DNA of 64,000 nucleotides, taken from contig CAZDOJ010000001.1 of assembly GCA_964507055.1 (NCBI GenBank), positions 1,105,313-1,169,312 on the forward strand, written 5' to 3'. The position numbers were made by a program, and so were the translations under genes. The stretch is from an uncultured Gammaproteobacteria bacterium. GTDB taxonomy: Bacteria > Patescibacteriota > Microgenomatia > Levybacterales > UBA12049. The notes beneath the pieces were generated by a model that made no database searches, was not told the origin of the DNA, and was given only the letters and a program-made list of their open reading frames with translations. Positions 1 to 64,000 of this stretch are shown piece after piece. The number at the start of each line of letters is the position of its first letter. Position 1 is the stretch's first letter.

Positions 1-22
1 GTAGTTTAGATAATTAATCTTT

Positions 23-766
23 CTATATTTGTACCTTTGAAAATAAATACGCACCAACCGTCAAAATAATTGCAGTCAATACTGAAAGCACCGCTAAATC
101 TAGTCCAAGTCCGAAATGGCTCATTCCTGTAAGGGTCCCTCTAATCCCATCGACACCATATGTTAAGGGATCGATCATTGTAATGACACTTAAAGCAGGT
201 GGTAAGTTATTTAATGGAAACAGTGCTCCAGAGAGAAAAAATGTAGGTTGCACAAGAAAGTTCATTATTAATTGAAATCCACTAATATCTTCGAGAATTG
301 AAGCTAATGCAATACCTACCCCTGTATAGAAAACTGCAACAAGAACCATAAAGAGAAATGTTAATGGCAATAGGGAGATATCAGGACGGAATCCAAATAT
401 TGTTGCCAGAATAAAGACAAAAGTCCCTTGCATGACGGCGAGTGTTGCTCCACCAAATGTTTTTCCAAGCATGATATGTAATCTTGGGACAGGTGCAACT
501 AATGTTTCTTTGAGGAACCCAAACTGTTTATCCCAAATTACTTGGATCCCTGCAAAAATTGCGGTGAACAAAATACTCATCGAAATAATTCCTGGTCCGA
601 GAAACTGAAAATAATTCCCTTGTCCTGCTTTTTGAAAAATTGGACCCAGACCAAATCCTAGTGCAAAAAGAAAAAGGATAGGTTGTCCTAGTGAACCAAT
701 CATACGAGAACGCGAACGAAAATATCGTTTGATTTCCCGTAGCCATAATATATAAATTGCATTCAT
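23..766 (-). CDS. ABC-2 type transporter permease
   Basis: 247-aa polytopic membrane protein, stop 4 nt from start codon of upstream ABC ATPase gene; typical ABC-2 exporter permease hydrophobicity pattern. Confidence 0.7.
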   Translation of the reverse strand: MNAIYILWLREIKRYFRSRSRMIGSLGQPILFLFALGFGLGPIFQKAGQGNYFQFLGPGIISMSILFTAIFAGIQVIWDKQFGFLKETLVAPVPRLHIMLGKTFGGATLAVMQGTFVFILATIFGFRPDISLLPLTFLFMVLVAVFYTGVGIALASILEDISGFQLIMNFLVQPTFFLSGALFPLNNLPPALSVITMIDPLTYGVDGIRGTLTGMSHFGLGLDLAVLSVLTAIILTVGAYLFSKVQI

Positions 767-769
767 AAT

Positions 770-1567
770 TTATCTCCCACGTATAAAAGGCCTATTGCGT
801 AACCGATCTACAGCACTTGCTGATTCTTCACGGATATTATTGCCAGTTAATTTAAGAAATGCTTCTTCCAAGCTTGTTTTGCCTGTCTTTTCTAATAGCT
901 CCTTTAGTGTCCCCTGGGTAAGTATATGTCCATGGTCCATAATCGCAATTTGCTCAGCGTATTCTTCTGCCTCTTCAAGGTAATGTGTCGTAAAGAAAAT
1001 AGTTATGCCCTCCTCTTCACTCAAATTTTTTATGTAATGCCACATAAGATTTCTTGTCTGAGGATCCAGACCTTGTGTCGGTTCATCAAGAAAAAATATT
1101 TTTGGATGATGTAACAATCCCCGAGCAATTTCCAAGCGACGCTTCATACCACCTGAAAATGTTTTAACAAGACTATCTTTCCTATCCCACAATTCAACAA
1201 GTGTCAGTAAGTTCTCTATATCTTTTTTATATTTTTCTTTTTTTATGCTATACAATACTGCATGAAATTCCATATTCTCATATGCTGTTAATTCATCCTC
1301 AAGACTTGGATCCTGAAAAACAATACCAAAAGATTTTCGGACAGCATCTTGCTCTTTCAGTGCATCATGCCCATTGATAGTAATCGTTCCAGAAGTTGGG
1401 AGAAGTAAAGTGGTAAGCATCTTAATCGTAGTACTCTTACCAGCACCGTTTGGGCCAAGAAATGCAAAGATCTGTCCTTTTGGAACAGAAAAAGAAACAT
1501 CATTGACCGCTATAAAGTCTTTGAAACGCTTAGTAAGATTTTTGACTGTAATCATTTCACTTTGCAT
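770..1567 (-). CDS. ABC transporter ATP-binding protein
   Basis: Walker A 'GPNGAGKST', ABC signature 'FSGGMKRRLEIARGLL', Walker B 'IFFLDEPTQGLD'. Confidence 0.9.
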   Translation of the reverse strand: MQSEMITVKNLTKRFKDFIAVNDVSFSVPKGQIFAFLGPNGAGKSTTIKMLTTLLLPTSGTITINGHDALKEQDAVRKSFGIVFQDPSLEDELTAYENMEFHAVLYSIKKEKYKKDIENLLTLVELWDRKDSLVKTFSGGMKRRLEIARGLLHHPKIFFLDEPTQGLDPQTRNLMWHYIKNLSEEEGITIFFTTHYLEEAEEYAEQIAIMDHGHILTQGTLKELLEKTGKTSLEEAFLKLTGNNIREESASAVDRLRNRPFIRGR

Positions 1568-1665
1568 AATAATAGTATATACCCTTTCACCCTAGAACTC
1601 ATTTCTTAATTTTCACTTAATTTTTTCCTTACGTTTTTCTTGTGCGTAGACTTTATAATAGAACT

Positions 1666-2217
1666 ATGGCAAATGATTTAGAACAGGCAACCTTGGCAAA
1701 TGGGTGTTTCTGGTGTACGGAAGCAGTTTTCCAAAGACTGAAAGGAGTAGAATCTGTTCAATCTGGATATTCTGGAGGTACTACACAAAATCCTTCGTAT
1801 TACGAAGTCTCTTCAGGAGAAACAGGTCATGCTGAATCCCTCCAAGTAGCGTATGATCCCAATGTAATTTCTTACGAGACACTTTTGCATATCTTTTTTG
1901 CGACGCATGATCCAACAACGCTGAATCGCCAAGGAAATGATGTAGGGACACAATATCGTTCAGAAATTTTTTATCACGATAACGAGCAGAAAAAAATTGC
2001 TGAGAAAGTCAAAGAAGAATTAGACAAATCAGGAACGTATAAAGATCCAATTGTAACCGCAATTTCTGCGTTTACAAACTTTTATCCAGCTGAACAAGAA
2101 CATAAAGATTATTACGACAATAACCCAAACGCTCCTTATTGCCGAGTGATTATTGATCCAAAGATACATAAGTTGTTAGAGAAATATTCTAAAGAAGTTA
2201 AAGAAGAATATAAATAA
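1666..2217 (+). CDS. msrA: peptide methionine sulfoxide reductase MsrA
   Basis: 'ATLANGCFWCTEAVFQRLKGV' catalytic GCFWC motif; ORF track starts at GTG 1642 but ATG 1666 preceded by TATAAT (1654-1659) is more plausible. Confidence 0.85.
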   Translation: MANDLEQATLANGCFWCTEAVFQRLKGVESVQSGYSGGTTQNPSYYEVSSGETGHAESLQVAYDPNVISYETLLHIFFATHDPTTLNRQGNDVGTQYRSEIFYHDNEQKKIAEKVKEELDKSGTYKDPIVTAISAFTNFYPAEQEHKDYYDNNPNAPYCRVIIDPKIHKLLEKYSKEVKEEYK

Positions 2218-2226
2218 GTTAGACTA

Positions 2227-2742
2227 TTATCTTTGTTGTAACTGATTAGCTCGAACTGTTTTTCGCACTTGAGCTATTTCATGATTTCGTGCACTCGTTG
2301 GTTGGAATACAGTTTTTTCCGCTATCCACAATCCCGCTTCTGAACGCCGAACTCCAATAGTAAAGATAGGAAGATCACCAACACCATTCGCTGAATTAAT
2401 CCTTTCAACGAGTGTCGCTCCCCTAAGCATTTGACGTGTTTTCTCGTCTTCATCAACGCTATCAGTAATAGGATTGCCAAGGCATTCTTCATGCTTTGCA
2501 ATAACAATTCCTTCTGAATTATGCCCCAGTGTGGAAACTGTTAATTGTGTCTTAAGTTCTTGAACCTTTGGATGATCAAGTTCAAGTGCATGTACCTCAT
2601 CAAGTTGTTTTTCAATACCTGGTCTTGTAATAGTATCTGTATACTGTGTATTTGTCTCTGCTTGAATAAAAGCATGTGCGGGTTGCTGTACCCTTCCATC
2701 CATACATATAATTGCTGTAGAAAAACTTTCTGAAGAAGCCAT
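2227..2742 (-). CDS. hypothetical protein (CxDxR / HxxC motif, possible beta-carbonic-anhydrase-like fold)
   Basis: 171 aa; 'IICMDGRVQ' and 'HEECLGNP' reminiscent of beta-CA zinc ligand motifs, but no confident family assignment. Confidence 0.3.
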   Translation of the reverse strand: MASSESFSTAIICMDGRVQQPAHAFIQAETNTQYTDTITRPGIEKQLDEVHALELDHPKVQELKTQLTVSTLGHNSEGIVIAKHEECLGNPITDSVDEDEKTRQMLRGATLVERINSANGVGDLPIFTIGVRRSEAGLWIAEKTVFQPTSARNHEIAQVRKTVRANQLQQR

Positions 2743-2786
2743 AAAGAGCTATTTTAGCACGTTAAAATGCTCTGTCAATAAATACT

Positions 2787-3644
2787 TTATGAAGATAACT
2801 TTACTTTGTTTTTATATAAAGTAATAAATCCTTCTTGCTCCATTTCTTTAATGATTCCGTCTATAAGTTCTTGGTCCTTATCTAAAAAATCTTCTTTTAC
2901 TAAAAGCCCTAGATCTTTTAATGGAATCTCTTTTTTCTCCAGCAGTTGCTTCACAATTCTTCCACGATAATATCTTCTCGAGCCTTTAAATGTAGATTGC
3001 TTAGGAACATCAATTTTTTCTTTCTTTAACATTAGACTACTATAATCCATAAGAGCTTGATTCCAATCATACGCCTTACCTTGTGGAACTAATGTTTCAG
3101 CAATCGCTGCAATTTCTTTATCGCTCACTTTATTTTCTTTTATATCCGTAGTGTCAGCTACATTAATTGTTTCCGGTCCTTTTAAGAGTTGTGTCAAAAT
3201 AACTTTCTTCACATTAATATCGACAACGGCGACTTGTTGATCAAAAGCAAAACACATAATCGCACGAGCAGTATATTGTCCAATTCCCGGCAATGCTAGT
3301 AACTCTTTTTCTGTTTGAGGAAAATTTCCTTGATAGTTTTCCGAAACAACTGTTGCTGTTTTTTTTAAGTTTAATGCACGGCGGTTATATCCAAGTCCTG
3401 ACCAATAGTGAAGGACTTCTGAAACAGGTGCTTTTGCCAGATCATGCACTGTTGGAAAAGCTGCAAACCATGCTTCGTATTTTGGAATGACTCTATTGAC
3501 CTGTGTTTGTTGAAGCATAATTTCACTAACCAAAATCCGATAAGGATCACGGGATTTTCTCCATGGTAAATCCCGTTGATGCACTGCATACCATGTGAGA
3601 ATTTTGTCTTGAAATGTTTTAATTTGAGGTTTAGAGATTTCCAA
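2787..3644 (-). CDS. HhH-GPD base-excision DNA glycosylase (MutY/Nth family, A/G-specific adenine glycosylase-like)
   Basis: 'RDLPWRKSRDPYRILVSEIMLQQTQVNRVIPKYEAWFAAFPT...LPGIGQYTARAIMCFAF' matches MutY N-terminal catalytic domain; C-terminal part divergent and lacks obvious 4Cys cluster. Confidence 0.65.
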   Translation of the reverse strand: MEISKPQIKTFQDKILTWYAVHQRDLPWRKSRDPYRILVSEIMLQQTQVNRVIPKYEAWFAAFPTVHDLAKAPVSEVLHYWSGLGYNRRALNLKKTATVVSENYQGNFPQTEKELLALPGIGQYTARAIMCFAFDQQVAVVDINVKKVILTQLLKGPETINVADTTDIKENKVSDKEIAAIAETLVPQGKAYDWNQALMDYSSLMLKKEKIDVPKQSTFKGSRRYYRGRIVKQLLEKKEIPLKDLGLLVKEDFLDKDQELIDGIIKEMEQEGFITLYKNKVKLSS

Positions 3645-3646
3645 TT

Positions 3647-4633
3647 TTATAACAGTCCCATTTTATCACGAACTTCTCGGACTGTTGCTTCTGCGAGGGA
3701 TTTTGCTTTTTCATTTCCTTCTTGAATGATTCTATCAACTTCATGTGGATTATCTTCAAAGTGTTTTCGTTTTTCTTGGAATGGTTGTAATTCTTTATAA
3801 ACTAATTCTGCTAATTCTTTTTTCATGTCACTGTAACGAATTCTTTTCTCTCGATAATCAATGACATACTTTACAAATACTTCTTTCTCAGCAAATAATT
3901 TGAAAATTGTAAACAAATTACCGACTCCACCATCGTTTGGGACAGCACCACCTTCTGTGCCACTGTCTGTTGGAATCTTTGCGATTTTACTTTTGATAGT
4001 TTCGAAATCATCAGTTAAATTAATATAACTTCCTTCAACAGATTTACTCATTTTTCCTTCTCCTAAAAGTGAAGGGATATATTCACCTGCTGTTTTAAAA
4101 CGCTGCGGTTCAGGAAAATCTGTACCATATTCCTGATTCATTTTACGAGCAATTTCTCGTGCAACTTCTATGTGCGGTTCCTGATCAATTCCGACAGGGA
4201 CGCTGTCTGCTTTATAGATCAAAATATCTGCTGCCATCAGAATTGGATAATTAAGAAGTGCCATAGTTGCACTATCTGGATGTTGTTTTACTTTATCCTT
4301 AAATGTTGGCAGATGCTGCATTCGAGCGATTGTCTGTACACTGGAGAAATAGAATGCTAATTCAGCATGAGGACTTTGTGCTTGCTGAAAAAGAATACTT
4401 TTTTCGGGATCAAGTCCAGCAGCTAGATAATCAATAATTATTTCGCGGCGATCTTTGCGTAACGCTTCAACGTCATATGGTGTAGTTAGCGTATGTAAAT
4501 CTGCAACCATGTAGAGCGTTTCATAATTTGGATCATCTTGTAACGCAAGCATACCTTTAATCGCACCTAAATAATTACCGAGATGGAGGCGACCCGTTGC
4601 ACGAATTCCTGATAATACACGTTTCTTATTCAT
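3647..4633 (-). CDS. trpS: tryptophan--tRNA ligase
   Basis: 'KRVLSGIRATGRLHLGNYLG' HIGH-like region and 'KMSKS' motif; ORF track start 4681, but the internal Met 'MNKKRVLSG' at 4633 matches typical TrpRS N-termini. Confidence 0.85.
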   Translation of the reverse strand: MNKKRVLSGIRATGRLHLGNYLGAIKGMLALQDDPNYETLYMVADLHTLTTPYDVEALRKDRREIIIDYLAAGLDPEKSILFQQAQSPHAELAFYFSSVQTIARMQHLPTFKDKVKQHPDSATMALLNYPILMAADILIYKADSVPVGIDQEPHIEVAREIARKMNQEYGTDFPEPQRFKTAGEYIPSLLGEGKMSKSVEGSYINLTDDFETIKSKIAKIPTDSGTEGGAVPNDGGVGNLFTIFKLFAEKEVFVKYVIDYREKRIRYSDMKKELAELVYKELQPFQEKRKHFEDNPHEVDRIIQEGNEKAKSLAEATVREVRDKMGLL

Positions 4634-4701
4634 GAAAGTATTGTACCATGTTTCAGAGGCTGGGCAAAGCATCCGAAACATCTATCTTGTATAATACATC
4701 T

Positions 4702-5694
4702 ATGACTAATTGTAATTTGCCGGAAAAGTTTATTGATAGACTTAAAGAATTATATTCTGATTCAAAGTTTGATGCAGTATTAGAATCTTTTGAGAACAAA
4801 CCGATTCCTTCATTTAGAGTTAATACATTGCGTGCAAAAAAAGAGGATGTTACAAATGCTTTAGAGAAGCTTGGGTTTGAACTTGAGCAGGTGGCATGGT
4901 ACAGTAATGCATTTTTATTAAAAAATAAAACAGTTCGAGAACTAACCAAATCGGAAGTTTATACATCAGGATTAATTTATATTCAAAACCTTTCAAGTAT
5001 GATTCCGGCTCTCGCACTTGATCCTCAACCTGATGAACGGATACTTGATATTGCAGCAGCTCCAGGTAGTAAGACAACCCAGATTGCAGCTATGATGCAG
5101 AACAAAGGAGAAATTGTAGCAAATGATTTAAGCCGCAAACGCGTTTATCGACTCAAAGATAATCTCGAACAATATGGTGTCACCAATACAAAATTTGAAA
5201 ATCATGCAGGAGAAAATTTCTGGAAACGCTACCCTGAAGTATTTCATAAAACTCTTGTTGATGTTCCATGCAGTATGGAAGGACGCATTCAATGTGATGA
5301 TCCGAAATCATATCAGGACTGGTCTCCAAGGAAAATTAAACAACTTTCACTTTTGCAAAAGTATCTTCTTCGCTCTGCGATATCTGCAACCGATGTTGGA
5401 GGAACAATCATCTATTCAACTTGTACAATGTCACCTGAGGAGAATGAAGAAGTAATCGAATGGGTTATAAAGCGTGTTAATGGAAATACCCCCGATGCAG
5501 TAAGTGTTGAGAGAATTGCTATTCCCCATTTGAACTTGGAGGCGGGACTAGCATCATGGAAAAAACATACATTTACAAACGCACAAAATACTTCACGAGT
5601 AACTCCAAACAAAACAATGGAAGGATTCTTTATCGCAAAGATTAAAAAACACAAATCTACAGTTCCTGGAATGGAAATATTTCACCAATCGTAA
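4702..5694 (+). CDS. NOL1/NOP2/Sun family RNA m5C methyltransferase (RsmB/RsmF-like)
   Basis: SAM-binding 'ILDIAAAPGSKTTQIA', catalytic 'DVPCSMEG' and 'IIYSTCTMSPEENEEVI' motifs; start moved to ATG 4702 (MTNCNL) to avoid overlap with trpS. Confidence 0.8.
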   Translation: MTNCNLPEKFIDRLKELYSDSKFDAVLESFENKPIPSFRVNTLRAKKEDVTNALEKLGFELEQVAWYSNAFLLKNKTVRELTKSEVYTSGLIYIQNLSSMIPALALDPQPDERILDIAAAPGSKTTQIAAMMQNKGEIVANDLSRKRVYRLKDNLEQYGVTNTKFENHAGENFWKRYPEVFHKTLVDVPCSMEGRIQCDDPKSYQDWSPRKIKQLSLLQKYLLRSAISATDVGGTIIYSTCTMSPEENEEVIEWVIKRVNGNTPDAVSVERIAIPHLNLEAGLASWKKHTFTNAQNTSRVTPNKTMEGFFIAKIKKHKSTVPGMEIFHQS

Positions 5695-5737
5695 ATCCTA
5701 TTTATGGTATTTTCAAGCTCCGTAGTATAGAATATGA

Positions 5738-6688
5738 ATGATGAAAAAAGTCATTCTTATCATAGTATTTGTTATACTGCTCGTTTTTGGCTTTCTCAAC
5801 AGAACGACAATTGCAACCACAGCCGAAGCAATTATCTCCCAATCGCCATGTGCAATACCGAGGACATACAGTCTTGGAGAGGTTGATCCACGATTTAAGA
5901 TCTCGAAGGCAGACTTTCTTTCTGCGACAAAAGAAGCTGCGAATACTTGGAAAAATGCAGAAGGACAACCGCTTTTTACCTATGATCCTGAGTCAAAACT
6001 TACCATTAGTCTTACGTACGACGAACGCCAATATTTAAATACACAAATTAATGATTTAAATTCACAAGTCGACGAACAGAAGGATACATTAAAACCTGAA
6101 ATTGCTGAATATGAAAGTCGTGCTTCAGAATTTAAAAGACGCAATGCAGAGTTAAACAATAGAATCTCCTATTGGAATGACCAAGGAGGGGCACCCGAAA
6201 GTGAATACAATAAACTGCTCCAGGAACAAAGATCTCTCCAACAGGAAGCACAAGAACTGCAAACAATGGCACAAGCACTTAATCAATCAACGGATCAATA
6301 TAATACCCAAATCCAAGCATTGGATCAAAAGGTTGACGCATATAATCATACTCTCGAACAAAAACCTGAGGAAGGAATTTATATTCGTGAAGGTCGAGAT
6401 GAAAAGATTGTTATCTATTTTAATAATTCGCGCCCTGAATTGATACATACACTTGCACATGAAATGGGACATGCAATTGGAATGCCTCACACTACTACTC
6501 AGGATTCAATTATGTATCCAAAAACAACAGACGTGACAGAACCTTCAGCTGAGGATATTACTGCTCTTGCAGAGGTATGTCGAAAAAGAAATATTGTGGA
6601 GACATTGGGGAATAATTTATCACTACTAGCAAGCGACTTGCGAGAACTTGCCGCAACTGTACATACCAAGTTACAAACTTCTAATTAA
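5738..6688 (+). CDS. secreted/membrane-anchored zinc metalloprotease, metzincin (matrixin-like) with coiled-coil stalk
   Basis: N-terminal TM/signal 'VILIIVFVILLVFGFL'; long Q/E-rich coiled coil; C-terminal 'HEMGHAIGMPH' (HExxHxxGxxH) followed by Met-turn 'SIMYP'. Confidence 0.65.
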   Translation: MMKKVILIIVFVILLVFGFLNRTTIATTAEAIISQSPCAIPRTYSLGEVDPRFKISKADFLSATKEAANTWKNAEGQPLFTYDPESKLTISLTYDERQYLNTQINDLNSQVDEQKDTLKPEIAEYESRASEFKRRNAELNNRISYWNDQGGAPESEYNKLLQEQRSLQQEAQELQTMAQALNQSTDQYNTQIQALDQKVDAYNHTLEQKPEEGIYIREGRDEKIVIYFNNSRPELIHTLAHEMGHAIGMPHTTTQDSIMYPKTTDVTEPSAEDITALAEVCRKRNIVETLGNNLSLLASDLRELAATVHTKLQTSN

Positions 6689-6899
6689 TAAGTGAGGCTT
6701 TGTACCCTGTTTGGTTGATTAAATTAATTATTTCTTGAACTTTAATTTTGCTTGTATCAAAAGTGACTGAGGTTTTCTCTTTAATGAAACTTGTTTTTGC
6801 TTCGTCAATACCTGTTGTATCTTCAAGTATGCCATCAATATTTATAACGCAACTAGAACAATCAAGATCTTCGACTTTTAAAACAACTGTTTTTTTCAT
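6681..6899 (-). CDS. heavy-metal-associated (HMA) domain metallochaperone, CopZ-like
   Basis: 72 aa, 'LDCSSCVINI' CxxC metal-binding motif in ferredoxin-like fold context. Confidence 0.6.
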   Translation of the reverse strand: MKKTVVLKVEDLDCSSCVINIDGILEDTTGIDEAKTSFIKEKTSVTFDTSKIKVQEIINLINQTGYKASLIN

Positions 6900-6901
6900 A
6901 G

Positions 6902-7969
6902 TTAGATAACATTAATTGTGCCCCGATACATCCCCATACTACACATAAATGAAATTGGTCCAGTCTTCTGGGGTGCAGTAAATGTAATCGTTTGAGACGT
7001 ACCCATTGGAACAACTTTTTTTACACCTAATTCAGGAATTGTAAATGCTTGTGCACAATTGTTACTATCTTGATTCTTTAAATGAATAGTAACTGGTGAT
7101 CCAGCATTTACAGAAAAATTATGTGGTGTGTAGCCAGACGAGCTAATGACAATATTTGTATTGTTTGTTGCTAAAGGAACTACAACTTCATCCTCACAAA
7201 AACTCAGCGTGCACCAAGCACCTTTTGCAAAGTCCTCAACAGTAAAATTACTTCCAGTTAAGGCAATAGCATTGTTAAGATTAAATAGTGCGAATGAAAG
7301 TAAAACTACAGCAGCAAACTTTGTTAACACTAATGTCGCTGAAGATGTAACCTTACTTGTAAAATATCCCAGCAAAAAGAAAACAGGTGATGTCCCTAGT
7401 ACAAACGCAAAGAGAATTATCGCTCCATACAATGGATTACCTGAGCCAATACTTAGGGCCATCATTGCTTGGGTTGCTCCACAAGGAATAAATACAGTAA
7501 AAGCACCAAGTATTGCAGGTGCAAAAATATTTTTACTTTTGGTTTCTTTACGGATTAAACGAGTAATCAAATGCGGGGGTTGAATAATAAAATAGCGAAA
7601 GATAGGATGTGCTTTTAGTAAATGTAATGCTGTACCAAGCATAAAAAGAGCAACGATTACTTGTAAGCTAATTTGTAGTCCTAAGGAAAACTGTAATGTC
7701 GATCCAAGCCAACCGAGTAAAAAACCCAAAATAGTGTAGGCAACGAGCTTTGAAGCAAGAAAAATTAAGATTGGCTGAGCACTCCCCTGTGTAGCTTGCT
7801 CTGTGAGATGGGATTCGTGGCGTTGAGCAATAGTAGCAGCAAGTAAACCTCCTTGTACCGCCATACAGGAAAGACCCCCTGCCAGTAATCCAGTTAAGAA
7901 GATTCCAAATATTTGTGCTATTTCCATAGGCAGATATATATTATAGTACATTCGCCCTGCTAAGAGCAA
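6902..7969 (-). CDS. polytopic membrane permease (TauE/SafE-like) with C-terminal cupredoxin-like soluble domain
   Basis: 355 aa; ~8 predicted TM segments; C-terminal ~100 aa 'HNFSVNAGSPVTIHLKN...NCAQAF...FMCSMGMYRGTINV' resembles small blue-copper/cupredoxin-like domain; adjacent to HMA chaperone. Confidence 0.4.
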   Translation of the reverse strand: MLLAGRMYYNIYLPMEIAQIFGIFLTGLLAGGLSCMAVQGGLLAATIAQRHESHLTEQATQGSAQPILIFLASKLVAYTILGFLLGWLGSTLQFSLGLQISLQVIVALFMLGTALHLLKAHPIFRYFIIQPPHLITRLIRKETKSKNIFAPAILGAFTVFIPCGATQAMMALSIGSGNPLYGAIILFAFVLGTSPVFFLLGYFTSKVTSSATLVLTKFAAVVLLSFALFNLNNAIALTGSNFTVEDFAKGAWCTLSFCEDEVVVPLATNNTNIVISSSGYTPHNFSVNAGSPVTIHLKNQDSNNCAQAFTIPELGVKKVVPMGTSQTITFTAPQKTGPISFMCSMGMYRGTINVI

Positions 7970-8102
7970 AAATTGTGCCTGGAGAAATTATTCTCTTACA
8001 ACTTTCTACTGCAATTATCATCTCCGCTTAATATTTGAGTAGTATTCTATAGATGTTTCGCACACTCACTCGTCATACTACCGCCCATGAGAAAGGGTAA
8101 TC

Positions 8103-8696
8103 ATGGATAAAAGTAGAATAGCAACAGGAGATTGGAAAACATTTTTGACATTAAGAGATGAAAATCTTTTGCTTGTCGTTCGAAAACATCCATATGTAGT
8201 CATATTTCCTATCCTCTTTTTACTAATTCTCGCCGTATTTTTTATAGGAAGTGCTTATTTCTTTTTTGATAGAATCTTTTCATCGTTCTCACTTTTTATT
8301 GTTTCAAGTCTAATAGTAATAAGTTTCTCAATTGGTATTATTGCAAAACTTATCATTGATTGGTATTTCCACATTTATCTTTTAACTAATAGGAAAATTC
8401 TTGAATTTAGATATACTCCTTTAACTTCATATGTAGTAAACGATGTCATGTTAGACAGAGTTTACTGTACTGAAATTGATTTTCAGACAAATGGATTTGT
8501 TGAAGATCTTATCGATCTTGGAGACATCATCATTACATTTGATAGACCAACGCATCAGGAAGAATTTATTATGAAGGATATTCAAGCATGTCATGAAGTG
8601 GGAAATTTTCTCACACAGCAGTTACTTGACGGCAATCCAAAAAATGATAGTTTTAACCCTATTTGGTTTTCTGGACATAGTTGGGGGAAAAGATAA
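8103..8696 (+). CDS. hypothetical membrane protein
   Basis: 197 aa, two to three hydrophobic helices near N-terminus, no recognisable motif. Confidence 0.35.
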   Translation: MDKSRIATGDWKTFLTLRDENLLLVVRKHPYVVIFPILFLLILAVFFIGSAYFFFDRIFSSFSLFIVSSLIVISFSIGIIAKLIIDWYFHIYLLTNRKILEFRYTPLTSYVVNDVMLDRVYCTEIDFQTNGFVEDLIDLGDIIITFDRPTHQEEFIMKDIQACHEVGNFLTQQLLDGNPKNDSFNPIWFSGHSWGKR

Positions 8697-8932
8697 AAGA
8701 GGAGCTAGATATAATGGAAATAGTAAAACTAGTCATTTTTCTCTGTTACCTAATTCTTATCGCCATTATTATTTTCTTTAATTGGCTTTATTCTGTACGG
8801 ACTATCCGGGCTACAAAACAAATCGGGTTATATGTTCCACAATATATAAAACTTCTCGTACGAATAAGCAATATCTTTGCAATCGTAACAATCCTGCTTA
8901 TAGCAATCTTCTTAATTTTGAGAGATTACTAA
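8681..8932 (+). CDS. hypothetical small membrane protein
   Basis: 83 aa, two hydrophobic helices; overlaps previous ORF by 16 nt. Confidence 0.3.
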   Translation: MGEKIKEELDIMEIVKLVIFLCYLILIAIIIFFNWLYSVRTIRATKQIGLYVPQYIKLLVRISNIFAIVTILLIAIFLILRDY

Positions 8933-8989
8933 TAGTACTTTCAAATCTAATCTTCCCTTAGATATATTCGAACTGTTATAATTATTTTA

Positions 8990-9727
8990 ATGAATAAAAA
9001 GAAAAGCCTTTATCTCTATTGCTTCTCCCCAATGGTCATGCTTGCGACTTTTCTTATTGAAGTAAGTTCTGCTGTTTATACACTCTTTCGGTATCGACTA
9101 GATCGCACTGCTCAGTTAATTATTGCAATGCTTGGGTTTCTTGCAACTTTTCAATTGGCAGAATATATGGTTTGTGAAGGGGCAGTTATATTTTCAAGTT
9201 TGGATTGGGCACGGCTTGGATATGCCGCAATAACAATACTGCCACCATTAGGTATTCACATGGGATTGCAAATTGCAAAGAAGAAGAATACACCATTACT
9301 TGCAGCTGCATACGGAAGTGCAGCACTCTTTGCAACATTTTTCCTTTTTGTAGGACATGGTATGGGAGCACAGCAATGCCTTGGCAATTATGTGATATTT
9401 AGTATCGCTCCATATGCGGCTATACCTTATGGTATTTATTATTATGGATGGATGGTTACGGGTATTCTCCTCGCATGGCATGGACGCCATCATATAAAAA
9501 ATGAAAATCATCAAAAAGCACTCTTGTGGCTTGTTTTTGGATATCTTTCTTTTATGGTTCCAACGACTGTCGCAAATATGATTAATCCTGCAACGATAGC
9601 TGCTATTCCAAGTATTATGTGTGGATTCGCCGTTATAATGGCTTTGACATTACTGTTTAAAGTTTCACCTCTTGTTTTGGAAGATAAAAATGCGGGAGAG
9701 AAAACAGCAAGTGTTTCCACAAAGTAA
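8990..9727 (+). CDS. hypothetical polytopic membrane protein
   Basis: 245 aa, ~7 hydrophobic segments, no motif recognised. Confidence 0.35.
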   Translation: MNKKKSLYLYCFSPMVMLATFLIEVSSAVYTLFRYRLDRTAQLIIAMLGFLATFQLAEYMVCEGAVIFSSLDWARLGYAAITILPPLGIHMGLQIAKKKNTPLLAAAYGSAALFATFFLFVGHGMGAQQCLGNYVIFSIAPYAAIPYGIYYYGWMVTGILLAWHGRHHIKNENHQKALLWLVFGYLSFMVPTTVANMINPATIAAIPSIMCGFAVIMALTLLFKVSPLVLEDKNAGEKTASVSTK

Positions 9728-9746
9728 TCTTTCCTAATAAAGATTA

Positions 9747-12131
9747 TTAGAGTCTAGCACGTGTAGCAATTTCTGTTTCGATAACATCCACTGCTCTTCC
9801 GTACTTCAATCGTGAAAGTTCGCGAACTAATTCAGCGACGCGTGGATTTTCCATAGCCTTTTCCTTCTCTACATCCTTTGTCGTGTCCAGAGAGAACGGA
9901 CGAACAGGTTCACCATTAACGATGGTTCGCATATAACAATTGTATTTGTCGACGTTAATTAAGTCCTGTTCACTAAAGATCGGTTGGAATTCATGTTGGA
10001 GATAATTTGCATCAGTCACACCGATACGAAACGACGCAATTGTACCGACGTTACCGAAGATAGCGTTCTTAATTTCCTCTTCCATCTGTCCAATGAACTG
10101 ATTCGCCACAATAAGATTTAAACGGTATTTTCGAGCTTCAGAAAGGATTTGGGCGAAATCAGGTGTGGCAAAGTTCTGAAACTCGTCCACATACAGGAAG
10201 AAATCTTTTCGTTGGTCTTTATCGAGAATATCCTGACGACTCATCGCAGCTACCAAAATTTTTGGAACAAGAATCAATCCTAAGAAACTCGCATTTTCTT
10301 CACCAATTTTACCTTTGGAAAGATTAATCAGGAGAATCTTTTGCTCATCCATAACTTTACGGAAATTGAAGGCACTATCTGATTGACCGATGATATTACG
10401 AATCATTTTATTGGTGACGAAACGACCAAACTTGGAAGTAATATAATCCAAAACTTCAGATTTGTGGAAGTCAGAAGTCTGTGCAATTTGGTCGGTCCAA
10501 TACCTTCTGATGATAGGATCTTCTACTTTAGGCAAAATCTCTTGCACAAAAGCCTGGTCTGTCAAAACACGCATAACTTCAATGAACGTACTGCCCTTTT
10601 CGTACATAACTGTAAGCATCGCGTTACGAACAGCATGTTCAAAACGTGGACCAATAATACCAGTTTTGTTAGGATCAAATAACTTGTACATCAAACCGAT
10701 AATTGAGTTTACGACAAAGTGCTTTTGTTGTTCGGTTTCAGCTTCAAGCATGTTAAAACCCATCGGACGATCAGTATCTGACGGGTCAAAGAGGATAACG
10801 TCTTCGGCACGCTTTGGTGGCATCATCTTCATGATATCTTCAACCAAATCTCCATGAGGATCAATAACCGCAACCCCTTCACCATTCATAATATCCTGCA
10901 TGATCATACTCTTTAGATATTCTGTTTTACCTGTACCAGTTTTTCCAATGATATATGTATGACGACGTCTATCATCACGTTCTACAAAGACCGGTCGAGA
11001 AATACCACGAAAAGTACTTCGTCCAAGGAATAAACCAGTCGTTGGAAGGTTTGATGGAGCAGCCGAACGCTTCGCATTGAGCCAATGAATACCAGGTGTT
11101 GAAATCGATTTATTTGGAAAATGAAAAATACTAGCAAGTTCCTCAGTCGTAAGCACAGATGTCTGACGGAACATTGGGAAATAACGATAAATAAAATCAT
11201 TCATGAAGAGTCCACGATGGAATAGTTCGCGTTTTTTAAATGCATTACTGCCATTAAATTGTCCAAAGGCTCCAAAAATATTTGAGAGATGAGCTTTTGC
11301 GGCTTGTTCTGTTTTCGCACATACGACAATGCGTATGGTTGTATGAAAGCCAGCTTTGCTTAACTTATTTTCCACAGCTTCCATTTCTTTTGCATCTGTT
11401 TTGTAGCTAGCTTTATCGGGATTTGACTCATTTTTTTTCAATCCTGCAAGGTACGTCCTCCCGGCTTTTACCCATTTTGCATCTGCGGGTTTGATAAGGA
11501 TTTGTATTGCAGCACCTTCACCCTCCTGCATCTTTGCAAGAACTGAGGTAATAGAAGACATCGGATCTACAGCGAGATCCTTATACACTTTAATTGGCAT
11601 ATAATCACTTGATTTAAGGTCTGTATAAAGAAAAGCAACCTTGCCATCATCAGAAAAAATATTGTATTCTGTCCCGATTACTCCACCTTGACGCTGCTTT
11701 GCAGCAGGATCATTAACTGGAACAATATCAGCTTCAGGATATGCACCATTAATTTGTTTTTCCACAAAGTCACGATACTTCTGTGGCACATGGATGTAGT
11801 AACGAATATCACCCGGTAATCCTACAATTTCAAAAGAAAGATGTGGTTGCGGCTTAAAGTTTTCGAACTTCCCACTTCCTCGAATTGAAGTAAGACTTGC
11901 AAACATCTGTTGTGCAGCATCGATCTTTGTATCATTATCTCGTGGCACTGTCACTTGTAATAATACTGAATTTAATGAATCAGCTTCACGAGTATGATGA
12001 CGCAAGTAAAGAACGACAGCCCAGTAGAGTCCCCAAAAGATCGCCGCAATTGCTCCGAGAAGAAGCACTATACCTATAAGTGAAGCCATCGCGACTAAAA
12101 CATTATCTACAGTAAGTATTGGTAATTCCAT
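9747..12131 (-). CDS. FtsK/TraG/VirD4-family coupling-protein-like ATPase with N-terminal membrane anchor
   Basis: 794 aa; N-terminal double TM; Walker A 'IIGKTGTGKTEYL'; Walker B 'FFLYVDEFQNF' followed by 'ARKYRLNLIVANQFIGQM' (T4CP-like R..G..Q motif). Confidence 0.5.
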   Translation of the reverse strand: MELPILTVDNVLVAMASLIGIVLLLGAIAAIFWGLYWAVVLYLRHHTREADSLNSVLLQVTVPRDNDTKIDAAQQMFASLTSIRGSGKFENFKPQPHLSFEIVGLPGDIRYYIHVPQKYRDFVEKQINGAYPEADIVPVNDPAAKQRQGGVIGTEYNIFSDDGKVAFLYTDLKSSDYMPIKVYKDLAVDPMSSITSVLAKMQEGEGAAIQILIKPADAKWVKAGRTYLAGLKKNESNPDKASYKTDAKEMEAVENKLSKAGFHTTIRIVVCAKTEQAAKAHLSNIFGAFGQFNGSNAFKKRELFHRGLFMNDFIYRYFPMFRQTSVLTTEELASIFHFPNKSISTPGIHWLNAKRSAAPSNLPTTGLFLGRSTFRGISRPVFVERDDRRRHTYIIGKTGTGKTEYLKSMIMQDIMNGEGVAVIDPHGDLVEDIMKMMPPKRAEDVILFDPSDTDRPMGFNMLEAETEQQKHFVVNSIIGLMYKLFDPNKTGIIGPRFEHAVRNAMLTVMYEKGSTFIEVMRVLTDQAFVQEILPKVEDPIIRRYWTDQIAQTSDFHKSEVLDYITSKFGRFVTNKMIRNIIGQSDSAFNFRKVMDEQKILLINLSKGKIGEENASFLGLILVPKILVAAMSRQDILDKDQRKDFFLYVDEFQNFATPDFAQILSEARKYRLNLIVANQFIGQMEEEIKNAIFGNVGTIASFRIGVTDANYLQHEFQPIFSEQDLINVDKYNCYMRTIVNGEPVRPFSLDTTKDVEKEKAMENPRVAELVRELSRLKYGRAVDVIETEIATRARL

Positions 12132-12136
12132 ATGTA

Positions 12137-12763
12137 TTAATTGAGTATTTTCAGAAATTTATTTTCCTGCTTTTCTCCCTTTTTTCTACCATGCGTCGGA
12201 TCTAACTTTCTCCAAACATAGAGTACTAATTCCGCAAGCCAATGTTTTGAATCATTAAGTTTTGGATGCGTTTTCTCTTCATTTAATGCTTGTTCATATG
12301 TCATTGGTAATACTTTCACATTAAATGCATTCTCATCAATTGGTACTCCTGGACCAGAATGAGTGACGCCAGCTGCTTTAACAACCTCTGAAATCTTGGG
12401 TTGATCAAGCTCAGGAGTTTTTTCAACAATATTCTCTACACTCTTTTCAACCTGTAACTCTGGAGTTGTAGGTTGAATTTCAACTTGCTGTATCTCAGCA
12501 GTATTTTGGACAGGTTTTGTTGATACTTCCTGCCTTGCAGGCTGTACCTCATCTTCACTATCCTCAACTGATGAACTCCCAGTCTGTACTGGACCCTGTT
12601 CTGGATGTACAGAAATTGTTTGTGGTGTAGGGACAGATTGTACCACAGGTTCGTTCGGCGACATAGTTCCTGCAGAAATCGTCGGTGCAGGAGCTTGCCC
12701 ACGACCGATAACAGATGCCTGAGCGTTGGGTGTACTTTGACCTTGTGGAGTACTTGAATCCAT
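12137..12763 (-). CDS. hypothetical Pro/Gln/Thr-rich protein
   Basis: 208 aa, low-complexity N-terminal two thirds, short conserved-looking C-terminus; same strand as surrounding operon. Confidence 0.3.
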   Translation of the reverse strand: MDSSTPQGQSTPNAQASVIGRGQAPAPTISAGTMSPNEPVVQSVPTPQTISVHPEQGPVQTGSSSVEDSEDEVQPARQEVSTKPVQNTAEIQQVEIQPTTPELQVEKSVENIVEKTPELDQPKISEVVKAAGVTHSGPGVPIDENAFNVKVLPMTYEQALNEEKTHPKLNDSKHWLAELVLYVWRKLDPTHGRKKGEKQENKFLKILN

Positions 12764-12803
12764 ATATAAATCTTAGCACGATGTGGCTGGAGTAGCAATG
12801 AAG

Positions 12804-12941
12804 CTATTCTTCTCCAGGTTTCCACCCACAATCAGGACAGGCGGTTAAGACACCACACTGAATCTGAGCTACAGCGTTATCATCCGCTTCCCATTTACAT
12901 TGCTTACACACGATTTTATAGCAAACCTTACAATCTTCCAT
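12804..12941 (-). CDS. small zinc-ribbon protein (45 aa), translationally coupled to upstream gene
   Basis: Hand-translated: MEDCKVCYKIVCKQCKWEADDNAVAQIQCGVLTACPDCGWKPGEE; three CxxC pairs; ATG 1 nt after TAA of 12943..14331; below ORF-track length cutoff. Confidence 0.45.
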   Translation of the reverse strand: MEDCKVCYKIVCKQCKWEADDNAVAQIQCGVLTACPDCGWKPGEE

Positions 12942-12942
12942 A

Positions 12943-14331
12943 TTAATCACAACTAATTCCTGATTCTTCTGCAAATGCTTCTTTCGTCAGACCGCACCCT
13001 GGGCAACAATTTCCAACAGGCCCATCAGCTCGGAAAGAACATTTTGGACATGAGAACCATTCTTGTGCTTCAGGAGTCCCTTTCCCAAATTGTGAGACAC
13101 TATTAAGCATCATATCAACATTACTCCCACCCAATTTTATACCTGCTGATTTACCACAACCAACTTCTCTCTCTTCAGCCTGTTCATGACCATGACGTTC
13201 TGCAAGAGCTGCCATATATCGATATGCATCTGTATTAAGCTTTTGGCTTTTTGCATCAAAAACAATGTGCTCACCACTCTCTGGAACAAAATTTCGTTCA
13301 GGACTTAAAAGCATGATGTTATATGCACGTGCAATTGCTTCAGGATCAAAATCAGGTTTTGTTATTTGATCAAGCAAATAGAGCATTCCAGGAGTATATA
13401 TCCTTTGCAGTTTTTTCCATTCTTCTTCTGTTGTCGCTTCTACATCCATCGCAAAATTATCATTAAAAATAGTATCAATAGTTTGTCCTTCCTGAGCTGG
13501 TATAAGAAATGGATTCTCAAGATACCAAGCATCAAGTGGAATAGACGTTCCTGTTTGTTGCTCGCGTTGTTCTTTGCGTTCAAAAATTGTTGGATCAAGT
13601 CGCTGTGAAATTGAAGCATAATCATCAGTGTCAATTGAAGATGCAAAGCGTACGTAATTGATAACGCGTTCTCCGGTCTGCAGATTTTCATCCACTTGAT
13701 AACCGTCTATAAACTTATGCGAATAAGGAGAATCTTCAATCTGACTCTGTGGAGAAATTACCATAAAAGCTGTTCCAAGAGGTGTTTCTGGATCAGATAG
13801 TATACTTTGAATCTTTGCAAAACCCTTAACTTCAGCTTTCTCTCGTGCTAAATCTTTGGATCCTTGTTTTTCTCGATAGGCAACTCCTCGCTCGAGCATT
13901 GCTTCATATGGCTCTTCAGGAAAAGCATCATTTCTTATTTTTCCTTCTGCATCGAGGATTAATTGTAATCGACTCTCCTGTGTATTATGTCGTTCTCGAA
14001 GTGCAGTAGTAATTTGCTGTAATTCATTTTTTCGGAAACCTTCACGTTGTTCATCAGTTTCTAATCGTTCAAAATTCCACCTTGCAAGAACAGGATTATA
14101 GTTGTCTAATTCGCCTGAAAGGTTCTCTGCGAGACCAAGTGTGCTATTCCATTTCTGTTGCAGTTTTTTTACCTCATCTAATTCTCTATCTTTCTCTGTC
14201 AATACAGAATCCACTCGTGTTATTGCTGCATCCACCCGTGCAGAGATACCCTTTACAGGATTAAAAAATCGCTGGGAAGAAATGAAATCCTCTGGTCTCG
14301 TATGTTGATGTCCTCTTTGTCTTTCAAGCAT
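12943..14331 (-). CDS. hypothetical cytoplasmic protein with C-terminal zinc ribbon, cobalamin-riboswitch-associated
   Basis: 462 aa, no TM, C-terminal 'CPKCSF...NCCPGCG'; AUG directly preceded by SD-sequestering hairpin of a cobalamin-riboswitch-like leader. Confidence 0.5.
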   Translation of the reverse strand: MLERQRGHQHTRPEDFISSQRFFNPVKGISARVDAAITRVDSVLTEKDRELDEVKKLQQKWNSTLGLAENLSGELDNYNPVLARWNFERLETDEQREGFRKNELQQITTALRERHNTQESRLQLILDAEGKIRNDAFPEEPYEAMLERGVAYREKQGSKDLAREKAEVKGFAKIQSILSDPETPLGTAFMVISPQSQIEDSPYSHKFIDGYQVDENLQTGERVINYVRFASSIDTDDYASISQRLDPTIFERKEQREQQTGTSIPLDAWYLENPFLIPAQEGQTIDTIFNDNFAMDVEATTEEEWKKLQRIYTPGMLYLLDQITKPDFDPEAIARAYNIMLLSPERNFVPESGEHIVFDAKSQKLNTDAYRYMAALAERHGHEQAEEREVGCGKSAGIKLGGSNVDMMLNSVSQFGKGTPEAQEWFSCPKCSFRADGPVGNCCPGCGLTKEAFAEESGISCD

Positions 14332-14470
14332 AAAAAAACTCCTCGCTTCGGAGGAGTTGCATAAAAAAATATGCTTCTGCTCCGGAAGTCTTTAATAGGG
14401 CTCTGGCTTGATTTGAATCAAATCTTACAGTTGCGGCACAGCTTAGGATTTCCACCTAATTCACCCAAAT
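14332..14470 (-). promoter_or_regulatory. cobalamin riboswitch-like leader (aptamer plus SD-sequestering/terminator hairpin) upstream of 462-aa ORF
   Basis: mRNA sense contains GGUGGAAAUCC, GCUGUGCCGCAACUGUAAG and AAGCCAG (partial B12 box); 3' hairpin CUCCUCGCUUCGGAGGAG + U6 immediately before AUG, GAGGAG being the SD. Confidence 0.65.
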
Positions 14471-14473
14471 AAA

Positions 14474-15016
14474 CTATCTTTTAATCCACTTAATTTCTTT
14501 TTGTTTTTCTTGATGATTAATATATCGTGCGAGTGTAAAGAGAAGATCAGAAAGCCGATTGAGGTAAATAAGAATCGCTTGATCGACTTCTTCTTTTTCA
14601 GTTAAGGTGACAACCCTTCGCTCTGCACGACGAGCAAATGTTCGCGAAACATGCAGTAACGAACCTGATCTGCTTCCTCCAGGCAAAATAAAATTTTTCA
14701 GTTCTGGCAGCTTTTTTGTTAGTGAGTCGATCAGTGTCTCAAATTCTTTTGGACGATTTTCAAGACCAATTACAGGAATTGGATGCGGAGTCGCAAGCGT
14801 TGAACCAATTGCAAAGAGATCATGTTGGATTGTTTCGAGCTCTTTAGCAACACTCTTATATTTACTCTTTGGAAGGAATGCGAGGGTTTGACCGATAACG
14901 CTATTGAGCTCATCAACAGCAGCATAGGTTTCAACTCGCTCGTGAGATTTTGAGACTCGAGTACCATCAAAAAGTGAGGTTGTTCCTTTGTCACCTGTTC
15001 GTGTATATATTGGCAT
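14474..15016 (-). CDS. PduO-type ATP:cob(I)alamin adenosyltransferase
   Basis: 'MPIYTRTGDKGTTSLFDG...ETYAAVDELNSVIG' canonical PduO/MMAB N-terminus. Confidence 0.85.
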   Translation of the reverse strand: MPIYTRTGDKGTTSLFDGTRVSKSHERVETYAAVDELNSVIGQTLAFLPKSKYKSVAKELETIQHDLFAIGSTLATPHPIPVIGLENRPKEFETLIDSLTKKLPELKNFILPGGSRSGSLLHVSRTFARRAERRVVTLTEKEEVDQAILIYLNRLSDLLFTLARYINHQEKQKEIKWIKR

Positions 15017-15158
15017 AAAAAAATCCTTCCATGGCAGAAGGATTCATAAAAACTCCTGCTCGGGATAAAATGTTTTCTGGCTTTCCCCGACTAATCGGGA
15101 GTACAGTTGCGGCACAGCCACGGAATTTCACCGTGATTTCCTCTTAAATTGTCTAAAC
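15017..15158 (-). promoter_or_regulatory. cobalamin riboswitch-like leader upstream of PduO-type adenosyltransferase gene
   Basis: mRNA sense contains CGGUGAAAUUCCG, GCUGUGCCGCAACUGUA, AAGCCAG; 3' hairpin AAUCCUUCUGCCAUGGAAGGAUU + U7 ending 0 nt before AUG, sequestering SD-like GAAGGA. Confidence 0.65.
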
Positions 15159-15160
15159 TT

Positions 15161-17623
15161 CTAGCATTCAGAATAGCCACATGCGTAGCACTTCTTACAA
15201 CCTTCTTCGTAAGCAAAACTTCCTGATCCACATTCTGGGCAAATATCAAAGAGCGATGTTGATGAACTTGATGCTGCGACACCTGTTTGTGGAAGCGTCA
15301 ATTGGTTTGCAACAACTTCTTCTTCCCCAGTTACGATAGCATCAGCTTTGATTGGAACTGCGACACCATTGGTATGTCCATTTCCATTAGCAAGTGCTGC
15401 TTGTACTGGTGTGTACGATGCCTTGTCTTCAACTTTTCCATTAACTCGGAATTCACAATGACGAGCAAGTACCTTGGAAATTGCATCTGGAAGAGAACGA
15501 ACTCTGTTCTCTCCAAATCCACTTGAGCGGCTACCTCCTATGCCAGCAAGTTCTGACACAATCTCGCGGACCCGCTCCCGGGCAGGAACCGGACTGTGGA
15601 TACGTAACACAAAGGATACCATCCGGCCGAGCGCGTCCGCGAGGGCCATTAAATCAGAACCGCTTTTCCCGTGATTAATGAAGACTTCAAAGAGGTCGCC
15701 CTTTTCGTCCTGATTGATGGTGACATATAACTTCCCTGTTGGACTATCTGCTTTGTATGTAACGCCAGTTAACATCATTGGTCGTGGAACTCGTGGTGTT
15801 ACAGGAATAACTGGTTCTTGAGCGACTGGTACTTCGACTTTTGCTTCTTTCTTCTCTTCTCTCTGTAACACTCCGGTTCGTGAACCATCTCGGAAGTATG
15901 TAACTCCTTTAAGACCATTATCATATGCTGACATGTAAAGATTCTTTACATCTTCAACTGTGTGATGATTTGGAGCATTTACCGTCTTTGAAATTGATGA
16001 GTCAATATATTCCTGAGCAACAGTTTGAATCTTTACATGATCTTCAGGAGTCAAATCGTTTGCTCCGACAAAGTACTCTGGTCGTTCTTCATCAGGGTGA
16101 GAATCTTTCCATTCACCATAGAGTCCGTGATATACCATCTGTTTACCCAAACGACCGTTGTGAGAATATTCAAATTCATATACTGGCTCGACACCACTTG
16201 AAACTGCTGCGACAAGACTTGTTGTCCCGGTTGGAGCAATTGTCAAAAGTACTGCATTTCGAATTCCCTGCTTGTAGATCTTCTCACGAATATCTTTTGG
16301 TAATGCTTGGATATGATATCCCTTTTGATATTGGTCTCGCTCGTATTTTAAGAATGAACCTTTTTCTTTTGCAATATTTGCAGATGCTATATAAGCATTA
16401 TCACGAAGTGCTGCAAAAATTTTCTTTGAAATCTTTTCTGATTCTTCTGAGCCATACCGAACTTTCATTTTGATGAAGGTGTCAGCGATACCCATGATTC
16501 CCAAACCAGTGCGGCGGATATCTTTTGCTACTTTTTCATTTTCTTTAAAGAAGTAATAGGTATCGTCAATAACATTGTCTAGGAATCGCATTGCAACTTG
16601 CACATCTTTTCCAAAAGACTCGTAATCAAACCAGCCTGCTTTATCATTTCTCAAGTCATCATCTTTGACATATGCGGCCAAATTCATTGCTCCTAAGTTA
16701 CATACAGCCCAACCTCCAAGTGGTTGCTCACCGCAAGGGTTTGTTGCAAGTAATTTCTCAAAATACCATGTATTTGATCGTTTGTTGGAGCGGTCTAAGA
16801 AGTGGAGACCTGGTTCAGCTGATTTCCAAGCTGCTGTACAAATAAGATCCCACAGTTCTTTTGCTTGAACTGTCTTGTACACTTTTACTTTACCGCCATT
16901 TGCTTTCCAACTCCTTAAATCTCCATCCCAATCTCTATCATAATTTGGGTCACTAAGATCTGGATAGACAAGATCCCAAGGTTTATCTGCTTTTACAGCT
17001 TCCATAAAGTCATCTGAGACACAGACTGAAAGATTTGCTCCGTTGATCTTCGTCAAATCTTCTTTGACAGTGATAAATTCCTCAATATCTGGATGCCAAT
17101 CCCAAAGCATAAGCATAGTAGCTCCGCGTCGTGATCCTCCTTGTTGGACAATATCATGTGTTGCTACTGAGAAAAGGGTTGCCCAATTAATAGGTCCTGA
17201 TGAGGTTCCGTTTACTTTTTTGACGCGTGATCCACGAGGACGAAGTGATGAGAGATTTAATCCGACTCCACCAGCTCGGGATTGGATCTCGATAAGTTGA
17301 CCGAGTGATTCAAGAATCCCATGTCGTGAATCTTTAGGCGATGGTATAACGAAACAATTGAAGTATGTTACTTGATAACCTGTTCCTGCTCCTGAAAGGA
17401 TACGACCACCCGGAACAAATTTGAAATCCTCGAGGACTTTGTAGAATTCTCCTTCCCATTTCGCTTGCTGTGATTTCTTTTCTTGCTTTGCAATTCCTTT
17501 TGCAACGCGTCTCCACATTTCTTCAGGTGAGTGTTCAAGAAGTTCTCCTTCAACACCTTTCAATGCATATCTATCTAAAAATACTTTTTGTCTTACGCCT
17601 TCAAATTTCATAATGTTATTCAA
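15161..17623 (-). CDS. nrdJ: ribonucleoside-diphosphate/triphosphate reductase, class II (adenosylcobalamin-dependent)
   Basis: 820 aa; 'NPCGEQPLGGWAVCNLGAMNL' active-site region, 'TIAPTGTTSL', C-terminal CxxC..CxxC zinc ribbon; B12 context (PduO gene, riboswitches, nrdR). Confidence 0.75.
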   Translation of the reverse strand: MNNIMKFEGVRQKVFLDRYALKGVEGELLEHSPEEMWRRVAKGIAKQEKKSQQAKWEGEFYKVLEDFKFVPGGRILSGAGTGYQVTYFNCFVIPSPKDSRHGILESLGQLIEIQSRAGGVGLNLSSLRPRGSRVKKVNGTSSGPINWATLFSVATHDIVQQGGSRRGATMLMLWDWHPDIEEFITVKEDLTKINGANLSVCVSDDFMEAVKADKPWDLVYPDLSDPNYDRDWDGDLRSWKANGGKVKVYKTVQAKELWDLICTAAWKSAEPGLHFLDRSNKRSNTWYFEKLLATNPCGEQPLGGWAVCNLGAMNLAAYVKDDDLRNDKAGWFDYESFGKDVQVAMRFLDNVIDDTYYFFKENEKVAKDIRRTGLGIMGIADTFIKMKVRYGSEESEKISKKIFAALRDNAYIASANIAKEKGSFLKYERDQYQKGYHIQALPKDIREKIYKQGIRNAVLLTIAPTGTTSLVAAVSSGVEPVYEFEYSHNGRLGKQMVYHGLYGEWKDSHPDEERPEYFVGANDLTPEDHVKIQTVAQEYIDSSISKTVNAPNHHTVEDVKNLYMSAYDNGLKGVTYFRDGSRTGVLQREEKKEAKVEVPVAQEPVIPVTPRVPRPMMLTGVTYKADSPTGKLYVTINQDEKGDLFEVFINHGKSGSDLMALADALGRMVSFVLRIHSPVPARERVREIVSELAGIGGSRSSGFGENRVRSLPDAISKVLARHCEFRVNGKVEDKASYTPVQAALANGNGHTNGVAVPIKADAIVTGEEEVVANQLTLPQTGVAASSSSTSLFDICPECGSGSFAYEEGCKKCYACGYSEC

Positions 17624-18188
17624 TCGTGTTTATAGAATTATTGTTTTGCTTATACTGACAATTATCGTTTTGATAATAATTATTTTGTATATGATACTCT
17701 GTCTTAATTTCTTTATTGTTTGAGTTAATGCTTATACCAAAAAGTTGCAAAGTATAAGTTGCCCCCAAAACTAAGCCTAATGCACTTATTAGAACTTTTT
17801 TATTCTTAATACAAAAGTCTACTAATCTCTTGAAAAAGTTTGTATTCGTAGATGCTGTTTGGCCATGACTAACAGGATCTCCATTCTTATAATTATAATA
17901 CTCATCAGCATTTTTAAACCCAGTACTAAGATCAAAATATCTAAGCTTCTTTTCAAATTTCTGAAGCTGAAAACTTTCATATCCAGAATATACGTTTGAT
18001 TCAAATTTCTTATAAAACTTCGTAAACGATGCTTCTTCGAACGATGTTAAAGTTGCATCTGAAGCCACTACAATACCATCTACGGCAAATTGAGTTGTAG
18101 AAACCCATTTACTTGAACCTGCACCTAGAACAAGATTAATATCTGTGTTTAAAAGTTCGTCTTTAAATAATGGGTTTATTACTGGCAT
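17616..18188 (-). CDS. hypothetical protein, N/Y/Q-rich with C-terminal hydrophobic helix
   Basis: 190 aa; start overlaps nrdJ by 8 nt, stop-start overlap with next gene; no motif recognised. Confidence 0.35.
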   Translation of the reverse strand: MPVINPLFKDELLNTDINLVLGAGSSKWVSTTQFAVDGIVVASDATLTSFEEASFTKFYKKFESNVYSGYESFQLQKFEKKLRYFDLSTGFKNADEYYNYKNGDPVSHGQTASTNTNFFKRLVDFCIKNKKVLISALGLVLGATYTLQLFGISINSNNKEIKTEYHIQNNYYQNDNCQYKQNNNSINTIE

Positions 18189-18189
18189 A

Positions 18190-18597
18190 CTAATTTGCTA
18201 ACTTAATATTTTGATTTTTTTTCTGCTGAACATGGATCACCTTGATTTCAGTGGAGCCAACTTCAACTTTACCATCATTGATAACAAACTTGTAATCTCC
18301 TTCAGATTCAAAACCTAAGTTAACAAACTCAATCAATAGATTATTTCGACCATTTCCGCTTGTAACTGTGGTTATATCACTAGCATTTATTATTTTATTA
18401 TCATGCTCTAGCTTGATCGTTAAATTATAACTTTTATCCGGAGATCCTGATAATGTAGCAACTAGAAATGCTCTTGGAACACCGCCCGGAAATTGAGATA
18501 CCCTTATTTCATCAAAGATTCCATTAATGCTTAACTTATTCTCTCGTGAAAGAGATGCATATTCACATAAAGCTATAATTTGTGTTGTTAATTTCAT
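18190..18597 (-). CDS. hypothetical protein
   Basis: 135 aa; overlaps nrdR stop by 4 nt (coupled). Confidence 0.35.
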   Translation of the reverse strand: MKLTTQIIALCEYASLSRENKLSINGIFDEIRVSQFPGGVPRAFLVATLSGSPDKSYNLTIKLEHDNKIINASDITTVTSGNGRNNLLIEFVNLGFESEGDYKFVINDGKVEVGSTEIKVIHVQQKKNQNIKLAN

Positions 18598-19073
18598 AAT
18601 GTTGGTTTAGTAATTTTTCTTTTTGCTCCTGATAATTCTTTGACTTCTTTTTCAAAGTCTCCTGCTTCAACAAAGCGTTTGAATACACTCGCAAAACGAA
18701 TATACGCTACTTTATCTAACTGCTTTAATCGAGCTGCAACTATCTCCCCTATTAATTCACTTTTAACTTCAAGTGAGCCCATTGTTCGTAATTCTCGGCT
18801 CACTTCGTTAATGATTTTCTCAATCACACTTGCCGGAACTACGGTTTTCTCACATGATTTTAAAAGTCCAGTTTTTAGCTTCTCACGGTTAAATTGCTCT
18901 CTGCGTCCGTCCCGTTTGATTACAATCAGTTGTACATGTTCAACTCGTTCGTACGTCGTAAATCGCTTGCAACATGCCAGGCAAGCTCTTCTCCTACGAA
19001 TTGTGTCCATGTCCGAGCTATCGCGTGTCTCTACAACCTCTGAATCCTTGCTTCCACAGTACGGGCAGTGCAT
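18594..19073 (-). CDS. nrdR: transcriptional repressor NrdR
   Basis: 'MHCPYCGSKDSEVVETRDSSDMDTIRRRRACLACCKRFTTYERVE' zinc ribbon + ATP-cone. Confidence 0.9.
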   Translation of the reverse strand: MHCPYCGSKDSEVVETRDSSDMDTIRRRRACLACCKRFTTYERVEHVQLIVIKRDGRREQFNREKLKTGLLKSCEKTVVPASVIEKIINEVSRELRTMGSLEVKSELIGEIVAARLKQLDKVAYIRFASVFKRFVEAGDFEKEVKELSGAKRKITKPTL

Positions 19074-19283
19074 ATAACCTTTCTATTAAAGAGGATCTTA
19101 CATGCCTTTAAGATGACTCTTCAATAACATATCTAGTGCTATAAAAACGATACACCACTACATCTATAGCGTCAACTATAAAGAACTGTATCAAATTAAT
19201 CACTAGCTTCAACTGTATACATTTATATCATCGTTTTCTTACACTGGTTTTAGGAGAAATTAATAATTCTTATAAATGGGGAT

Positions 19284-19820
19284 TTATTGACGAAGGGATG
19301 CAGACATTAACGACAATTCTTCAGCACGCTTTTTTGTCTCTTTATATTTATCCTGATCTTGTGCATTGAGGGATTTTTTTAACTCTTCAACTGCCAAAAG
19401 ATGCTTTTTACTTGCTTGCTGCACTTTCTCTGCCATTTCTTGAATATTCATTCCTTCTTTTTGTGCAGCTCTTGTCTGAACAATTGCCTCTTCTAAATAC
19501 TGCTGTCCATATGTAAGCGTCGTTTGAGCTAACTCTGGATTATTTTTCTGGGTAATCAAAACATGTGTTGCAGAAAACTGCTTGTCTGCCTGTAACAATG
19601 CAAAATCAGCTTTTTCGATAGGTTTTCCTTTGAAGAAGCCTACAACATTATCTCGAGCAATTTTAAGAAAATATAATGGATGATCTGGAAGGAGACCTGG
19701 ATAGACTTGATCATAAGAGGCAGAAGGAGATGAGGTATCTTCAGCATACACAGACACTACAGCACTTTGTGTTACACAAATGACAACCAAACAGCTAACG
19801 ATATATTTTAGAGTATTCAT
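19284..19820 (-). CDS. hypothetical secreted protein
   Basis: 178 aa; N-terminal signal peptide 'LVVICVTQSAVVSVYA', charged helical C-terminus. Confidence 0.35.
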   Translation of the reverse strand: MNTLKYIVSCLVVICVTQSAVVSVYAEDTSSPSASYDQVYPGLLPDHPLYFLKIARDNVVGFFKGKPIEKADFALLQADKQFSATHVLITQKNNPELAQTTLTYGQQYLEEAIVQTRAAQKEGMNIQEMAEKVQQASKKHLLAVEELKKSLNAQDQDKYKETKKRAEELSLMSASLRQ

Positions 19821-19825
19821 ACGCT

Positions 19826-20425
19826 TTATTTTACCTTAAGGGCTTCGAGAACAAGTTCCAAACTTTCGTCTTGGTTATGCGAAAAACTATTTACCATCAT
19901 GTCATAATATTTCTTATCCCAATAAATCCAATCCGGATCATTATTGACATACAGTCTTCGCCATTTGGCTAAATTACCATGTTCACGATCTCGGACGTCC
20001 ATCTTTGCTTCTTCGACAGAAATATTTTTTCTATTTACTAATCTATCAATGCGGACATCTTGTTTATCAATCCCGTCCTCTTCACAGATTACACCTATCT
20101 TAAAGACATTAGGGACATCTTGTGCAAAAAATCCTGCTAAATGACTTTGTACAACTGCGTGTTGATCATTACGGATCATCTCTTTCAATTTGTCATCAAA
20201 CCAAAGTTCATGACTATCAGGACGTGCATTTACATCAACTTCATTCCCATGAAGTTCTTCTTTGTAGAACTTATCGACCAGTGCTCCACCTTCCCAAAAA
20301 CTCCAGCCAAAATGATCTGCTATTTTTTGTGCCAATGTAGTTGCTCCAGTTGCGATACGTCCGGAGACGGTTATAAGACGAATGCCAGGTATTTCAATCG
20401 GATTTGCCATAAATATAAAAACCAA
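19826..20425 (-). CDS. cytidylate kinase-like family protein (PF13189-like P-loop NTPase)
   Basis: 'ITVSGRIATGATTLAQKIADHFGW' degenerate P-loop characteristic of CMP-kinase-like family 2. Confidence 0.5.
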   Translation of the reverse strand: MVFIFMANPIEIPGIRLITVSGRIATGATTLAQKIADHFGWSFWEGGALVDKFYKEELHGNEVDVNARPDSHELWFDDKLKEMIRNDQHAVVQSHLAGFFAQDVPNVFKIGVICEEDGIDKQDVRIDRLVNRKNISVEEAKMDVRDREHGNLAKWRRLYVNNDPDWIYWDKKYYDMMVNSFSHNQDESLELVLEALKVK

Positions 20426-20505
20426 AAATCAAAACTTACAAATAAGAGATGAATAGTATTATACTATACATCGATATTTACTTATAACTTCTGATTTTTG
20501 CAGTA

Positions 20506-21576
20506 CTATTGTTGTGGAGCAGTTTGAGGAGCAGATCTTCTTCCGACCATGATAGTTTCTTCAACTAATCGATTTGCATATCCGTATTCATTATCATACC
20601 AAGCTATAACTTTAAGCATATTACCGCCAACAATTTGTGTTAAAGACAAATCAACAATACTTGAATGAGAATTACCTATTATATCACTTGAAACCAATGG
20701 ATCTTCGGTTACAGCGAGGATACCTTTGTAGGCGGGATTTTCTGATTCTTGCTTAAAGATCTGATTAACTTCTTCTTTGGTTGTATCCTTGTTCAGAAGA
20801 AACGTAATATCAGAGAGTGAACCAACAGGTACAGGGACACGGAAAGAAACCCCTGCAAAGTTTCCCTTTAATGCAGGAAGAGCTTCAGTCGCTGCAATTG
20901 TTGCACCTGTTGAAGTCGGAATAATATTCAATCCAGCAGCACGTGCTCGTCGATAGTCTTTATGCCCCCCATCGTGGAGCCTTTGATCTGAAGTGTATCC
21001 ATGAATTGTTGTCATCATCGCTTTTTGAATACCGAAATGATCCTGAATAATCTTTGATGGAGGTGTAATGCAATTTGTTGTGCAAGAAGCATTACTGATA
21101 ACTTGCTCGCCAGCATATTTACTATCATTTACAGAGATAACGTATGTTGGGATTGGCTCTCCATCCTTTGCTGGAGCAGAAAGAACCGCTGCTTTTGCAC
21201 CTGCTGCAAGGTGTGCTTTGATCTTTTCCATACTGGTAAAGGCACCAGTAGATTCGATAACAACATCGACATTATGCTTACCCCATGGCAGAAGTGTTGG
21301 GTCTTTCTGTGAATAGACAGGAATTTCTTTTCCACCTACGATGAGGTGTCCAAGAAAATCTTTTTGTGTTTCATCTGTATTTGGACGAACACTTACTTCT
21401 TGAGGGAGCAAACCATAAACGCTATCGTATTTAAGAAGATACATCCAACCTTGAATGTCTGTAGAATGTCCCGCGTTGATGGCAGCAATTTCAATATCTT
21501 CATTGTGCCATTGGAGAATTACTCTGTGTGCTATACGCCCTATTCTTCCGTATCCGTTAATCGCGACTCGAACCAT
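20506..21576 (-). CDS. gap: glyceraldehyde-3-phosphate dehydrogenase
   Basis: 'MVRVAINGYGRIGR' NAD-binding N-terminus and catalytic 'SNASCTTNC'; start taken at MVRV (21576) rather than ORF-track 21600. Confidence 0.9.
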   Translation of the reverse strand: MVRVAINGYGRIGRIAHRVILQWHNEDIEIAAINAGHSTDIQGWMYLLKYDSVYGLLPQEVSVRPNTDETQKDFLGHLIVGGKEIPVYSQKDPTLLPWGKHNVDVVIESTGAFTSMEKIKAHLAAGAKAAVLSAPAKDGEPIPTYVISVNDSKYAGEQVISNASCTTNCITPPSKIIQDHFGIQKAMMTTIHGYTSDQRLHDGGHKDYRRARAAGLNIIPTSTGATIAATEALPALKGNFAGVSFRVPVPVGSLSDITFLLNKDTTKEEVNQIFKQESENPAYKGILAVTEDPLVSSDIIGNSHSSIVDLSLTQIVGGNMLKVIAWYDNEYGYANRLVEETIMVGRRSAPQTAPQQ

Positions 21577-21620
21577 ATAATATAGTATTATATAATCCAC
21601 AAAAAATTACAATGGATCAT

Positions 21621-22517
21621 TCAGGATCTTTTTGTATACTTTTTCTTTCGGACTGCCAACACAAACCAAATTACACCGACAATTACCACCACTGCTTGCA
21701 CTCCAAGGATAATTGCACCGACAGTATTAGTCGCAAATGTATATCCTTCTGTGTTTTTAGCATTAGTCAGCATTGTATACGCGTAAACTATAAACCCATT
21801 TTTGTCTGTGGCTTTAACAATTGGAGTGACAATTGCAGGATCGGTTGTGTATGTATGGACAGGATTCTTTTCAGAACTCTTCCCTCCTTCACCAAAATCC
21901 CACATATACGAAACAGTATCTCCAGTTGGCTTATTTTTGGTTTCCACATTAAAAGCAATTGGAGCTTTCATGTTCACTTCCTGGGATTCATTCCGAAATG
22001 CTTTCTGATTTGCGGTAATAATAATTTCAGGAAGTACGTATGTACCGTCGGGAAAAACATTCAGCTGAACTATCTCAATTACTTGCGGTTTTGCAACAGT
22101 ATCATCATTAAAATCTGCATAAATCGTAACCACTTTGGATCCGATTTGCTTGTATGTATGTTTGACTTCTGTTCCTGTCGCGGTTGTGCCATCACCGAGC
22201 TCCCATTTGTATGTTATTTTATTAAGAACATCATCAGCATAAACTTGTCTGAGGACTGGGGTATCGATAAAAAATGTTATCTCCTTATTAACAGAGAATC
22301 GTTCTGTAGCAAGATCTTCAGGGACAATAAAGCTTGTAGGGACAACTGTTTCTTTACGTACTGGATTCATGTCGGGAAATGTACCATTAATTCGCAAAAA
22401 AGGGATTAGTCCCTCAGCATGGGCACCAACCTGCTGTACTGAAGCAAAGAAAAATAATAGAACAAGAAGAATCGCTTTTTGCATATATCTATAGTACCAA
22501 AAAGGCGGATATTTCAC
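21621..22517 (-). CDS. PKD-domain surface protein with C-terminal membrane anchor
   Basis: signal peptide; two PKD-like repeats 'WELGDGTTATGTEVKHTY' and 'WDFGEGGKSSEKNPVHTYT'; C-terminal TM + basic tail. Confidence 0.55.
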   Translation of the reverse strand: MKYPPFWYYRYMQKAILLVLLFFFASVQQVGAHAEGLIPFLRINGTFPDMNPVRKETVVPTSFIVPEDLATERFSVNKEITFFIDTPVLRQVYADDVLNKITYKWELGDGTTATGTEVKHTYKQIGSKVVTIYADFNDDTVAKPQVIEIVQLNVFPDGTYVLPEIIITANQKAFRNESQEVNMKAPIAFNVETKNKPTGDTVSYMWDFGEGGKSSEKNPVHTYTTDPAIVTPIVKATDKNGFIVYAYTMLTNAKNTEGYTFATNTVGAIILGVQAVVVIVGVIWFVLAVRKKKYTKRS

Positions 22518-22549
22518 CGCCTTTTCAATAATGCTTTTAGTAATAACTA

Positions 22550-23197
22550 TTAATTCTTCTTTCTTTTACGTGTCTGATAGAGAGCTACTGAAGAAAGAGT
22601 AATTGCAACTACACTCAAAACAAAAGTAACTTTTGTCGGAAGATCTTGCTTCCGTATGTCGTTGGTTGGTTCTTTTGGTGCAGCAGCCAAATCATTAACG
22701 ATTTTGGTCTGGGAATATGGACCTTTTGTATCATCTTCATCCTCATGTCCATGCTGAGCTTTTGGATCTTGATCCCATGAAACAACAGTACCATCTTCAT
22801 AGGTTTGATACGCCTTCCAAATAACATTTGTTTCTGCTGCAGGAACTTGTGCACTAAACATAAATTCATCACGTTGACCTGCAGGAACTGTTCCGCCAGT
22901 CCAGATAATTTCTGTCACTTTCGCATCTTCACCTTCACCAGTTTTTTTGACATCGATAGTCCAGCCTGGTTTTACATTTGGCGTTACATAATTTAATCCA
23001 TCAGGAATTACCAAACGAATTTCCGTTGTCGGAATATCCTTTTCAACAGGAACTCCAACAGTAAATGTTTGGAATGCTGCTGCTCCAACTTGGTTTGGCT
23101 TCACAGTAACATGAGCAAACGCTGGAGACGCACTGAGAAATAGACCAGAAATAACAATTGTACTTATAACGATTTTTTTTATTTGCATAATTAACAC
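22550..23197 (-). CDS. YcnI-like (DUF1775) putative copper-binding surface protein
   Basis: signal peptide ending 'AFAHVTVKP' (mature N-terminal His), 'PGW' motif, C-terminal TM anchor. Confidence 0.55.
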   Translation of the reverse strand: MLIMQIKKIVISTIVISGLFLSASPAFAHVTVKPNQVGAAAFQTFTVGVPVEKDIPTTEIRLVIPDGLNYVTPNVKPGWTIDVKKTGEGEDAKVTEIIWTGGTVPAGQRDEFMFSAQVPAAETNVIWKAYQTYEDGTVVSWDQDPKAQHGHEDEDDTKGPYSQTKIVNDLAAAPKEPTNDIRKQDLPTKVTFVLSVVAITLSSVALYQTRKRKKN

Positions 23198-23254
23198 CTC
23201 CTTTCTTTGAGGGATCTATACATGTTTTGTATGTATTTTACTAAAAGCTTGGGA

Positions 23255-23683
23255 TTAGAAACTTCGTGGAGGGGCACGAGTGGACAGAAGAACAAATGCA
23301 GGATTCAAATGAACCATTGGGAGAACATCTCGCTTTTTATACAGAAGCGAAACGAATGGACTTACAATAAAAACTACTATGACTGTTGCAATCTGAGGCA
23401 TACAACAAGGATGTTGTGATAGCGATTGCGATTGATGATGCATTTGCATCATTGGAACAAACGGCATGATATGCAAAAGCATGAAGATGAGAAGAACCGT
23501 TATTGCAAGATAACTCTGCTTCACACTTGATCGAAGAAATAGTAAAAGTGTTGGAAGGACAAGAAGTATAAATGGTACTGTTGTGTCATGGTGATGTCCA
23601 TTATTTGCAAACAGCACCATACTACTTATTCCAAAATAGATAAACAGCAAAAACCAATGAGACTGCAATAGTTTTAAATTCAT
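23255..23683 (-). CDS. hypothetical His-rich membrane protein
   Basis: 142 aa, 4 TM, 'NNGHHHDTT' and 'MQMHHQSQS...HPCCMPQ' potential metal ligands. Confidence 0.3.
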   Translation of the reverse strand: MNLKLLQSHWFLLFIYFGISSMVLFANNGHHHDTTVPFILLVLPTLLLFLRSSVKQSYLAITVLLIFMLLHIMPFVPMMQMHHQSQSLSQHPCCMPQIATVIVVFIVSPFVSLLYKKRDVLPMVHLNPAFVLLSTRAPPRSF

Positions 23684-24228
23684 TTTGATTTGGCAGGTTT
23701 TTTCTTTCTACTTAAGACGAGTCCAACAATTATAACAACTGCAGCTATAAGTACAATATATTTTATATTCTGATCATTTCCCGATTCAGAAATTGATGGA
23801 GAAGATTCCTCACGTTCAACTCGAATATCCCACGTTAATGTAAAAGATTCAAACTCTCCAGGAGTTATTGGAGTACCGGATACTGAAACAGTATAAATTC
23901 CTTTTTGAGGAAAGGTGTAATACACACTTACATTTTCCAAACTTGGATTAGCAGAATCCTGAAAAAGCGATTGTGTATTAAGGACTTGGCCATTTTGTTT
24001 TACAGTAAAAGTACAGTTACATTTTTCAGGAGAGAATGCTTTTTTTGTATCTTTAAATTCAAAGAAAAATCCACTTTCCTGTCCGGCAATCGGATCATCT
24101 TCAGGATTTATATGGATAACTGCTCCAATTGATCCATCAGTTTTTAGGACATGTGCATAAGCTTTTTGTGTCGGAACAAAAAGAGTAAAAGCAAAAAGAA
24201 ACACTAGTGAAAAGAGTAATTTTCTCAT
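23680..24228 (-). CDS. hypothetical secreted protein with C-terminal anchor (possible CopC/YcnI-like metal-binding)
   Basis: signal peptide ending 'KAYAHVLKT', beta-rich body, C-terminal TM + KKKPAKSK. Confidence 0.3.
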   Translation of the reverse strand: MRKLLFSLVFLFAFTLFVPTQKAYAHVLKTDGSIGAVIHINPEDDPIAGQESGFFFEFKDTKKAFSPEKCNCTFTVKQNGQVLNTQSLFQDSANPSLENVSVYYTFPQKGIYTVSVSGTPITPGEFESFTLTWDIRVEREESSPSISESGNDQNIKYIVLIAAVVIIVGLVLSRKKKPAKSK

Positions 24229-24235
24229 AAATAAT

Positions 24236-25798
24236 TTACTTCACATTTATCGTATAGTCAGCAACAATACGTTGTCCATCAGGATTAAATTCTGCGAAGA
24301 TTCGATAGACTCCAGGACGAATTGGATCAGTCAAAGTCATCGGCATGAACGTCACTTCAGGTCCACCATTTGCATTCGGTCCAAAAGGAACACCAAGTGG
24401 ATGAACATGCAAATAAGCATAATTTGTTTGATGGATCATAACAAGATGACCAAATGCTCCGAGATACGGTTTGAGCGTCCTGACTGGTTTCTTAGTCTGA
24501 GCATCTTTAATAAGAAATGTCATTATCTGATTTCCCAACATCATATCTTTGGCATGTAATTCTTTTTCCGTAGATAAAGTTATCTCGTATTTACCGAACT
24601 GTTTTGTCATATTTGTATCAATTTTTTGTTCTGACCGTTGACTTACTATTTCGCCGTCTGAGCCAACATGCAAACTAAACCCCACCTGCTGTTCCACTGC
24701 CCCTACAGGTTGATATGACAAATATGCACGGTACACTCCAGGATTTGGAAATTTCGTCGTTATAGTAAAAGTATTACCGTCTCTTTGCGGATGAATATGT
24801 TCAAATGTCTGAAGTGTGTTATCAACGATAATTAAGTGAGCTTCTTTTTCATACACTTTTTTATAAAGATTTACAGGACTACCATTGATAGCATTGTAGA
24901 GAACGAACTTTAAAGTAACATCTTCATTTGGACTAATTATTTCTGGCTTTTCTAATCCCACGGTAAATCGCAAAGACTTATCCCCTTGCATGCTGGCAAG
25001 TAATGGACTTTCTACACCAGAAGATTGTTGTTGTTCGAGTTGTTGCAAATGTTTGGAATGTAATCCAATTGAAACTGCACCTTGCTGAGGAAAGAAAACA
25101 AAATATCCACCGAGAATAATTGCTCCGGATATGAGCATCGATGCATAGTTAAATTGTGGATTGAGTGAAAATTTTCTTTGTAAAAAGGCATCAACTCGAA
25201 GTGCTTCAAGGAAGAATAAAAATGCCAAAGCAACAAAAGTTATCATTGGAATTAGTGTGGAAATATCCTGATAATGAGTTCCTAGAAGAAGCATATGAAG
25301 CAAAGTAAAAATCCCAGCAACATAGACAAATCGCTGTAATATTTTCCATCGAGGAAATGTCATTTTTTTAATCACCGCATCAAACGATGTTATTGCTTGG
25401 AAGAATAAAATGATGAGAGAGATGAAGCTAATACTTAACGCCAGCACATAATTTGTCGTAAGAAAGCTTAAACCAGCAAACCCATTCAACTGTCCAAAAA
25501 ATGCGATAACTCCATGCAATAAAGCGAAGTAAAAAGCAGAAACTCCAAGTGCACGACGTGACTTAAGATATTGCTTACCCCAGGAGAAATTTGGAAACAT
25601 ATAGACAAAAGGTCCAGCAAGAAGAGCAAGATATAAATAAACAACTGATACTAAACCGTATATTTGATTCAACCGAATTGTTTGTAGTTGTCCATCAGGA
25701 ATTGTTGTCACAACAAAGACATTAATAATGAGTGAGAGCACAATACTAAAAACTAATACGTAGAATCTAATATTTCGAAGTAATTCATTCATAACCAA
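24236..25798 (-). CDS. ferric-reductase-like transmembrane domain protein with large extracytoplasmic C-terminal domain
   Basis: 520 aa; N-terminal ~230 aa with 6 TM and conserved His pairs ('FALLHGVIAFF', 'LLHMLLLGTHY'); ~280-aa soluble C-terminal domain. Confidence 0.4.
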   Translation of the reverse strand: MVMNELLRNIRFYVLVFSIVLSLIINVFVVTTIPDGQLQTIRLNQIYGLVSVVYLYLALLAGPFVYMFPNFSWGKQYLKSRRALGVSAFYFALLHGVIAFFGQLNGFAGLSFLTTNYVLALSISFISLIILFFQAITSFDAVIKKMTFPRWKILQRFVYVAGIFTLLHMLLLGTHYQDISTLIPMITFVALAFLFFLEALRVDAFLQRKFSLNPQFNYASMLISGAIILGGYFVFFPQQGAVSIGLHSKHLQQLEQQQSSGVESPLLASMQGDKSLRFTVGLEKPEIISPNEDVTLKFVLYNAINGSPVNLYKKVYEKEAHLIIVDNTLQTFEHIHPQRDGNTFTITTKFPNPGVYRAYLSYQPVGAVEQQVGFSLHVGSDGEIVSQRSEQKIDTNMTKQFGKYEITLSTEKELHAKDMMLGNQIMTFLIKDAQTKKPVRTLKPYLGAFGHLVMIHQTNYAYLHVHPLGVPFGPNANGGPEVTFMPMTLTDPIRPGVYRIFAEFNPDGQRIVADYTINVK

Positions 25799-25829
25799 TC
25801 AAATTAATGATACAAGAACCTCAACCTAC

Positions 25830-26987
25830 ATGCAAAGCATGAATGGTATAATGGATGTATTCTCTATGCAAAAACTCATTCGCATTTTCTGTGCAGCGGT
25901 TGTAACGATTATTTTTTTCTTTACAACAATCCCTACTCATGCACAGACAACTCCGCAAGATTCTAAACCAAAAGAAGAAGTAAGTAAAGCAAAAGTGCTC
26001 CGCATACTTGAAGAAGGCCAAAAAGATATTGGCGGACAGAAGCAACTTTATCAAAAAGTTGAGGTTCAATTCCTTGATGGACCGGAAAAAGATAAAAAGC
26101 TAACAATCATGCATGGCGATATGATAACAATCCGTGAAGAGCAAAAAGTAAAACAAGATCAGAAAGTAGTTATTCTCAAAACATCTTCTCCGCAAACGAC
26201 ACTCTATCAAATCGTTGATAGCTATCGACTCGATAATCTTATTCCAATCATTGTATTTTTTCTCCTGCTTGTAATTACCATTAGCCGATGGAAGGGATTA
26301 GGATCATTAATTGGATTGGCGATCAGTCTTCTTGTGATCGTAAACTTTATCGTTCCGAATATTCTTGCCGGTGACGATCCATTAACAACAACTATTGTAG
26401 GTTCTCTTTTTATAATGGTAACTACAATTTATATCTCTCATGGTTTTAATCAGAAAACGCATATCGCGTTAATGGCAACCTGCATATCATTGGTTTTGAC
26501 AGGAATTCTTGCCTTTATATTTGTGCATGTGACTTCGTTGACTGGTTTGGGAAGTGAGGATGCTACGAGTTTACGATACGGTCCGACAGGAAATATCAAT
26601 TTCCAGGGATTATTACTTGGTGGAATCATCATCGGTACGCTTGGTGTGCTTGATGATATAACAACGGGCTTAGCATCAGCGATGCAAGAACTCGCAAAAA
26701 CAAATCATAAATTACAATTCAAACAACTCTTTGCAAGTGGACTTCGCATTGGCAGTGATCATATCGCTTCACTTGTAAACACGCTAGCTCTTGCCTATGC
26801 AGGTGCTGGGTTACCATTGTTCTTATTTATTGTACTCAATCCAAGTAACCAACCTTTGTGGTTCATCCTTAATAGCGAAATGCTTGTTGAAGAAATCATT
26901 AGAACGCTTGCAGGAAGTATTGGACTTATTATGGCAGTTCCCCTCACAGCACTCCTCGCAGCCTGGGCATTTCAGAAAAAAACCTGA
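25830..26987 (+). CDS. YibE/F-like polytopic membrane protein
   Basis: 385 aa, signal/TM then soluble ~100 aa then ~7 TM; weak family assignment. Confidence 0.35.
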   Translation: MQSMNGIMDVFSMQKLIRIFCAAVVTIIFFFTTIPTHAQTTPQDSKPKEEVSKAKVLRILEEGQKDIGGQKQLYQKVEVQFLDGPEKDKKLTIMHGDMITIREEQKVKQDQKVVILKTSSPQTTLYQIVDSYRLDNLIPIIVFFLLLVITISRWKGLGSLIGLAISLLVIVNFIVPNILAGDDPLTTTIVGSLFIMVTTIYISHGFNQKTHIALMATCISLVLTGILAFIFVHVTSLTGLGSEDATSLRYGPTGNINFQGLLLGGIIIGTLGVLDDITTGLASAMQELAKTNHKLQFKQLFASGLRIGSDHIASLVNTLALAYAGAGLPLFLFIVLNPSNQPLWFILNSEMLVEEIIRTLAGSIGLIMAVPLTALLAAWAFQKKT

Positions 26988-27047
26988 CATTTATAATGTC
27001 CCTCAAATGTCCAGTAATCCTTACATGCTCTTTTTATAATTAAAGTT

Positions 27048-28337
27048 ATGGCATCACATAACCCATGGTCCAGAGCAAAGAAGCAACTTACAAAAACGAG
27101 TGAACATCTCAAACTTGATCCGCTCCTCTTTGCACATCTCATCGAGCCAGAGAAAGTTATTGAAGTTTCACTGCCACTCAGACGGGACAATGGTGAAGTA
27201 CAAAATATTAAAGGGTATCGTGTCCAACATAATAGCCATCATGGACCATATAAAGGAGGCTTACGCTTTCATCCAGATGTTTCAATGGATGAGGTAAAAG
27301 CTCTCGCTTTTTGGATGACGGTAAAGACAGCACTTATTGATATCCCATTTGGAGGAGGAAAAGGTGGAATTACAGTTGATCCAAAAACTCTTTCAGAAGC
27401 GGAACTTGAGCGATTAACAAGAATCTTCACTCGCCGACTTTCTCATGCAATAGGTCCAGACAAAGATATCCCCGCTCCTGATGTGAATACAAATGGCAAA
27501 ATTATGTCTTGGATCGTTGATGAATACAGCAAAATTGTTGGAAAACATACACCAGGGGTGGTCACAGGCAAACCAATTGAGAACGGTGGATCACATGGAA
27601 GAACTGAAGCAACAGGACTTGGTGGATGCTATGCACTTTTAGAAATAGTGAAACGGAAAAAATTGGATCCATCAAAGCTTACGGTTGCTGTTCAAGGTTT
27701 TGGAAATGTCGGATATTATGCAGCATATTTCTTGCAGAAAAATGGTTTTAAGGTTGTCGCTCTTTCTGATTCAAAAGGAGGTATCTATATTCCGAATGGC
27801 TTGGCTGATATCGAACAAATAGAAAAATGTAAAAAAGAAAAGGGATACTTGGCAGGATGCTATTGCGTCGGATCTGTTTGCGATATTAATTATAAAGATC
27901 AGGTTAAAGGAAAAGATATAGCACCGGAAGAAATTCTTGAGTTACCTGTTGATATTATCGTCCCGTCAGCATTGGAAAATGTCATTACGAAAGATAATGC
28001 GTACAGAATAAAAGCCGATATCATTTTAGAAATGGCGAATGGTCCTACGACAGCAGAGGCAGACGAGATTTTACAAGCAAATGGCAAAACCATTATTCCA
28101 GATATTTTAGCCAATTCTGGTGGAGTTGCTGTAAGTTACTTTGAATGGTATCAAAATATTCATGAAGAGACATGGACCAAAGAAAAAGTCTTTAAGCAGT
28201 TGGAAGAAAAAATGACAAAGGCAGTCGATGCAGTCTACGAAGCTGCTGAAAATAATAATGTTTCACTTCGCGATGCAGCATATCTCGTGGCAATTAAAAG
28301 ACTCGACCGAACCTGGCAGAAGAATAATGTGAACTAA
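27048..28337 (+). CDS. gdhA: glutamate dehydrogenase (Glu/Leu/Phe/Val dehydrogenase family)
   Basis: 'YKGGLRFHPDVSMDEVKALAFWMTVKTALIDIPFGGGKGGI' signature; Rossmann 'VQGFGNVG'. Confidence 0.9.
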   Translation: MASHNPWSRAKKQLTKTSEHLKLDPLLFAHLIEPEKVIEVSLPLRRDNGEVQNIKGYRVQHNSHHGPYKGGLRFHPDVSMDEVKALAFWMTVKTALIDIPFGGGKGGITVDPKTLSEAELERLTRIFTRRLSHAIGPDKDIPAPDVNTNGKIMSWIVDEYSKIVGKHTPGVVTGKPIENGGSHGRTEATGLGGCYALLEIVKRKKLDPSKLTVAVQGFGNVGYYAAYFLQKNGFKVVALSDSKGGIYIPNGLADIEQIEKCKKEKGYLAGCYCVGSVCDINYKDQVKGKDIAPEEILELPVDIIVPSALENVITKDNAYRIKADIILEMANGPTTAEADEILQANGKTIIPDILANSGGVAVSYFEWYQNIHEETWTKEKVFKQLEEKMTKAVDAVYEAAENNNVSLRDAAYLVAIKRLDRTWQKNNVN

Positions 28338-28509
28338 AATTACTATATTCACAGCGTGCGTGTGGAAGTGTATAATAGAGTAGTCTTTTCATTTTAAAAC
28401 TGACGGAGTGATTACGTATAGATCAAAACGTAGCAACTACATCCAGTTCGCATGAATGTAGTTGACAACTCTGCCCCAATTGTAATTCAATTAAGAAAGA
28501 GGCTACTCT

Positions 28510-29523
28510 ATGAACATCCCAACAGTGACCCACAACGGGCTATCATTTATTAACTTAAGTAAACCAACAGCTGAACAAATTCAATTCTTGAATAAGAATT
28601 TCGGATTTAGTTTGTTGAACCTTGAAGATTATTTGTATAAGACACAGATTCCAAAGATTGAAGTGAATAAAGACTACACACTTTTCGTGATGGATGTACC
28701 CCATTATCCACAAACTCGTTCAAAGACAACAACCTCTGCACAAAAGAATGCTGCATTAACAAATGTGCTTACCAATAGAGTCCCAATCCCTTCATTTGCA
28801 AAAGGTGGTAAGAAAAAAAGAATTAATATCGGAGAAGTCGATTTCTTTATCGGTAAGGATTATCTTGTCGTACTACATGATGACAGAACTCCTCAAATTG
28901 ATGATCTTTTTGAGATGTGTAAGATCTCATCAAAACACCGTGAGGATCTTATGGGCAAAGGCTCCAACTACCTCTTCTACCGCATCGCTGACATCCTCAT
29001 TGACTCTTCTTTCGCATATGTCGAAGATATCAACTCAACAATTGATTACATTGATAGACAACTTGAAGAAACAAGTGGCAATGCTTTAATCGAAGACATT
29101 TCAATCACGAGACGCAATATCGTTGTCTTCGAAACAATGATTAAGCCACTACTACCTATCTATGCTGATCTTGAAAAAGGTAAATACCCGCAACTCAATG
29201 GAACAATGACAGATTATTGGTCCAATCTTTTAGACCATTTACAAAAGATTTGGGAACGACTTGAAGATAACAAAGAATTAATTGCCGGCATCTCAAGTAG
29301 TAATGAATCTATCCTCTCAAACCGAAACAACGAACTGGTCAAATTCCTGACGGTCATTACTTCAATCTCATTTCCATTCGTTATTGTTAATAATCTTTAT
29401 TCTATGAATGTAAATGGGTTACCGTTTGCAGATGAACCTTGGATTGTAGTTGTGCTCTTCTTCCTTATTTTTGCAGGAGGTATTTCGATTATCTCTTACT
29501 TCAAATACCGAGATTGGCTATAG
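28510..29523 (+). CDS. corA: CorA-family divalent cation transporter
   Basis: soluble N-terminal domain, two C-terminal TM, 'YSMNVNGLPF' variant of the GMN motif. Confidence 0.6.
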   Translation: MNIPTVTHNGLSFINLSKPTAEQIQFLNKNFGFSLLNLEDYLYKTQIPKIEVNKDYTLFVMDVPHYPQTRSKTTTSAQKNAALTNVLTNRVPIPSFAKGGKKKRINIGEVDFFIGKDYLVVLHDDRTPQIDDLFEMCKISSKHREDLMGKGSNYLFYRIADILIDSSFAYVEDINSTIDYIDRQLEETSGNALIEDISITRRNIVVFETMIKPLLPIYADLEKGKYPQLNGTMTDYWSNLLDHLQKIWERLEDNKELIAGISSSNESILSNRNNELVKFLTVITSISFPFVIVNNLYSMNVNGLPFADEPWIVVVLFFLIFAGGISIISYFKYRDWL

Positions 29524-29548
29524 ATCCTGATTCTTCAGGATTTTTTTT
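29524..29548. terminator. bidirectional intrinsic terminator between convergent genes
   Basis: hairpin ATCCTGA-ttct-TCAGGAT followed by T8; located between corA stop and stop of 29535..30206 (-). Confidence 0.55.
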
Positions 29549-30206
29549 CTTTTGACTTCTTTCGAAATTCTTTCAGCTTCCCTTTGTAGAAAAAGAATAT
29601 CAGTCCTAATCCAAGGAGAAACCCGATAATGATCATCGGGCTCTCTGAAGTCGAAATCTTATTGTAGGCTGTTTCCCCTGCGTAATACCCAATTGCACTC
29701 GGAATAAGGGAAAGTACTGTAGCAAAGAAAAATTTCCCAAAACTTAATTTGGTGAGCCCAGCCAGATAACTAATAAAATCCATAACTGGTCCTGTGGTCA
29801 AACGGATTAAAATGAATCCCCAAAGCTCAGTCTTATCATCTAATTTCCCTTCCCATCTATTTAATTCCTGCAGTGGAACAAATCGCTTTACCAACGGCTC
29901 ACGAAACTTTCTTGCCAAAAGAAACGCAATGACAGCACCGGAAAGTAAACCAATCGTACTATAAATGAATACCCAGAACCATCCAAGAATTGGGATAAGT
30001 GTAAATGCTAAGATTCCTGCTGGAATTGGAGGAATAACGACACCAACAAGTCTCCATACTATTAATATAGCCGGGGCAAGAATAGGATGTGCAATCGTAA
30101 ACTGAAGGATTGGCTCCTGGTAGGTTGGGAGAAAGAAAATAAGTACGAGAAAAAAGATAATGCTTAATCCGCCGGTTATCCATGCTACTATCTCATGACT
30201 TTTCAT
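29535..30206 (-). CDS. DedA/TVP38-TMEM64 family membrane protein
   Basis: 223 aa, 5-6 TM, 'RLTTGPVMDFISYLAGLTKLSFGKFF' DedA-like re-entrant region. Confidence 0.5.
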   Translation of the reverse strand: MKSHEIVAWITGGLSIIFFLVLIFFLPTYQEPILQFTIAHPILAPAILIVWRLVGVVIPPIPAGILAFTLIPILGWFWVFIYSTIGLLSGAVIAFLLARKFREPLVKRFVPLQELNRWEGKLDDKTELWGFILIRLTTGPVMDFISYLAGLTKLSFGKFFFATVLSLIPSAIGYYAGETAYNKISTSESPMIIIGFLLGLGLIFFFYKGKLKEFRKKSKEKKS

Positions 30207-31315
30207 TAATCCGTAAACTCCTGACTATACATTTTGCCATAGATTCCACCATCTACAACCCCTATACCAATTTTCTTGAAATTAGGACTGAGAATATTGG
30301 CACGATGGCCTGGACTATTCATCAACCCCTGCATTGCCAAGGTAGTACTTGGAGCAAGGGCAAGATTCTCACCTGCATAACCAAATGCAATATCTGCATC
30401 GCCCATCCGATCAAATGGAGTTCTCCCATCAAGAGATTGATGAGAGAAATAACCACGAGTAAACATATCATTGGAGTGATCACGAGCAACAGTTCTTAAA
30501 TCATTATCAAATGATACGAGTTCAAGTCCAGCTTTGGCTCTCTCGGTATTGACCATTTTAAACATATCCTGCTCAGCCCGTTCATCATATGTCCCATCTT
30601 TTACTTGGAAATGAAGTGTGACTGTTTTATCACTTTCAGGTTCAACAGTGAGGAAGTTAAGGGAATCATTAAGTGCTCCACCAAAAAGGTCATCAAGTTT
30701 CTTCTCAAAAAGAGAAGTATTTGCGACGAGTTTGGAAGCGACTCCTGATTCTTCGACCGCATTCTTGATGATTGGAGATGAAGGAAATGTGACAATAACA
30801 CTAAGAAGGAACGACAGAATAATAAACGCCGAAATAAGTCCAGGAACAATACCAAGCCAATGATTTGCACCTTTCAAACCATCAGTAAATTTATTTCGAG
30901 GCAATCCAGGCAAATAACGTATCCCTCGCCGGACAAGAATAGTTAAAACAACTTCACTCACCAGAGCTAATACAAAAAAACCTAATGCATTGGCGATCCC
31001 AATTGGTAAGGCAAAGAATGTCGTGAGTATCCAGGCTACATGTTTATATAATTGCAGGGCTGCAACAAACGAGATAATAAAACTTACTAAATCCAGTGTG
31101 GCTAGTGTAAAACCCAAAGTATAGCCTTCATGGACATAAAATAGTATGATACAAAGGATTATAAAATCTAAAAAGTTGAATCCGCCTTGGAAAGACGGAA
31201 GAGATGAAAAGAGTGCAGAGATAAATTCCATAGATGTACTTCTATTATACGCAATTTCTGCAAGAACCAAACAACAAAATCTGTTAAAATAAAAAAACGC
31301 TACTCCTATGATCAA
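30206..31315 (-). CDS. CvpA-like membrane domain fused to CAP (SCP/PR-1-like) extracellular domain
   Basis: N-terminal 4 TM; C-terminal 'ARDHSNDM...GYFSH...SPGHRANILSPNFKKIGIGV' CAP-domain motifs. Confidence 0.5.
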   Translation of the reverse strand: MIIGVAFFYFNRFCCLVLAEIAYNRSTSMEFISALFSSLPSFQGGFNFLDFIILCIILFYVHEGYTLGFTLATLDLVSFIISFVAALQLYKHVAWILTTFFALPIGIANALGFFVLALVSEVVLTILVRRGIRYLPGLPRNKFTDGLKGANHWLGIVPGLISAFIILSFLLSVIVTFPSSPIIKNAVEESGVASKLVANTSLFEKKLDDLFGGALNDSLNFLTVEPESDKTVTLHFQVKDGTYDERAEQDMFKMVNTERAKAGLELVSFDNDLRTVARDHSNDMFTRGYFSHQSLDGRTPFDRMGDADIAFGYAGENLALAPSTTLAMQGLMNSPGHRANILSPNFKKIGIGVVDGGIYGKMYSQEFTD

Positions 31316-33488
31316 GGTTAAACGCTACAAAAAAACGATTAAGAAAGTACGAAAAATATCCTTTACAAAACGGACTATCTTCCTCTTTCTTATCCCCGGC
31401 CTCATTTTATTGACAGGCTTTATCTTTTTTTATGCATACATCCTGAAAGATCTCCCATCTCCTACTAAATTGAGTAATAATACAGCATCATACTCAAGCC
31501 AGATCTATGATCGCAATGGAAAGTTGCTTTACACGCTCTATTCCGATAAAAATCAAACATTTGTTCCTCTTGCAAAAATTCCGAAGGACCTACAGGAGGC
31601 GACAATCGCGATTGAAGATAAAGATTTTTATCGACATGGTGCAGTGGATTTTCGTGGAATTAGTCGTGCGGTTTACTCTATTTTTGTAAATAAACAGATT
31701 CAGGGAGGTTCAACACTTACGCAGCAATTAGTAAAAACAAGTCTCCTTTCTCCGGAACAAACACTCCAGCGTAAAGTAAAAGAGGTAATTCTCGCTTTCG
31801 CGACGGAAATTATGTATTCGAAAGATGAAGTGCTTGAAATGTATCTTAATCAAGTCCCATATGGTGGAACACAATATGGAGTTGGTGCTGCTGCAATGAC
31901 ATTCTTTGGAAAAGATGTGAGTAAATTGACATTGGCAGAAAATGCATATCTCGCAGGACTTCCAGAATCACCAAGCACATTGTCACCTTTTGGCTCTCAT
32001 CCAGAAAGAGGTAAGCTGCGTCAGCAAGAGGTATTACGACGAATGATGGATCAAGGATATATCACAAAGGCTGAATATGATAAAGCTGTGAAGCAAGAGT
32101 TGAAATTCCAAAAAATTAGTAACCCAATCAAAGCACCTCATTTTGTTTTCTATATCCGTGATCTTCTTATCAAAAAATATGGGCAGCAAGTAGTTGAGCA
32201 AGGTGGACTACAAATTCGTACAAGTCTTGATTTGAAGACGCAGGATTACGTCCAAAAGGTTGTTGCAGACGAAGTCGCAGATCTCAAACAATATAAAGTA
32301 GGAAATGGTGCCTCATTGGTAACCAATCCTGCTACTGGTGAAATTTTAGCAATGGTAGGTAGTAAAGATTATTTCGACCCTGAACATGGAAATGTAAATG
32401 CAACAATTGCACTCCTTCAGCCAGGATCATCGATTAAGCCAATCAATTACGCAGTTGGACTCATTAATGGATACTCTGCTGCCACTCCTTTTGTTGATCA
32501 ACCAGTATGTTTCCCACAAGCAGGAGAGAAACCATATTGTCCAAGAAATTACGATGGAACATTCAGAGGAGTCGTCCAGATGAGATATGCTTTGGCAAAT
32601 TCATTGAATATCCCGGCTGTACAGATGTTGAAGTTGAATGGACTAGACTCTATGATTGCGACAGCAAGTGCAATGGGTATTACAACCTTTAAAGATCCGA
32701 GTAATTATGGACTTTCACTTACATTAGGTGGTGGTGAAGTTATGATGACAGATATGGCGACTGCATTTGGTGTTTTCGCAAATCAAGGATATAGAATTGA
32801 TCTCCACCCTATTTTAAAGATTACAGATAGAAAAGGAAAAGTGATTGAGGAATACAAACCTCCAAAGAGTCCAATCTTTGGAAAGAAAGTAATACCATCT
32901 GAAGTCAGCTTTATTATTTCAGACATTCTGGCAGATAATAATGCACGTACTCCAGCTTTTGGTGCAAATTCAGCACTAAAAATAGATAAACAAAGAGTTT
33001 CAGTCAAAACGGGTACCACAAATGATTATCGAGATAACTGGACAATTGGATATACACCATCTTACGTTGTTGCTGTTTGGGTTGGGAACAATGATCATTC
33101 AGCTATGTCAGGAATTGTATCTGGTGTAACCGGTGCTGCACCAATCTGGAACAAAGTAATGTCACATTTGCTTGAAGGCAAAAAACCTGAAATCCCACAG
33201 AAACCACCAAATGTATTCGGTAAGTATATTTGTGTAGGAACAGGGCAAATTGCATCAGGAAGTGCAGCTGGGTGCCAAACTCGATACGAGTACTTAATCA
33301 AAGGTACTGATGAAAAGAAAGTTGCCGTTAATAGACAAAAGGTATTTATCGATAAAGGAACCAATCAGATTGCAAAGCCTGGACAGACAGAGAATGTCGA
33401 AGAACGTGAAGAATCGGTCATTACTGATCCTTTAGGAAATAAATTCTGTATAAGTTGTGCTCGTCCTACTCCAGCACCAACACCATAA
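31308..33488 (+). CDS. penicillin-binding protein 1A (bifunctional transglycosylase/transpeptidase)
   Basis: GT51 motifs 'AIEDKDFYRHGAVDFRGI', 'GGSTLTQQL'; transpeptidase 'GSSIKP' (SxxK), 'SLN', 'KTGTT'. Confidence 0.9.
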   Translation: MIKVKRYKKTIKKVRKISFTKRTIFLFLIPGLILLTGFIFFYAYILKDLPSPTKLSNNTASYSSQIYDRNGKLLYTLYSDKNQTFVPLAKIPKDLQEATIAIEDKDFYRHGAVDFRGISRAVYSIFVNKQIQGGSTLTQQLVKTSLLSPEQTLQRKVKEVILAFATEIMYSKDEVLEMYLNQVPYGGTQYGVGAAAMTFFGKDVSKLTLAENAYLAGLPESPSTLSPFGSHPERGKLRQQEVLRRMMDQGYITKAEYDKAVKQELKFQKISNPIKAPHFVFYIRDLLIKKYGQQVVEQGGLQIRTSLDLKTQDYVQKVVADEVADLKQYKVGNGASLVTNPATGEILAMVGSKDYFDPEHGNVNATIALLQPGSSIKPINYAVGLINGYSAATPFVDQPVCFPQAGEKPYCPRNYDGTFRGVVQMRYALANSLNIPAVQMLKLNGLDSMIATASAMGITTFKDPSNYGLSLTLGGGEVMMTDMATAFGVFANQGYRIDLHPILKITDRKGKVIEEYKPPKSPIFGKKVIPSEVSFIISDILADNNARTPAFGANSALKIDKQRVSVKTGTTNDYRDNWTIGYTPSYVVAVWVGNNDHSAMSGIVSGVTGAAPIWNKVMSHLLEGKKPEIPQKPPNVFGKYICVGTGQIASGSAAGCQTRYEYLIKGTDEKKVAVNRQKVFIDKGTNQIAKPGQTENVEEREESVITDPLGNKFCISCARPTPAPTP

Positions 33489-33646
33489 TGGCTACAAAAA
33501 AATTATTGCAAGAATCAGTTCCTCCACAGGAACTAACGAAATACAATCGTGAATCTGGAAAAAAGACATTACTTTTAGTGAGCGTTTTGATTACCGTAAT
33601 TGTGGTACTTACAGTGTCAGTACTTTTACTCGTCCACTTTGGCTGA
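33455..33646 (+). CDS. hypothetical small membrane protein
   Basis: 63 aa, single C-terminal TM; overlaps PBP stop by 34 nt. Confidence 0.25.
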   Translation: MCSSYSSTNTIMATKKLLQESVPPQELTKYNRESGKKTLLLVSVLITVIVVLTVSVLLLVHFG

Positions 33647-34345
33647 TTGAAGAGAGGCCGAAATTTCTTTTAATTTTTGATCAAGAAGCTTGTACTGTTC
33701 TTGCGGTGTATCTAATCCAAAAAGAAAACTGGTTGCGACAAAACGATTTGCCCCCATTGCCGCAGCAACTTCTATTGTTTCGTCATTGATTCCTCCATCA
33801 ACTTCTATAGGAAGGTATTCATGTTTTGCCCGTGCTGCTTTTACTTTTTCAAGCAATGTTTCTTCAAATTTTTGCCCGGAAAAACCTGCCTGAATGGTCA
33901 TTATTAATAATGCATCTAAGTCTTCAAGATTTACTTTAATTGCATCAAGTGGTGTTTGCTTATCAAGAGCAAGTGCAACTTCTCCATACAATTGTGCTTC
34001 GGCGACAAATGCTTCTTGATCTGGCATTTTTTCAACTTGTCCAATAAATCGTTGGAAACCTGCATCGGACCAACGCTTTACATGTTGAAGTGGATCTTCG
34101 ACCATAAGATGTACTTCAAAAACTAGTCCATGATCCCCAACTTCTTGTCCACGCAAACCACCAGGCAATTCTTTTGTATATTTTTTGAAAGGTTCTGGAT
34201 CTGAAAAAGTCGTGTTCTGAGCAAACTTTCCATCGCATACATCGATATGAATTGTCTTAACCAATGGTTTTACTGATTCAATTTTCTTTTCGATCTCAGA
34301 CCATTCTTTATTTTCAGTTCCTGGACTTGGAATAATTTCGTACAT
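33626..34345 (-). CDS. rpe: ribulose-phosphate 3-epimerase-like protein
   Basis: 'HIDVCDGKF', 'EVHLMVEDP', 'IMTIQAGFSGQKF', 'EVDGGIN' match Rpe TIM-barrel motifs. Confidence 0.7.
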   Translation of the reverse strand: MYEIIPSPGTENKEWSEIEKKIESVKPLVKTIHIDVCDGKFAQNTTFSDPEPFKKYTKELPGGLRGQEVGDHGLVFEVHLMVEDPLQHVKRWSDAGFQRFIGQVEKMPDQEAFVAEAQLYGEVALALDKQTPLDAIKVNLEDLDALLIMTIQAGFSGQKFEETLLEKVKAARAKHEYLPIEVDGGINDETIEVAAAMGANRFVATSFLFGLDTPQEQYKLLDQKLKEISASLQSAKVDE

Positions 34346-34347
34346 AA

Positions 34348-34848
34348 TTAGTTTTCTAGTTGTTTTATTTTCTCAATTCTTCGTAGATGTCTTTCTGCGG
34401 TTGCTCCTGGAGTTTCAAGCCAAAGTTTAATGCCTTTTAAGATATCTTCTTCTTTCAAAAATCGAAAACCGATTGATAACATATTGGCATTGTTATGTTC
34501 TCGGGTTAATTGGAGAATGGCAAAAGGATCTGGATTTTGTTCACCTTCGATATTTATTGGATCATTTGCAATTGCTGGAGAGTAAAAGAGAGCACAACGA
34601 ATATTTTTAAACTTATTTGCAACGATTGCCTCACCTTGTCCTGATCCACCAAAGACTATTCCACGACTATTTTCAGGATCATTTGAAACACCTTCTGCAG
34701 CTTTACTTATAAAATCTGGATAGTCATCATCTTTGTCGAAATCAAACGCACCACAATCTTGAACATCATACCCAAGATCAGTAAGCATTGTGTTGACGTT
34801 ATTTTTAATTGTTAACCCTGCATGATCTGTCGCTAAGAAAACTTTCAT
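34348..34848 (-). CDS. rpiB: ribose-5-phosphate isomerase B
   Basis: 'MKVFLATDHAGLTIKN...CGAFD', 'GIVFGGSGQGEAIVANK' RpiB/LacAB signature. Confidence 0.8.
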   Translation of the reverse strand: MKVFLATDHAGLTIKNNVNTMLTDLGYDVQDCGAFDFDKDDDYPDFISKAAEGVSNDPENSRGIVFGGSGQGEAIVANKFKNIRCALFYSPAIANDPINIEGEQNPDPFAILQLTREHNNANMLSIGFRFLKEEDILKGIKLWLETPGATAERHLRRIEKIKQLEN

Positions 34849-34892
34849 AGAAGATACTCTGATCCTATCATATTTTTTGAGGCTTTTAAACC

Positions 34893-36635
34893 TTGTGTTA
34901 TAATAATAGTATGCCCATGAAAAAAATCTTCCTCATTTTTTCTGTTGTCGCAATCTTTGTCGCACCCTTTATTTATACAAACCTCGCTACTGCTCAAGTT
35001 GATACATCTGATGCTAATTTAGCAAACATATCCAAAGAACTTGCTGAATTGAACGATGCATTAAATAAATCGGTTGCAGCAACAAAACCATTACAATCAG
35101 AAGTCGATACTATCCAAAAACGTATGACATCAATTCGAAGTAGAGTTGCAGCTGTCGAAGCAGATTCACAATTGAAGAGAAAACAGATCGACGATGGCTA
35201 CAAAGATCTTGCTGAAAAAGAACAATTAATTAATCAAACTATTCGTGATTTTTATGTCACAAGTTATTATGACTCCCCTATGTTGGTCTTTTTTTCATTA
35301 GAGACAGCTTCCGAAGTAACGCAAACACTCGCGTATCAACGTGCAAAGACAAAACAAGATAAAGCGATGATTGCAAATATCGCTCTAACCATTAGTGATT
35401 TGGAGAAAAAGAAAATCCAATTAGAACAAGAAGAAAAATTTCTTGTCAGTGCTCGAGCAAGTCTTAGTCAGCAAAGTACAAAATTAAATGAAGCAATATC
35501 CAATGCACAAAGCTACCAAAGTGAATTAAATGGAAAGATTGCCACTTTGAATGCAAAACAGCAAGAAATCGTTAATGCAAAAAGTGGAGGATTCACCTTT
35601 AGTTTGAGTGATGGCGAATCTGCAGACGAATACCTTTCCTCAGCAAAAGGTTTCAGAGAATCTGCACCTGCAGGATCTTTTTCAATCTTCTCATTTGGTG
35701 CATATACACACAGAAATGGTATGAGTCAGTATGGTGCAAAAGCTCGTGCAGATCAGGGACAATCGGTTGAAGATATTCTAAAAGCATACTATCCAAATGC
35801 TACGTTGAAGAAAGACTACTCGGGAATGAGTAGTATAAATGTTGAAGGAACGGGATCTATCTCGTTTGAAGATCAGTATCTCCAAGGTATTTATGAAATG
35901 CCAGCAACTTGGCATGTAAATGCTTTGAAAGCACAAGCAATTGCAGCTCGAACATTTGCTGTTCGTTATACAAATAATGGTCAAAAATCTATTTGTACGA
36001 CAGAAGCGTGCCAAGTATTTAGAAATTCTCCAAAAGGTGGAGCATGGCAAACTGCGGTAAATGAAACGAAAGGATGGATTCTTGTTGATGGCAGTGGAAA
36101 TCCTGTCTCGACACAATACGCATCGACTCATGGAGGATTTACAAATACAGCAGGTTGGGATACAACCGATAAAAGTGGTGGTTCAAACTTCATCGATAAA
36201 GCGTATGAAAAACTTGGAGGTTCTCCATGGCTTTACAAAGCCTGGTGGAGAGAACATTACAGTAACTCCGGGGCAACATGTGGACGATCCAATCCATGGC
36301 TTAATGCACAGGAAATGGCAGACATTGTAAATGCTGCAATTGCGATGAAAACTCCAGGAATCGATACGGGAAGAATTACACCAGTTACCACTGCCTGTTG
36401 GGGAGGAAATCCGTATAGTATGGATGAACTACGCAATCTCGTCTCAGGAAAAGGTGGTATCAGTGCAGCAACAAGCGTTTCTGTCTCGCAAGGAAATGGC
36501 AATACAAATAGCGTAACAATCAATGGAGTAACTTTGAGTGGGAATGAATTTAAACAAGCAGTAGCTCTTCGTGCCCCTGGTTATGTCCGTATCCCACAAA
36601 GTGGTTTTGCATTCTTCAATATTGAAAAGAAATAA
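34893..36635 (+). CDS. SpoIID/LytB-domain protein with N-terminal signal peptide and long coiled coil
   Basis: 'MPATWHVNALKAQAIAARTFAV' SpoIID hallmark; N-terminal ~270 aa heptad-rich. Confidence 0.6.
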   Translation: MCYNNSMPMKKIFLIFSVVAIFVAPFIYTNLATAQVDTSDANLANISKELAELNDALNKSVAATKPLQSEVDTIQKRMTSIRSRVAAVEADSQLKRKQIDDGYKDLAEKEQLINQTIRDFYVTSYYDSPMLVFFSLETASEVTQTLAYQRAKTKQDKAMIANIALTISDLEKKKIQLEQEEKFLVSARASLSQQSTKLNEAISNAQSYQSELNGKIATLNAKQQEIVNAKSGGFTFSLSDGESADEYLSSAKGFRESAPAGSFSIFSFGAYTHRNGMSQYGAKARADQGQSVEDILKAYYPNATLKKDYSGMSSINVEGTGSISFEDQYLQGIYEMPATWHVNALKAQAIAARTFAVRYTNNGQKSICTTEACQVFRNSPKGGAWQTAVNETKGWILVDGSGNPVSTQYASTHGGFTNTAGWDTTDKSGGSNFIDKAYEKLGGSPWLYKAWWREHYSNSGATCGRSNPWLNAQEMADIVNAAIAMKTPGIDTGRITPVTTACWGGNPYSMDELRNLVSGKGGISAATSVSVSQGNGNTNSVTINGVTLSGNEFKQAVALRAPGYVRIPQSGFAFFNIEKK

Positions 36636-36688
36636 TTTTTTCAAAGGAATAGAATATATATAGGTAAACTTGTATAATACACCTAGCT

Positions 36689-37489
36689 ATGCCAGATATT
36701 TTTACGTTACCACCGAAAAAGAGCGTTGAACCAACACAGCAGCCGCAATCAAACCAAGCTCAGCAAGTTTCTGAACCTGCACAACAGCAACCAATTGCAG
36801 AAAATCAACAAACACCAATTCCGCAAAAACCATTAGTATTGCAGACAGAAACTGTTGCAGGAGATTCTGCAATAAAGGTTTCAGAGTTCCCGGAAGGGAC
36901 ATCGCTTGGTTTGCTTTCAGCATTTCGAATGCATCCAAAAGGTATTAAATTTGTAAATCAAGAGAAGGATGAGCATATTATTCTCTTTCTGAGACGACAT
37001 TTTATTATTAATGTTCCATGGATACTTCTCACAATTCTCTTCTCTTTCCTCCCTCCTATTGTGTATGGACTAATCGTTGTTTCAAATCTTGATCTATTCA
37101 CGCTTCCTCCATCACTTATTTTTATTCTTATTGCATTTTATTACCTCATTATTTTTAATTATGCTTTAATGAATTTCATCATTTGGTTTTATCATGTAGG
37201 TATCGTCACGCCAAAACGATTACTCGATCTTGATGTGTATAATATTCTTAGTCATCATTTGGCGGAAACAGAAATTGCAGATGTGGTAGATGTTTCGTAT
37301 ATGCAGAGAGGGTTTTTCCAGAGTTTCTTTAACTACGGAGACGTACCTATTCAGACACAAGCTATTAAAGCAAACTTTGAGTTTGAGACATGTCCAAAAC
37401 CTGCAGAAGTTTCAGATATTATAACGGACTTGCGTCCACATAGGCCGCATGCACCAAAACCAAATCCAGGAGGAAATAATAATGCTTGA
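36689..37489 (+). CDS. hypothetical membrane protein with Q/P-rich N-terminus
   Basis: 266 aa, two central TM helices; no motif. Confidence 0.3.
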   Translation: MPDIFTLPPKKSVEPTQQPQSNQAQQVSEPAQQQPIAENQQTPIPQKPLVLQTETVAGDSAIKVSEFPEGTSLGLLSAFRMHPKGIKFVNQEKDEHIILFLRRHFIINVPWILLTILFSFLPPIVYGLIVVSNLDLFTLPPSLIFILIAFYYLIIFNYALMNFIIWFYHVGIVTPKRLLDLDVYNILSHHLAETEIADVVDVSYMQRGFFQSFFNYGDVPIQTQAIKANFEFETCPKPAEVSDIITDLRPHRPHAPKPNPGGNNNA

Positions 37490-37721
37490 TATTTTTACAT
37501 TTTTCCAAGAAGATGGAGTATTACTTATATTTAAGGTTCTTCTACTTGCGTTGATTTTCGTTTATATCATTTTTAGTTTTATTGTTCTTAACAGAGTTCG
37601 CTCTTTGAATAGGACAATTTATCTTGCTGCAGCAGGTGCATCCGCAACATTACAATTACTGACAATTATTTCATTTATCGTGGCAATATCGCTTTTTATT
37701 GCCACACTTGTTATAGTATAA
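37449..37721 (+). CDS. hypothetical small membrane protein
   Basis: 90 aa, 2 TM, overlaps upstream ORF end. Confidence 0.3.
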   Translation: MHQNQIQEEIIMLDIFTFFQEDGVLLIFKVLLLALIFVYIIFSFIVLNRVRSLNRTIYLAAAGASATLQLLTIISFIVAISLFIATLVIV

Positions 37722-37724
37722 ATA

Positions 37725-39599
37725 ATGCCCGAAACTCAACACGCTGCCAAACCAAGCTTATCTTTTGCCAAGCTCGTTGCAACACCATCAGACACTGCAT
37801 GGTCTCAAGCATATAACGCTGGTAATTTATTTGTATGTCTTTCTCTCACGAAAGACACTTTTGAAGAAGGCGATTCTTTGCAAACAAGTGGAAAAGACAT
37901 GTTTAATGCATTGCAATCAGAATTCTTCTCACTTGAAGATAAAAATCCTGACGCGATTAAAGAAGCAATTGCAATAAGTCTAACAAAACTTCCTGAATCA
38001 ATTCATGCAAGTCTTGTCTTGGCAAACTTTAAAGAAGACATGCTTACGGTATTTGTTGCAGGTATTGGAAGTGTCGCAATGAAGCGATCAGATAAGGTCG
38101 GAACACTAATTGAAAAACACACAAGTGAACATCATGCGATCAATTATGCAGCTGGATATCTTCAAAATAGCGATACAATCGTCTTACAGACTGGACAATT
38201 CGCTCAAGGTATTTCATCGGATACAGTAAAAGGTGCACTTGATTTAGAATTACCAAATGATGTTGTTGAATCACTCTCTCCTCTTGTCCATGAACAAGAT
38301 AATGGAGCACAAGCTGCTATCGTTATTCGTTATAGTGGTCCAACTTCACATCATAGTGTGGCGGCAGATCCGGAATCAATTCCAGAACAGAAAGTTGCAA
38401 TAGAAGCCGAAAATGAAACGGAGACAGAAAAAGAACCAACACTAGAGACAGCAGTTGAAGAAGACAAAATAGAGCATGAACAAGTAGAACCAACACTTGC
38501 TGATGCAATAGAGAAAGAAGAATCAGAATTTTCAGATGAAGAGGAAACAAAAAAAGGTATGAACATCACAATGCCTTCATTGCCTTTTATAAAAAATCTC
38601 TCGTTTCATCTTTCACATAGAAGAAAAATGTTCTTAAGTGTTGCTGTTGTTATATTTGTCCTTCTTGGAGTTAGTATTTTCTTTACTTTCCAAAAAGAAA
38701 ATGATGAAAAACGTCAGGCATTGTTTGCTGAGATCTACCCAGTTGCACAACAATATTATGAAGAAGGACAAGGATTGGAAAGTTTGAATAAAGAACGCAG
38801 TCGAGAGAGTTATTTGAAAGCGGATGCAAAAATTAAAGAAGGCGAAGAAAAAATAGGCAAAGGCACTGACGAATATAAACAATTAGAAGATCTCAAAGCA
38901 AAAGTAGCAGCAGCATTAGAAGGAACTTCAGCACAACAAACAGCAGCACTAGAAGAAGCAACACCTCCCGAAAATTCACTACTTGCTGTCGAACAAGCCA
39001 ATGCTTCAGGAAAAGGCTTTGGACAGGATACTGCTGCTGTTTATATGATAACCAGTGATACGATAACTTCATTTTCAAAAAGCAGCGGGAGCAAAAAAGA
39101 TATTGTAGAAAATGACAAAGATTGGACGACTCCCAAAGCCGTGGTTCCCTACCAAACAAATATCTATGTTCTCGATCAGAAAAATGGAGTATTGAAATAT
39201 ACACCAAGTGCAGACAAATTCACAAAATCATCATACTTCACAGGAACAAAACCAAATCTTTCAAAAGCAACTGGGATGGCAATTGACGGATCTATCTGGA
39301 TAGTGAGTACCGATGGGAAAATTTTAAAATACACAAAGGGACAACAAGATACATTCGGCATCTCAGGGATAGATAAACCTTTGAATAACCCGACAAAAAT
39401 TGTCACGGACACAAGTATCGACAATGTTTATATCATGGATAACGGCAACAGCAGAATCGTCCAACTTGATAAAAAAGGTGCTTTCCAAAAAGAATATCCA
39501 GCAAGTGTTATCGCAAACGCACAAGATTTTGATGTAAACCAAAAAGATAATAAGATACTTATCTACTCAAATAATAAAGTCTGGGAACTTCCCCTGTAA
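37725..39599 (+). CDS. hypothetical bitopic protein: cytoplasmic N-domain, acidic linker, TM, C-terminal extracellular repeat domain
   Basis: 624 aa; TM 'MFLSVAVVIFVLLGVSIFFTF' near aa 300; acidic E/T-rich linker; C-terminal Y/N/D-rich beta-like repeats. Confidence 0.3.
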   Translation: MPETQHAAKPSLSFAKLVATPSDTAWSQAYNAGNLFVCLSLTKDTFEEGDSLQTSGKDMFNALQSEFFSLEDKNPDAIKEAIAISLTKLPESIHASLVLANFKEDMLTVFVAGIGSVAMKRSDKVGTLIEKHTSEHHAINYAAGYLQNSDTIVLQTGQFAQGISSDTVKGALDLELPNDVVESLSPLVHEQDNGAQAAIVIRYSGPTSHHSVAADPESIPEQKVAIEAENETETEKEPTLETAVEEDKIEHEQVEPTLADAIEKEESEFSDEEETKKGMNITMPSLPFIKNLSFHLSHRRKMFLSVAVVIFVLLGVSIFFTFQKENDEKRQALFAEIYPVAQQYYEEGQGLESLNKERSRESYLKADAKIKEGEEKIGKGTDEYKQLEDLKAKVAAALEGTSAQQTAALEEATPPENSLLAVEQANASGKGFGQDTAAVYMITSDTITSFSKSSGSKKDIVENDKDWTTPKAVVPYQTNIYVLDQKNGVLKYTPSADKFTKSSYFTGTKPNLSKATGMAIDGSIWIVSTDGKILKYTKGQQDTFGISGIDKPLNNPTKIVTDTSIDNVYIMDNGNSRIVQLDKKGAFQKEYPASVIANAQDFDVNQKDNKILIYSNNKVWELPL

Positions 39600-39642
39600 T
39601 ACTTCTCGTCAGCATGCCTCCAGCCTGTGATAAAATGAAAGA

Positions 39643-40083
39643 ATGAAAATAACAAATAGTAAAGCTACATTTGATTATGTGTTACATGATACTTTTGAAG
39701 CAGGAATTACTCTGCAAGGTGCAGAAGTAAAAGCGATAAAATTGGGACATGCTGATTTATCAGGAAGTTTTGTGCGAATTATTGGTGGAGAAGCATTTTT
39801 AGTGAATGCAAAAATATTTCCATACAAATTTGCACGCTCTGATGCGTTCGAAGAACGACGTACAAGAAAGCTTCTTATGCATAAAAAAGAGATCATTTCG
39901 CTGAAATCCAAAATGGACGGTTCGAGCTTGACAGTCGTGCCTGTTTCCCTATATACTACGCACAACCTGATCAAACTTGAATTAGCTTTAGCAAAGGCAA
40001 AAAAGAAGTTTGATAAGAAAGAAACGATTAAAAATCGCGATATTGATAGGGATACCGAGCGAGCTCTACGGGGCAAGCGGTAA
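39643..40083 (+). CDS. smpB: SsrA-binding protein SmpB
   Basis: 'KAIKLGHADLSGSFVRIIGGEAFLVNAKIFPY...RTRKLLMHKKEI' canonical SmpB. Confidence 0.9.
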   Translation: MKITNSKATFDYVLHDTFEAGITLQGAEVKAIKLGHADLSGSFVRIIGGEAFLVNAKIFPYKFARSDAFEERRTRKLLMHKKEIISLKSKMDGSSLTVVPVSLYTTHNLIKLELALAKAKKKFDKKETIKNRDIDRDTERALRGKR

Positions 40084-40145
40084 TCGATATTCGCTTTAAC
40101 TCTTCGACTTCTGAGGACTTGTTCCCCGTAGCGCGAAGAGTGAAA

Positions 40146-40560
40146 GGGGATGAATCGATTCGACGGGAAAAGTTCTTTTAAAACTGCAAGCCGACGATGA
40201 CACATAGTCGCAAAACGAGGTCAAAAAACAAATGCTAAATCTAGCATTCAAGCCTTAAGAGCTGAAAAGGACCGCATTCTTGCGGAACTTAACGGCCTTT
40301 ACGGCGGCCAACAAGCTTACGCACTAGCTGCTTAAGCTTTAAAGCCTGTTCATATAAGTCTTCCCTCGCCGGGACTGTATGGGCATAAAAATAGGTGGGG
40401 AAAACCTTAGAGGAATGGCTCTACCTTTATTGTATTTAGAGCATATACTTTGTTATTCCGGTCAACAGGACACGGCAAAGTGAATAAAAATAGTTGACTA
40501 CGCTTGTAGACGTTTTAAGAAATTTTTTTCACACTCCGGTTCACTGCCGGACATCTCCAC
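40146..40560 (+). ncRNA. ssrA: tmRNA (ssrA)
   Basis: 5' 'GGGGATGAATCGATTCGACGGG' matches tmRNA tRNA-like 5' end; 3' T-arm TCCGG-TTCACTG-CCGGA and acceptor CATCTCC pairing with GGGGATG incl. G3:U wobble; internal ORF ends 'GCTTACGCACTAGCTGCTTAA' (..AYALAA*); immediately downstream of smpB. Confidence 0.8.
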
Positions 40561-40605
40561 AAAAAAACCTCACTCTTCAGTAGGGTTTTCTGTTACTATA
40601 AATAC

Positions 40606-41304
40606 ATGTGTTGGTCAGCTACTGCAAGTATTACAGCAACAACCCTCGGAGCGGTAGCGACTGGATATGCTGCGAAAAAGAAAGTTCCTAAGGCACGTGT
40701 ATTTGCCCTTGGATTTTTTACCCTCATGGAATTGCTTCAAGCACTTTCCTATATTTGGATCAATCAATGTGATCTCACTGGAAATGTATTACTAACCCAA
40801 CTTGGATATATCCATATCGCTTTCCAGATACCAGTCGCAAATGCATTGATGCTGTCGTTTGTTTCTGAGAAAAAGAGAAAGAAGTGGTTTAAGCCGGTTA
40901 TGATCATTTCCTTTATCGGCACCTTTTTGATTCTGGCGAAACTTTTTGCACCTATGCTTTGGACGATACCGAGTGACCTGATGTGTAAAGTTGGTGATCC
41001 GATGTGCGGCACTAATGCTTGTACCTATACCGGAAATTGGCATCTCGCATGGAAGCTCCCACTCATGGGGTATGATGCAGGTTTCATGATCTATTTCTCT
41101 TTGGTCTTTTTACTTCCAATTCTCTATGGAAGCTGGCGTTTCTCTATTTTTCACTTTATTACCGGCCCAACTCTCGCTTGGATGTTAACGAATGATAAAA
41201 ATGAAGCTCCTGCGGTATGGTGTCTCTTCTCTATAGCAATTCTTTGTGCGATCTTCTTTAAACCACTGAAGAGATGGCTTGAAACCCCAATGAGAGATAA
41301 ATGA
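40606..41304 (+). CDS. hypothetical polytopic membrane protein
   Basis: 232 aa, ~6 TM. Confidence 0.3.
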   Translation: MCWSATASITATTLGAVATGYAAKKKVPKARVFALGFFTLMELLQALSYIWINQCDLTGNVLLTQLGYIHIAFQIPVANALMLSFVSEKKRKKWFKPVMIISFIGTFLILAKLFAPMLWTIPSDLMCKVGDPMCGTNACTYTGNWHLAWKLPLMGYDAGFMIYFSLVFLLPILYGSWRFSIFHFITGPTLAWMLTNDKNEAPAVWCLFSIAILCAIFFKPLKRWLETPMRDK

Positions 41305-41306
41305 AA

Positions 41307-41690
41307 TTAAACTTGGGCAGTAAAGAGGTTTATTATTGAGAGAAGTAATCCAAACAAAAGTGCCCAGCCAAAATTGTCGATATCAAAACCTGGCACAATA
41401 CTGCTTGCAAGAAGTATAACCAACGCATTGATAACTATCGTAAAAAGTCCCAGTGTTACAATTGTTAATGGTAGTGTTAAAAGTAAAAGTAACGGTTTAA
41501 CTAAGACATTTAAAATCCCTAGAACAACGGCAAATACGAGTGCCGCGAAGAAATTATCGACATGAACTCCAGGAAGAAGATAGGCAGCAATCAAAACAAC
41601 AATTGCACTGAGGAACCATCCGATGATTATGTTCATACATCTATAACACCACGAAACGACATTGGTGTCAAGATCATTCCCCATGTGCAA
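41307..41690 (-). CDS. PF04020-like (phage holin 4_2 superfamily) membrane protein
   Basis: 'AAYLLPGVHVDNFFAALVFAVVLGILNVLVKPLLLLLTLPLTIVTLGLFTIVINALVILLASSIVPGFDIDNFGWALL' matches family consensus. Confidence 0.65.
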   Translation of the reverse strand: MHMGNDLDTNVVSWCYRCMNIIIGWFLSAIVVLIAAYLLPGVHVDNFFAALVFAVVLGILNVLVKPLLLLLTLPLTIVTLGLFTIVINALVILLASSIVPGFDIDNFGWALLFGLLLSIINLFTAQV

Positions 41691-42387
41691 ATGTCACACC
41701 CCATACATGTTTTACTCCTGCCCTTTTAAGTACATTTGCAGCTTCTTTTAATGTCGCTCCTGAAGTAACGACATCATCAACAAGAAAAACTTGCGGCTGA
41801 TCCTTGAGTATTTCACTAAAATCAGATTTTATCGCAAATGCATTTTTAATATTTTCCTGCCTAAATTCTTTGGTTAAGCCAACTTGCGTCTTTGTCTCTT
41901 TTACCCTTTCGAGACAATCAATCGTTGCGACCCCAAATCTTTTCGTCAAACCTTTTGCTAAGAGATGAGAGTGATTGTATCCACGTTTTCTTAATTTTTT
42001 CTTATGTAATGGTATCGGTACAAAAATGCTTTTTATAAAGAGCAGTTCATAAAATTGTTCTTTTTGAATAATACCTTCACAAAATAGTTCTACGATCGTA
42101 CTTTGTAGATCAGTCAAATATGGTGGGTATTTAAATGTATACACAATTTTCTTCACAACACCTTTATAGACAACACTTGGAAAAACACCATCAATACTGT
42201 ATCGCGTTTTGCATACTGGATGTGTTATACCATCAATTGTCAAACGCTGGCACATGATGCAAACCATATTTTCATTAAATGAAATATACGAAAGACAGTT
42301 GGAGCAAAGATATGATCCTGATTTTTTACACTGAATACAATGTTTGGGGAAAAGAAAATCTAGGAGAGACACAATTAGATTGTACAA
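41674..42387 (-). CDS. comFC: ComF-family phosphoribosyltransferase-like competence protein
   Basis: N-terminal double zinc ribbon 'CIQCKKSGSYLCSNCL', C-terminal PRTase motif 'VFLVDDVVTSGATL'. Confidence 0.8.
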   Translation of the reverse strand: MYNLIVSLLDFLFPKHCIQCKKSGSYLCSNCLSYISFNENMVCIMCQRLTIDGITHPVCKTRYSIDGVFPSVVYKGVVKKIVYTFKYPPYLTDLQSTIVELFCEGIIQKEQFYELLFIKSIFVPIPLHKKKLRKRGYNHSHLLAKGLTKRFGVATIDCLERVKETKTQVGLTKEFRQENIKNAFAIKSDFSEILKDQPQVFLVDDVVTSGATLKEAANVLKRAGVKHVWGVTFAHGE

Positions 42388-42419
42388 TTAAAAGAGGATT
42401 TTGTCTACAATAATGAGTG

Positions 42420-42506
42420 CGGAGGGAACAGGATTCGAACCTGCGGTAGGTTTAACCCCACGACTCCTTAGCAAGGAGTTACCATAAACCACTCGGACAT
42501 CCCTCC
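42420..42506 (-). tRNA. tRNA-Ser (anticodon GCU)
   Basis: minus-strand sequence GGAGGGATGTCCGAGTGG...ACTCC-TTGCTAA-GGAGT..long variable arm..GCAGG-TTCGAAT-CCTGT-TCCCTCC-G; class II tRNA. Confidence 0.8.
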
Positions 42507-42528
42507 TCAGTTCAAATGTTATTTTTTG

Positions 42529-42615
42529 CGGAGGAGATGAGATTCGAACTCATGGACCCTTTGACAGGTCGGAGGTTTAGTAAACCTCTGCACTCGGCCA
42601 CTATGCGACTCCTCC
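42529..42615 (-). tRNA. tRNA-Ser-like class II tRNA with apparent anticodon ACU (A34)
   Basis: GGAGGAG-TC-GCAT..GAGGT-TTACTAA-ACCTC-long variable arm-ATGAG-TTCGAAT-CTCAT-CTCCTCC-G; body highly similar to neighbouring tRNA-Ser(UGA); anticodon loop reads T-T-A-C-T-A-A. Confidence 0.65.
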
Positions 42616-42636
42616 AGATAGGTATTATGTAAGATG

Positions 42637-42723
42637 CGGAGAGAGTGGGATTCGAACCCACGGAAGGCTTGCACCCTCAGATGTTTTCAAGACATCCGCA
42701 CTCGACCACTATGCGATCTCTCC
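42637..42723 (-). tRNA. tRNA-Ser (anticodon UGA)
   Basis: GGAGAGA..GATGT-CTTGAAA-ACATC..long variable arm..GTGGG-TTCGAAT-CCCAC-TCTCTCC-G. Confidence 0.8.
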
Positions 42724-42826
42724 ATAACCTCGTCCAAGTATTCTACCAAAAATTCTATCTAGAAGCTAATAAGAAAATATTTTAGCATTTCTTGACTTCC
42801 TTTTTCTAATCAGTTAGAGTGAAAAT

Positions 42827-43387
42827 ATGGCCACTGCCCCAGCGAAACCCACGGAACAAATTGAAAATATCGATGAGTTAATAGGTGACGAACATATTGT
42901 AAAAACATTCATGTCTTGGCACGCACCTGGTCGGCCATACAGAAAACGATCGAAAGAATATTACATAAATAGCCTCCTTATTACTATTGCCATCGAAATT
43001 ATTCTTTTTCTTTTCTCTCAGTATCTTCTTATGCTCGTCGTTTTTTCACTTGCGTTCTTAGCTTTTGCACTCGCTATTGTTCCACCACATAAATTCTATT
43101 ACAGCATAAGTACTGAGGGAATACGTATTGAAGACAATTACTTCATTTGGGATGAACTCTATGATTTCTATTTTATGAAGCGGCAAGGAGTAGATGTGCT
43201 CCATGTTCGAACGAAGGCATATTTCCCAGGAGAATTGACGATAGTGCTTGGAGATATTCCTGTGGAGCAAGTACGTAAAGTTTTACTCATGTTTCTTCCA
43301 TACCGTGAATACGTCGAACCAACATTTATGGAAAAAGCAGGAGATTGGCTGGAAAGAAATTTCCCATTGGAAAGAACTACGCAATAA
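42827..43387 (+). CDS. hypothetical membrane protein
   Basis: 186 aa, two central TM helices. Confidence 0.3.
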   Translation: MATAPAKPTEQIENIDELIGDEHIVKTFMSWHAPGRPYRKRSKEYYINSLLITIAIEIILFLFSQYLLMLVVFSLAFLAFALAIVPPHKFYYSISTEGIRIEDNYFIWDELYDFYFMKRQGVDVLHVRTKAYFPGELTIVLGDIPVEQVRKVLLMFLPYREYVEPTFMEKAGDWLERNFPLERTTQ

Positions 43388-43440
43388 ATTCATTATTAGT
43401 TGCCTCAAAAACCCGTATAAGGTAAAATACACGTTACTAT

Positions 43441-43514
43441 GCACCCGTAGCTTAGCTGGATAGAGCACAACATTGCGGATGTTGAGGTCGGAAGTTCGAA
43501 TCTTCTCGGGTGTA
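43441..43514 (+). tRNA. tRNA-Arg (anticodon GCG)
   Basis: 74 nt: GCACCCG-TA-GCTT-AGCTGGATA-GAGC-A-CAACA-TTGCGGA-TGTTG-AGGTC-GGAAG-TTCGAAT-CTTCT-CGGGTGT-A. Confidence 0.7.
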
Positions 43515-43574
43515 CTTAGGTCGAAAGGATCCCCTTTTCCATGGGATTCACCGTTATAATAACGGATATTCTTG

Positions 43575-43664
43575 GAGGGATCGCATAGTGGTCGAGTGCG
43601 GCGGTTTCGAAAACCGCTGTCCTGATTTTCTTCGGGACCGAGGGTTCGAATCCCTCTCCCTCCG
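43575..43664 (+). tRNA. tRNA-Ser (anticodon CGA)
   Basis: GGAGGGA..GCGGT-TTCGAAA-ACCGC..long variable arm..GAGGG-TTCGAAT-CCCTC-TCCCTCC-G. Confidence 0.8.
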
Positions 43665-43672
43665 CAAATAGC

Positions 43673-44707
43673 TTATTTCTTCTTACTCATCTTGCCAAAA
43701 AGTTGTAATTCCCAGATAAAGAGAAGCATGAGGGCGATTATTGCAATTACTGAGGCTTTCCAGATACCACGAGCAACTTTCTTCACCTTCATCTCTTCCA
43801 AGCGTTTTGACCATCTTGCTAATTTTGCTCGATAATCATTTTTTGTTTGCTCGTCCATGTCTGAAGTTTCTATATCAACAGCTCCTCTTTTTAATTGGGC
43901 TTGAGCATCATTTACAGTACTATCTGCCTCCTCAGTACTAATTTCTTCTTTATCTTTGGGATCCTCGTTCTCTTTTTCTAAAGGAAATCCACTTAATAAT
44001 TCTTCTTTTTGTTCAGCATTAAGATCAGACATTTCCTCGACTACAGCTTGGACTTCATCTCTGGATAAACCACTCAAAGCAGCTTTTGTTGCCTGCATTT
44101 CCTCAGCACTCAAGCGTTCTTTCCCGGCTATAATTTTTGCTGCTGCTGTCATTTTTCGAAGATTTTCCTTATCTTTCTCTGGAACTTCAACCGAGTTAAC
44201 TAATTTATCTACAGCCTGCTCTTCACTATTTTTCGATTCATCAACTTCTTCTTTAGATTGGGGTTGGTAATCAATTACCTCTTGAATCTTTCCATCACTG
44301 CTTTCATCTAAGCTATTTAACAACTCAGTAAAAGCTGTTCTTGCTTGATCATTTTGCTGAATTTGATGCGTTCTTTGTGTAACTTTTGCAATATCTTGTT
44401 TTTCTTCATCAGATAATTCTTCTAGATATGTAGCACTATACACCTCACCAATAGATGTTTTGAGTTTTTCTTTTGATTCATCGGTAAAATTCCCCTCTCC
44501 ATCCACGGGAGTACTTTTAACCTCCCACAGAAATTCTTTTACCTGCTCAGCAATATTTGCTTTGGCAAAAGCTTCTCTCTTTTCCTGATCTGGCACAGAA
44601 GCCTCATAGTGGGCTTGTTTTTCCTGTTCTCGTGCCTGTTCTTGGTTATCTCCTGACTCCATATCTTTCCTTTCTCCTATCCTCCAATATTTAGCCTGAA
44701 TTGTCAA
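43673..44707 (-). CDS. hypothetical acidic coiled-coil protein with C-terminal membrane anchor
   Basis: 344 aa, E/K/D/Q-rich, predicted helical; C-terminal TM 'VIAIIALMLLFIWELQLF'. Confidence 0.35.
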   Translation of the reverse strand: MTIQAKYWRIGERKDMESGDNQEQAREQEKQAHYEASVPDQEKREAFAKANIAEQVKEFLWEVKSTPVDGEGNFTDESKEKLKTSIGEVYSATYLEELSDEEKQDIAKVTQRTHQIQQNDQARTAFTELLNSLDESSDGKIQEVIDYQPQSKEEVDESKNSEEQAVDKLVNSVEVPEKDKENLRKMTAAAKIIAGKERLSAEEMQATKAALSGLSRDEVQAVVEEMSDLNAEQKEELLSGFPLEKENEDPKDKEEISTEEADSTVNDAQAQLKRGAVDIETSDMDEQTKNDYRAKLARWSKRLEEMKVKKVARGIWKASVIAIIALMLLFIWELQLFGKMSKKK

Positions 44708-44822
44708 GCTAGAATCCTATCAAACTTGGATACCTATAAAGAATAGGTTATAATTACAAAATCATTGTAATAGAACTCTGCCTTGTACACTTGATATTTT
44801 CCTTATAAAAAAATTACGAATT

Positions 44823-44906
44823 GGAGGAGTCGGATAGCGGTCTATTCCACACGCTTGGAAAGCGTGCGAGCGTAAGCTCACGCGGGTTCGAATCCCGCCT
44901 CCTCCG
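44823..44906 (+). tRNA. tRNA-Ser (anticodon GGA)
   Basis: GGAGGAG..CACGC-TTGGAAA-GCGTG..long variable arm..GCGGG-TTCGAAT-CCCGC-CTCCTCC-G. Confidence 0.75.
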
Positions 44907-44956
44907 CCCACGCCCTTACTATTGACAACCCAAAGTAAATCCATCACACTGAAATT

Positions 44957-46864
44957 ATGCGAAATTCTGCCCTCGCTCAATCTTTTGCTAAGTTCTTTCT
45001 TTCATTCTTGCTTTCTGCTGGCATAGGTTTAGCCTTCTTTTTTAGTTTTGCAAATTTTGCTTCAGCACAAACAGTCACTCCTATCCCAACAGCTCCTTCT
45101 GCTTATAATGATTTTCGAACCCCTGATGTTGATCCAGATGTTCCAAGGAATCATCATACGTATACACAAATCGTTATTATTGATGTCCTTTCTGCATTAA
45201 TGTGTCAAATGGTCGGGATAGATCCACTTACACCTTCAAAACAATGTTTAGGCTTTAATCCAGTTACCAATAAATTAGGATATGCACAAACTGAATTTGG
45301 ACAACCGACAACTCCGCAATTAGGTGGAGCTGTGGGGACAATGACAACATTAGTAGGGGGATTATATACACCTACCGTTAGTTCCTCACAATATATGAAC
45401 TACCTTTCTTCAAACTTTGGGATAGTTAAAAGTGCTAATGCAGCCGCTCCAACGACCATTGATTGTTCAAAAGATGTGCAGTTTGGCTATGGATTCTGTG
45501 GCTTACAACCGATCTTTAAACTTTGGGTAGCAATGAGAGATTTTTCTTACGCCTTGCTTGTCATAGCGTTCATTTTTCTTGGTTTGGGTGTTATGTTACG
45601 ATTTAAAGCTGATCCAAGAACGGTAATGAATCTACAAAATCAGATTCCAAGAGTCATTGTCGCAATTCTATTGATCACGTTCTCTTATGCTATTGCTGGT
45701 GGAATGGTCGATCTTATGTGGACAGTCACATATGCCGGAGTAAATGTCATTGCAAGTACCACAGACGCGAAAGTACGTGATGGCTGTGGTCAGCCAGGAG
45801 ATGGGGCATCACTCACTGAAACTGCCACCAATAATTTACTCGATAATCCTGTGAGTTTCGCAAATAGAATCTATTTACGAGACTGTGAGGGTGTCGATAG
45901 CGGAATAGTTAATATTTCGGGAAGGGTGACTGACTCATTTATAGCCTTGGTTCTTAGTATTATAAAAGAAATTACAGGTTGGGATCTCAATGCAGCCGAT
46001 TGTGGAATAACTACACTTTTTGCTGGCTGTCTCATACATTTTGGACTGTGGTTAACAGAGCTCATTATTACTCTTATTATTTTAGTAACCATCTTTATAG
46101 CATTATTTAGGTTATGGTTTGAATTAATTAAAGCGTATATTACATTCTTTATCTTTGTTATTTTGGGACCAATATGGATAGTTCTCGGATTGATTCCAGG
46201 AAGACCTCTTGGTTTTGAGAAATGGTTTAGGCTCATTTTTGCGAACTTAGCTGCATTCCCTCTTGTCGCATTTATCTTGGTATTTGCACGTGTTGTTGTT
46301 GAATCAGTACAGCCAGTGGTTGAAACACCAGTCGACCCAACAGCAACATTTGTTCCACCACTTGTTGGAAATCCAAATGCTACGGCATTTGGGGTACTTC
46401 TTGCACTCGGAGCTATTTTGATTGCACCAACAATTCCAGCTATGATACGTGAACGTATGAAGGTAGGACAAGGGAAATTCGGTGCTACTATCGCAGCAGG
46501 CTTAGGAGTAGCAACAGGTGTTGCTGCTGCACCTGCAACGAAAGCATGGAAGAATTTAAATAGAAGAAACTCTACGACTGGTGCACCTGAAGGAGCTTTG
46601 GCTGTATGGAGACATAGAGCTGTGGGCAGGGTTCCAGGCGTTCAGGCATCAAGAGATAGGAAGATAGCTTCTAAAAACGCATATAATGATCCAGGGACAG
46701 ATGCTTCAGGAAAGAGAAAATCCTATGGCCAAGCATACAAAGATAACTTGAATGCTATGGATCGAACAACATTAGGGCAGAAAGCAGGTACGCCGGTAAA
46801 GTGGGCAAGAAATAAACTGAGATCAAGAGGCGGTGGAGGCTCCAACACAGGAAGCGGCACCTGA
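44957..46864 (+). CDS. VirB6/TrbL-like polytopic membrane protein of type IV secretion-like cluster
   Basis: 635 aa; signal peptide, ~200-aa extracytoplasmic domain, then ~8 TM segments, Gly/Arg-rich C-terminal tail; first gene of T4SS-like cluster. Confidence 0.4.
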   Translation: MRNSALAQSFAKFFLSFLLSAGIGLAFFFSFANFASAQTVTPIPTAPSAYNDFRTPDVDPDVPRNHHTYTQIVIIDVLSALMCQMVGIDPLTPSKQCLGFNPVTNKLGYAQTEFGQPTTPQLGGAVGTMTTLVGGLYTPTVSSSQYMNYLSSNFGIVKSANAAAPTTIDCSKDVQFGYGFCGLQPIFKLWVAMRDFSYALLVIAFIFLGLGVMLRFKADPRTVMNLQNQIPRVIVAILLITFSYAIAGGMVDLMWTVTYAGVNVIASTTDAKVRDGCGQPGDGASLTETATNNLLDNPVSFANRIYLRDCEGVDSGIVNISGRVTDSFIALVLSIIKEITGWDLNAADCGITTLFAGCLIHFGLWLTELIITLIILVTIFIALFRLWFELIKAYITFFIFVILGPIWIVLGLIPGRPLGFEKWFRLIFANLAAFPLVAFILVFARVVVESVQPVVETPVDPTATFVPPLVGNPNATAFGVLLALGAILIAPTIPAMIRERMKVGQGKFGATIAAGLGVATGVAAAPATKAWKNLNRRNSTTGAPEGALAVWRHRAVGRVPGVQASRDRKIASKNAYNDPGTDASGKRKSYGQAYKDNLNAMDRTTLGQKAGTPVKWARNKLRSRGGGGSNTGSGT

Positions 46865-46884
46865 CGGTAGGAGAGTAAAAGAAA

Positions 46885-49836
46885 TTAGTAGCCTCTAAAT
46901 ACGGCATTAAGGAACATACTCACAGAATCACTCCAACCACCATCGGTTCGATGACGGAAATCTTGCCACATGCCTCGTAAGAACATACGAAATTCCGTAG
47001 TATTCGATAGCTGTTTTAGCCATCTCATATCATCTTTATTAAAGAAGTTTTTTGTAACGATTCCGCCTCTCATATTAAATTCGTCACCAAGGAATTCGGC
47101 TGGGATTGATTCCATCGCGTCAATAACAGATGAAAAGTAATGGTAGTTGTAATTAGGATCTTTGCTATGTTTATCTATATGTGTCCATAAATCTGAACCC
47201 AACTTCATCAATGCCCATTGCTTATATGCTTGTGTTGGCTTTTCTTGAAGCTTTGTATAATCAATTTCATATCGACCATTTTTATCAATAACCCATTTAT
47301 TTTTAATATCTTTTCCTTCTGCGTCTTTATGACACTTTCGATACTCAGGGATATCAAGAATTTGATGTCCGAAGAGTGCCTCTCCCAACGGCATTTCACG
47401 AAATTCATATTTGTCATTTCCATCGGGCCCTCGTCCAACAAAGACCTGATCTCGAACTAACATACTATAGTTAACTTCACCAAAAGTATCAAAGAGGTAT
47501 CGTAGCGGTTTAAGAAAATCCTCTTGTATCTCTTTCTGAAATTCTCCCCTATTAAATGAGACTCTTCGAGTAAGTGGATCATATTTTGAAAATTTATCAA
47601 AGCTAATTTCTTTTGCACCCATAATTTGGTCATACACTTTTTGAGCACGAGCAACGTGATTAGCCACGTAATTTGTCATTGCACGTTCATGGAATTCCAA
47701 TTGACCAGCGACACGGTTTGCTTTTTTATAGAGACTCTCTAATTCTTTACGTTTTGCATTGTATGCTTCAATATCATCTTTTGATGCACTTAATTCGGAT
47801 TCAAGCCTTTTTCGCTCTGAGATTTGAGAGAGTCGTGTTTCATTCATATCTTCAAAGACTTCACGTAACGATTTTTTTCTCGTTTGTTTGTTACCATCTC
47901 TATTAAGAACTTCGTTACCCTCTACATCTTTAGAATTTGTATACGCCTGTGATACACGGATACCATTCATGAAGTCAAGCATTACTCGCTTAAACATAGG
48001 GATTGTATAAAGATTACCAGCTCCATTACCACGTTTCCCTGTAACCATTTTTCGACGATATCCTTCTGTTCCGGTTAGTTTTTTTGTTGAATCATAAGCA
48101 GAAAAACCGACATCGTTTCTTGTGGCTGCACCGGAGAAACGAAGCCAAGACTTTGCGAGAAGTAACGCCATGTCCAAACTAGTATCGTCTTTAATGCGAT
48201 GATTACCGTGAGTATCGAGTGCATTTACGTTTTGTTCATCTGATTCAAAATTATATTGATCGTCGAGAGATATTTTTAAAGCCTCTCTAACAACTTTTTC
48301 TACTGTCCCGCTATAAGCCATCGCACCAAAGTAATTCACAAACTTACTAAAGCCTCCTTTTGCTTTACCAGTTTTCTTATCAATCTTTTCTTTCACAGAC
48401 CAGCCATCTTCACCAAAAGCATCTGCGAAACCGTTGGATTCATCTCCAAGAAAGACCATCATCTCATCACGGCTAACTCGGGTCTGACCATGCTTAGATT
48501 TCATAACATTTTTCATCGCTTCTTCCCAAGTGTCTTTATGGAAAAACTTAGAGTCTTTACCCATAACTTTTTGTAGTTCTTTATAATCTGCAAGATTATA
48601 ATAGGCAAGAAAAGCAGTAGTAAATGCTGCACCGACTTTATCGTCTGCTTGACCTTTTTCGTAATCGAGAGAAAAAGTTGACATGAAATAGGTCATACTT
48701 TTACCGTATGAGGATTTTGTAATCTTATTCTTATAGTATAATTCACCCAATTTCTTAGTAAGATCTCCACCGCTTGACATCACGGTCTGATAATTTAAGT
48801 CATAATTTCTTAAGTACATAACAGACAGTACTTCTTTAAGCAATTGATCATACAGATCAGTATTCATGTTTTTATCTTCGTCTATAAAATAACGTGATTT
48901 TTCGTCGATGATATCATCAAGCGTTACTGGACGAAAATCCTTTGGAATTTTAACTGCATGAAAGAAATCTACTTCACTATCAGGTTCCTTGTCATCAGCA
49001 TAGAAGACGATAATACTTCGCATCCATCGCATGAAGTTTGCTTTGTTCACATGATATCGTCCTTCAGGCTTACCTGTTTTTGTATTTGATTTTACCTCCA
49101 TTTGCATGATAGGGTATCGTCCATTAATACCAAATTCTGCGGCATCGTTATAACCAATTTGCCAGCCCAATTGCTCTAGCCCTTGTGGAGTCTTACCATC
49201 ATACTCACCCTTATTCTCATCATTAAATTCATCATAAAGTATGTATTTTCTTATATACTCGTCTCGAACAATACCTAGACCGTGATCAGCATTACTGAGT
49301 ATAAAATCTAATCTATATCGTTCAGGATCTCCACCATATTTCCTATGCTGATCGCTAACATAGTCCAACATTTTTTGTTGAGCTTCCTCATCTGGGTTTA
49401 GCAATGCTCGTGATTTTGCAAGTGCCTCCTCTCCAGTTAATCCTTGTCCGAGTAGTACTTCTAATGTGTTATCGATTTTGCCACGAATACTTTTTTCTTC
49501 AAAAGTAAGTTCGTCATTTTTTGTACCCCATCCGAGTGCTTGGCGGATATTTGCGGAAACCTCTTGCTTATGATTTTTTGATTCTTCCCAACCAAATTGT
49601 TCCCAATCTTTCATCTTACGAACAACCGTTCGTTGTTCCTCAGGTGAGGCTTGGGTTTCTACGCTGGCATCTAATTCAGCCTCATATTTACGAAGCCTCT
49701 CTTCGAGTTCAGTTAATTTTTTAGGAGGAGTTCGTTCTTCTGCCGCAGGATGTTCCTGAGTATCTACACCACCTTCATTCATATTTCTATTATATCGGCT
49801 TCCGGAGAAGCCAGTCAATTCACCATGATCTACCAT
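46885..49836 (-). CDS. large hypothetical soluble protein (983 aa) within T4SS-like cluster
   Basis: no TM, no recognisable catalytic motif; long charged helical regions; sits between VirB6-like gene and regulator. Confidence 0.35.
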   Translation of the reverse strand: MVDHGELTGFSGSRYNRNMNEGGVDTQEHPAAEERTPPKKLTELEERLRKYEAELDASVETQASPEEQRTVVRKMKDWEQFGWEESKNHKQEVSANIRQALGWGTKNDELTFEEKSIRGKIDNTLEVLLGQGLTGEEALAKSRALLNPDEEAQQKMLDYVSDQHRKYGGDPERYRLDFILSNADHGLGIVRDEYIRKYILYDEFNDENKGEYDGKTPQGLEQLGWQIGYNDAAEFGINGRYPIMQMEVKSNTKTGKPEGRYHVNKANFMRWMRSIIVFYADDKEPDSEVDFFHAVKIPKDFRPVTLDDIIDEKSRYFIDEDKNMNTDLYDQLLKEVLSVMYLRNYDLNYQTVMSSGGDLTKKLGELYYKNKITKSSYGKSMTYFMSTFSLDYEKGQADDKVGAAFTTAFLAYYNLADYKELQKVMGKDSKFFHKDTWEEAMKNVMKSKHGQTRVSRDEMMVFLGDESNGFADAFGEDGWSVKEKIDKKTGKAKGGFSKFVNYFGAMAYSGTVEKVVREALKISLDDQYNFESDEQNVNALDTHGNHRIKDDTSLDMALLLAKSWLRFSGAATRNDVGFSAYDSTKKLTGTEGYRRKMVTGKRGNGAGNLYTIPMFKRVMLDFMNGIRVSQAYTNSKDVEGNEVLNRDGNKQTRKKSLREVFEDMNETRLSQISERKRLESELSASKDDIEAYNAKRKELESLYKKANRVAGQLEFHERAMTNYVANHVARAQKVYDQIMGAKEISFDKFSKYDPLTRRVSFNRGEFQKEIQEDFLKPLRYLFDTFGEVNYSMLVRDQVFVGRGPDGNDKYEFREMPLGEALFGHQILDIPEYRKCHKDAEGKDIKNKWVIDKNGRYEIDYTKLQEKPTQAYKQWALMKLGSDLWTHIDKHSKDPNYNYHYFSSVIDAMESIPAEFLGDEFNMRGGIVTKNFFNKDDMRWLKQLSNTTEFRMFLRGMWQDFRHRTDGGWSDSVSMFLNAVFRGY

Positions 49837-49912
49837 AATAGGTGCATTATATGTATTTCGAGGCTAGTGTGCTTTATATTGCAATTATAAAATACTTATA
49901 AAGAGGTTACAA

Positions 49913-51241
49913 TTACTTATTGAATTTGAATCCTCGCCCTTTAATTGTATGGAGATGTATAGGATGATTTGCATCTTCTTCAATCTTACGTCGAACTCGG
50001 AAAATTAATTGATCGACAGCTTGATCAGTGATTCCGGCTGTAGATTTCATATTTGACCAGACAACGCTTATAAGCTCATCTCTATCAACAACCCTATCTT
50101 CATTCTGGAGTAAATATGTAAGTAATCGAAACTCAGAAGAAGTTAATTGATCCGATAAAACAGTTGCACCTTTCCGAATGGTGTTCGTATTTTGATCGTA
50201 TACTATTTTTTTCGCTTCAGATCCTGATCCTCCATATTCTTTGGCTATAAAAAGAGAGAGAAGTGGTATTTGCACTGTATTATCTTTGAGCAAACCAACA
50301 TTTTCGAGATAAACCCGAACTTCTGCTTCTTCAAAACTATGCTCTTGAATATCTGCTTGCTCTGCCGGAGAAAGTGATAGCCAAATCTCACTCAAAGCAC
50401 TCTGTATGGTTTTTTGTTCAAGAAGATATTTTGAAATGTCCTCGGGCACTTCACCAAATCCTATGATTGATTCGACAGATAGCTTCGTTAATTTGCCATG
50501 ACCACCAGTCAAAGCCATGATTTCTTTAAATACTTTTTCCTCGATTTTCTTTCCTGTTACCTTCTCAACGTATGAAAGTCTATGTTTTGCGAAAACTTCA
50601 TCGTATAAGGCAACATATACAATTTTTCCAGCGACAAATTCGTAATAGTCAGCAAGCAATGATGGTTCGAGTAGATTCTCTAAAGGACGATTTACGGAAA
50701 ATACAATTGAGAAATGGTATTTTGCCCTGTTTCGTAAAATTCTGAGGTTGCTGAAGAACTCAACTGGAACAGTTCGGATATACTCTTCGAAGCGACTGAA
50801 TAAAAAGACTGTAGTCATCCTCTTTTCAAGGGATAGATAATCAATAGCTTCTTTAAATCCCTGAAAAAGAACAAGTTCATCATTAAACTGTAAATGCTCA
50901 CGAAATTTATCTCCAACAACTTTATTTTCTTCAGTAAGGCCTCGCTCACGTAACGATTCTGTCAGGTTCAGAAATAAAAATTTCATCACATCAAACAATG
51001 GCCGTGTTTTAATCTCGGAGAAATCAACAATCACAAAATGCATGGATTCTTGTGATCCTTTCAGGTGTTTTTTTCTAATCTTACTATTGTTTGCAAGAAG
51101 TCCCAGGATTGTGGAACGACTAACTCCAGGAATTCCTACCAACTGACAAGAATTTCCTTCCTTTATATAATGAATTATCCTTTCAATTTCCATGTCTCGG
51201 GTTAAATCCGGAAATTGTGCTTCAAAATGTTCTTCCAACAT
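49913..51241 (-). CDS. ATPase-domain protein with C-terminal OmpR/PhoB-type winged-helix DNA-binding domain
   Basis: N-terminal degenerate P-loop 'QLVGIPGVSRSTILGL'; C-terminal 'LTSSEFRLLTYLLQNEDRVVDRDELISVVW...VDQLIFRVRRKIE...IHTIKGRGFKF' trans_reg_C-like. Confidence 0.55.
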   Translation of the reverse strand: MLEEHFEAQFPDLTRDMEIERIIHYIKEGNSCQLVGIPGVSRSTILGLLANNSKIRKKHLKGSQESMHFVIVDFSEIKTRPLFDVMKFLFLNLTESLRERGLTEENKVVGDKFREHLQFNDELVLFQGFKEAIDYLSLEKRMTTVFLFSRFEEYIRTVPVEFFSNLRILRNRAKYHFSIVFSVNRPLENLLEPSLLADYYEFVAGKIVYVALYDEVFAKHRLSYVEKVTGKKIEEKVFKEIMALTGGHGKLTKLSVESIIGFGEVPEDISKYLLEQKTIQSALSEIWLSLSPAEQADIQEHSFEEAEVRVYLENVGLLKDNTVQIPLLSLFIAKEYGGSGSEAKKIVYDQNTNTIRKGATVLSDQLTSSEFRLLTYLLQNEDRVVDRDELISVVWSNMKSTAGITDQAVDQLIFRVRRKIEEDANHPIHLHTIKGRGFKFNK

Positions 51242-51336
51242 ACATTCATTCTAGTTACTTTTAAAGCATACTTCAAGCTACTTCTAATGAATTTATGCCC
51301 TTGCAATTTCATATGATTCTTTAGTATCGTAGAGTT

Positions 51337-51660
51337 ATGGACTACTTAGCACTTACACTCCCCGGCGGAAGAAATATACAACCTCCAGGAGAGATACCAA
51401 ATGGTGGACTTGATACGCTTTCAAGTGCAATAAGTGCAGGAATATCATGGATGATTATTATTGCAGTAATACTATCATTATTTTTTCTCGTGACAGGTGG
51501 TGTCGCATGGTCGGCATCAGGTGGAGATAAAGGAAAAATCGCTGCTGCACGTGCAAGACTTACCTATGCAGTAATTGGATTAATCGTAGCAATTGCGTCA
51601 TTCTTCCTTATAAATGTATTTGGAACATTCTTTGGAGTTACACTTTTAGGGAACAATTGA
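51337..51660 (+). CDS. VirB2/TrbC-like pilin (paralog 1)
   Basis: 107 aa; two hydrophobic helices flanking conserved 'SGGDKGKIAAARARLTYAVIGLIVA'. Confidence 0.5.
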   Translation: MDYLALTLPGGRNIQPPGEIPNGGLDTLSSAISAGISWMIIIAVILSLFFLVTGGVAWSASGGDKGKIAAARARLTYAVIGLIVAIASFFLINVFGTFFGVTLLGNN

Positions 51661-51699
51661 GATAATCTGATCTATTGACAAAGATTAAATTATTGTTCT

Positions 51700-52128
51700 A
51701 TGATAAGTAAAGATAACATGAAAAAAGTTTTAACAGCTATAGTTTCAGGAGGAGCAGCATATCTAGCAACTGCAGGGATTGCACTTGCAGGAGGTACAAG
51801 TGTTGATCCATGTCCTGAAGCAGGACAATTTCAAAATCTTTGTAATCTAAATGGTGATAATCTTGGAGCGATTATCGGAGCTGCAGTAACCTTTATCTTA
51901 ATCGTGGCTGTTCTTATTGCCCTATTCTTCCTTATCTTCGGTGGTATCCGTTGGATTACATCAGGCGGAGATAAAGCAAAAGTAGAAAGTGCACGAGGCA
52001 CAATTATTGCAGCAATCATTGGTTTAGTTATAGCTTTCTTAGCATTCTTTATCCTTTCATTAGCTTTGAGCTTCTTCGGACTCAGTCTCACAGAACTCGA
52101 ACTCCCTACAATCGACGGACTTAACTAA
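51700..52128 (+). CDS. VirB2/TrbC-like pilin (paralog 2)
   Basis: 142 aa; signal-like N-term, Cys pair, 'TSGGDKAKVESARGTIIAAIIGLVIA'. Confidence 0.5.
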   Translation: MISKDNMKKVLTAIVSGGAAYLATAGIALAGGTSVDPCPEAGQFQNLCNLNGDNLGAIIGAAVTFILIVAVLIALFFLIFGGIRWITSGGDKAKVESARGTIIAAIIGLVIAFLAFFILSLALSFFGLSLTELELPTIDGLN

Positions 52129-52216
52129 GTTTATTTAGAGTTTCCATACTTATTCCCTTTTTTAATATAGTTATACCCTCTTGCTTTTTGTTAAATATAT
52201 TTGCTAGGCTAAATAT

Positions 52217-52618
52217 ATGTTAAAGAAATTACTTCTTGTATCACTCGCTGCACTGACGCTAATTTTTACTGCCGCTCCTATTTCACCTGTTCATGCACAA
52301 TTCAGAGACTGGGGTGATGGCTGTGTAGATCAAAATGGAATTGCGTCTCTTCGATGCATTCCGTTTGTATTTGGCAATATTGTATACGCTCTTCTTATGT
52401 TTGTTGGTACAGTTGCAGTAGTTCTCCTTGTATATGCAGGCATCCGCTTTATATCCTCGGGAGGAGATCCAAAGAAAGTTGCTGGGGCACGACAAATTAT
52501 TACGTACGCACTTATTGGACTGGTATTGGTACTCTCATCTTTTGCGATAATAGCACTCATAAGTTACACAACCGGAGTTGAGTGTATTCGAACATTCGGT
52601 TTTGACACCTGTAAATAA
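52217..52618 (+). CDS. VirB2/TrbC-like pilin (paralog 3)
   Basis: 133 aa; signal peptide 'AAPISPVHA', Cys pairs, 'SSGGDPKKVAGARQIITYALIGLVLV'. Confidence 0.5.
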   Translation: MLKKLLLVSLAALTLIFTAAPISPVHAQFRDWGDGCVDQNGIASLRCIPFVFGNIVYALLMFVGTVAVVLLVYAGIRFISSGGDPKKVAGARQIITYALIGLVLVLSSFAIIALISYTTGVECIRTFGFDTCK

Positions 52619-52846
52619 CCCCTAACTTTTCACAATTAAGGCTAAGTAGCTACTCCTTTTGACCTACTTTGTTGGGGTTGCAATCAAATTTTTCACGTTA
52701 TACACTTTTAGCAATAGAAGACACTACTTTATGTCTTTTAAATCGGGTATTAAGCATACTATCCGGAACAACAGCAAAGATTTTTGAAAATCAGCATCAT
52801 TTGCTCGTTTTTATTGTAGGTGTGCTTAGAATTTATCTAATTTGTT

Positions 52847-54238
52847 ATGGATCAACATCCTATACCACAAGATGTAACTGGATTTCAGTTTAAATTGATT
52901 GGCACAATGACCGTTAAGCAATTCGGTTATGTGGCTGTTGGTGCTGTAATGGCTGTTATTCTTTATTACCTTCCATTAAGTGGATTTTTTGGGGTAATGT
53001 TTAAAGTATTCATGATCCCATTACTAGGAGCAAGTGGTGTGGTTATCGCCTTTGTTCCAATAGATGGACGACCAATTGACACTATGACATCTAATTTTAT
53101 AAAAGCATTGTTCTCTCCAAATCAGTATATCTACAAACGCCAGGGACGTAAGATGAGTTTTTCAATCGTAACAGTTGTAAAACCAGCCGTTGCTGCCGCT
53201 CAAACAGCAAATAAGACTCCTGGACAAAATGCTACATCAGCAAAAGAAGCCGATGATAAAGAGGCAAAGCTACGAGCATTCTTAAATAGCTCTCAAGGAC
53301 GAGTTCAAAATGATCTCGATAAAAAAGAAGCGTCCTTCTTAAAATCATTTGGGCCACCAACAATCGCCGTGCCGAATAAAACTCCCATGGTAACCACCCC
53401 ATTGGCAAAACCAAGTTTAGCAGTCACTCAAAAAACAGTTATTGCGAAACCAACTGCAACTTTACTGGTAGCACAACCTCCAAAACCACTCGCTCAAATT
53501 GCAGTAAAACCAACCCCTTCAAACGGAGCGACAAAGGTATCACCTGTTTCTACACCAGTAGGATCTCCTGCTCCAATACCTCAACCTCAAACGCTGGAAC
53601 AAAAAGAACTGAGCCTTGCACAGGAACTTGCTCAAGCAAAGCAAGAAGAAGCCTCACAAGTCCAACCAGCAGCACATGATGTAGCACATGCAAAAGTTGA
53701 AACACTAGCGAAACAGATTGAAGACATTCATACACAAAAGCACAAGCTTGAAACAGAGCTTTCAGCTCTCAAACAACAACTCACCCAGGAGAAAACCACA
53801 TCTGCACCAATGCAGGCTCCAACCCCAGTACAACCAATCGCAGTAGCAAAGCCAGCTATTCCTATTCAGGACCCGCACCTAGTCAAAGTTGTTGCAGGAG
53901 CAACAAAAGCACCTGAAGTCCCAAGAGTATCCGATACTCCAAATGTTGTTGTGGGAATTGTAAAAGATCCTCGAGGAAATATCCTCTCAAATATACTTGT
54001 TGAGGTTAAAGATAGTGAAGGAAATCCTGTTCGTGCCTTTAAGACAAACCCTCTTGGGCAGTTTGCTTCAGCTACTCCACTAAGCCCTGGCGTATATACT
54101 CTTGAGCTCGAAGATCCTAAAAAACTCCACAGCTTTGACGTCATTCAAATAACTGCAAATAATGAGATTATGCGTCCAATTGAAGTAATTTCTCATGATG
54201 CAAGAGAAGCATTACGACAACAATTATTTGCATCATAA
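52847..54238 (+). CDS. VirB3-like membrane protein with long P/A/Q-rich linker and C-terminal beta-sandwich (CarbPepD_reg-like) domain
   Basis: N-terminal ~100 aa with two TM helices directly upstream of VirB4-like genes; linker; C-terminal 'VVGIVKDPRGNILSNILVEVKDSEGNPV...GVYTLELED'. Confidence 0.4.
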   Translation: MDQHPIPQDVTGFQFKLIGTMTVKQFGYVAVGAVMAVILYYLPLSGFFGVMFKVFMIPLLGASGVVIAFVPIDGRPIDTMTSNFIKALFSPNQYIYKRQGRKMSFSIVTVVKPAVAAAQTANKTPGQNATSAKEADDKEAKLRAFLNSSQGRVQNDLDKKEASFLKSFGPPTIAVPNKTPMVTTPLAKPSLAVTQKTVIAKPTATLLVAQPPKPLAQIAVKPTPSNGATKVSPVSTPVGSPAPIPQPQTLEQKELSLAQELAQAKQEEASQVQPAAHDVAHAKVETLAKQIEDIHTQKHKLETELSALKQQLTQEKTTSAPMQAPTPVQPIAVAKPAIPIQDPHLVKVVAGATKAPEVPRVSDTPNVVVGIVKDPRGNILSNILVEVKDSEGNPVRAFKTNPLGQFASATPLSPGVYTLELEDPKKLHSFDVIQITANNEIMRPIEVISHDAREALRQQLFAS

Positions 54239-54248
54239 AACCTAACCT

Positions 54249-54917
54249 ATGGCTGCCCAAAAAATACACGCTACAACACAGAAATTTACAGAGATCGTCG
54301 ACTTCGGCGAGGATATTGTAATTCTTGAAGGTGGGAATGCTTGCATGATCATAGAGATCACAGCAAGTAATTTTGCTTTGCTCTCAAAACGAGAACAGGA
54401 TTCGAGAATTTTTTCATATGCTGGACTATTAAACTCCCTTTCCTTCCCCATTCAAATCTTAATTCGAAACAGACGAATGGACATATCACAATATATCGTG
54501 GAATTAAACGAGATTATAAAGAATACCAAGAATCCTCAACTTCGAGCATACGTAGAATACTACAGTGGCTTTGTGCAAGAAATGGTTACGGTAAATGTCG
54601 TACTTAATAAACAATTTTATATTGTGGTTCCTTTTTCTTCTCTTGAACTTGGTGTAGCAGGAGCAACGCAAACAACACAAAAAGGACAAGCACAAGTCGA
54701 CGCATTTACGACTTCAGCAAGAAAAGCACTTCAGACAAAGGCAAATTCGCTCTTGGGTCAATTACAAAAATTTGCAACTTCAGCAAAAGTATTAGAGAAA
54801 GAAGATCTTATAAAACTATTTTACGAAATTTATAATGAAACAACTGAAGTGGATATGGATCAGATGGAAGAAGGGGCTGAAGCCTCAATTGTTAAAGGAG
54901 GACAAGCACAACAATGA
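54249..54917 (+). CDS. hypothetical protein, possible separately encoded N-terminal domain of VirB4
   Basis: 222 aa; stop overlaps ATG of VirB4-like ORF (ATGA); downstream ORF lacks typical VirB4 N-terminal domain. Confidence 0.35.
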   Translation: MAAQKIHATTQKFTEIVDFGEDIVILEGGNACMIIEITASNFALLSKREQDSRIFSYAGLLNSLSFPIQILIRNRRMDISQYIVELNEIIKNTKNPQLRAYVEYYSGFVQEMVTVNVVLNKQFYIVVPFSSLELGVAGATQTTQKGQAQVDAFTTSARKALQTKANSLLGQLQKFATSAKVLEKEDLIKLFYEIYNETTEVDMDQMEEGAEASIVKGGQAQQ

Positions 54918-56959
54918 ACTTACCTTTTGGAAAAAAAGCTAATCCGGCTGCACCAGCTCCAGCAGCTACACCTGTACAAAAAGCTGCCGTGGCAACACCC
55001 GGAGCTAAACCTGCAGTTGCACCAGCAAAAGGAAAAGCTCCAGCAGCTCCCATTTCTAAAGGAATAGACACATTTGAAAAAGGCCTGACCTCCGTTGTGG
55101 ATCTTATCGCACCTTCTTCTGTTGAGGTTGATTTCCGATATATTAGAGTTGGAGATAATTTCTATACTACCCTTTTCATCGCAGGATATCCTCGTTATGT
55201 CTCTCCTGGATGGCTTGAGGGAATTATCGATTACGACCATACTATGGATATTGCAATGTTTTGTTACCCAACATCATCATCAGATGTTTTGGCAGACTTG
55301 AAGAGAAAAATTGGAGAGATGCAGGCTACGCTCGCATCGGATGCCGAACAGGGAAAAGTTGCAGACCCAACAGTCGAAGCAGCACTTGAAGATGCGTTGG
55401 GACTTCAAGAAGAGCTGGCAAAGGGCGTTGAGAGATTTTTCCAATTTGGGTTCTACATCACTGTTTCCGATGGTGATATTACAAAGCTGCAAGAAACAAT
55501 AAAAAACCTCCAAACGGCACTTGGATCACTGCTTTTAACTGGAAAAATTGCAACGCTACAGATGGAGGAAGGTTTTAAATCTTCTTTACCAATGGGACAA
55601 GATCGTCTCTACATTACAAGAAATATGGATACGTCTTCTCTTGCCTCGACATTCCCATTTACCTCAGCAGTTCTGACACAAAATAGAGGTGTTATGTATG
55701 GTGTGAACCAACAAAATGGTTCACTTATTATCTTTGATCGATTCTCTCTAGAAAATGCAAATGAAGTCGTTTTGGGTAAATCCGGTGCAGGAAAATCGTA
55801 CACGATCAAACTTGAGATCATGCGGCAATTTATGCTTGGAGCTGAAGTTATCGTTATTGACCCCGATGGAGAATATGAAACAATGACTCCAGCACTTGGC
55901 GGCGAAGTTGTTGAATTCTCTTCAGGTTCAGCAATCAAGATTAATCCTTTTGATCTTTCCGACGTGTATGAAGAAGGCGAAAATGAACTAGGTTTGAAAA
56001 TCATGTCATTGCATGGATTACTTAAGATTATTACAGGAGAACTGGATGCAGAACATGATGCGATCCTAGATAGAGCACTAATTGAAACATATCGTTCCAA
56101 AGGAATTACTACAGATCCAGCAACACAAAAAAAACAGCCTCCCCTTCTAGAAGATTTATACAAAATTCTTCTCGGTATGGAAAATGATACTGCGAAATCA
56201 CTCGCATATTCGCTTGAAAAATTCATCAAAGGAAGTGCTTCAGGTATCTTCAACCAACAATCAAATTTCGAAATTAATAATCCACTTACGATTTTCTCTA
56301 TTCGTAATTTAGAAGAAGCCCTCAGACCTGTGGCGATGCATATTATTCTAGATTTCGTTTGGACGAAAGTAAAAAAGTCACTTAAAAAGCGTACATTAAT
56401 TCTTGATGAAGGATGGTACATGATGAAGTATCAAGACTCTGCTTCCTTTGTTTATTCGATCGCCAAACGTGCCCGTAAATACTATCTTGGATTAACAACA
56501 GCGACACAGGATGTGGAAGACTTTTTAAAGAACGAGTATGGGAAAGCTGTACTTACCAACTCATCAATCCAAGTCCTTCTCAAACAGGGTACAGCAGAAG
56601 TGGATATGATTACGGATACTTTCTACCTTTCTGAAGGAGAGAAGGCACTACTGCTCTCTGCTGACGTAGGAGAAGGACTCTTCTTTGCAGGACAGAACCA
56701 CGTAGCAATGAAGGTTTTTGCGGCACCATTTGAACATGAACTTATTACATCTAATCCTATGGAATTATTAAAGAGACAGCAGGAAAAAGAGCGTGCGAAT
56801 CTTGCTGCAGGAGTTAAACCTGATAATGCAGACACTGGTACCCCTCCAGTAGAAAATCCAGCCGTAGCACCAGTGACAAATACACCATCTGTCGAAAATC
56901 CTGATATTCCACAGACTCCTCCACCTGGTACACCTCCAGGAGGAACGCCAACAACATAG
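54914..56959 (+). CDS. VirB4/TrbE/CagE-like type IV secretion ATPase
   Basis: 681 aa; Walker A 'VLGKSGAGKSYTIK', Walker B 'TLILDEGWYMM', 'GLTTATQDV'; C-terminal P/T-rich tail. Confidence 0.75.
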   Translation: MNLPFGKKANPAAPAPAATPVQKAAVATPGAKPAVAPAKGKAPAAPISKGIDTFEKGLTSVVDLIAPSSVEVDFRYIRVGDNFYTTLFIAGYPRYVSPGWLEGIIDYDHTMDIAMFCYPTSSSDVLADLKRKIGEMQATLASDAEQGKVADPTVEAALEDALGLQEELAKGVERFFQFGFYITVSDGDITKLQETIKNLQTALGSLLLTGKIATLQMEEGFKSSLPMGQDRLYITRNMDTSSLASTFPFTSAVLTQNRGVMYGVNQQNGSLIIFDRFSLENANEVVLGKSGAGKSYTIKLEIMRQFMLGAEVIVIDPDGEYETMTPALGGEVVEFSSGSAIKINPFDLSDVYEEGENELGLKIMSLHGLLKIITGELDAEHDAILDRALIETYRSKGITTDPATQKKQPPLLEDLYKILLGMENDTAKSLAYSLEKFIKGSASGIFNQQSNFEINNPLTIFSIRNLEEALRPVAMHIILDFVWTKVKKSLKKRTLILDEGWYMMKYQDSASFVYSIAKRARKYYLGLTTATQDVEDFLKNEYGKAVLTNSSIQVLLKQGTAEVDMITDTFYLSEGEKALLLSADVGEGLFFAGQNHVAMKVFAAPFEHELITSNPMELLKRQQEKERANLAAGVKPDNADTGTPPVENPAVAPVTNTPSVENPDIPQTPPPGTPPGGTPTT

Positions 56960-57004
56960 ATACATTCTCTTACCACGACCTCGTGTTTTTGATACTATTA
57001 AACT

Positions 57005-59770
57005 ATGGCAACTGATACTAAAACTCGGGATAATACGAAGCAAGGGCTGATTGATCCACAAAAGCGAGAAAAGCAAGAACAAGATCATGAATATGATCAC
57101 CATAAAATAGCTGAAGCTGCTGGTAGTAGGATTCGACGGTTTAGCTTAACGCTTAAAGCCGGTCCAAATATTCACAACGAAGCAGTTAAGCTAGCAAAAG
57201 AAGTTGAACATAGTGTTGAGGCATTTGAAAAAATAGGAAAATCAGAAGATGCGATATTAGAAGAAGTTGAGAGAATAGTACTGAGGGCAGAACAGAGTCT
57301 TCAATCAGAAGCAAAGGCCGAAAAGAAAGCAGAGGAAAAGGAAAAGGAAAAAAAGGAAGAGGAAGAAAAAAAGCACCATGGAGAGCATGAAGAGCATGAT
57401 ACAAAGAGGCATGAACAAGAAAAACCTGCAAGTGCAAATAAATCGATAGAAGAAAAAAGTCAGGAAAAAGTTGAAGAACTCAAGGCAGAAATTGCAGCAG
57501 GGGTAGCGGGGACGGCTGTGGGAGCAACTGTCGCAGCATCTCTTCCTGAATTTACTCCAGAACGAGATCAGACACTAAAGACAGAACAAGATACACTTTT
57601 GGCTGGAGCTGAAAAAGCGAGAATAGCCGCATTACCCCCTGAAGAAAAAGCAAAATTACGACTAGAAGAAATCCGTAATGGAACGTATAAAAAACCCTCT
57701 ATAAACTCTGATATAAATTTCACACCAGATAAACCAGTAAGCGGTAAAATAATAGATCAACAGACAGTAACAAATTTCCCTCAAGGGGTACACGAGACTG
57801 CAGTAAAAGAGAGACTTGCAAAGTTACGAGAAGAAGCACGTACTCCACAAAAAAACGTGCGAAAAATGGGGAGAGCCGCTCCAGCAGAGCGAAAGAAAAT
57901 ACACATACAAACACCTGACAATGTACGAAAGAATATACCTCCACGCGGAATACAAATGAGAATTAATGCTCGAACCTCTCCCCCTTTAATCAGACCTTCA
58001 GGCTCAAGAAGACGAATGATGGGCGGAATGACAACAACGACAACAAGCGAGAGCTCTTTTCAAAGAGGTGAAGGAACTACCTATGAAGATGTCACGGAAT
58101 TCCGACTACGAAGACCTATGCCATCCCAAGTAACGTCTGAAACAGAAGAACGAGGCGGGACATACTCAAGCGGAGGAGGAAGTGGTAGTGGTGGCCAATC
58201 ATCAGGAGGTGGAAATAGTGGAGGAGGCAGTGGAGGATCTTCAGGTGGAGGACATGGACCACAGAGAGGTGGACTCGGAAATCCTGCACGAAATATTTTG
58301 CGCGGAGGACTTGGAGGAGGAAAAGGTATGGGAGGGCTGGCAAAAGGTGGCACTCAAGCATTTGCAAAACAAGGAGCAAAAGTCGCAGCACAAGCATTAT
58401 TGCGTAATCCATATGTTTTAGCCGCAATAGCCGTAATTCTCATTGTTATTATCATTATCTTGTTTATAATTTTCCTCGTGACAGGCCAGGAAGCAACAGA
58501 TAACGCTTGTACCGCTCCGCCTGAAACAATGACTGCAACGATAAATGGACCCGCAACCGCAAATGCTGGACAAGAATTAACATATGAAGTAAAGATAGCA
58601 GATACTGTTGCTGCCCAAGATGTTACTATTGTTGCAACAATTCCTCAAGGTCAAACATTTGTACGATCAGATTGGGCAAAAAGTGTCGTTACGGGAAGTA
58701 CTGTAACATGGAAAGCAACAGAAAATTTGCCTCCAAACAGTCTAAGTCCACCCAATTTTACATTTAATATCACTCTCAGTCCGGGAGCAGCAAATACAAA
58801 TTCTGTCCTTATGGTTGATGCTACACCAATAAGAACGACTGCAGTAGCACCGGGTGCAGGTGGAAACCAACAAGCGGGAAGACAAAAAAGCACAGAGGAA
58901 TTAAAAACTATTTATGGTGCAGATCAAGCAGCAGTTGAAGCAAATTTGGTAACAATAGACTTTCAAGGAAAACAAGTACAAGTAAATAAACTTGTGCAAG
59001 GTGTATTTGAAAAAGTTAATACTGAAATCACTGCGGCGAACACGGGTTATGCATTCAGACAAGTTGGTACATATTCATGGCGAACAAAAAATATTCCCGG
59101 ACAAAATTCTTCAGAACTATCTACACATAGTTTTGGAATTACCATAGATATTAACCCTGATACGAATCCATATACAACAGCAAACACTCATGATATCCCA
59201 CCTGAAATTGTGACGATATTTAAGAATAATGGATTCATCTGGGGTGGAGATTGGAGTCCACAACATGACTGGATGCACTTTGAATATGCCGGTGCTCCGA
59301 ATGCTGTTCCAGGATCAGGAGGCTCGGGAGGATGTACTCCTGGGGCTGGTGGTCCGATATCTGCAAATTATGTTCCACCAAGTGCTGATACCTGTGGTGG
59401 AAAGTACAAGTTGAATAGTTCGCTCAAGATGAACTTCGGAGATCCACAATGTAATTTCAATAAAGATGCGTTATATTCACAGCTAAAGGCAGAAGATCCA
59501 GCTAACGCAGATGTATGGTTCAACAAGATTATAAAATGTGAGAGTTCCTATAATCCAAATGCATATGCTGGTAATGCTGTTGATGCAGCCGGTGCATGGG
59601 GACTGTACCAAATGGGTAGTGCAACCCCTCCAGGATCCCCCCCTCCTGCTGAAGGAAAGAATGGGATAAACGACAGAGGAGATGTCCCTTGGGTTATACA
59701 AACAACGAATGCAACAACGTACGGGAAAAGAATTTCGAGTCTCGGTGCATATTGGGCATGTGCAAGGTAA
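57005..59770 (+). CDS. T4SS-associated multidomain cell-wall hydrolase (Lys/Glu-rich N-term, Gly-rich segment, TM, Ig-like repeat, M15 peptidase-like and lysozyme/SLT-like domains)
   Basis: 921 aa; TM 'LAAIAVILIVIIIILFIIFLV'; 'STHSFGITIDIN' and 'DWMHFEY' (M15 SxHxxGxAxD / HFE-like); 'CESSYNPNA...GAWGLYQM' lytic-transglycosylase-like. Confidence 0.5.
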   Translation: MATDTKTRDNTKQGLIDPQKREKQEQDHEYDHHKIAEAAGSRIRRFSLTLKAGPNIHNEAVKLAKEVEHSVEAFEKIGKSEDAILEEVERIVLRAEQSLQSEAKAEKKAEEKEKEKKEEEEKKHHGEHEEHDTKRHEQEKPASANKSIEEKSQEKVEELKAEIAAGVAGTAVGATVAASLPEFTPERDQTLKTEQDTLLAGAEKARIAALPPEEKAKLRLEEIRNGTYKKPSINSDINFTPDKPVSGKIIDQQTVTNFPQGVHETAVKERLAKLREEARTPQKNVRKMGRAAPAERKKIHIQTPDNVRKNIPPRGIQMRINARTSPPLIRPSGSRRRMMGGMTTTTTSESSFQRGEGTTYEDVTEFRLRRPMPSQVTSETEERGGTYSSGGGSGSGGQSSGGGNSGGGSGGSSGGGHGPQRGGLGNPARNILRGGLGGGKGMGGLAKGGTQAFAKQGAKVAAQALLRNPYVLAAIAVILIVIIIILFIIFLVTGQEATDNACTAPPETMTATINGPATANAGQELTYEVKIADTVAAQDVTIVATIPQGQTFVRSDWAKSVVTGSTVTWKATENLPPNSLSPPNFTFNITLSPGAANTNSVLMVDATPIRTTAVAPGAGGNQQAGRQKSTEELKTIYGADQAAVEANLVTIDFQGKQVQVNKLVQGVFEKVNTEITAANTGYAFRQVGTYSWRTKNIPGQNSSELSTHSFGITIDINPDTNPYTTANTHDIPPEIVTIFKNNGFIWGGDWSPQHDWMHFEYAGAPNAVPGSGGSGGCTPGAGGPISANYVPPSADTCGGKYKLNSSLKMNFGDPQCNFNKDALYSQLKAEDPANADVWFNKIIKCESSYNPNAYAGNAVDAAGAWGLYQMGSATPPGSPPPAEGKNGINDRGDVPWVIQTTNATTYGKRISSLGAYWACAR

Positions 59771-59800
59771 ATGTAGTACTATTAACGATATAATAAAAGC

Positions 59801-60370
59801 ATGAAAAGAAAAAAAGAAGACTATTTCGTAATCGGACTTGGTGTCACTCTTGTACTTATCATTTTTATGATTGCTTTTATTGTGTCAAAGGATACGAAGA
59901 CAGACAATGGAGAAACTGTAGGAATTCCAATTCCAACACCCACAGCAATCCCTAATTCTGACCCCCGACCAACGAATGAAGCATATAGTAACCCGCCTGT
60001 TCTTTACGATAGTGCTGCACAAGATAAGATTGTTGCATATGTAAAAGATAGACAGCCTCTCTCTGACACAGATAGACTTGCGAAAGCAAAGATGTTGGCA
60101 TTGCTTCCTGAAGCTCAAATGTCAGGCGTTATCCATGAAACTCAAAATATCCGCATTGACTACACGAAGTCTGCAGACGTTTTCCAAGTAGAAATTCTTA
60201 CGACAGACGTTCCAGCAGCAAAGAATGAAGCAAATATTTGGCTACGGACACGTGGCCTAAGCCAAGAAGCGATTTGCAAACTCCCTATCGGATTTTATTT
60301 GAACTATGATATTGCTAACGAACTAAGAGGAACAGGATATGTATTTAATCCTCAAGGAAATGGTTGTTAA
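59801..60370 (+). CDS. hypothetical membrane-anchored extracytoplasmic protein
   Basis: 189 aa; N-terminal TM; P/T-rich linker. Confidence 0.3.
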   Translation: MKRKKEDYFVIGLGVTLVLIIFMIAFIVSKDTKTDNGETVGIPIPTPTAIPNSDPRPTNEAYSNPPVLYDSAAQDKIVAYVKDRQPLSDTDRLAKAKMLALLPEAQMSGVIHETQNIRIDYTKSADVFQVEILTTDVPAAKNEANIWLRTRGLSQEAICKLPIGFYLNYDIANELRGTGYVFNPQGNGC

Positions 60371-60386
60371 TATTGGATAGGCTCAC

Positions 60387-61088
60387 TTGCACAAGTACAA
60401 TTATGCTTGCTATGATGGTTTTATGAATGAAGGATTCTTTTCAAATACAATTAATTTTCTAAAAAAGAACAAAGCTCTTGTTATTGCCGCTGCATTGATA
60501 ATACTCTTCATCTATATACTTATTCTTTCAATAACTAGAACGAGCCAAGGCCCACAAAATCCAACTTCTCCTTCTCCGACGAGAGGTGTTTCATCAGGTG
60601 GACCTGTGCCTACAGCATCAACCGTTGTTTCAATCTACGAACCAGAACAAACATGGCAACCGACTAAATTTTCAGAAGGAAATATTCAAAGCGTGTTAAT
60701 AGAGAAAACACAATTAAGCGATGGTTCAACAAAATATACTTATGAATCTGAAAATCCTCAACGGCCAAACGAGATCATTGTCAAAGATGGCATAGTAGTT
60801 TATCAGCGTACGTTGACACCAAATAAGTACATCTATAACTATACAAATACATTAGGTGCACCGGATTATGTTTTTGAAAGTTCAAAGTTTTATGGCCAAG
60901 GCACGATGATCTATGTCTATCTAAATCAAGGCACAGCTTTCGTTGCTGATGACAAAACTACTATTGTAAAAGAGCAGCTACTATTTAGACCGACTTCGTT
61001 TGATGAATTTAAAGCAAAATATGGAGACGATATTGCAGATTTTAGAGTCGTTCCGACACTTCCAGATGAAGATTTTGCTCGTCCTTAA
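60387..61088 (+). CDS. hypothetical membrane-anchored extracytoplasmic protein (paralog of 61726..62397)
   Basis: 233 aa; shares 'TKYTYESENPQRPNEIIVKDGIVVYQRT' block with 'TVYTFESLNPNRSDILIVKNGSIIFSRH' in the downstream paralog. Confidence 0.35.
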   Translation: MHKYNYACYDGFMNEGFFSNTINFLKKNKALVIAAALIILFIYILILSITRTSQGPQNPTSPSPTRGVSSGGPVPTASTVVSIYEPEQTWQPTKFSEGNIQSVLIEKTQLSDGSTKYTYESENPQRPNEIIVKDGIVVYQRTLTPNKYIYNYTNTLGAPDYVFESSKFYGQGTMIYVYLNQGTAFVADDKTTIVKEQLLFRPTSFDEFKAKYGDDIADFRVVPTLPDEDFARP

Positions 61089-61093
61089 ATTAT

Positions 61094-61723
61094 ATGATAT
61101 TTAGATCAATTTTTGCCATTTTAATGTCGTTTTGTCTCCTTCTTGTGTCTCCTTTAATCAGTATACAAACATATGCTGCGATTAAAGCGTGTTTCCTAAC
61201 AAAAATTGGACCAAATGCTCCAGCAGATTTTACAATGCCTGCAGCTTGTTCTGGAGATATTAACGGCGACGCAAAACAACTTGCACAACAAGTATTAAAT
61301 AATCCTAAAATTACTCTTTCTGCTCAGGCAAGACAAGATATACAAGCAACAATTGATGGCAAACAAATACAAAATGCTGATTCCTGCAATAATCCAGTTA
61401 GTTTAAGTCCAGCTTTATTGAAGTTAATGCTTCAAATTGCTCAAAATCACTCATACGATTTAAATTATATTGTTACACAGCATGGATGTGACACTGCTTT
61501 CCATCCAAAAGGCAGAGCTATGGATATTGGAAAAGCAGATGGTCAAAGCAGTTGGCAAAATACACAATTTCGCCAAGATGTAGCAAATCTTTTACCCGCG
61601 GGTGGAGGATTAGGTCAACAAGGCTGTCCAGTTAGTGTAGGTGTCACTGGAAAGAACTCTATTCGACAATTTGCAGATAGTTGTAATCATCAACACGTCG
61701 ATGTGGGAGCTGACGCACAATAA
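61094..61723 (+). CDS. secreted peptidase M15-like (VanY/L,D-carboxypeptidase-like) protein
   Basis: signal peptide; 'AFHPKGRAMDIG' fits SxHxxGxAxD zinc-binding motif, 'CNHQHVDVG' possible third His. Confidence 0.4.
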   Translation: MIFRSIFAILMSFCLLLVSPLISIQTYAAIKACFLTKIGPNAPADFTMPAACSGDINGDAKQLAQQVLNNPKITLSAQARQDIQATIDGKQIQNADSCNNPVSLSPALLKLMLQIAQNHSYDLNYIVTQHGCDTAFHPKGRAMDIGKADGQSSWQNTQFRQDVANLLPAGGGLGQQGCPVSVGVTGKNSIRQFADSCNHQHVDVGADAQ

Positions 61724-61725
61724 CA

Positions 61726-62397
61726 ATGAACGGACTTAGAAATTCACCAAATGCATTCGTCGAAATTCTTAAAGGAAATTTCACATATGTTGTAATCGTA
61801 GTCGTTCTTTTCGTCCTACTTGGAATTATTGCTCTGTTTAATTCTTTCTCTACTGAAAAATTAAATACTGATAGGACTGAACGACCTGTCGAAGTGAACC
61901 AAACTCCGAATTCAAATTCTACTATAAGAACTCCGTCACGAAGAGCAACACCGACAAAAGCTGAAGAAACCAGTACAATTGATGATGAAAAGACTGCTGT
62001 CGAATCGGGAACTGTCGAATTTTCAGATCTCAGCGAAATAGCACATGAAGCACAAAAAGAAGTTCGTAGTGATGGAACGACCGTTTACACATTTGAGTCA
62101 TTAAATCCAAATAGATCTGACATTCTCATTGTCAAAAATGGCTCGATTATCTTTTCAAGACATGCTGTTATTGGACCGGGAACAAGTAACAAGTATAAAA
62201 ACCTTCTAAACCAACAAGCCAAAATAATTCCAGGCCCAACCTTTTATGGCACAAATACCTCAATTTATTTTTACGAGACAGGTGGGACTGCTCTTATTGT
62301 TGATCCCCAAACAGATACTACTTATGAAGAATTTACATTTCAGCCGCCTATATCGCTCGAAGCTTTTAACAGTAGTTACAAGATATACACAAAATAA
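61726..62397 (+). CDS. hypothetical membrane-anchored extracytoplasmic protein (paralog of 60387..61088)
   Basis: 223 aa, N-terminal TM, conserved block shared with 60387..61088. Confidence 0.35.
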   Translation: MNGLRNSPNAFVEILKGNFTYVVIVVVLFVLLGIIALFNSFSTEKLNTDRTERPVEVNQTPNSNSTIRTPSRRATPTKAEETSTIDDEKTAVESGTVEFSDLSEIAHEAQKEVRSDGTTVYTFESLNPNRSDILIVKNGSIIFSRHAVIGPGTSNKYKNLLNQQAKIIPGPTFYGTNTSIYFYETGGTALIVDPQTDTTYEEFTFQPPISLEAFNSSYKIYTK

Positions 62398-62404
62398 TTA
62401 TTGA

Positions 62405-63514
62405 TTAGCCTTGTACTCTAATCGGCATGATCATATGAAGATACGATTCATCGCCCTGAACCTTGAAGACTCCTGGATTAAGAGGACCAATCATGTCAAA
62501 TGCTAAATCTTTTTCTTCAACATTTGACAGAACATCAAGTAAATATCTTGCGTTAAAAGCAATTTCATTTTCTTCTCCACTCAACTTTGCATCAACCCTC
62601 ACAGTATTCTCTCCAATTGCCGAAGAACCAGAGGAGACAGTAATGTGATCAGATGAAAGTGCGAGCTTAATAATATTTGCGGAATCACGAGCAAAGACCG
62701 AACAAATCTTAACTGCTTTTAATAATTCATCTTTGTCGAACGATACACTTACTGAAAAATCTGATGGAATAATCTTTTCAAAGTTAGGAAACTCGGCTTC
62801 AATTAAACGTCCAATAAGAATTGTATCTTCTTGTTCGAAAATAACTTGATTATTCTGCTGTGAGACGTACATGCTTATATTCTTCGTATCATCCTTCAAT
62901 GAAAGTAATTCTCTAAATACACGAGCGGGAATAATAAATGATGAAGATTCAGATGCTTTATTTTCACTCGATTTATAGTGTCGTAGTGATAATCTATAAC
63001 CATCAGTCGAAACAAGAAGAAAGCCTTCAGCTTCTTTCCGAACCAATACACCTGATAACGCTGGACGTGTCGTGTCTGGACTTGCAGCAAAAACAACAGA
63101 TGAAAATTCCTTCTTAATATCTTTACCAGATAAAGTTGCCAAGAGTTCTCCTCGTTCTTCATAAAGCTTAGGGAATTCTTCGCTACTAATTGTTTGAAAT
63201 GTACTTTTCGTCCGTTTTGTTTGTACTTGAAGCGTATTCTCTTCTGATGTTAATGTTAGGACTTCATCTGTTAAAGAATTTATAAGTTCCGTAAAAAGCT
63301 TTGCTGGTACTGTAGTTTTACCTTCTTCATCTATCTTTGCAGGACAATATGCTTCTATACCAATTTCTAAGTCAGTCGTACTTAACTTTACTTTATCGTC
63401 CTTTGCTTCAATAAGAATGTTCTGCAATACGGGCAATTGAGTTTTAGAAGAAACGGCTTTATTAAGAAACGAAAGTTTATTTTGAAGGTTAGGGGTCAAT
63501 ATCTGTACTTTCAT
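62405..63514 (-). CDS. dnaN: DNA polymerase III beta sliding clamp
   Basis: 369 aa; 'MKVQILTPNLQNKLSFLNKAVSSKTQLPVLQNILIEAKDDKVKLSTTDLEIGIE' typical DnaN N-terminus; three-domain length. Confidence 0.9.
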   Translation of the reverse strand: MKVQILTPNLQNKLSFLNKAVSSKTQLPVLQNILIEAKDDKVKLSTTDLEIGIEAYCPAKIDEEGKTTVPAKLFTELINSLTDEVLTLTSEENTLQVQTKRTKSTFQTISSEEFPKLYEERGELLATLSGKDIKKEFSSVVFAASPDTTRPALSGVLVRKEAEGFLLVSTDGYRLSLRHYKSSENKASESSSFIIPARVFRELLSLKDDTKNISMYVSQQNNQVIFEQEDTILIGRLIEAEFPNFEKIIPSDFSVSVSFDKDELLKAVKICSVFARDSANIIKLALSSDHITVSSGSSAIGENTVRVDAKLSGEENEIAFNARYLLDVLSNVEEKDLAFDMIGPLNPGVFKVQGDESYLHMIMPIRVQG

Positions 63515-63733
63515 ATATATCTATTTGTTGTTGTAGTAGTGTATATGGAAATGTGGAAAAAAGCAAGCGGTATCAAGCTTATAAGAAGCGAATCTCAGTT
63601 ACAAGAACACGTTTCTTAGTGCAAATAATATTATGAAATCAAGGGTGAATAAACCACATATAAATGTGGACAACTTGTTGATGAAATTGGGGGTAAAATG
63701 TGGGTAAACTATCTTTCAAAAGTATTCCCCAAG
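63515..63733. promoter_or_regulatory. dnaA-dnaN intergenic region with DnaA-box-like 9-mers (candidate oriC segment)
   Basis: TGTGGAAAA (63552-63560), TGTGGACAA (63665-63673), TGTGGGTAA (63699-63707), each 1 mismatch from TGTGGATAA, same orientation; AT-rich stretch 63620-63645. Confidence 0.45.
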
Positions 63734-64000
63734 TTATCCCCGTAAAGATTTTGTTATACCCATGATATCCTCAGTAACCTGAGCCTTGTTTTCCACAAGC
63801 TTTTCTATCTTTTCCACACCGTGAATAATTGTCGTATGATCACGTCCACCCAATAAATTACCTATTTCTACAAGTGTTAGCTTCAATTCTTTATGAATTA
63901 GGTACATTGTGACTTGTCTTGCTTTCACTAGGGCTGCATTTCTTTTTGGTCCTTTCAGTTGTGTCTGTTTAATTTTGTAATAATCGCAGACAATATCGAT
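63734..64000 (-). CDS. dnaA: chromosomal replication initiator DnaA (C-terminal part; gene continues beyond window end)
   Basis: 'KARQVTMYLIHKELKLTLVEIGNLLGGRDHTTIIHGVEKIEK' = DnaA domain IV DNA-binding signature; reading frame open to position 64000. Confidence 0.9.
   Translation of the reverse strand: MDIVCDYYKIKQTQLKGPKRNAALVKARQVTMYLIHKELKLTLVEIGNLLGGRDHTTIIHGVEKIEKLVENKAQVTEDIMGITKSLRG

Follow-up and report, generated by a model that had tools for sequence, protein, structure and literature searches.

A probable compact supra-operon for B12-dependent deoxynucleotide synthesis, with two cobalamin riboswitches inside one gene string

In this work, we analysed a 64-kb stretch of DNA (the window) from a candidate-phylum (Levybacteria-like) bacterium, where a minus-strand string runs in the order nrdR, DUF6941, ORF190, nrdJ, RS1, pduO, RS2, ORF462 and ORF45, RS1 and RS2 being cobalamin (Cbl) riboswitches. 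Its features are as follows.

19147–19175, minus strand: candidate sigma-70-like nrdR promoter (−35 TTGACG at 19175–19170, 17-nt spacer, −10 TATCGT at 19152–19147)
19155–19170, minus strand: candidate NrdR box 1, GCTATAGATGTAGTGG, within the −35/−10 spacer
19124–19139, minus strand: candidate NrdR box 2, GCACTAGATATGTTAT, over the likely transcription start
18594–19073, minus strand: nrdR, Zn-ribbon/ATP-cone repressor (Pfam PF22811, Zn_ribbon_NrdR; PF03477, ATP-cone)
18190–18597, minus strand: DUF6941 protein, 135 aa (PF22091, E = 2e-17), its start overlapping the nrdR stop
17616–18188, minus strand: ORF190, lineage-specific, with a hydrophobic helix near the C terminus
15161–17611, minus strand: nrdJ, class II (adenosylcobalamin-dependent) ribonucleotide reductase (PF00317, PF02867, PF12637)
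15054–15146, minus strand: RS1, type A riboswitch (aptamer 15146–15066 plus P13 hairpin)
15017–15045, minus strand: predicted RS1 terminator, GAAUCCUUCUGCCAUGGAAGGAUU followed by U7 (terminator scan: 11 pairs, 15045–15021)
14474–15016, minus strand: pduO, PduO-type ATP:cob(I)alamin adenosyltransferase (PF01923, E = 1.3e-59)
14374–14466, minus strand: RS2, type B riboswitch (aptamer 14466–14396 plus P13 hairpin)
14332–14358, minus strand: predicted RS2 terminator, AACUCCUCCGAAGCGAGGAGUU followed by U7 (terminator scan: 14358–14337)
12943–14331, minus strand: ORF462, uncharacterised cytoplasmic protein, no family match
12804–12941, minus strand: ORF45, small Cys-rich protein (CxxC...CxxC...CxxC), 1 nt after ORF462
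12763–12137, minus strand: ORF208, co-directional, downstream of ORF45
12131–9747, minus strand: type-IV coupling-protein-like ATPase (Pfam TrwB_AAD_bind, T4SS-DNA_transf)

Profile matches and coordinates bear out the gene content and order that an earlier note on this DNA had claimed from nrdR to ORF45, with nrdR scoring 182.5 bits against TIGR00244 (cut-off 124.65), nrdJ 578 bits against TIGR02504 (cut-off 400) and pduO 193 bits against TIGR00636 (cut-off 108). The nrdJ product ends in a Cys-rich Zn-ribbon tail; the TTG at 17623 that a mechanical ORF list gives as the nrdJ start was rejected in favour of the ATG at 17611. The overlapping or near-zero spacers described by the note are found at most junctions (0–4 nt), as nrdR and DUF6941 overlap by 4 nt and the gaps are 1 nt from DUF6941 to ORF190, 4 nt from ORF190 to nrdJ and 1 nt from ORF462 to ORF45, but not between nrdJ and pduO (144 nt) or pduO and ORF462 (142 nt), where a riboswitch and its terminator take up the whole spacer. 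The genes are co-directional from 19073 to 12804 as stated, but the string extends further, to at least 22517 on one side and to 9747 on the other. No terminator is predicted by the scan in the 40-nt gap between ORF45 and ORF208, and both ORF208 and the ATPase gene are kept downstream in relatives, with variable genes inserted after ORF45; it is uncertain whether they share a transcript with ORF45.

Between nrdR and nrdJ, DUF6941 occurs in six of the six contexts in which we saw it (the window and the related loci L009, L028, L030, L041 and L042), and the closest relative, L004, is without it. ORF190 has no match in Pfam, NCBIfam, PHROG or PADLOC, nor by tblastn among relatives; the same slot holds variable ORFs of 80–177 aa in L009, L028 and L030, and its GC content is 0.28–0.32 compared to roughly 0.40 in its flanks.

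The note placed NrdR at the head of an operon that it probably represses, and the region upstream of nrdR agrees with this. The candidate promoter, 75–100 nt upstream of the gene, matches 9 of 12 consensus positions in a consensus scan and recurs as TTGACR and TAYnAT at the same site in 25 related loci, which suggests that it is active. A search for NrdR boxes found two, separated by a 15-bp linker, in an architecture that fits the published definition of key positions and the canonical linker of 15–16 bp (PMC13584703). Each box has five of six key positions (A6, A8, T9, T11 and G13 in box 1, with C4 replaced by A), and all six are present in box 1 of L006 and L008 (ACCCAAGATCTAGTGG) and, at the same site, in box 2 of L009 (ACACTATATTTAGTGC) and L014. 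By key positions alone such pairs are at least as common in this AT-rich window as chance predicts (7 compared to 4.4 in shuffles), and a 16-mer consensus search allowing up to three mismatches recovered neither box; the two-box architecture at the promoter is conserved in the same 25 loci. NrdR thus probably binds both boxes and, given that one lies within the promoter spacer and the other over the start, would repress nrdR to nrdJ.

RS1 begins 8–15 nt past the nrdJ stop, with no terminator in between. Its aptamer comprises a closing helix, P4 (15135–15119), the core GCUGUGCCGCAACUGU, a short P6 hairpin (15101–15085) and the B12 box AAAGCCAGAAAAC (15084–15072), followed by a P13 hairpin, UCC-CGAGCA-GGA, at 15065–15054. 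RS2 shares the core and has P3 (UGGG/CCUA), P4 (14459–14443), a P6 hairpin (14424–14410), the B12 box AAGCCAGAGCCC and P13 (CUUC-CGGAGCA-GAAG) at 14388–14374. The extent of its Rfam match (14506–14380) would carry it into pduO; this was rejected, as the aptamer begins about 8 nt past the pduO stop. The terminator scan found no other terminator from that stop to RS2, and an Rfam search of the rest of the window gave no further Cbl-like element.

Neither element is found at its Rfam gathering threshold: RS1 scores 31.5 bits against AdoCbl-II (RF01689; gathering score 36.5; match 15160–15070) and RS2 28.1 bits against Cobalamin (RF00174; gathering score 31.5). Degenerate B12 riboswitches or accidental look-alikes, devoid of function, could score in this way; the RS1 shortfall, however, is due to its inserted P6 hairpin, and positional orthologues exceed the threshold, at 46.9 (L004) and 52.2 bits (L008) for RS1 and 40.1 bits (L015), all with RF01689, for RS2. 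Two further RS2 orthologues reach 34.6 bits (L004) and 42.9 bits (L011; RF01482, gathering score 50). Each varying helix shows strong covariation: across 18 RS1-type sequences 94.8% of cells are paired, compared to 31–46% when the alignment is slid, with 76 double-change cells, and across 18 RS2-type sequences 94.4%, compared to 30–46%, with 38 double-change cells; in both, 0 of 500 shuffles did as well. All 38 instances have an unvarying 14-nt core, the aligned riboswitches share the core GUGCCGC(A/U)ACUGU with a B12 box AGYCAG, and in 33 loci the elements sit exactly in front of B12-related genes. The look-alike explanation, to which we give almost no credence, is thus effectively refuted, and the above-threshold orthologues and covariation establish both RS1 and RS2 as genuine riboswitches that probably bind a corrinoid, in keeping with the note's description of them as riboswitch-like. 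Its 'two tandem' elements inside the operon is a looser description, as the whole of pduO lies between them and each is equipped with a separate expression platform.

Each predicted terminator abuts the ATG of the next gene, and its 3′ arm is a Shine–Dalgarno sequence (GGAAGGA before pduO, GAGGAG before ORF462). At RS1, an antiterminator could form between GCAGGAG (15059–15053) and CUUCUGC in the terminator 5′ arm (−8.2 kcal/mol for the RNA cut before the 3′ arm). At RS2, whose terminator has z = −3.2 against shuffles, antiterminator and terminator folds are nearly isoenergetic (−19.5 and −19.3 kcal/mol), and L13 and the terminator loop have changed in a compensatory manner, CGGAG/CUCCG compared to CCGAG/CUCGG, which supports the antiterminator. 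L5 and L13 are nearly invariant, with three Watson–Crick pairs (UGC/GCA) discernible by eye.

Many class II Cbl riboswitches control translation via a kissing loop. The two elements might likewise work chiefly at the level of translation, hiding the Shine–Dalgarno sequence, with hairpin and U-run incidental, a proposal that leans on published class descriptions (PMC7367189) and on the fact that the two 3′ arms, 7 nt before the ATGs, are the only Shine–Dalgarno-like sequences there. We consider this improbable, as a GC-rich stem of 8–11 pairs with U7 behind it is the canonical form of an intrinsic terminator, the antiterminator shows covariation, and most of the 38 instances have the hairpin with a run of U6–8 directly before the start codon (by a crude regular expression). 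The simplest reading is dual action, termination together with Shine–Dalgarno burial, from which control of translation differs in emphasis only.

Loss of the gene order in relatives was named by the note as grounds for refuting its reading; we found the order kept in 33 Microgenomates loci, all of which (33/33) carry at least one Cbl riboswitch, before pduO in 19, after it in 20 and at both sites in 6. In L022, L028, L035 and L031, pduO follows nrdJ by 3–18 nt and is itself followed by a type B riboswitch, which makes the riboswitch after pduO operon-internal there. In L006, L013, L034 and L036, genes for a DUF4430 protein and a DUF6580 membrane protein lie between the type A riboswitch site and pduO, and the DUF4430 protein is transcobalamin-like, with a weak match to transcobalamin-1.

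The geometry of the locus and the arrangement in relatives suggest that transcription from the nrdR promoter continues through RS1 and RS2. The same genes could instead form three abutting, independent units, driven by the nrdR promoter (nrdR to nrdJ) and by internal promoters within the 3′ ends of nrdJ (RS1 and pduO) and of pduO (RS2, ORF462 and ORF45), so that each riboswitch would be an ordinary 5′ leader and nrdJ would also make use of the RS1 terminator by an accident of packing. Relatives provide some precedent: in L006 an opposite-strand gene separates nrdJ from the riboswitch, with TTGCAA-17-TATTCT right before P1; in L013 the gap is 1.2 kb and holds TTGTAA-17-TATTCT; and ORF462 homologues in L011 and L018 have their own riboswitch away from nrdJ and pduO. 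In the window, TTGTAA-19-TATTCT occurs in the last nrdJ codons, ending 7 nt before the stop at a distance to the aptamer similar to that of the L006 and L013 promoters, and makes an internal promoter possible. Independent units would also account for RS2, which looks redundant if RS1 already terminates, unless termination is leaky, a second promoter exists or the thresholds differ. Against them, the window hexamers have a 19-nt spacer, encode part of the conserved GCKKCYACGYSEC tail, are not kept at the DNA level in L008, L020 and L038, and a consensus scan finds no sigma-70-like site with at least 9 of 12 positions upstream of either riboswitch; moreover, only 3–7 nt separate nrdJ and pduO in L022, L028 and L035. 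We therefore regard three units as rather unlikely, though compatible with read-through, as the lack of a terminator between the nrdR promoter and RS1 implies that RS1 gates read-through with or without extra promoters.

Taken together, we consider it likely that the locus forms a compact supra-operon devoted to B12-dependent deoxynucleotide synthesis, with two regulatory layers of known kinds. Gene identities, covarying RNA structures, terminator and antiterminator alternatives, operator conservation and synteny are computed; ligand binding, NrdR binding, read-through from the nrdR promoter and the function of ORF462 are what we infer. In the first layer, high dATP would lead NrdR to repress nrdR, DUF6941, ORF190 and nrdJ. 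In the second, polymerase leaving nrdJ would run into RS1 without a prior terminator, and the P13 hairpin would compete with the antiterminator for the terminator 5′ arm. With corrinoid bound, the aptamer may hold L13 through an L5–L13 kissing loop, by analogy with known riboswitches, so that P13 would stay closed, the terminator would form and transcription would stop just before the pduO ATG, with the terminator stem enclosing the Shine–Dalgarno sequence; if no corrinoid is bound, the antiterminator would form and pduO would be transcribed and translated. RS2 would apply the same logic directly after pduO, gating ORF462 and ORF45. Three tiers would result: nrdR to nrdJ would answer to NrdR only, pduO would need low B12 at RS1, and ORF462 and ORF45 would need low B12 at RS2 and, for transcripts from the nrdR promoter, also at RS1. 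Two conditional terminators in series might multiply repression or set different thresholds.

The note called this an unusual regulatory layout, which is too strong. Streptomyces provides the textbook example of an nrdR–nrdJ operon with NrdR boxes, and B12 riboswitches before adenosyltransferase and salvage genes are routine. As in Streptomyces coelicolor nrdRJ, nrdR comes first and is co-directional with nrdJ (the genes overlap in L004 and L007), and two partially palindromic 16-bp boxes with a 15-bp linker overlap the promoter; unlike there, DUF6941 and ORF190 are wedged between the two genes and the operon runs past nrdJ into a riboswitch. The B12 riboswitch of Streptomyces acts on the alternative class Ia nrdABS operon and is not known to control genes downstream of nrdJ. 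The regulatory parts are thus all of known kinds (Streptomyces nrdRJ, Cbl-II-like riboswitches), and the less common trait is that, along one gene string, no terminators other than those of the riboswitches separate one module from the next.

Both elements resemble class II cobalamin riboswitches (RF01689 AdoCbl-II and env8-type Cbl-IIa and Cbl-IIb, clan CL00101; class definitions in PMC7367189) in their four-way junction P3–P6 with core and B12 box, the absence of a P2 arm, a P6 capped by a loop or short hairpin, and a downstream P13 whose conserved loop is available for an L5–L13 kissing loop. They differ in falling under curated thresholds, with three Rfam models matching type B about equally weakly, and in a platform that combines terminator and Shine–Dalgarno sequestrator and ends at the start codon; the continuous closing helix is closer to Cbl-IIb (AdoCbl) than to Cbl-IIa, as a resemblance only. 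Like tandem riboswitches, RS1 and RS2 are complete switches of one ligand class in series in one transcription direction, which could sharpen or multiply the response, but the 543-nt pduO lies between them instead of both sharing one leader, and either is absent in some relatives; the intervening gene implies nested expression tiers and not one more-digital switch.

As in the salvage operons of B12 auxotrophs (uptake plus BtuR/PduO), a riboswitch precedes pduO, and in relatives it precedes the genes for transcobalamin-like DUF4430, the DUF6580 membrane protein and PduO. Here, by contrast, the module is fused head-to-tail to the operon of the consumer enzyme, uptake genes are absent at this site, and an additional gene, ORF462, is riboswitch-gated. 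Like many B12 auxotrophs (PMC8123684), the organism appears to retain just the adenosyltransferase step locally.

The locus points to two new protein families linked to B12 and ribonucleotide reductase, DUF6941 and ORF462. The latter has no match in Pfam, NCBIfam, PHROG or PADLOC and combines a disordered N terminus, long helices, a PAS-like alpha/beta core, a GCGxS motif and a C-terminal Zn ribbon ending in Cys-Asp. Its AF2 model has a pLDDT of 75 (85 in the core), and fold searches gave only sub-threshold PAS/LOV-like matches. Homologues form 634 representative clusters at E ≤ 1e-3, with invariant E113, R163, S193, C392 and ribbon cysteines. ORF462 is thus a large unannotated family that almost always stands behind a B12 riboswitch, in 33 of 33 syntenic loci and two of three displaced copies (L011 and L018). 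From this context, ORF462 most likely has a role tied to PduO when B12 is scarce, for instance in processing, reducing or delivering corrinoids. ORF45, itself without a family match, directly follows an ORF462-family gene in 20 relatives, with 46–84% identity by tblastn.

Patescibacteria (candidate phyla) are uncultured and metabolically minimal, and to our knowledge little is known of how they secure and ration cofactors. In the cluster described here, a Levybacteria-like lineage joins a B12-dependent reductase, a nucleotide-sensing repressor, a B12-activating enzyme and predicted B12-sensing RNAs in one conserved gene string. From its sequence and that of its relatives, we read the cluster as a variant conserved in this lineage: nrdR heads an nrdJ operon, and the only terminators predicted downstream are those of two B12 riboswitches, which would gate pduO and an unannotated gene. 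The earlier note had called this regulatory layout unusual, which is too strong: every regulatory part is of a known kind, and what the lineage keeps is a variant combination of them. Our literature searches on CPR/Patescibacteria found no description of an NrdR-headed layout with internal riboswitches.

The genes of the cluster and the models that identify them are as follows.

Genes of the cluster in the window
19073–18594, minus strand: nrdR (TIGR00244, 182.5 bits against a cut-off of 124.65; PF22811, Zn ribbon, and PF03477, ATP-cone)
18597–18190, minus strand: gene for a DUF6941 protein
18188–17616, minus strand: ORF190, unannotated
17611–15161, minus strand: nrdJ (TIGR02504, 578.4 bits against a cut-off of 399.95)
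15016–14474, minus strand: pduO (TIGR00636, 193.4 bits against 108.45; PF01923, 201.6 bits)
14331–12943, minus strand: ORF462, unannotated
12941–12804, minus strand: ORF45, unannotated

NrdR, NrdJ (class II RNR) and PduO (PduO-type adenosyltransferase) all exceed the cut-offs of curated models, and NrdJ scores just under the cut-off of the class I RNR model TIGR02506. Together with Rfam searches in E-value mode, these assignments confirm the gene content, the gene order and the two Cbl elements that the earlier note had read from the sequence. The near-zero spacers that it described hold for four junctions (−4, 1, 4 and 1 nt) and not for nrdJ–pduO (144 nt) and pduO–ORF462 (142 nt), both of which are taken up by RNA elements.

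To place the cluster among its relatives, we fetched loci with ORF462 as the handle and mapped 33 non-redundant ones with tblastn (numbered L004, L006 and so on). By taxonomy they belong to the Microgenomates group of Patescibacteria and come from Levybacteria, Levyibacteriota and Curtissbacteria MAGs. One order, the loss of which would have counted against the earlier note, is kept throughout: GAPDH – kinase-like – DUF5667 – nrdR – (DUF6941) – nrdJ – [riboswitch A] – (DUF4430 – DUF6580) – pduO – [riboswitch B] – ORF462-like – ORF45 – ... – type-IV coupling-protein-like ATPase. Type A riboswitches are present in 19 of these loci, type B in 20, both in 6 and neither in none, so that riboswitch position is evolutionarily fluid. 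The ATPase (9747–12131, minus strand, 794 aa; TrwB_AAD_bind and DUF87, with DUF8128 in the precomputed annotation) is conserved downstream of ORF462 in virtually every relative, a few genes away and with variable genes intervening.

In the window, the type A element (RS1) lies in the nrdJ–pduO spacer and matches AdoCbl-II RF01689 at 15160–15070 with 31.5 bits against a gathering score of 36.5, and the type B element (RS2) lies in the pduO–ORF462 spacer and matches Cobalamin RF00174 at 14506–14380 with 28.1 bits against 31.5; Rfam in E-value mode returned no other Cbl-like match in the 64 kb. Both copies are slightly under the thresholds of clan CL00101, and neither is recovered at the gathering threshold. 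RS1 owes its low score to an inserted P6 hairpin. Its positional orthologues in L004 and L008 are above the Rfam threshold (46.9 and 52.2 bits), and those of RS2 reach 40.1 bits in L015 (above threshold), 34.6 in L004 and, on RF01482, 42.9 in L011. Across the relatives' loci the core GTGCCGC[AT]ACTGT occurs 38 times, always on the coding strand and always at one of two places: before pduO or DUF4430–DUF6580–pduO (type A), or directly after pduO (type B). Both this core, GUGCCGC(A/U)ACUGU in the RNA, and the B12 box AGYCAG are unchanged in all 38 instances.

For covariation, we aligned 18 sequences of each type (alignments A5 for type A and A6 for type B) and counted the named structure against slid controls. 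Pairing is found in 94.8% of type A cells, compared to 31–46% when slid, and none of 500 shuffles reaches the observed value; 14 of 21 pairs change on both sides (76 cells). For type B the figures are 94.4% compared to 30–46%, with 7 of 16 pairs double-changed (38 cells). The covarying helices are P4, the closing helix, P5 (U-A compared to A-U, U38-A46 against A38-U46) and P13, where type A shows UA/GC/CG at 145–156 and CG/UA at 147–154 around a conserved CGAGCA loop. P6 (CUG/CAG) is invariant and thus uninformative, and loops L5 and L13 are almost invariant, hence they carry no covariation signal on the L5–L13 kissing loop. The four-way junction P3–P6 is nevertheless supported by covariation in the 18 + 18 sequences. 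Both types lack a P2 arm, bear just a loop or a short hairpin on P6 and have a P13 hairpin downstream, which matches the class II Cbl riboswitch layout as defined in PMC7367189 (P2 absent, short P6 cap, downstream P13). The two elements, which the earlier note had described as riboswitch-like, are by structure real Cbl-II-like riboswitches for which binding of a corrinoid, either AdoCbl or HOCbl/MeCbl, is predicted, given orthologues above threshold, the covariation and the invariant core.

Two features of the alignments were revised. A 3-bp helix first drawn between pre-core residues and the B12 box crossed P6 and was dropped, becoming P5 plus a 2-bp pseudoknot; the extension of RS2 into the pduO coding region in the Rfam alignment is unsupported by the relatives, in which the stretch is conserved as protein (WIKK and stop). 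In the 2-bp pairing, the two nucleotides just ahead of P5 are matched by those that precede the CAG of the B12 box (A5 columns 36–37 with 88–89, window about 15118–15117 with 15081–15080; A6 columns 29–30 with 68–69 in type B). The pairs covary (GC, AU, UA, GU; CG, GC, AU). Because it crosses P6, this helix counts as a pseudoknot or tertiary pair, and the Rfam secondary structure in the hit alignments does not show it.

Downstream of each aptamer the same order is seen: the P13 hairpin, a GC-rich hairpin and a U7 run touching the ATG of pduO or ORF462.

Expression platforms of the two riboswitches
15065–15054, minus strand: RS1 P13, UCC-CGAGCA-GGA
15045–15017, minus strand: RS1 terminator, 3′ arm GGAAGGA
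14388–14374, minus strand: RS2 P13, CUUC-CGGAGCA-GAAG
14358–14332, minus strand: RS2 terminator, 3′ arm GAGGAG

The terminator 3′ arms are also the sole Shine–Dalgarno-like sequences. For RS2, two folds are nearly isoenergetic: P13 plus terminator (−19.3 kcal/mol), and an antiterminator that joins the 5′ arm and loop of P13 to those of the terminator (−19.5 kcal/mol). RNAalifold recovers this antiterminator from five RS2 orthologues, and it is supported by a compensatory change (CGGAG/CUCCG compared to CCGAG/CUCGG) at positions that are looped in the alternative state. In RS1 nascent RNA cut before the terminator 3′ arm, GCAGGAG pairs with CUUCUGC (−8.2 kcal/mol). The computed folds thus contain what defines an intrinsic-terminator attenuator, that is, a GC-rich hairpin, a U-run and a mutually exclusive antiterminator. 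Corrinoid binding would fix L13 to the aptamer, by analogy through L5–L13 pairing, and P13 would stay closed; the terminator would then form, stopping transcription and burying the ribosome-binding site. This proposed mechanism is the usual one for riboswitches of the class. RS1 and RS2 in series would multiply repression or give pduO and ORF462 different thresholds. The earlier note had described the two elements as tandem: two Cbl elements do stand in one string, but in separate leaders, their cores separated by 676 nt that include the full pduO ORF and a terminator, and they are not a tandem riboswitch in the sense of two aptamers in one 5′ UTR ahead of the same ORF.

The same arrangement bears on whether the string is one operon, which is the weakest part of the interpretation. 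In the window nrdR and nrdJ are co-directional, with 0–4 nt spacers through the two intervening ORFs, and in L004 and L007 they overlap directly. The nrdJ stop lies 8–15 nt from RS1 and the pduO stop about 8 nt from RS2, and since neither gap holds a terminator, a polymerase that starts at the nrdR promoter cannot bypass the riboswitches. The riboswitch modules may nonetheless have extra internal promoters or be separable transcription units. A good promoter sits right ahead of the aptamer in L006, where an opposite-strand gene precedes the riboswitch, and in L013, where a 1.2-kb gap does; displaced ORF462 homologues bring their own riboswitch (L011, L018); and the window itself has a weaker promoter look-alike, TTGTAA-19-TATTCT, within the last nrdJ codons. 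Yet a consensus scan of the window found no sigma-like promoter site of at least 9/12 upstream of RS1 or RS2, and in L022, L028, L035 and L031 pduO follows nrdJ by 3–18 nt and precedes a type B riboswitch, which places that riboswitch inside the operon. We infer that the riboswitches gate read-through transcripts from the nrdR promoter. The interpretation of the earlier note appears largely right. The locus offers a concrete, testable case of riboswitch terminators as internal gates of a polycistron.

At the head of the string, the earlier note held that NrdR probably represses its own operon and pointed to the upstream region as a place for NrdR boxes. An NrdR box is a 16-bp element with key positions C4, A6, A8, T9, T11 and G13, occurring as a partially palindromic pair with a linker of 15–16 bp (PMC13584703). 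By this definition, the nrdR promoter has two predicted boxes, each 16 bp long and partially palindromic, at canonical spacing, with a linker of 15 bp.

Predicted promoter and operator of nrdR
19175–19147, minus strand: nrdR promoter, TTGACG-17-TATCGT, predicted by promoter scan
19170–19155, minus strand: predicted NrdR box 1, GCTATAGATGTAGTGG, 5/6 key positions, within the −35/−10 spacer
19139–19124, minus strand: predicted NrdR box 2, GCACTAGATATGTTAT, 5/6 key positions, at the start region

This placing is as expected for a repressor, and dATP/ATP-dependent binding is predicted. The promoter and the two boxes keep their offsets in 25 loci, and all six key positions are matched at the same sites in L006 and L008 (box 1) and in L009 and L014 (box 2), which provides an NrdR operator consensus for the lineage. 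The Streptomyces nrdRJ operon has the same arrangement of promoter and NrdR boxes. In the AT-rich window, key-position pairs are not unusual (7 compared to 4.4 in shuffles), and we therefore base the operator call on position and phylogenetic conservation; a search with the 16-mer NrdR consensus at up to 3 mismatches returned two unrelated sites only and missed both boxes. Directly upstream of the −35 element, a conserved block TTTGATAYAG...TTAATAG (window about 19176–19215) stands at the same offset in 24 relatives, and many relatives have a second TTGAC about 30 nt further upstream. The block does not match the NrdR box pattern and could serve as a UP element, as a second promoter or as another operator.

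Between nrdR and nrdJ, a DUF6941 (PF22091) gene is present in all six contexts seen, with spacers of 1–25 nt.

DUF6941 genes between nrdR and nrdJ
Window: 18190–18597, minus strand
L009: 6104–6532
L028: 1229–1636
L030: 471–887
L041: 6001–6411
L042: 6001–6426

After it comes either no ORF or, in four of the six, one variable, fast-evolving small ORF, of which ORF190 is the window version. The pair is low in GC in the window, and the closest relative, L004, has neither gene, as a recent foreign insertion would predict; this reading is made less likely by five other genomes in which DUF6941 takes up the same position, with identities similar to those of the flanking genes. Its position ties the family to class II RNR operons and suggests that it is an unrecognised accessory of these in Levybacteria-like genomes. 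As for nrdJ itself, the gene is split by roughly 1 kb in L016 (594–1660), L019 (1329–2389) and L039 (1187–2118), and a JGI contig (3300075153) encodes an nrdJ product with Intein_splicing and LAGLIDADG domains, from which inteins seem common in nrdJ of this lineage; the window copy has none.

In four relatives, a DUF4430 gene and a gene for a DUF6580 membrane protein, both absent from the window, stand between the riboswitch A site and pduO. The DUF4430 protein has a weak match to transcobalamin-1, and the DUF6580 protein only an insignificant one to the membrane-protein chain 6FNP (E value 0.55). DUF4430–DUF6580–pduO would fit a module for B12 uptake and activation. In L036 (3379–5055) this trio starts 55 nt after nrdJ with a type B element after pduO only; the core regex detected no type A riboswitch there, so either a divergent aptamer was overlooked or the uptake genes are unregulated. 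In L027 the type A riboswitch is directly preceded by a tandem heptamer repeat, (GGAATTA)n (about 4010–4060).

ORF462 has no match in Pfam, NCBIfam, PHROGs or PADLOC, and Pfam finds no domain in 51 sampled members of its family, which an exhaustive profile search extends to 634 representative clusters. Invariant in the family are E113, R163, S193, C392 (in a GCGxS motif) and three cysteines of the four-cysteine Zn ribbon at the C-terminus; at least 90% of members also keep its fourth cysteine and the penultimate Cys. The AlphaFold model is confident in its core (pLDDT 85, 75 overall). Foldseek against the PDB gave only sub-threshold PAS/LOV/TagF-like matches (best E value 0.16 with the full model, 0.05 with that of the core domain), and PDB sequence profiles only a generic L37Ae-like Zn ribbon. 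We rejected the reading of ORF462 as a B12-independent RNR, since the protein is too small for one and its predicted model lacks the RNR barrel. A Cbl riboswitch precedes ORF462, directly or through pduO, in 33 of 33 syntenic loci and two of three displaced copies, and where riboswitch B is missing the ORF462-like gene starts 5–21 nt after pduO (L006, L008). This is a strong guilt-by-association assignment of the family to the B12 regulon, and because of this riboswitch/pduO context ORF462 probably serves a B12-scarcity function coupled to adenosylation; its exact function is a guess.

A joint reading, which we consider unlikely as a whole, would make ORF462 the founding example of a large CPR-centred family (634 clusters) with a dedicated B12-starvation function and would add DUF6941 to class II RNR operons as a novel accessory subunit; with two serial riboswitches, the locus would amount to an ‘acquire, activate, use’ B12 module complete in itself, with tiers set by conditional terminators, not promoters. 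Candidate roles for ORF462 would then be a thiol/Zn-ribbon-dependent corrinoid-processing or -reducing partner giving cob(I)alamin to PduO, or a B12-sparing route to deoxynucleotides. Known principles are not overturned by the locus, and its main value lies in the threshold-missed riboswitches (about 38 new, covariation-supported Cbl-II-like sequences, many under current Rfam thresholds) and in two context-linked unknown families.

Zn-ribbon, Cys-rich modules lie at or near the C-termini of three cluster products: NrdJ (15161–15250; ...CPECG...CKKCYACGYSEC), ORF462 (12943–13060; ...CPKC...CPGCG...CD) and ORF45 (12804–12941), almost all of which consists of CxxC motifs. They could conceivably share a role in redox chemistry or partner binding. 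L006 (20764–20967), L009 (17997–18195) and L015 (12608–12797) contain group I intron matches of 68–79 bits, above the gathering score, a few kb past the cluster on its downstream side, and none was found in the corresponding part of the window. Elsewhere in the window, a tmRNA of 417 nt (40146–40562) contains a long stretch inserted with respect to the Rfam model, and five of the six genes in a tRNA cluster (42420–44906) have long variable arms.

Follow-up and report, generated by a model that had tools for sequence, protein, structure and literature searches.

A putative class II cobalamin riboswitch between the genes for a B12-dependent ribonucleotide reductase and a PduO-type adenosyltransferase in a Levybacteria-type bacterium

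Cobalamin riboswitches of all classes share a kissing loop between L5 and L13 (PMC7367189). Within class II, Cbl-IIa members have a bulged J1/3 T-loop and bind HOCbl or MeCbl; in Cbl-IIb members, which bind AdoCbl, J1/3 is paired or mismatched and P6 bears a short hairpin (PMC7367189). The selectivity of class II members is not readable from sequence and spans the whole range from AdoCbl selective to MeCbl selective, with J1/3 as the key determinant (PMC6158498). The closest described relatives of the element reported here are the Rfam family RF01689 (AdoCbl-II, formerly AdoCbl-variant) and env8 Cbl-IIa (PDB 4FRN). The spacer between nrdJ and pduO in a Levybacteria-type bacterium of the candidate phyla radiation (CPR) carries an aptamer of this class, and we put at about 80% the probability that it is a functional riboswitch that turns pduO off by means of a kissing loop, an antiterminator, and a terminator.

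The analyzed window is the whole stretch of DNA under study, 64,000 nucleotides long, and all genes of the nrdJ-pduO region lie on its minus strand. They are arranged in the order nrdR, a DUF6941 gene, an ORF of 190 aa, nrdJ, a spacer, pduO, a second spacer, the orphan genes Y and Z, and a gene for a VirD4-like ATPase. nrdJ (15161-17623) encodes a class II, AdoCbl-dependent ribonucleotide reductase (Pfam Ribonuc_red_lgC/lgN/TSCPD; NCBIfam TIGR02504, 578 bits against a cutoff of 400) and ends in a UAG stop codon at 15163-15161. pduO (14474-15016) encodes a PduO-type ATP:cob(I)alamin adenosyltransferase (PF01923, 201.6 bits; TIGR00636, 193 bits). These matches confirm the two flanking genes as named in an earlier, sequence-only reading of the window, and the strings that it had quoted from the nrdJ-pduO spacer (15017-15160, 144 nt) were all found on the minus strand where it had placed them. 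The spacer 3' of pduO, between pduO and Y, is 142 nt long. nrdR (18594-19073), the DUF6941 gene, and the 190-aa ORF lie immediately 5' of nrdJ (17616-19073) with abutting or overlapping ends, and the nrdJ ORF as listed has a TTG start and an 8-nt overlap with the upstream ORF, which suggests a single operon from nrdR to nrdJ. Elsewhere in the window, a tmRNA (40146-40562, plus strand, 102.8 bits) contains a large insertion when compared with the Rfam consensus and is adjoined by a cluster of six tRNAs (42420-44906), five of which have long variable arms.

An Rfam search of the whole window at gathering thresholds reported zero cobalamin elements and missed both spacer copies. A focused Rfam search aligned the nrdJ-pduO spacer to the full RF01689 AdoCbl-II model at 15070-15160 with an E value of 3.2e-5 and a score of 31.5 bits, under the gathering threshold of 36.5, because this copy has an insertion in P6 and a weak P1. 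The Rfam search, which the sequence-only reading had proposed as a check, thus returned a full-model match that stays below the formal cutoff. We compiled 80 loci that encode proteins related to PduO; most of them, from Levy-, Gottesman-, and Woesebacteria alike, have nrdJ 5' of pduO. The nearest locus, L001, shares 92% identity in PduO and 95% in NrdJ with the window. The window locus is also present in the metagenome runs SRR14271340, SRR14271361, and SRR14271332. L001 (OZ246394.1) and many CAZ*/CAY* records bear the title "uncultured Gammaproteobacteria bacterium" yet contain Microgenomates-type nrdJ-pduO loci, and the titles look mislabeled. Among the 17 loci scanned with Rfam, AdoCbl-II elements over the gathering threshold occur at two positions, directly after nrdJ and directly after pduO. 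Within clan CL00101, the orthologous elements reach 39 to 54 bits, over the threshold that the window copy fails to reach; the post-nrdJ orthologues include those of L014 (53.8 bits), L001 (46.9), L005 (45.2), L015 (44.6), and L018 (43.9), among others.

A covariance model, R1, was built from the short-P6 elements of 28 relatives, with a structure-blind MAFFT alignment and with the window excluded. This relatives-only model gave the spacer element a full-length alignment of 58.2 bits (E ~1e-16), in which only P1 contained flagged nonstandard pairs. A search of the window and the 80 loci (81 sources) with R1 retrieved 89 elements, every one of them (89/89) on the coding strand. A third match in the window, at 22467-22537, extends over an ORF start and lacks P5 and P6; with a score of 14.5 bits (E = 0.056), it was discarded as noise. 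Plain minimum free energy (MFE) folding did not recover the aptamer in either leader, with z scores against shuffled sequences of -0.02 for the nrdJ-pduO leader and -0.54 for the second copy, and is uninformative for such an RNA.

The aptamer (15063-15151) consists of a P1/P3, P4, P5, and P6 core and has no peripheral P7-P11 domain. Across the family, aptamers are 72 to 89 nt long and lack a P2 arm as well as P7-P11, with a P6 that is a loop only or, in the window, a 17-nt hairpin, all of which places them in class II. In the MAFFT alignment of the 28 relatives, 83.8% of the cells in P1/P3-P4-P5-P6 are paired, versus 34 to 43% in slid controls, and the covariation score is 0.52, versus 0.09 to 0.15; none of 500 shuffles reached the observed values. 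Changes on both sides are present in 15 of the 21 aptamer pairs among these relatives, so that covariation supports the core helices, as would be expected of a member of CL00101. The 5' strand of P1/P3, UUUAAGAG (15141-15148), pairs with CAUUUUA at 15066-15072, as read from the sequence. The pair G15141:C15072 is invariant. For the rest of the window helix there are two options, 6 bp around a bulged A15071 or five of seven pairs without a bulge, and neither includes a J1/3 T-loop bulge. The relatives have an uninterrupted P1/P3 helix that reaches up to 10 bp, and 9 of these 10 pairs change on both sides. P4 (CACGG/CCGUG, 15119-15135), with the loop L4 UGAAAUU, has 96.4% of its cells paired and compensatory changes in four of its five pairs in the relatives; the quoted string CGGUGAAAUUCCG (15134-15120) corresponds to P4/L4. 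The next string, GCUGUGCCGCAACUGUA (15118-15102), covers J4/5, P5/L5, and the start of P6. P5/L5 (UG-UGCCG-CA, 15108-15116) provides the kissing-loop receptor in L5; both P5 pairs covary and are 100% paired, and the first is U:A in 19, A:U in 8, and G:C in 1 of the 28 relatives. P6 (CUG/CAG, 15077-15106) ends within AAGCCAG (15083-15077) and is directly followed by J6/3, AAAA (15073-15076). Its loop contains a lineage-specific insertion of 24 nt, of which the covariance-model alignment shows 22 nt as an insert, including the 17-nt hairpin CUCCCGAUUAGUCGGGG (15085-15101), and this insert is absent in L001 and larger in L008.

The aptamer is joined to its expression platform by the P13 hairpin, UCC-CGAGCA-GGA (15054-15065, with L13 at 15057-15062), which follows P1 with a linker of zero nucleotides in the window. 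L13 is complementary to L5 through GCA:UGC and CG:CG, which leaves its middle A bulged; this bulged position is a C in L001 and three other relatives. The motif YCC-CGAGCA-GGR or CUUC-CGAGCA-GAAG is kept 3' of nearly all 89 elements at a variable distance, the post-nrdJ type being followed by (U)CC-CGAGCA-GG(A) and the post-pduO type by CUUC-CGAGCA-GAAG. The P13 stem covaries (CC/GG, UC/GA, and UU/AA). In the kissing loop, the pair between L5 position 39 and the last L13 nucleotide swaps from U:A to A:U in L010, L021, L035, L037, and L038, which represent at least three lineages, and six U39 relatives with a two-hairpin insertion within L13 still end L13 in A. Among 74 L5-plus-P13 constructs (35 distinct), which were selected to have a pairable stem, pairing reaches 96.6% in the kissing loop and 100% in P5, versus 31 to 52% in slid controls, and the position-39 pair is U:A in 25 and A:U in 4. 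Only one of the five kissing-loop pairs varies, and the covariation evidence for this contact therefore comes from that pair alone. The L5-L13 contact that connects aptamer and platform throughout CL00101 is thus present here, on a P13 stem that alone is worth only -1.6 kcal/mol. L13 is split by a two-hairpin insertion of ~35 to 60 nt in L010 (2787-2870), L020, L031, L035, L037, L007, L033, L034, and L027; the insertion is placed between CGAGC and the final loop nucleotide, the kissing-loop covariation is preserved, and the second hairpin of the insertion recurs, for example, as CAGGCGCAGACUUGUGCUUGG.

Downstream of P13 lies a terminator-like, Shine-Dalgarno (SD)-sequestering hairpin, GAAUCCUUC-UGCCAUG-GAAGGAUUU (15045-15021; 10 bp, -10.6 kcal/mol), followed by a U7 run (15023-15017) directly 5' of the pduO AUG (15016), as the sequence-only reading had described and a terminator scan also reports. 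The 3' arm of the hairpin contains the SD-like sequence GAAGGA (15029-15024), which had been called the only one; this holds at a working distance from the pduO AUG, but a stronger SD-like sequence, AGGAG, is present inside P13 (15057-15053). Five nucleotides after AGGAG, an AUG at 15047 opens an 18-codon ORF that spans the terminator in a reading frame other than that of pduO. This upstream ORF was rejected as a conserved feature: neither L001, the closest relative, nor L015 has the AUG, and in L002 the AUG shares the pduO frame. We therefore treat it as incidental; it is probably left over from designs whose actual SD is the GGAG of P13. CUUCUGC (15034-15040), in the terminator 5' arm, can alternatively pair with GCAGGAG (15053-15059), the 3' half of P13, in an antiterminator or anti-sequester helix of -8.2 kcal/mol, which is the MFE structure of the nascent transcript. 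For the whole platform, the terminator state has -13.3 kcal/mol and the antiterminator state has -11.6 kcal/mol. Folding, also proposed earlier as a check, misses the aptamer in its plain form and finds the alternative pairings in the platform.

The same design recurs in the family. A hairpin with a run of at least five U residues is present in 75/89 elements, an ATG 0 to 3 nt from the U-run in 52/89, and an SD-like 3' arm in 58/89, and the idea of a hairpin that serves both as terminator and as SD sequester thus fits most of the family. The terminator 5' arm has a segment complementary to P13/L13 in 64 of 88 members, compared with ~13% of random windows, and the CYUYUGY register seen in the window occurs in 8 members, against a background of 0.9%. 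This specific-motif test replaced a statistic based on the longest complementary run, which discriminated poorly (4.9 versus 4.25 in shuffles). In relatives, a UCCCGAG:CUCGGGA antiterminator is directly visible in the unliganded MFE folds.

These pairings suggest how the switch may operate. The aptamer would bind cobalamin, most plausibly AdoCbl, which PduO makes and NrdJ uses as its cofactor, and binding would stabilize the kissing contact between L5 (UGCCG) and L13 (CGAGCA) on the weak 3-bp P13. With P13 locked and its 3' half engaged, GCAGGAG would be unavailable to CUUCUGC, and therefore the downstream 10-bp hairpin with U7 would form, stop read-through from nrdJ, and hide GAAGGA in its 3' arm, so that pduO is off. 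When the ligand is absent, P13 would melt and the GCAGGAG:CUUCUGC antiterminator would form, so that pduO is read, its SD is free, and the gene is on. Most likely, then, pduO is shut off when the B12 cofactor is plentiful.

Several other explanations have to be weighed against this reading. The hairpin and U7 could be a plain intrinsic terminator of nrdJ beside a decaying relic of an aptamer that no longer binds a ligand, which would be in keeping with the subthreshold Rfam score and the empty whole-window scan, with an A>U change that weakens P1 relative to L001, and with the 24-nt insertion in P6. This is very improbable, since the element aligns to R1 over its full length with odd pairs confined to P1, the sister genomes L002, L008, and L012 retain the identical P1 variant, P6 insertions of various sizes are also present in high-scoring relatives, and P13, the L13 loop, and the complementarity of the antiterminator are all kept. 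What had been proposed as a cobalamin riboswitch-like leader is borne out by the orthologues over the gathering threshold, by the R1 score, and by the covarying helices, and the hairpin, far from being a plain intrinsic terminator next to a sequence without aptamer covariation, is linked to the aptamer by the conserved P13 kissing-loop hairpin and the antiterminator. It is also unlikely that control is purely translational, through SD sequestration with the U-run as a mere spacer between SD and AUG, or conversely purely transcriptional. An env8-like design that lacks a terminator and has its AUG just 3' of the P13 GGAG does exist in a minority of relatives of the Gottesman- and Woesebacteria type (L048, L058, L060, L064, L066, and L079), but the window hairpin, with 10 bp and U7, is a canonical intrinsic terminator. 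Where the transcript begins is a related question. The first base of the aptamer lies 9 nt 3' of the nrdJ stop codon, and a consensus promoter scan of the minus strand from 15160 to ~16340 gave no promoter-like site, which makes read-through from nrdJ the simplest reading, and the switch is probably intercistronic. nrdJ would then be made with or without ligand, pduO and, via the second switch, Y and Z would be made only under cofactor scarcity, and the riboswitch terminator would double as a conditional 3' end of the nrdJ message. The leader could instead be an ordinary 5' leader transcribed from a promoter located inside nrdJ, at its 3' end. Some relatives have the switch 90 to 530 nt (L015) or kilobases away from nrdJ, and in L021, L034, and L040 no nrdJ lies upstream, which indicates that the unit can work on its own; in the window, a poor match to a promoter (TTGTAA-N19-TATTCT, ~15200-15170) can be read from the sequence. 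Given the scan result and the 9-nt gap, to which must be added that no other terminator follows nrdJ, a separate promoter is nevertheless somewhat unlikely.

The architecture of the aptamer gives a hint of which form of cobalamin may be sensed. The bulged J1/3 T-loop that contacts J6/3 in Cbl-IIa is missing from this family, in which P1-P3 forms the single helix described above, and the window has only a single bulge or mismatch at the P1-P3 junction. Such a mismatched or bulged junction together with the P6 hairpin (15085-15101) resembles Cbl-IIb, a likeness of architecture only. AdoCbl is therefore moderately favored as the predicted ligand, and feedback of AdoCbl on its own synthase is a sensible logic that also favors it. 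A switch that senses a nonadenosylated cobalamin (hydroxo- or methylcobalamin, as in the Cbl-IIa of env8) or is promiscuous would be compatible with the best Rfam family, RF01689, a class II model, and with the documented range of class II selectivity (PMC6158498), including the binding of HOCbl and MeCbl by Cbl-IIa (PMC7367189). We regard it as rather unlikely, because the family lacks the T-loop that defines Cbl-IIa and its P1-P3 junction and short P6 hairpin match those of the AdoCbl-binding Cbl-IIb (PMC7367189), and because shutting down an adenosyltransferase as its substrate builds up would presumably be counterproductive.

The second riboswitch copy (14332-14475), in the spacer behind pduO, has its aptamer at 14389-14475 and scores 52.0 bits with R1 and 28.1 bits with RF00174, whose gathering threshold is 31.5. 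It is of a different type, here called type B, with a P13 of CUUC-CGGAGCA-GAAG (14374-14388) and a terminator at 14337-14358 that is matched by the terminator scan. Both copies contain an identical core of 17 nt, and they also agree in the P13 motif and in the hairpin/U7/AUG design, so that the shared core and hairpin logic noted in the sequence-only reading stand. The post-nrdJ type A has GGAAAUC and a J6/3 of AAAA, and the post-pduO type B has GGGUGAA and a J6/3 of AUCC or AGCC. Judged by their sequences, the copies are not recent duplicates but two subtypes, each of which is conserved separately in relatives at a position of its own.

Under the type B switch lie two orphan genes, Y (12943-14331, 462 aa) and Z (12137-12763, 208 aa, with a low-complexity N terminus), neither of which matched Pfam or NCBIfam. 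Twenty homologs of Y are detectable, all of them hypothetical, and an invariant C-terminal cysteine cluster, CxxC...CxxC, is found in Y. An AF2 model of Y (pLDDT 75) had no significant match in the PDB, with a best E value of 0.16. As their position behind a B12 switch is conserved (23 copies have the order pduO > switch > Y), Y and Z are candidates for a B12-related function. A broader and tentative proposal, which we consider more doubtful than likely, is that the nrdJ operon is split by two serial riboswitches, with nrdJ independent of the ligand, pduO and then Y and Z released stepwise as the cofactor falls, subtypes that differ in threshold or selectivity, and Y and Z, restricted to CPR, acting as new factors of B12 salvage or trafficking. 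Under this proposal, the ligand-bound first switch would supply the 3' end of the nrdJ mRNA.

The neighborhoods of the 89 elements fall into a small number of arrangements. The order nrdJ > switch > pduO, as in the window, was found for 14 elements, plus 5 with other upstream genes (19 in total), and the order nrdJ > switch > X1-X2-pduO, in which X1 is DUF4430 and X2 is DUF6580, was found for 10, plus 3 (13 in total). Behind pduO, the switch is followed by Y in 23 of the 89, by an X2 match in 2, and by no recognized gene in 23; a further 4 elements lie between nrdJ and no recognized gene, and 5 have no recognized neighbor on either side. The family is thus associated in sense orientation with B12-related genes, as would be expected within CL00101, with pduO, DUF4430/DUF6580, or Y/Z downstream and nrdJ or pduO upstream. 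The DUF4430 protein (~125 aa, with an N-terminal hydrophobic segment) and the DUF6580 membrane protein (~178 aa) are encoded between the post-nrdJ switch and pduO in L003, L014, L018, L031, and others, at ~3000-4000. DUF4430 is a domain found at the C terminus of transcobalamin-type B12 binders (PMC4350170). DUF6580 shows weak similarity to ECF S-components, and the two proteins are probably a B12 uptake pair. Neither is encoded within the 64-kb window. The switch > DUF4430-DUF6580-pduO order would be the common form, a familiar regulon in which B12 represses uptake plus adenosylation, and the window and L001 have a stripped-down form with the switch abutting pduO. Among 13 non-CPR pduO loci, 12 had no Rfam match at gathering level across ~8.5 kb of locus, and the 13th, from a Bacillaceae member (L078), has a classical Cobalamin riboswitch of 110 bits in the order riboswitch > btuC > btuD-cbiZ > pduO. 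The direct gating of an adenosyltransferase by a riboswitch, described earlier as uncommon, is so outside this lineage but recurs within Microgenomates, with 19 cases.

Literature searches retrieved no papers on cobalamin riboswitches in Patescibacteria/CPR or on DUF6580. In Levybacteria-type CPR bacteria, a B12-dependent ribonucleotide reductase is encoded beside a B12 adenosyltransferase, and the presence of the riboswitches points to regulated uptake and activation of B12. The case also illustrates an annotation gap, in that compact, lineage-specific riboswitch variants fall under Rfam thresholds, as both window copies do. The switches in turn draw attention to a few uncharacterized genes of these unculturable organisms, DUF4430, DUF6580, Y, and Z, which are candidates for a role in taking up or trafficking B12. 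The main value of the element lies in this context of B12 salvage in CPR and in the orphan genes that are flagged by the switches.

Compared with known systems, the spacer element is real but of an ordinary kind and does not represent a new regulatory principle. With RF01689 and env8 it shares the four-way P3-P6 core, the GGUGNAANUCC P4/L4, the absence of the P7-P11 domain, the L5-L13 kissing loop, and a regulatory P13 directly after P1, and some of its relatives have the SD within P13, as in env8. It differs from them in the lack of the bulged J1/3 T-loop, in its J6/3 of AAAA, and in a score below the gathering threshold that reflects the P6 insertion and the weak P1, and its platform adds an antiterminator/terminator stage beyond the occlusion of the SD by P13 that is used by env8. 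The paired or mismatched P1-P3 junction, the short P6 hairpin of the window copy, and the predicted ligand, AdoCbl, are shared with Cbl-IIb (PMC7367189), although many relatives of the window element have no P6 hairpin and the likeness is one of architecture only. Classical RF00174 riboswitches are ~190 to 220 nt long with a peripheral domain, whereas members of the window family have ~72 to 90 nt, and they stand at the 5' end of an operon, whereas the window switch lies directly behind the gene for a B12-dependent enzyme. In contrast to the classical arrangement in L078, there are no transporter genes between the switch and pduO in the window. The regulon logic, in which B12 represses genes for uptake and adenosylation, is shared with the classical systems, and the CPR order switch > DUF4430 > DUF6580 > pduO is their direct analogue.

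Follow-up and report, generated by a model that had tools for sequence, protein, structure and literature searches.

The window, by which we mean the whole 64-kb stretch of DNA analysed here, carries a tRNA-Ser gene with the anticodon ACU. We think it probable that this gene encodes a functional seryl-tRNA of an old Patescibacterial isoacceptor family that exists beside tRNA-Ser(GCU), in which an unmodified A34 would read AGU and tRNA-Ser(GCU) would cover AGC. The avoidance of unmodified A34, above all in two-codon boxes, is an open puzzle of decoding. Seven ANN tRNAs of two-codon boxes were called universally absent by the Agashe and Gallie groups in May 2026, and such tRNAs are only sporadic in GtRNAdb, which covers 4047 bacteria; to examine them, these authors had to build engineered versions in E. 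coli (bioRxiv 10.64898/2026.05.15.725136). An earlier note on this DNA had stated that A34 is very rare in bacteria outside tRNA-Arg(ACG), in agreement with that work. We found no description of a tRNA-Ser(ACU) in CPR in the open-access literature that we searched; in public MAGs, the ACU genes of CPR have presumably been annotated automatically.

A class II tRNA-Ser gene with an encoded A34

ARAGORN found six tRNA genes in the window, among them a tRNA-Ser with anticodon (act) on the minus strand at 42528-42615. The Rfam model RF00005 matched 42615-42529 over its full length with 49.8 bits (gathering score 29; E 1.1e-7) and no non-canonical pair was flagged. We place the gene at 42529..42615 on the minus strand, with 87 nt to G73 and no encoded CCA. 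Its score above the gathering threshold and its long variable arm, with a variable region of about 18 nt in the Rfam alignment, identify it as a class II tRNA, and the two programs agree with the earlier note, which had read a class II, Ser-like tRNA at these positions. The note had also given the anticodon loop as TTACTAA and the anticodon as ACU, and had proposed a check with a tRNA predictor; ARAGORN returned act, and the Rfam alignment puts ACU at model positions 34-36. On the plus strand these three letters read AGT (42579..42581), A34 being the complement of T42581. In the same alignment, the anticodon stem GAGGU/ACCUC closes a 7-nt loop, U32-U33-A34-C35-U36-A37-A38, and G18G19, the GTTCGAATC T-loop and a regular T-stem are all kept.

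The identity set of bacterial tRNA-Ser consists of a long variable arm, G73 and the pairs G1-C72, G2-C71 and A3-U70 (and C11-G24); the anticodon plays no part in it. The full set is present in the window tRNA, C11-G24 included. The gene is a genuine class II tRNA-Ser with A34. When the anticodon is left out of the comparison, the tRNA shares 71% identity with the tRNA-Ser(UGA) of the window, 74% with tRNA-Ser(CGA), 70% with tRNA-Ser(GGA) and 53% with tRNA-Ser(GCU). Its body had been described as nearly identical to that of tRNA-Ser(UGA), which overstates the likeness, as it is only the D-arm that is almost the same as in the UGA and CGA tRNAs.

A conserved cluster of serine and arginine tRNA genes

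The ACU gene is the middle one of a run of three genes on the minus strand and lies about 20 nt from each neighbour. tRNA-Ser(UGA) (42637..42723) is the first gene of this run and tRNA-Ser(GCU) (42420..42506) the last; the latter is the partner isoacceptor, able to read AGC and, by G:U wobble, AGU. The three genes are probably transcribed as one run. A promoter-like site upstream of tRNA-Ser(UGA) (42779..42808, minus strand; TAGAAA, 18 nt, TG-TAAAAT) is a candidate promoter for it, recognised by consensus match only in a region where the count of promoter-like matches is not above the shuffled expectation.

Divergent from the run, on the plus strand, lies the gene of a 186-aa protein (42827..43387) that belongs to no Pfam family. 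It has more than 1000 homologues, under names that include Saccharimonadales and Patescibacteria group, and we used it as the anchor for tracing the tRNA cluster by synteny through Saccharimonadia-like genomes. tRNA-Arg(GCG) (43441..43515), tRNA-Ser(CGA) (43574..43665), which is the window Ser tRNA nearest in body to the ACU tRNA, and tRNA-Ser(GGA) (44822..44910), the fifth Ser isoacceptor of the cluster, are also on the plus strand, and all these tRNA genes were found by both ARAGORN and Rfam. The interval 42419-44910 accordingly holds five Ser isoacceptors (GCU, ACU, UGA, CGA and GGA) and tRNA-Arg(GCG) within 2.5 kb around the 186-aa protein, and this arrangement is conserved across Saccharimonadia-like contigs.

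Judging by the names of the homologues of the 186-aa protein, the DNA comes from a Saccharibacteria-like member of the Patescibacteria (CPR); its G+C content is 38%. smpB (39643-40083) is directly followed by a full-length tmRNA gene (40146-40562; 102.8 bits). Gene sets resembling type IV secretion systems, which are typical of Saccharibacteria, are found at 9747-12131 and 51337-59770; they include three T4SS_pilin genes and genes for PrgI-like and TraC-like proteins, a VirB4/TraG-like ATPase and an M15 peptidase. A TrwB/VirD4-like coupling ATPase is encoded separately from these genes. The window also contains genes for GAPDH, ribonucleotide reductase and glutamate dehydrogenase, as well as dnaN, which is located at the window end (62405-63514, minus strand) with dnaA, rpmH, rnpA and yidC just beyond it (L207, 18821-21845). 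The window adjoins the chromosomal replication origin region.

The gene in independent assemblies and in related genomes

The anticodons ACU and GCU are one base apart, and the earlier note, judging from a single sequence, had raised the possibilities of an assembly error and of a recent G34A variant. We give next to no probability to an artefact of sequencing or assembly, to a pseudogene or to a recent G34A change in tRNA-Ser(GCU). The 186-aa protein was found exactly in several independent assemblies from different sequencing runs, and the identical ACU gene is present in four independent assemblies (SRR14271340, -36, -35 and -59) whose contigs cover the tRNA. The closest sequenced relative, with an anchor protein 85% identical, is the complete chromosome OZ246394.1 of another species (GCA_965230895.1; L332), where the GCU-ACU-UGA order is the same as in the window and the ACU tRNA is identical. 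In the more distant GCA_041743715.1 (anchor protein 80% identical), the tRNA order is again the same and the ACU tRNA has diverged but still folds. A search for the same gene in related genomes, which the note had recommended, thus places ACU in the same slot of the two closest sequenced relatives, and the suggested assembly error can be set aside. A fresh mutation is contradicted by the adjacent GCU gene, which is only 53% identical, and by the family itself, which spans at least 119 species and shows compensatory changes, as described below.

An ACU family across Patescibacteria

Each species was represented by one genome (its GTDB representative) in a scan for the loop YTACTAA within a tRNA of class II geometry; by our own estimate, about 15 matches would arise by chance. 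The scan gave at least 119 loci from 119 genomes, and ARAGORN called a tRNA-Ser(act) in every locus listed. Eighty-four of these listed loci are labelled Patescibacteria/CPR; the labels among the listed matches cover Saccharibacteria, Paceibacteria/Parcubacteria groups, Microgenomates groups, Magasanikbacteria and Falkowbacteria. Another 17 listed loci come from MAGs labelled Gammaproteobacteria or Pseudomonadales, with tRNAs mostly 86-99% identical to CPR-labelled ones (78-80% in two cases), and their sequences suggest that these are probably mislabelled CPR genomes. Eight listed loci have no taxon label and tRNAs 87-100% identical to CPR-labelled ones. In about 10 listed loci (Verrucomicrobiales, Planctomycetes, Flavobacteriales, Polynucleobacter, Melainabacteria), the tRNA is closest to the viral tRNAs considered below.

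The 17 MAGs with a Gammaproteobacteria or Pseudomonadales label (TPA_asm; L010, L014, L020, L025, L033, L040, L048, L055, L061, L069, L078, L088, L094, L108, L116, L122 and L124) have G+C contents of 35-49%. Two of them are represented by contigs of about 1 Mb, and Arg(GCG)/Arg(CCG) neighbours and Arg(GCG)/Ser clusters are seen in several.

The search pattern fixed the loop, the D-loop GG and the T-loop, so that independent evidence of conservation comes only from the stems and the acceptor, and there, across the 132 distinct ACU sequences among the matches listed, 99% of the cloverleaf pairs are canonical, 18 of the 25 pairs show compensatory double substitutions, and the identity pairs G1-C72, G2-C71 and A3-U70 are present in 132, 131 and 130 sequences, respectively. 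C11-G24 is found in 76 of the 132, the window type among them. With masked anticodons, 131 of 137 ACU tRNAs have as their nearest neighbour from a different locus another ACU tRNA, and the mean identity between ACU and GCU tRNAs of the same locus is 63%. Since ACU tRNAs cluster with ACU tRNAs and stand at this distance from GCU, tRNA-Ser(ACU) appears from these comparisons to be an old isoacceptor lineage and not a repeated G34A accident; the masked-anticodon clustering rules out repeated derivation from GCU. The recent G34A variant of the earlier note is likewise refuted, both by the 53% identity to the neighbouring GCU gene and by the strong covariation in this family of at least 119 species.

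Two body types can be distinguished. The first, with a D-arm like that of Ser(UGA)/(CGA), occurs in Saccharibacteria and Microgenomates and includes the window gene; the second occurs in Paceibacteria-type genomes. The window gene fits the Patescibacterial Ser(ACU) family as we define it here: a class II Ser tRNA with the anticodon ACU that groups with other ACU tRNAs, has the pairs G30-C40 and U31-A39, and is linked on the chromosome to Ser(GCU) or Ser(UGA). In the anticodon arm, G30-C40, U31-A39, U32, A37 and A38 are the same in 130 of 137 ACU tRNAs. This signature could be taken for a tuning of the arm to A34, but CPR Ser(CGA) has it too and Ser(UGA) differs only by C32; we therefore attribute it to ancestry and reject an A34-specific adaptation. 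The 5' half of window-type ACU tRNAs, with the whole anticodon stem in it, is common to CPR Ser(CGA)/(UGA) (L069 3392-3477 versus L127 1222-; window 42529-42615 versus 43574-43665). The sequences suggest that the ACU tRNA originated either by duplication of a UCN-type tRNA with remodelling of the anticodon or by gene conversion among the clustered genes, with missense intermediates along both routes.

One Saccharibacteria-like metagenome contig (L140, 5727-5799, minus strand) yielded an ARAGORN tRNA-Asn with anticodon ATT, another split-box A34; its anticodon stem looks poorly paired, which may point to a miscall or a pseudogene. tRNA-Ile(UAU), a rare route to the reading of AUA without the lysidine system, was seen in Paceibacteria/Nomurabacteria-type loci (L017 7689-7764, L054 1780-1854, L084 6449-6522) and also in many viral arrays.

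The AGN box and the state of A34

AGA is the most used Arg codon of the window (220 codons), and AGU and AGC occur 321 and 92 times. At all five AGA codons of the window glutamate dehydrogenase gene, the aligned residue of the Thermotoga enzyme is Arg. The AGN box thus has its usual division between Ser and Arg, and a reassignment of AGA/AGG to serine is ruled out in the window. In the Codetta screen, no reassignment of AGA/AGG to serine was found in bacteria, and the only new reassignment in CPR was that of CGA/CGG to tryptophan in Absconditabacteria (PMC8629427).

AGU makes up 78% of the AGY codons of the window, which equals the share of U for Asn, Asp and His (AAU, GAU, CAU). Pooled over relatives of similar G+C, the AGU share is 0.57 with the ACU gene and 0.51 without it. 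The earlier idea that an AGU reader could fit the AT-rich codon usage is a weak one, as the share of AGU is no greater than that of AAU, GAU and CAU and carriers hardly differ from non-carriers. Codon usage is therefore at most a minor contributor and not the driving force.

A34 could be converted into I34 by a deaminase, TadA-like or of another kind, in which case the tRNA would decode AGU, AGC and partly AGA, as in eukaryotic and tRNA-Arg(ICG) systems. Encoded A34 is indeed usually masked as inosine, and the two-codon-box A34 of an E. coli Phe-tRNA(AAA) became I34 (bioRxiv 10.64898/2026.05.15.725136). Several observations nevertheless make inosine unlikely here. The Arg tRNAs of the CPR-type loci examined (L006-L204) comprise 69 GCG, 24 CCG and no ACG, and Shulgina and Eddy had reported CPR to be without tRNA-Arg(ACG) (PMC8629427); the lineage reads CGY with the G34 of tRNA-Arg(GCG), not with I34. 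No deaminase domain was found among the annotated genes of the window. To our knowledge, tRNA-Arg(ACG) is the only bacterial need for TadA, so that where it is absent the usual bacterial reason for having the enzyme is missing. The TadA substrate has the motif U33-A34-C35-G36, whereas the loop of the window tRNA is U33-A34-C35-U36. Wobble inosine goes with boxes whose U-, C- and A-ending codons specify one amino acid, but here AGA is Arg. I34 would read AGA and bring serine to arginine positions, which would be harmful here because AGA is the main Arg codon and the Arg tRNA is GCG, not ACG. tRNA-Ser(GCU), kept adjacent, would moreover be redundant if I34 read AGC.

In E. coli, a TadA-bearing host, an orthogonal tRNA with the ACU anticodon was unmodified, which also argues against inosine. 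It gave 9.4% reassignment at AGU and 0.36% at AGG, with AGC and AGA below detection (PMC11066159). An engineered Ser-tRNA(ACU) was tolerated in E. coli and even improved growth (bioRxiv 10.64898/2026.05.15.725136).

Occupancy of the orthologous slot

A sample independent of the anticodon was obtained by retrieving 80 metagenome loci through the 186-aa protein. The ACU tRNA is present in 17 of them, in most cases beside GCU/UGA in the cluster and in two cases about 2 kb away. In 14 others, GCU and UGA are adjacent and the ACU gene is absent, and about 45% of the observable slots are empty of it. No second GCU or other extra Ser anticodon was found in the 80 loci. Carriers among the anchor-retrieved loci tend to be closer relatives, in a patchy pattern. 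Because so many observable slots are empty, the ACU gene is dispensable, or else relocatable and mobile, within Saccharimonadia, and given the frequent losses its selective benefit may be small. The slot, however, holds either ACU or nothing, which argues for selection on the anticodon where the gene is kept.

This last point bears on the idea of a serine-charged tRNA used mainly outside decoding, as a seryl donor for cell-wall or lipid aminoacylation or a regulatory RNA that its 'forbidden' anticodon bars from the ribosome. Such a role would suit a gene that is dispensable in about half of the related genomes sampled and whose presence codon usage fails to explain, and split-box A34 is avoided elsewhere. 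We judge it quite unlikely, as an irrelevant anticodon should drift, whereas the orthologues found by synteny have ACU in 17 of 17 cases, to which L332 and L334 can be added. G18G19, the T-loop and the regular T-stem are also kept, unlike in known non-proteinogenic tRNAs, and AGU was read efficiently by an ACU tRNA in vivo (PMC11066159). Viral arrays rich in tRNAs for A/U-ending codons, furthermore, contain Ser(ACU) in the place expected for Ser(GCU), which fits decoding. A dedicated AGU reader seems, from our analysis, the best functional reading of the window gene.

tRNA-Ser(ACU) in phage tRNA arrays

IMG/VR was scanned with the same tRNA pattern as the species representatives. At least 120 viral contigs (L208-L327) carry a tRNA-Ser(ACU), confirmed by ARAGORN in every case. 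Most of the listed viral ACU genes are in arrays of 5-27 tRNA genes that are rich in tRNAs for A/U-ending codons, and Ser(GCU) is present in just one of the 37 large viral arrays among the matches listed. ANN tRNAs have been reported absent from phages (bioRxiv 10.64898/2026.05.15.725136), and the phage ACU arrays contradict this report. The 50,697 GenBank phage records contain hardly any close relatives of the viral ACU tRNAs: megablast with 37 viral representatives recovered a single unannotated faecal phage record, and BLAST with one viral ACU tRNA against cultured phages matched only Ser(UGA)/(GCU) genes. ACU tRNAs may have escaped surveys of cultured phages for this reason.

The listed viral arrays contain other A34 tRNAs, namely three Leu(AAG) (L224, L240, L248), one Gly(ACC) (L245), one Phe(AAA) (L327) and seven Arg(ACG), and they also hold tRNAs with a CTA anticodon (amber suppressor-like), which ARAGORN labels 'Pyl'. 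A PHROG scan of two viral loci gave two families of unknown function.

With so many viral carriers, mostly inside tRNA arrays, and about 10 listed non-CPR carriers whose tRNAs are closest to viral ones, the window gene might be phage-derived cargo newly acquired by the genome rather than a host tRNA. This is very unlikely for the window gene, which is part of a conserved chromosomal Ser/Arg tRNA cluster whose order is kept in distant relatives; its body resembles the host Ser(CGA)/(UGA) and its flanks are free of phage genes.

Among the non-CPR loci, Ser(ACU)-like genes closest to viral tRNAs were seen in two Polynucleobacter isolates and a betaproteobacterial MAG (L060 3195-3284, L065 1494-1584, L075 1789-1878). 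In L060 the acceptor strands are unpaired (GGAAACG versus CCTCTCC), a state that would suit a site of tRNA-targeted integration or a decayed gene copy. The ACU tRNA of a Flavobacteriales MAG (L053) is identical to that of the viral contig L232.

A possible decoding scheme and its implications

We propose the following scheme for the window tRNA as a dedicated AGU reader. SerRS ignores the anticodon, and most synthetases of the other NNY two-codon boxes use it. Because of this blindness, SerRS is expected to charge tRNA-Ser(ACU), and a G34A change should, by the identity rules, cost nothing in charging. Serine would thus offer a possible split box in which an A34 tRNA can arise without loss of aminoacylation. 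A34 would be left unmodified, since the lineage is without tRNA-Arg(ACG) and so presumably without the TadA A-to-I system, and Watson-Crick pairing of A34 with U3 would decode AGU. The A37 that follows U36 is probably modified to t6A. tRNA-Ser(GCU) would still be needed for AGC; it lies within 8 kb of the ACU gene in 69 of the 123 ACU loci, and its retention there fits an AGU-only role of ACU.

More generally, Patescibacteria and, independently, many uncultivated phages may keep a natural, probably unmodified split-box A34 tRNA. It would be the first exception to the exclusion of two-codon-box ANN tRNAs that is conserved across a clade, made possible by an anticodon-blind SerRS and the lack of an A-to-I system. 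Our confidence in this broader statement is evenly divided. A natural tRNA-Ser(ACU), conserved in a bacterial radiation and present in phage arrays, would mean that the 'ban' on A34 is not absolute. The conditions that lift it would be, as our data point to, an anticodon-blind synthetase and a lineage without wobble inosine for arginine, presumably also without a wobble deaminase. The family supplies natural material on the fidelity of A34 decoding against the Arg codons AGA/AGG and, if our reading is true, a test of why A34 is avoided elsewhere. It also bears on the annotation of CPR genomes and on models of codon usage and tRNA adaptation for CPR and their phages.

Comparison with known systems

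The window tRNA resembles bacterial tRNA-Ser(GCU) in its class II fold with a long variable arm, G73, its predicted charging by an anticodon-blind SerRS, the AGY box that it would serve and U36-A37, as expected for t6A37. It has A34 in place of G34, so that AGU would be read by Watson-Crick pairing and AGC would probably be left unread. It is also an extra isoacceptor and not a replacement, with a body 53% identical to that of GCU in the window and 63% on average.

Encoded A34 is found in lineages without an I34 system in Mycoplasma tRNA-Thr(AGU), where it presumably remains adenosine (PMC11066159), and in yeast mitochondrial tRNA-Arg(ACG), where the same is presumed (compare PMC3711424). Both tRNAs serve four-codon boxes, in which a promiscuous A34 is harmless, whereas the window ACU tRNA serves a split box in which AGA/AGG are Arg. 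Conservation of an encoded A34 across a clade is shared with tRNA-Arg(ACG), the substrate of TadA, and with Leu(AAG) and Thr(AGU) of Firmicutes. These tRNAs are deaminated, however, and their I34 reads three codons of one amino acid; the window has a UACU loop and tRNA-Arg(GCG), and inosine would misread AGA.

The ACU tRNAs engineered in E. coli (Schmitt 2024, PMC11066159; Raval 2026, bioRxiv 10.64898/2026.05.15.725136) have the same anticodon, retain A34 and are AGU-selective, but they are artificial constructs, whereas the window gene belongs to a natural, conserved gene family. The tRNA-Ser(ACU) of IMG/VR phages shares the anticodon and the class II serine architecture, and in many cases the GGUUUACUAAACC anticodon arm as well. 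In phages it is mobile and usually stands in for GCU, whereas the ACU gene of the window is chromosomal and syntenic and coexists with tRNA-Ser(GCU).

Follow-up and report, generated by a model that had tools for sequence, protein, structure and literature searches.

A chromosomal type IV secretion locus of the Patescibacteria kind between tRNA-Ser and dnaN in a Levyibacteria-like genome

Secretion genes that begin directly behind a tRNA gene raise the question of whether they belong to an integrated mobile element or to a resident apparatus of the chromosome. Such a cluster lies in a 64-kb stretch of DNA (the window) from a Levyibacteria-like genome. The initial annotation, made from the letters alone, had described it as a type IV secretion system (T4SS)-like cluster of Gram-positive or CPR type and had offered both an integrated element and a chromosomal host-interaction apparatus as explanations. 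All ORFs that it named are present in the positions it gave them, and the T4SS gene cluster at 44957–62397 is genuine: it encodes a VirB6/TrbL-like protein, three VirB2-type pilins, a PrgI/VirB3-like protein, a VirB4 ATPase in two parts (TrsD and the ATPase body) and an M15 hydrolase (Table 1). T4SS profile matches for VirB4, the pilins and PrgI bear out the call, which agrees, as does the idea of a chromosomal host-interaction apparatus, with the Patescibacteria T4SSs described in PMC12102498 and PMC10633639. Here, we present evidence that the locus is the ancestral chromosomal T4SS already described for ultrasmall Patescibacteria and not a mobile element inserted at the tRNA. Its sole new item is a 983-aa protein.

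Table 1 Features of the T4SS locus and its landmarks, in window coordinates.
Feature	Coordinates	Strand	Evidence
VirD4-type coupling-protein homologue, 794 aa, 33 kb from the cluster	9747..12131	-	PF10412, PF02534, PF12696
tRNA-Ser(GGA), left landmark, not attachment site	44822..44910	+	ARAGORN and Rfam
Divergent VirB6/TrbL-like polytopic membrane protein, 635 aa	44957..46864	+	PF04610 matches of homologues, Foldseek
983-aa soluble protein, orphan family linked to the T4SS locus	46885..49836	-	Predicted structure, synteny
442-aa regulator, N-terminal degenerate P-loop domain and C-terminal OmpR/PhoB-type winged helix	49913..51241	-	PF00486, PDB matches
Divergent intergenic region, two conserved back-to-back sigma-70-type promoters (predicted)	51242..51336	.	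Alignment of 12 orthologous regions
VirB2-type T4SS pilin paralogue 1, 107 aa	51337..51660	+	PF18895, 28.7 bits
VirB2-type T4SS pilin paralogue 2, 142 aa, N-terminal signal-peptide-like segment	51700..52128	+	PF18895, 39.9 bits
VirB2-type T4SS pilin paralogue 3, 133 aa, N-terminal signal-peptide-like segment	52217..52618	+	PF18895, 31.5 bits
PrgI/VirB3-like membrane protein, long C-terminal extension	52847..54238	+	PF12666
TrsD-like protein, 222 aa, detached N-terminal domain of VirB4	54249..54917	+	NF045975, NF041427, PF26593
VirB4 ATPase body, 681 aa, MPF-FATA/CD1110 type	54914..56959	+	NF045971, PF19044, PF01935
Bitopic cell-wall hydrolase, 921 aa	57005..59770	+	TM segment, PF13539
189-aa membrane-anchored extracytoplasmic protein, conserved Cys pair	59801..60370	+	TM at 5-33
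233-aa membrane-anchored protein, paralogue of 61726-62397	60387..61088	+	TM at 24-55
209-aa secreted protein	61094..61723	+	N-terminal hydrophobic segment
223-aa membrane-anchored protein, paralogue of 60387-61088	61726..62397	+	Hydrophobicity, pairwise identity
dnaN (beta clamp), right landmark	62405..63514	-	Three DNA_pol3_beta domains

The VirB4 body matches NF045971 (VirB4-like, CD1110 family) with 383.5 bits against a cut-off of 325, over profile positions 181–734 of 752. Walker A (GKSGAGKS, residue 288) and Walker B (LILDE, read in the translation) are both in place, as first annotated. VirB4 identity is 75–93% across thousands of clusters. Patescibacteria (Levyibacteriota, Microgenomates, Saccharimonadales) make up most of the named sources among the 120 best homologues and the 80 genome loci, the remainder carrying other MAG labels such as ‘uncultured Gammaproteobacteria’. 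The 222-aa TrsD-like ORF at 54249–54917 had been overlooked in the initial annotation. Its product matches NF045975 VirB4_plasma (N-terminal part) at positions 126–233 (E 2e-8), has a precomputed PF26593 TraC-like match and falls below the cut-off of NF041427 TrsD (E 1e-3). The trsD stop overlaps the virB4 start (ATGA), the two genes are translationally coupled, and in two related loci (L059 and L069) they form a single fused ORF. A TrsD-like gene is present in 75 of the 80 loci, and a PrgI/VirB3-like gene lies upstream of TrsD-VirB4 in 71. The earlier VirB3-like call is upheld by the N-terminal PrgI domain of this protein (residues 5–96; PF12666, 37 bits against a cut-off of 27), which is followed by a Pro/Ala-rich linker, a coiled coil and a CarboxypepD_reg-like beta-sandwich (residues 368–424 match PF13620 at 26.5 bits, below its cut-off). 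The three tandem pilin genes, previously read as VirB2/TrbC-like paralogues, all exceed the gathering score of PF18895 T4SS_pilin (26.6 bits). Their products share the loop motif SGGD..K...AR and are 38–42% identical pairwise (paralogue 2 to 1, 38%; paralogue 3 to the others, about 41% over the core); paralogue 1 has two hydrophobic helices.

At the left end of the cluster, the 635-aa protein with about 7–8 hydrophobic segments is probably a VirB6 homologue, judged by its relatives and its model. The protein itself has no match in a Pfam search; 17 of 35 homologues match PF04610 TrbL/VirB6 (best E 4e-7). In a Foldseek search of the PDB with its AF2 model (pLDDT 70), the top seven matches are all TrwI/VirB6 of R388 (probability 0.99), although these matches are weak (E 7e-3, TM-scores 0.33–0.44). 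Both lines, each weak, point the same way as the earlier VirB6-like label, and the protein is predicted to be the translocon channel subunit. Following virB4, in 31 loci, is the gene for a cell-wall hydrolase with a charged low-complexity cytoplasmic N-half, one TM segment (462–499), an M15 peptidase domain and a lysozyme/SLT-like C-terminal domain. The TM anchor and the M15 part of the earlier description hold (PF13539 Peptidase_M15_4, residues 701–761, 64.3 bits), and the SLT match is marginal (E 0.038, below the Pfam threshold). A CES...GLYQM motif is read in the translation, and the protein is similar to the Ply500 L-Ala-D-Glu peptidase (2vo9) and also matches PHROG endolysins; it would act as a functional VirB1 analogue.

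The genes for the regulator and the 983-aa protein lie on the same strand, the former 76 bp upstream of the latter. The initial annotation had proposed an ATPase–winged-helix regulator, of which the winged helix is retained (PF00486 Trans_reg_C, residues 365–440, 64.9 bits; PDB matches to the DNA-binding domains of RegX3, PhoB and OmpR); its P-loop domain has a degenerate Walker A motif (GIPGVSRST here, canonical GxPGxGK in L078 and L069). With the lysine of this motif replaced in the present lineage, control by ATP is doubtful. The regulator gene diverges from the pilin genes across two predicted promoters, TTGAAG-17-TAGAAT on the minus strand (from the invariant ATT-TA and CAA, and also found by a promoter scan) and TTGCAA-18-TATCGT on the pilin side (from the invariant CTTG plus T-GTA). 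Both end about 7 nt ahead of the respective start codon, and both transcripts would be leaderless or nearly so. The regulator probably controls both transcription units.

The 983-aa protein had been listed as unknown, and neither a known sequence family nor a solved structure in the PDB matched it. It evolves faster than any other protein of the locus (33% identity, compared with 85% for VirB4), is confined to a narrow lineage (about 229 representative clusters) and has neither a TM segment nor a signal peptide. At 22–32% identity, its homologues are still linked to the regulator in three of three cases and to T4SS pilins in two of three. Neither it nor the regulator is mentioned in the parts of PMC12102498 and PMC10633639 cited here. 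We tentatively propose, as a plausible reading that may well prove wrong, that the protein founds a Microgenomatia-restricted family, synteny-locked with the genes for the T4SS regulator and the VirB6-like protein, and that it could serve the Patescibacteria T4SS either as a cytoplasmic part that has so far gone unrecognised or as a secreted substrate. In that case it would offer a first handle on the cargo of this essential, functionally unexplained system. Its soluble character, fast evolution, narrow distribution and persistent linkage would all suit an effector-export system that delivers the 983-aa protein into the host cell as its substrate. We consider that version rather improbable: the protein carries no evidence of a secretion signal and no recognised enzymatic motif, its gene follows the regulator on the same strand and not the apparatus genes, and the large, conserved and well-folded core of its predicted structure (pLDDT 85) fits a cytoplasmic machine component or a sensor equally well.

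Among known systems, the locus matches, as judged by its sequence, the Patescibacteria-clade, MPF-FATA-derived T4SS of PMC12102498 and PMC10633639. The Patescibacteria VirB4 clade is nested in MPF-FATA (Quinonero-Coronel 2025, PMC12102498), and the same account gives TrsD as the most abundant component, reports PrgI/VirB3, abundant VirB2 arrays in Microgenomatia and proximity to dnaN/dnaA, and finds relaxases to be rare. Published Patescibacteria T4SSs bear pili, lack a relaxase and adjoin the origin (PMC12102498, PMC10633639). As in the published systems of this clade (in S. epibionticum, SEML1_0006-0019), an MPF-FATA-type VirB4 is preceded by TrsD and PrgI/VirB3, the pilins form an array of divergent sequences, a peptidoglycan hydrolase is encoded immediately downstream of virB4, there is no relaxase, the coupling protein is encoded elsewhere and the chromosomal site is beside dnaN/dnaA. 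Unlike the report for Microgenomatia in PMC12102498, in which VirB6 is scarce and only 22.6% of VirB3 homologues are near virB4, the cluster here contains a probable VirB6 homologue as well as a VirB3 homologue; the fusion of peptidase and lysozyme-like domains in one bitopic protein, the lineage-specific P-loop/winged-helix regulator and the 983-aa orphan also set it apart from other systems of the clade. With the monoderm MPF-FATA systems (pCF10 Prg/Pcf, pIP501 Tra, pGO1 Trs and the CTn2 CD1110 family) it shares a VirB4 that fits the CD1110-family model best and above cut-off, a PrgI-type VirB3, a TrsD as in pGO1, probably a channel protein of VirB6/PrgH type, a large multi-domain wall hydrolase and the lack of outer-membrane core proteins. 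It differs from them in having VirB2-type pilins, which Gram-positive systems lack, in the absence of a relaxase, a PrgB-type adhesin, a recognisable VirB8/PrgL and an in-cluster coupling protein, in an M15 instead of a CHAP hydrolase, and in being chromosomally fixed and vertically inherited instead of residing on a plasmid or ICE. The VirB2-type pilins, the VirB3–VirB4 partnership and the probable VirB6 fold of the 635-aa protein (best structural matches 8rt9 and 7o3v) recall the R388/Agrobacterium VirB-type system (MPF-T), whereas VirB5, VirB7, VirB9, VirB10 and VirB11 are absent here, the envelope is monoderm and VirB4 is split into two polypeptides.

The best explanation as a whole, which we regard as very probably right, is a chromosomal Patescibacteria T4SS between the tRNA-Ser array and dnaN-dnaA that would work as follows. 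Reasoning from homologous T4SSs, VirB4, made as two translationally coupled polypeptides, would dock at the membrane through the PrgI/VirB3-like protein and form a cytoplasmic-membrane translocon with the VirB6-like protein. It would power the extraction and polymerisation of the three Sec-exported pilins into a pilus or tube, and the M15/lysozyme-like hydrolase would cut the peptidoglycan so that the structure can cross the wall, with the regulator probably setting the expression of both units from the back-to-back promoters. For the assembly, the pilus, the substrate and the direction of transport, this model draws on those homologues throughout. Substrates may be supplied by the distant VirD4-type protein (Walker A GKTGTGKT, Walker B FLYVDE), probably the partner of the cluster by sequence: a 61%-identical homologue lies directly upstream of PrgI-TrsD-VirB4 in one related locus (L063), whereas housekeeping genes separate the two here. 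The initial annotation had seen no relaxase or obvious coupling protein inside the cluster and a single coupling-protein-like ATPase in the window, at 9747–12131; its Pfam matches confirm the latter, and the ORFs scanned across the whole 64 kb contain no relaxase. The apparatus therefore does not serve conjugation. If the essential system of the Saccharibacteria is taken as a guide, its most likely task is to pass macromolecules between the epibiont and its host cell on contact. To our knowledge, no cultured Levyibacteria exists, hence the epibiotic lifestyle is an assumption. In S. epibionticum, Tn-seq found the T4SS and its pilins to be essential for epibiotic growth (Wang 2023, PMC10633639); its coupling-protein homologue is not essential (PMC12102498).

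Nucleic-acid import, akin to the DNA-uptake or competence role named in the initial annotation and as by H. pylori ComB or crenarchaeal Ced, with host DNA or RNA as the nucleotide source for an organism unable to make nucleotides, is an improbable alternative purpose. The missing relaxase would fit it, as would the weak similarity of VirB4 to CedB (NF041017, 44 bits) and CedD (NF053655, 26 bits), comFC 2.6 kb upstream of the cluster, a phosphoribosyltransferase-domain gene upstream of it in three relatives (L087, L089 and L090), and the comF, recG and radA genes that adjoin the T4SS in class ABY1 (PMC12102498). In a 2026 preprint (10.64898/2026.06.21.733656), moreover, a parasitic member of the Patescibacteria is linked to the use of host RNA as food, with T4SS pili suggested to lie at the interface. 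However, the Ced matches are far below the family cut-offs (700 and 600 bits), and the comFC linkage may merely reflect a conserved chromosomal backbone. Deletion of comEC in S. epibionticum abolished competence for transformation and left viability unaffected (PMC12857230, summarising PMC10633639), whereas the T4SS is essential; what makes it essential is therefore something other than classical DNA uptake.

That the chromosomal T4SS has been inherited vertically is argued by its surroundings. Gene order is retained across about 80 species-level genomes, in full in 13–14 genomes, and the PrgI-TrsD-VirB4...dnaN core persists down to about 50% VirB4 identity. Of the 52 loci that extend for 8 kb or more beyond virB4, 46 have a minus-strand dnaN downstream of it. 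In each of the four relatives checked, the VirB6-like gene is preceded by a tRNA-Ser, of type GGA in L087, L089 and L090 (in L090 on the opposite strand) and CGA in L088. Conservation is higher for VirB4 than for DnaN (for example, 85% versus 76% and 81% versus 60%). GC3 is 0.267 in the cluster and 0.271 in the flanks, and codon usage correlates at 0.975 between the two, compared with 0.959 when the flank genes are split at random into two halves. The direct repeat of the tRNA 3′ end for which the initial annotation had proposed a search, alongside composition and synteny, does not exist in the window: searches with a 25-mer and a 17-mer, allowing up to 3 mismatches, returned the tRNA itself only, and a repeat search returned only the other tRNA-Ser. 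Neither the ORFs from 42.8 to 63.5 kb nor the remaining window ORFs that were scanned yielded an integrase or recombinase, and no transposase was found in the window. An integrative conjugative or mobilisable element that inserted at the tRNA-Ser(GGA) 3′ end and kept its mating-pair-formation genes is thus largely refuted and hardly credible: the cluster does begin 47 bp after the tRNA gene, its genes have homologues among the conjugation genes of monoderms and a BrnT/BrnA toxin–antitoxin pair inserted between tRNA and VirB6-like gene in L087 shows that this junction tolerates insertions, but no integrase, relaxase or transposase was found among the window ORFs scanned and no repeat in the window, composition and codon usage are those of the flanks, position and order are constant across many species-level genomes, VirB4 evolves more slowly than DnaN, the coupling protein lies 33 kb off behind housekeeping genes, and in L090 the opposite strand of the tRNA places the cluster at its 5′ side.

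The right-hand end of the chromosomal cluster differs from the first description, which had closed it at 59770. The conserved block includes at least 59801–60370 and probably reaches 62397, where dnaN begins; beyond dnaN is the 3′ end of dnaA, with DnaA domain IV read on the minus strand at about 63740–64000. Homologues of the 189-aa protein occur in 28 loci, each time after the hydrolase gene, with G152, C159, P162 and C189 invariant. Its profile has no sequence match in the PDB, no VirB8-like (PrgL/TraM/TcpC) component was matched with Pfam or NCBIfam models, and the protein is a possible candidate for a VirB8-like role. The 233-aa protein has homologues in 15 loci and is 33% identical to the 223-aa protein over 165 aa. 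Membership of the 209-aa protein in the locus is doubtful: it has no Pfam or PDB match, and tblastn matches it in the closest relative (L001) only. By eye only, its HPKGRAMD...HQHVD motif resembles those of LAS metallopeptidases.

The window is part of a Patescibacteria (CPR) chromosome; its best-matching genomes carry the labels Levyibacteriota or Microgenomates, and its proteins are found on a 1.32-Mb NCBI contig and in the Logan assemblies of runs SRR142713xx. Housekeeping genes include those for ribonucleotide reductase, GAPDH, a class A PBP, glutamate dehydrogenase, an aminoacyl-tRNA synthetase, RsmB, SmpB and tmRNA. A compact block of 14 ORFs occupies the interval between tRNA-Ser(GGA) and dnaN. 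The initial annotation correctly read the cluster here as type IV secretion system (T4SS)-like machinery, and all of the ORFs listed there are present, with assignments backed by profile searches.

Features of the T4SS block and its surroundings (window coordinates)
Feature	Position	Strand	Description
VirD4-type protein	9747-12131		
ComFC-like gene	41674-42387	-	Double zinc ribbon and phosphoribosyltransferase domain
tRNA array	42419-44910	both	
tRNA-Ser(ACT)	42528-42615	-	Anticodon loop TTACTAA by direct reading
Acidic 344-aa protein	43673-44707	-	C-terminal TM anchor
tRNA-Ser(GGA)	44822-44910		Left boundary of T4SS block
T4SS block	44957-62397		
635-aa VirB6/TrbL-like protein	44957-46864		
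983-aa protein	46885-49836	-	76 bp downstream of regulator, same strand
442-aa regulator	49913-51241	-	
Three tandem VirB2-type pilins	51337-52618		PF18895 T4SS_pilin, 28.7, 39.9 and 31.5 bits, each above the Pfam gathering score
463-aa protein	52847-54238		N-terminal PrgI (VirB3-like) domain, 37 bits
222-aa TrsD-like protein	54249-54917		
681-aa VirB4	54914-56959		NCBIfam equivalog "VirB4-like conjugal transfer ATPase, CD1110 family", 383.5 bits (cut-off 325)
921-aa hydrolase	57005-59770		Single TM segment; Peptidase_M15_4 domain, 64 bits, resembling Ply500 L-Ala-D-Glu peptidase
189-aa protein	59801-60370		Membrane-anchored; invariant Cys pair
233-aa anchored protein	60387-61088		Paralogue of 223-aa protein
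209-aa ORF	61094-61723		
223-aa anchored protein	61726-62397		Paralogue of 233-aa protein
dnaN	62405-63514	-	Right boundary of T4SS block; 3' end of dnaA next
dnaA, 3' end	63740-64000	-	Truncated by window end

The three pilin paralogues are 38-42% identical to one another and have in common two hydrophobic helices and an SGGD..K...AR loop, and VirB4 has both the Walker A and the Walker B motif. The C-terminal region of the hydrolase contains a CES...GLYQM motif, with a marginal SLT match (E 0.038). The 635-aa polytopic protein itself has no Pfam match, and a metagenome scan with it as query gave no matches. TrbL/VirB6 was matched by 17 of 35 homologues, and the best seven Foldseek matches to an AF2 model (pLDDT 70) all fall on TrwI/VirB6 chains from the T4SS of R388. 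Because the scores of these structure matches are weak, we regard the protein as only a probable diverged VirB6; the 'missing' VirB6 of Microgenomatia is probably present here in this form.

A 222-aa ORF between the PrgI-like gene and virB4 had been overlooked. Its matches are to TrsD and to the N-terminal portion of VirB4 of the mycoplasma type, and it overlaps virB4 by ATGA. The match of the VirB4 body to the CD1110 profile (752 positions) does not begin until position 181, and in the loci of two relatives (L059 and L069) the TrsD-like and VirB4 parts are fused in a single ORF of 832 and 779 aa. Hence, VirB4 is split into two translationally coupled polypeptides. For the 442-aa protein, described earlier as an ATPase-wHTH regulator, the OmpR/PhoB winged helix at the C-terminus is well supported, but Walker A is replaced by GIPGVSRST. 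More distant orthologues retain GxPGxGK; the family is P-loop-derived, with a Walker A motif that has decayed in the window lineage. The cluster had also been ended too early, at 59770. The conserved block goes on with the 189-aa protein, found after the hydrolase in 28 loci, and with the two paralogous anchored proteins, which have homologues in 13-15 loci. The 189-aa protein may have a VirB8-like role, but its profile had no match among PDB sequences, and the likeness of the 209-aa ORF to LAS metallopeptidases was seen by eye only and is backed by no tool.

The position of the cluster next to tRNA-Ser(GGA) had raised two possibilities, an element integrated at the tRNA or a chromosomal host-interaction apparatus. 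We reject integration: a repeat of the tRNA-Ser 3' end is absent from the 64-kb window, and there is no integrase, relaxase or transposase among the window ORFs scanned. Composition resembles that of the flanks, with a GC3 of 0.267 in the cluster versus 0.271 outside it and a codon-usage correlation of 0.975, above the 0.959 obtained when the flanking genes are split at random into two halves and compared. In a set of 80 virB4-centred loci from species-representative genomes, 75 have TrsD and 71 have PrgI. Of the 52 loci that extend far enough downstream to reveal dnaN, 46 carry it in the orientation opposite to virB4, at a median distance of 3.9 kb. The whole order (VirB6-like gene, 983-aa gene, regulator, three pilins, PrgI, TrsD, VirB4, hydrolase, 189-aa gene, dnaN) is seen in 13-14 genomes. 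Each of the four relatives examined (VirB6 identity 43-61%) has a tRNA-Ser directly ahead of its VirB6-like gene; in the related locus L090 the upstream tRNA-Ser is on the opposite strand. Taken together, the missing repeat and integrase, the flank-like composition and the synteny indicate that the tRNA adjacency is ancestral backbone and not an attachment site, which removes a false lead, as there is no integration scar. Between the window and the related loci L001-L047, VirB4 is better conserved than DnaN (for instance 85 versus 76% in L003 and 81 versus 60% in L013). The secretion ATPase thus seems to be constrained at housekeeping level, and in Levyibacteria constraint on the T4SS exceeds that on the replication clamp.

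The chromosomal host-interaction apparatus is the supported reading, and it has already been published. The locus matches, feature for feature, the Patescibacteria T4SS as described by Quinonero-Coronel et al. (PMC12102498). According to that paper, VirB4 occurs in 2,417 of 3,035 genomes and forms a monophyletic clade nested in MPF-FATA with rare between-class transfer; TrsD is the component most often found with it, a VirB3 of the PrgI type also occurs, there are hardly any relaxases, the T4CP is mostly encoded at a distance, and loci lie near dnaN/dnaA. Two further sources report that the T4SS and pilins are essential for epibiotic growth in Tn-seq of S. epibionticum (Wang et al., PMC10633639) and, in a recent review, stress that comEC deletion is viable (PMC12857230). 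A 2026 preprint (10.64898/2026.06.21.733656) describes tubular structures, possibly T4SS pili, at the parasite-host interface. The T4SS is thought to be central to the life of the ultrasmall, biosynthetically poor Patescibacteria on host cells. The general picture is already given by two recent papers and the window locus adds little to it; its main points of interest are the diverged VirB6 and the orphan family of the 983-aa protein, and the dedicated regulator and large orphan protein are concrete targets for experiments.

By homology, PrgI would hold TrsD and the VirB4 ATPase at the membrane, VirB6 would form the channel, the three Sec-exported pilins would be assembled into a pilus or tube powered by VirB4, and the bitopic M15/lysozyme-like enzyme would open the peptidoglycan. 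The distant VirD4-type protein may recruit substrates; its functional link to the T4SS is supported by a 61% identical homologue that lies directly upstream of PrgI-TrsD-VirB4 in the related locus L063.

The 442-aa regulator probably controls expression. Two promoter-like elements lie back to back in the 95-bp intergenic region between its gene and the first pilin gene, and in a comparison of 12 orthologous regions no blocks other than their hexamers are invariant. Each element stops approximately 7 nt from its start codon, a spacing that suggests leaderless transcripts. A generic promoter/terminator scan of the whole cluster was at chance level (56 sites versus 50.7 expected and 14 versus 12.7), and promoter calls were kept only for the phylogenetically conserved boxes in this region. 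In one relative (L002, 6124-6363) the region is 240 bp long compared with the usual 80-95 bp or so, and includes two GC-rich stretches that can form hairpins (for example CCCCGTGAAGACGGGG and TCCCGCCTTCGCGGGA); a small repeat element may have inserted there.

The 983-aa protein is soluble and its gene evolves fastest of the locus. Neither alone nor as a 44-member alignment does it match Pfam, NCBIfam, PHROGs or PDB sequences, and an exhaustive search of representatives places its family in only 229 of 1.84 billion representative clusters. A word-indexed homologue search returned the query alone, whereas tblastn and exhaustive HMMER found >200 relatives; the query-only result is an artefact of tool sensitivity, probably caused by low-complexity words, and no evidence of orphan status. 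Even at only 22-32% identity, three of three relatives adjoin a regulator of the same type, and two (L091 and L092) have T4SS pilins nearby. The protein may be a substrate for secretion, a component that works in the cytoplasm, or a partner of the regulator in sensing.

Since dnaA and dnaN adjoin the cluster, it lies beside a probable replication origin. The two genes are approximately 220 bp apart, and the dnaA part in the window encodes the C-terminal DNA-binding domain (…GGRDHTTIIHGVEKI…). On the other side, 2.6 kb upstream of the cluster, is the ComFC-like gene, and phosphoribosyltransferase-domain genes are also upstream in the related loci L087, L089 and L090; this proximity may reflect backbone synteny, or else the link between competence and T4SS genes reported for class ABY1. 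The acidic 344-aa protein, between tRNA-Ser(CGA) and tRNA-Ser(GGA), has no family match, and similar-sized ORFs occupy its position in L087-L089. In L087 an inserted BrnT/BrnA toxin-antitoxin pair (5248-5858) separates tRNA-Ser(GGA) from the VirB6-like gene, a spacing of only 47 bp in the window. The 2.5-kb tRNA array comprises five tRNA-Ser (GCT, ACT, TGA, CGA and GGA) and tRNA-Arg(GCG), and is also present in L089 and, with an extra tRNA-Arg(CCG), in L087. Bacterial tRNAs with A at position 34 are unusual apart from tRNA-Arg(ACG). One is tRNA-Ser(ACT), which adjoins tRNA-Ser(GCT), itself already reading AGY, and the pair is kept in L087 and L089.
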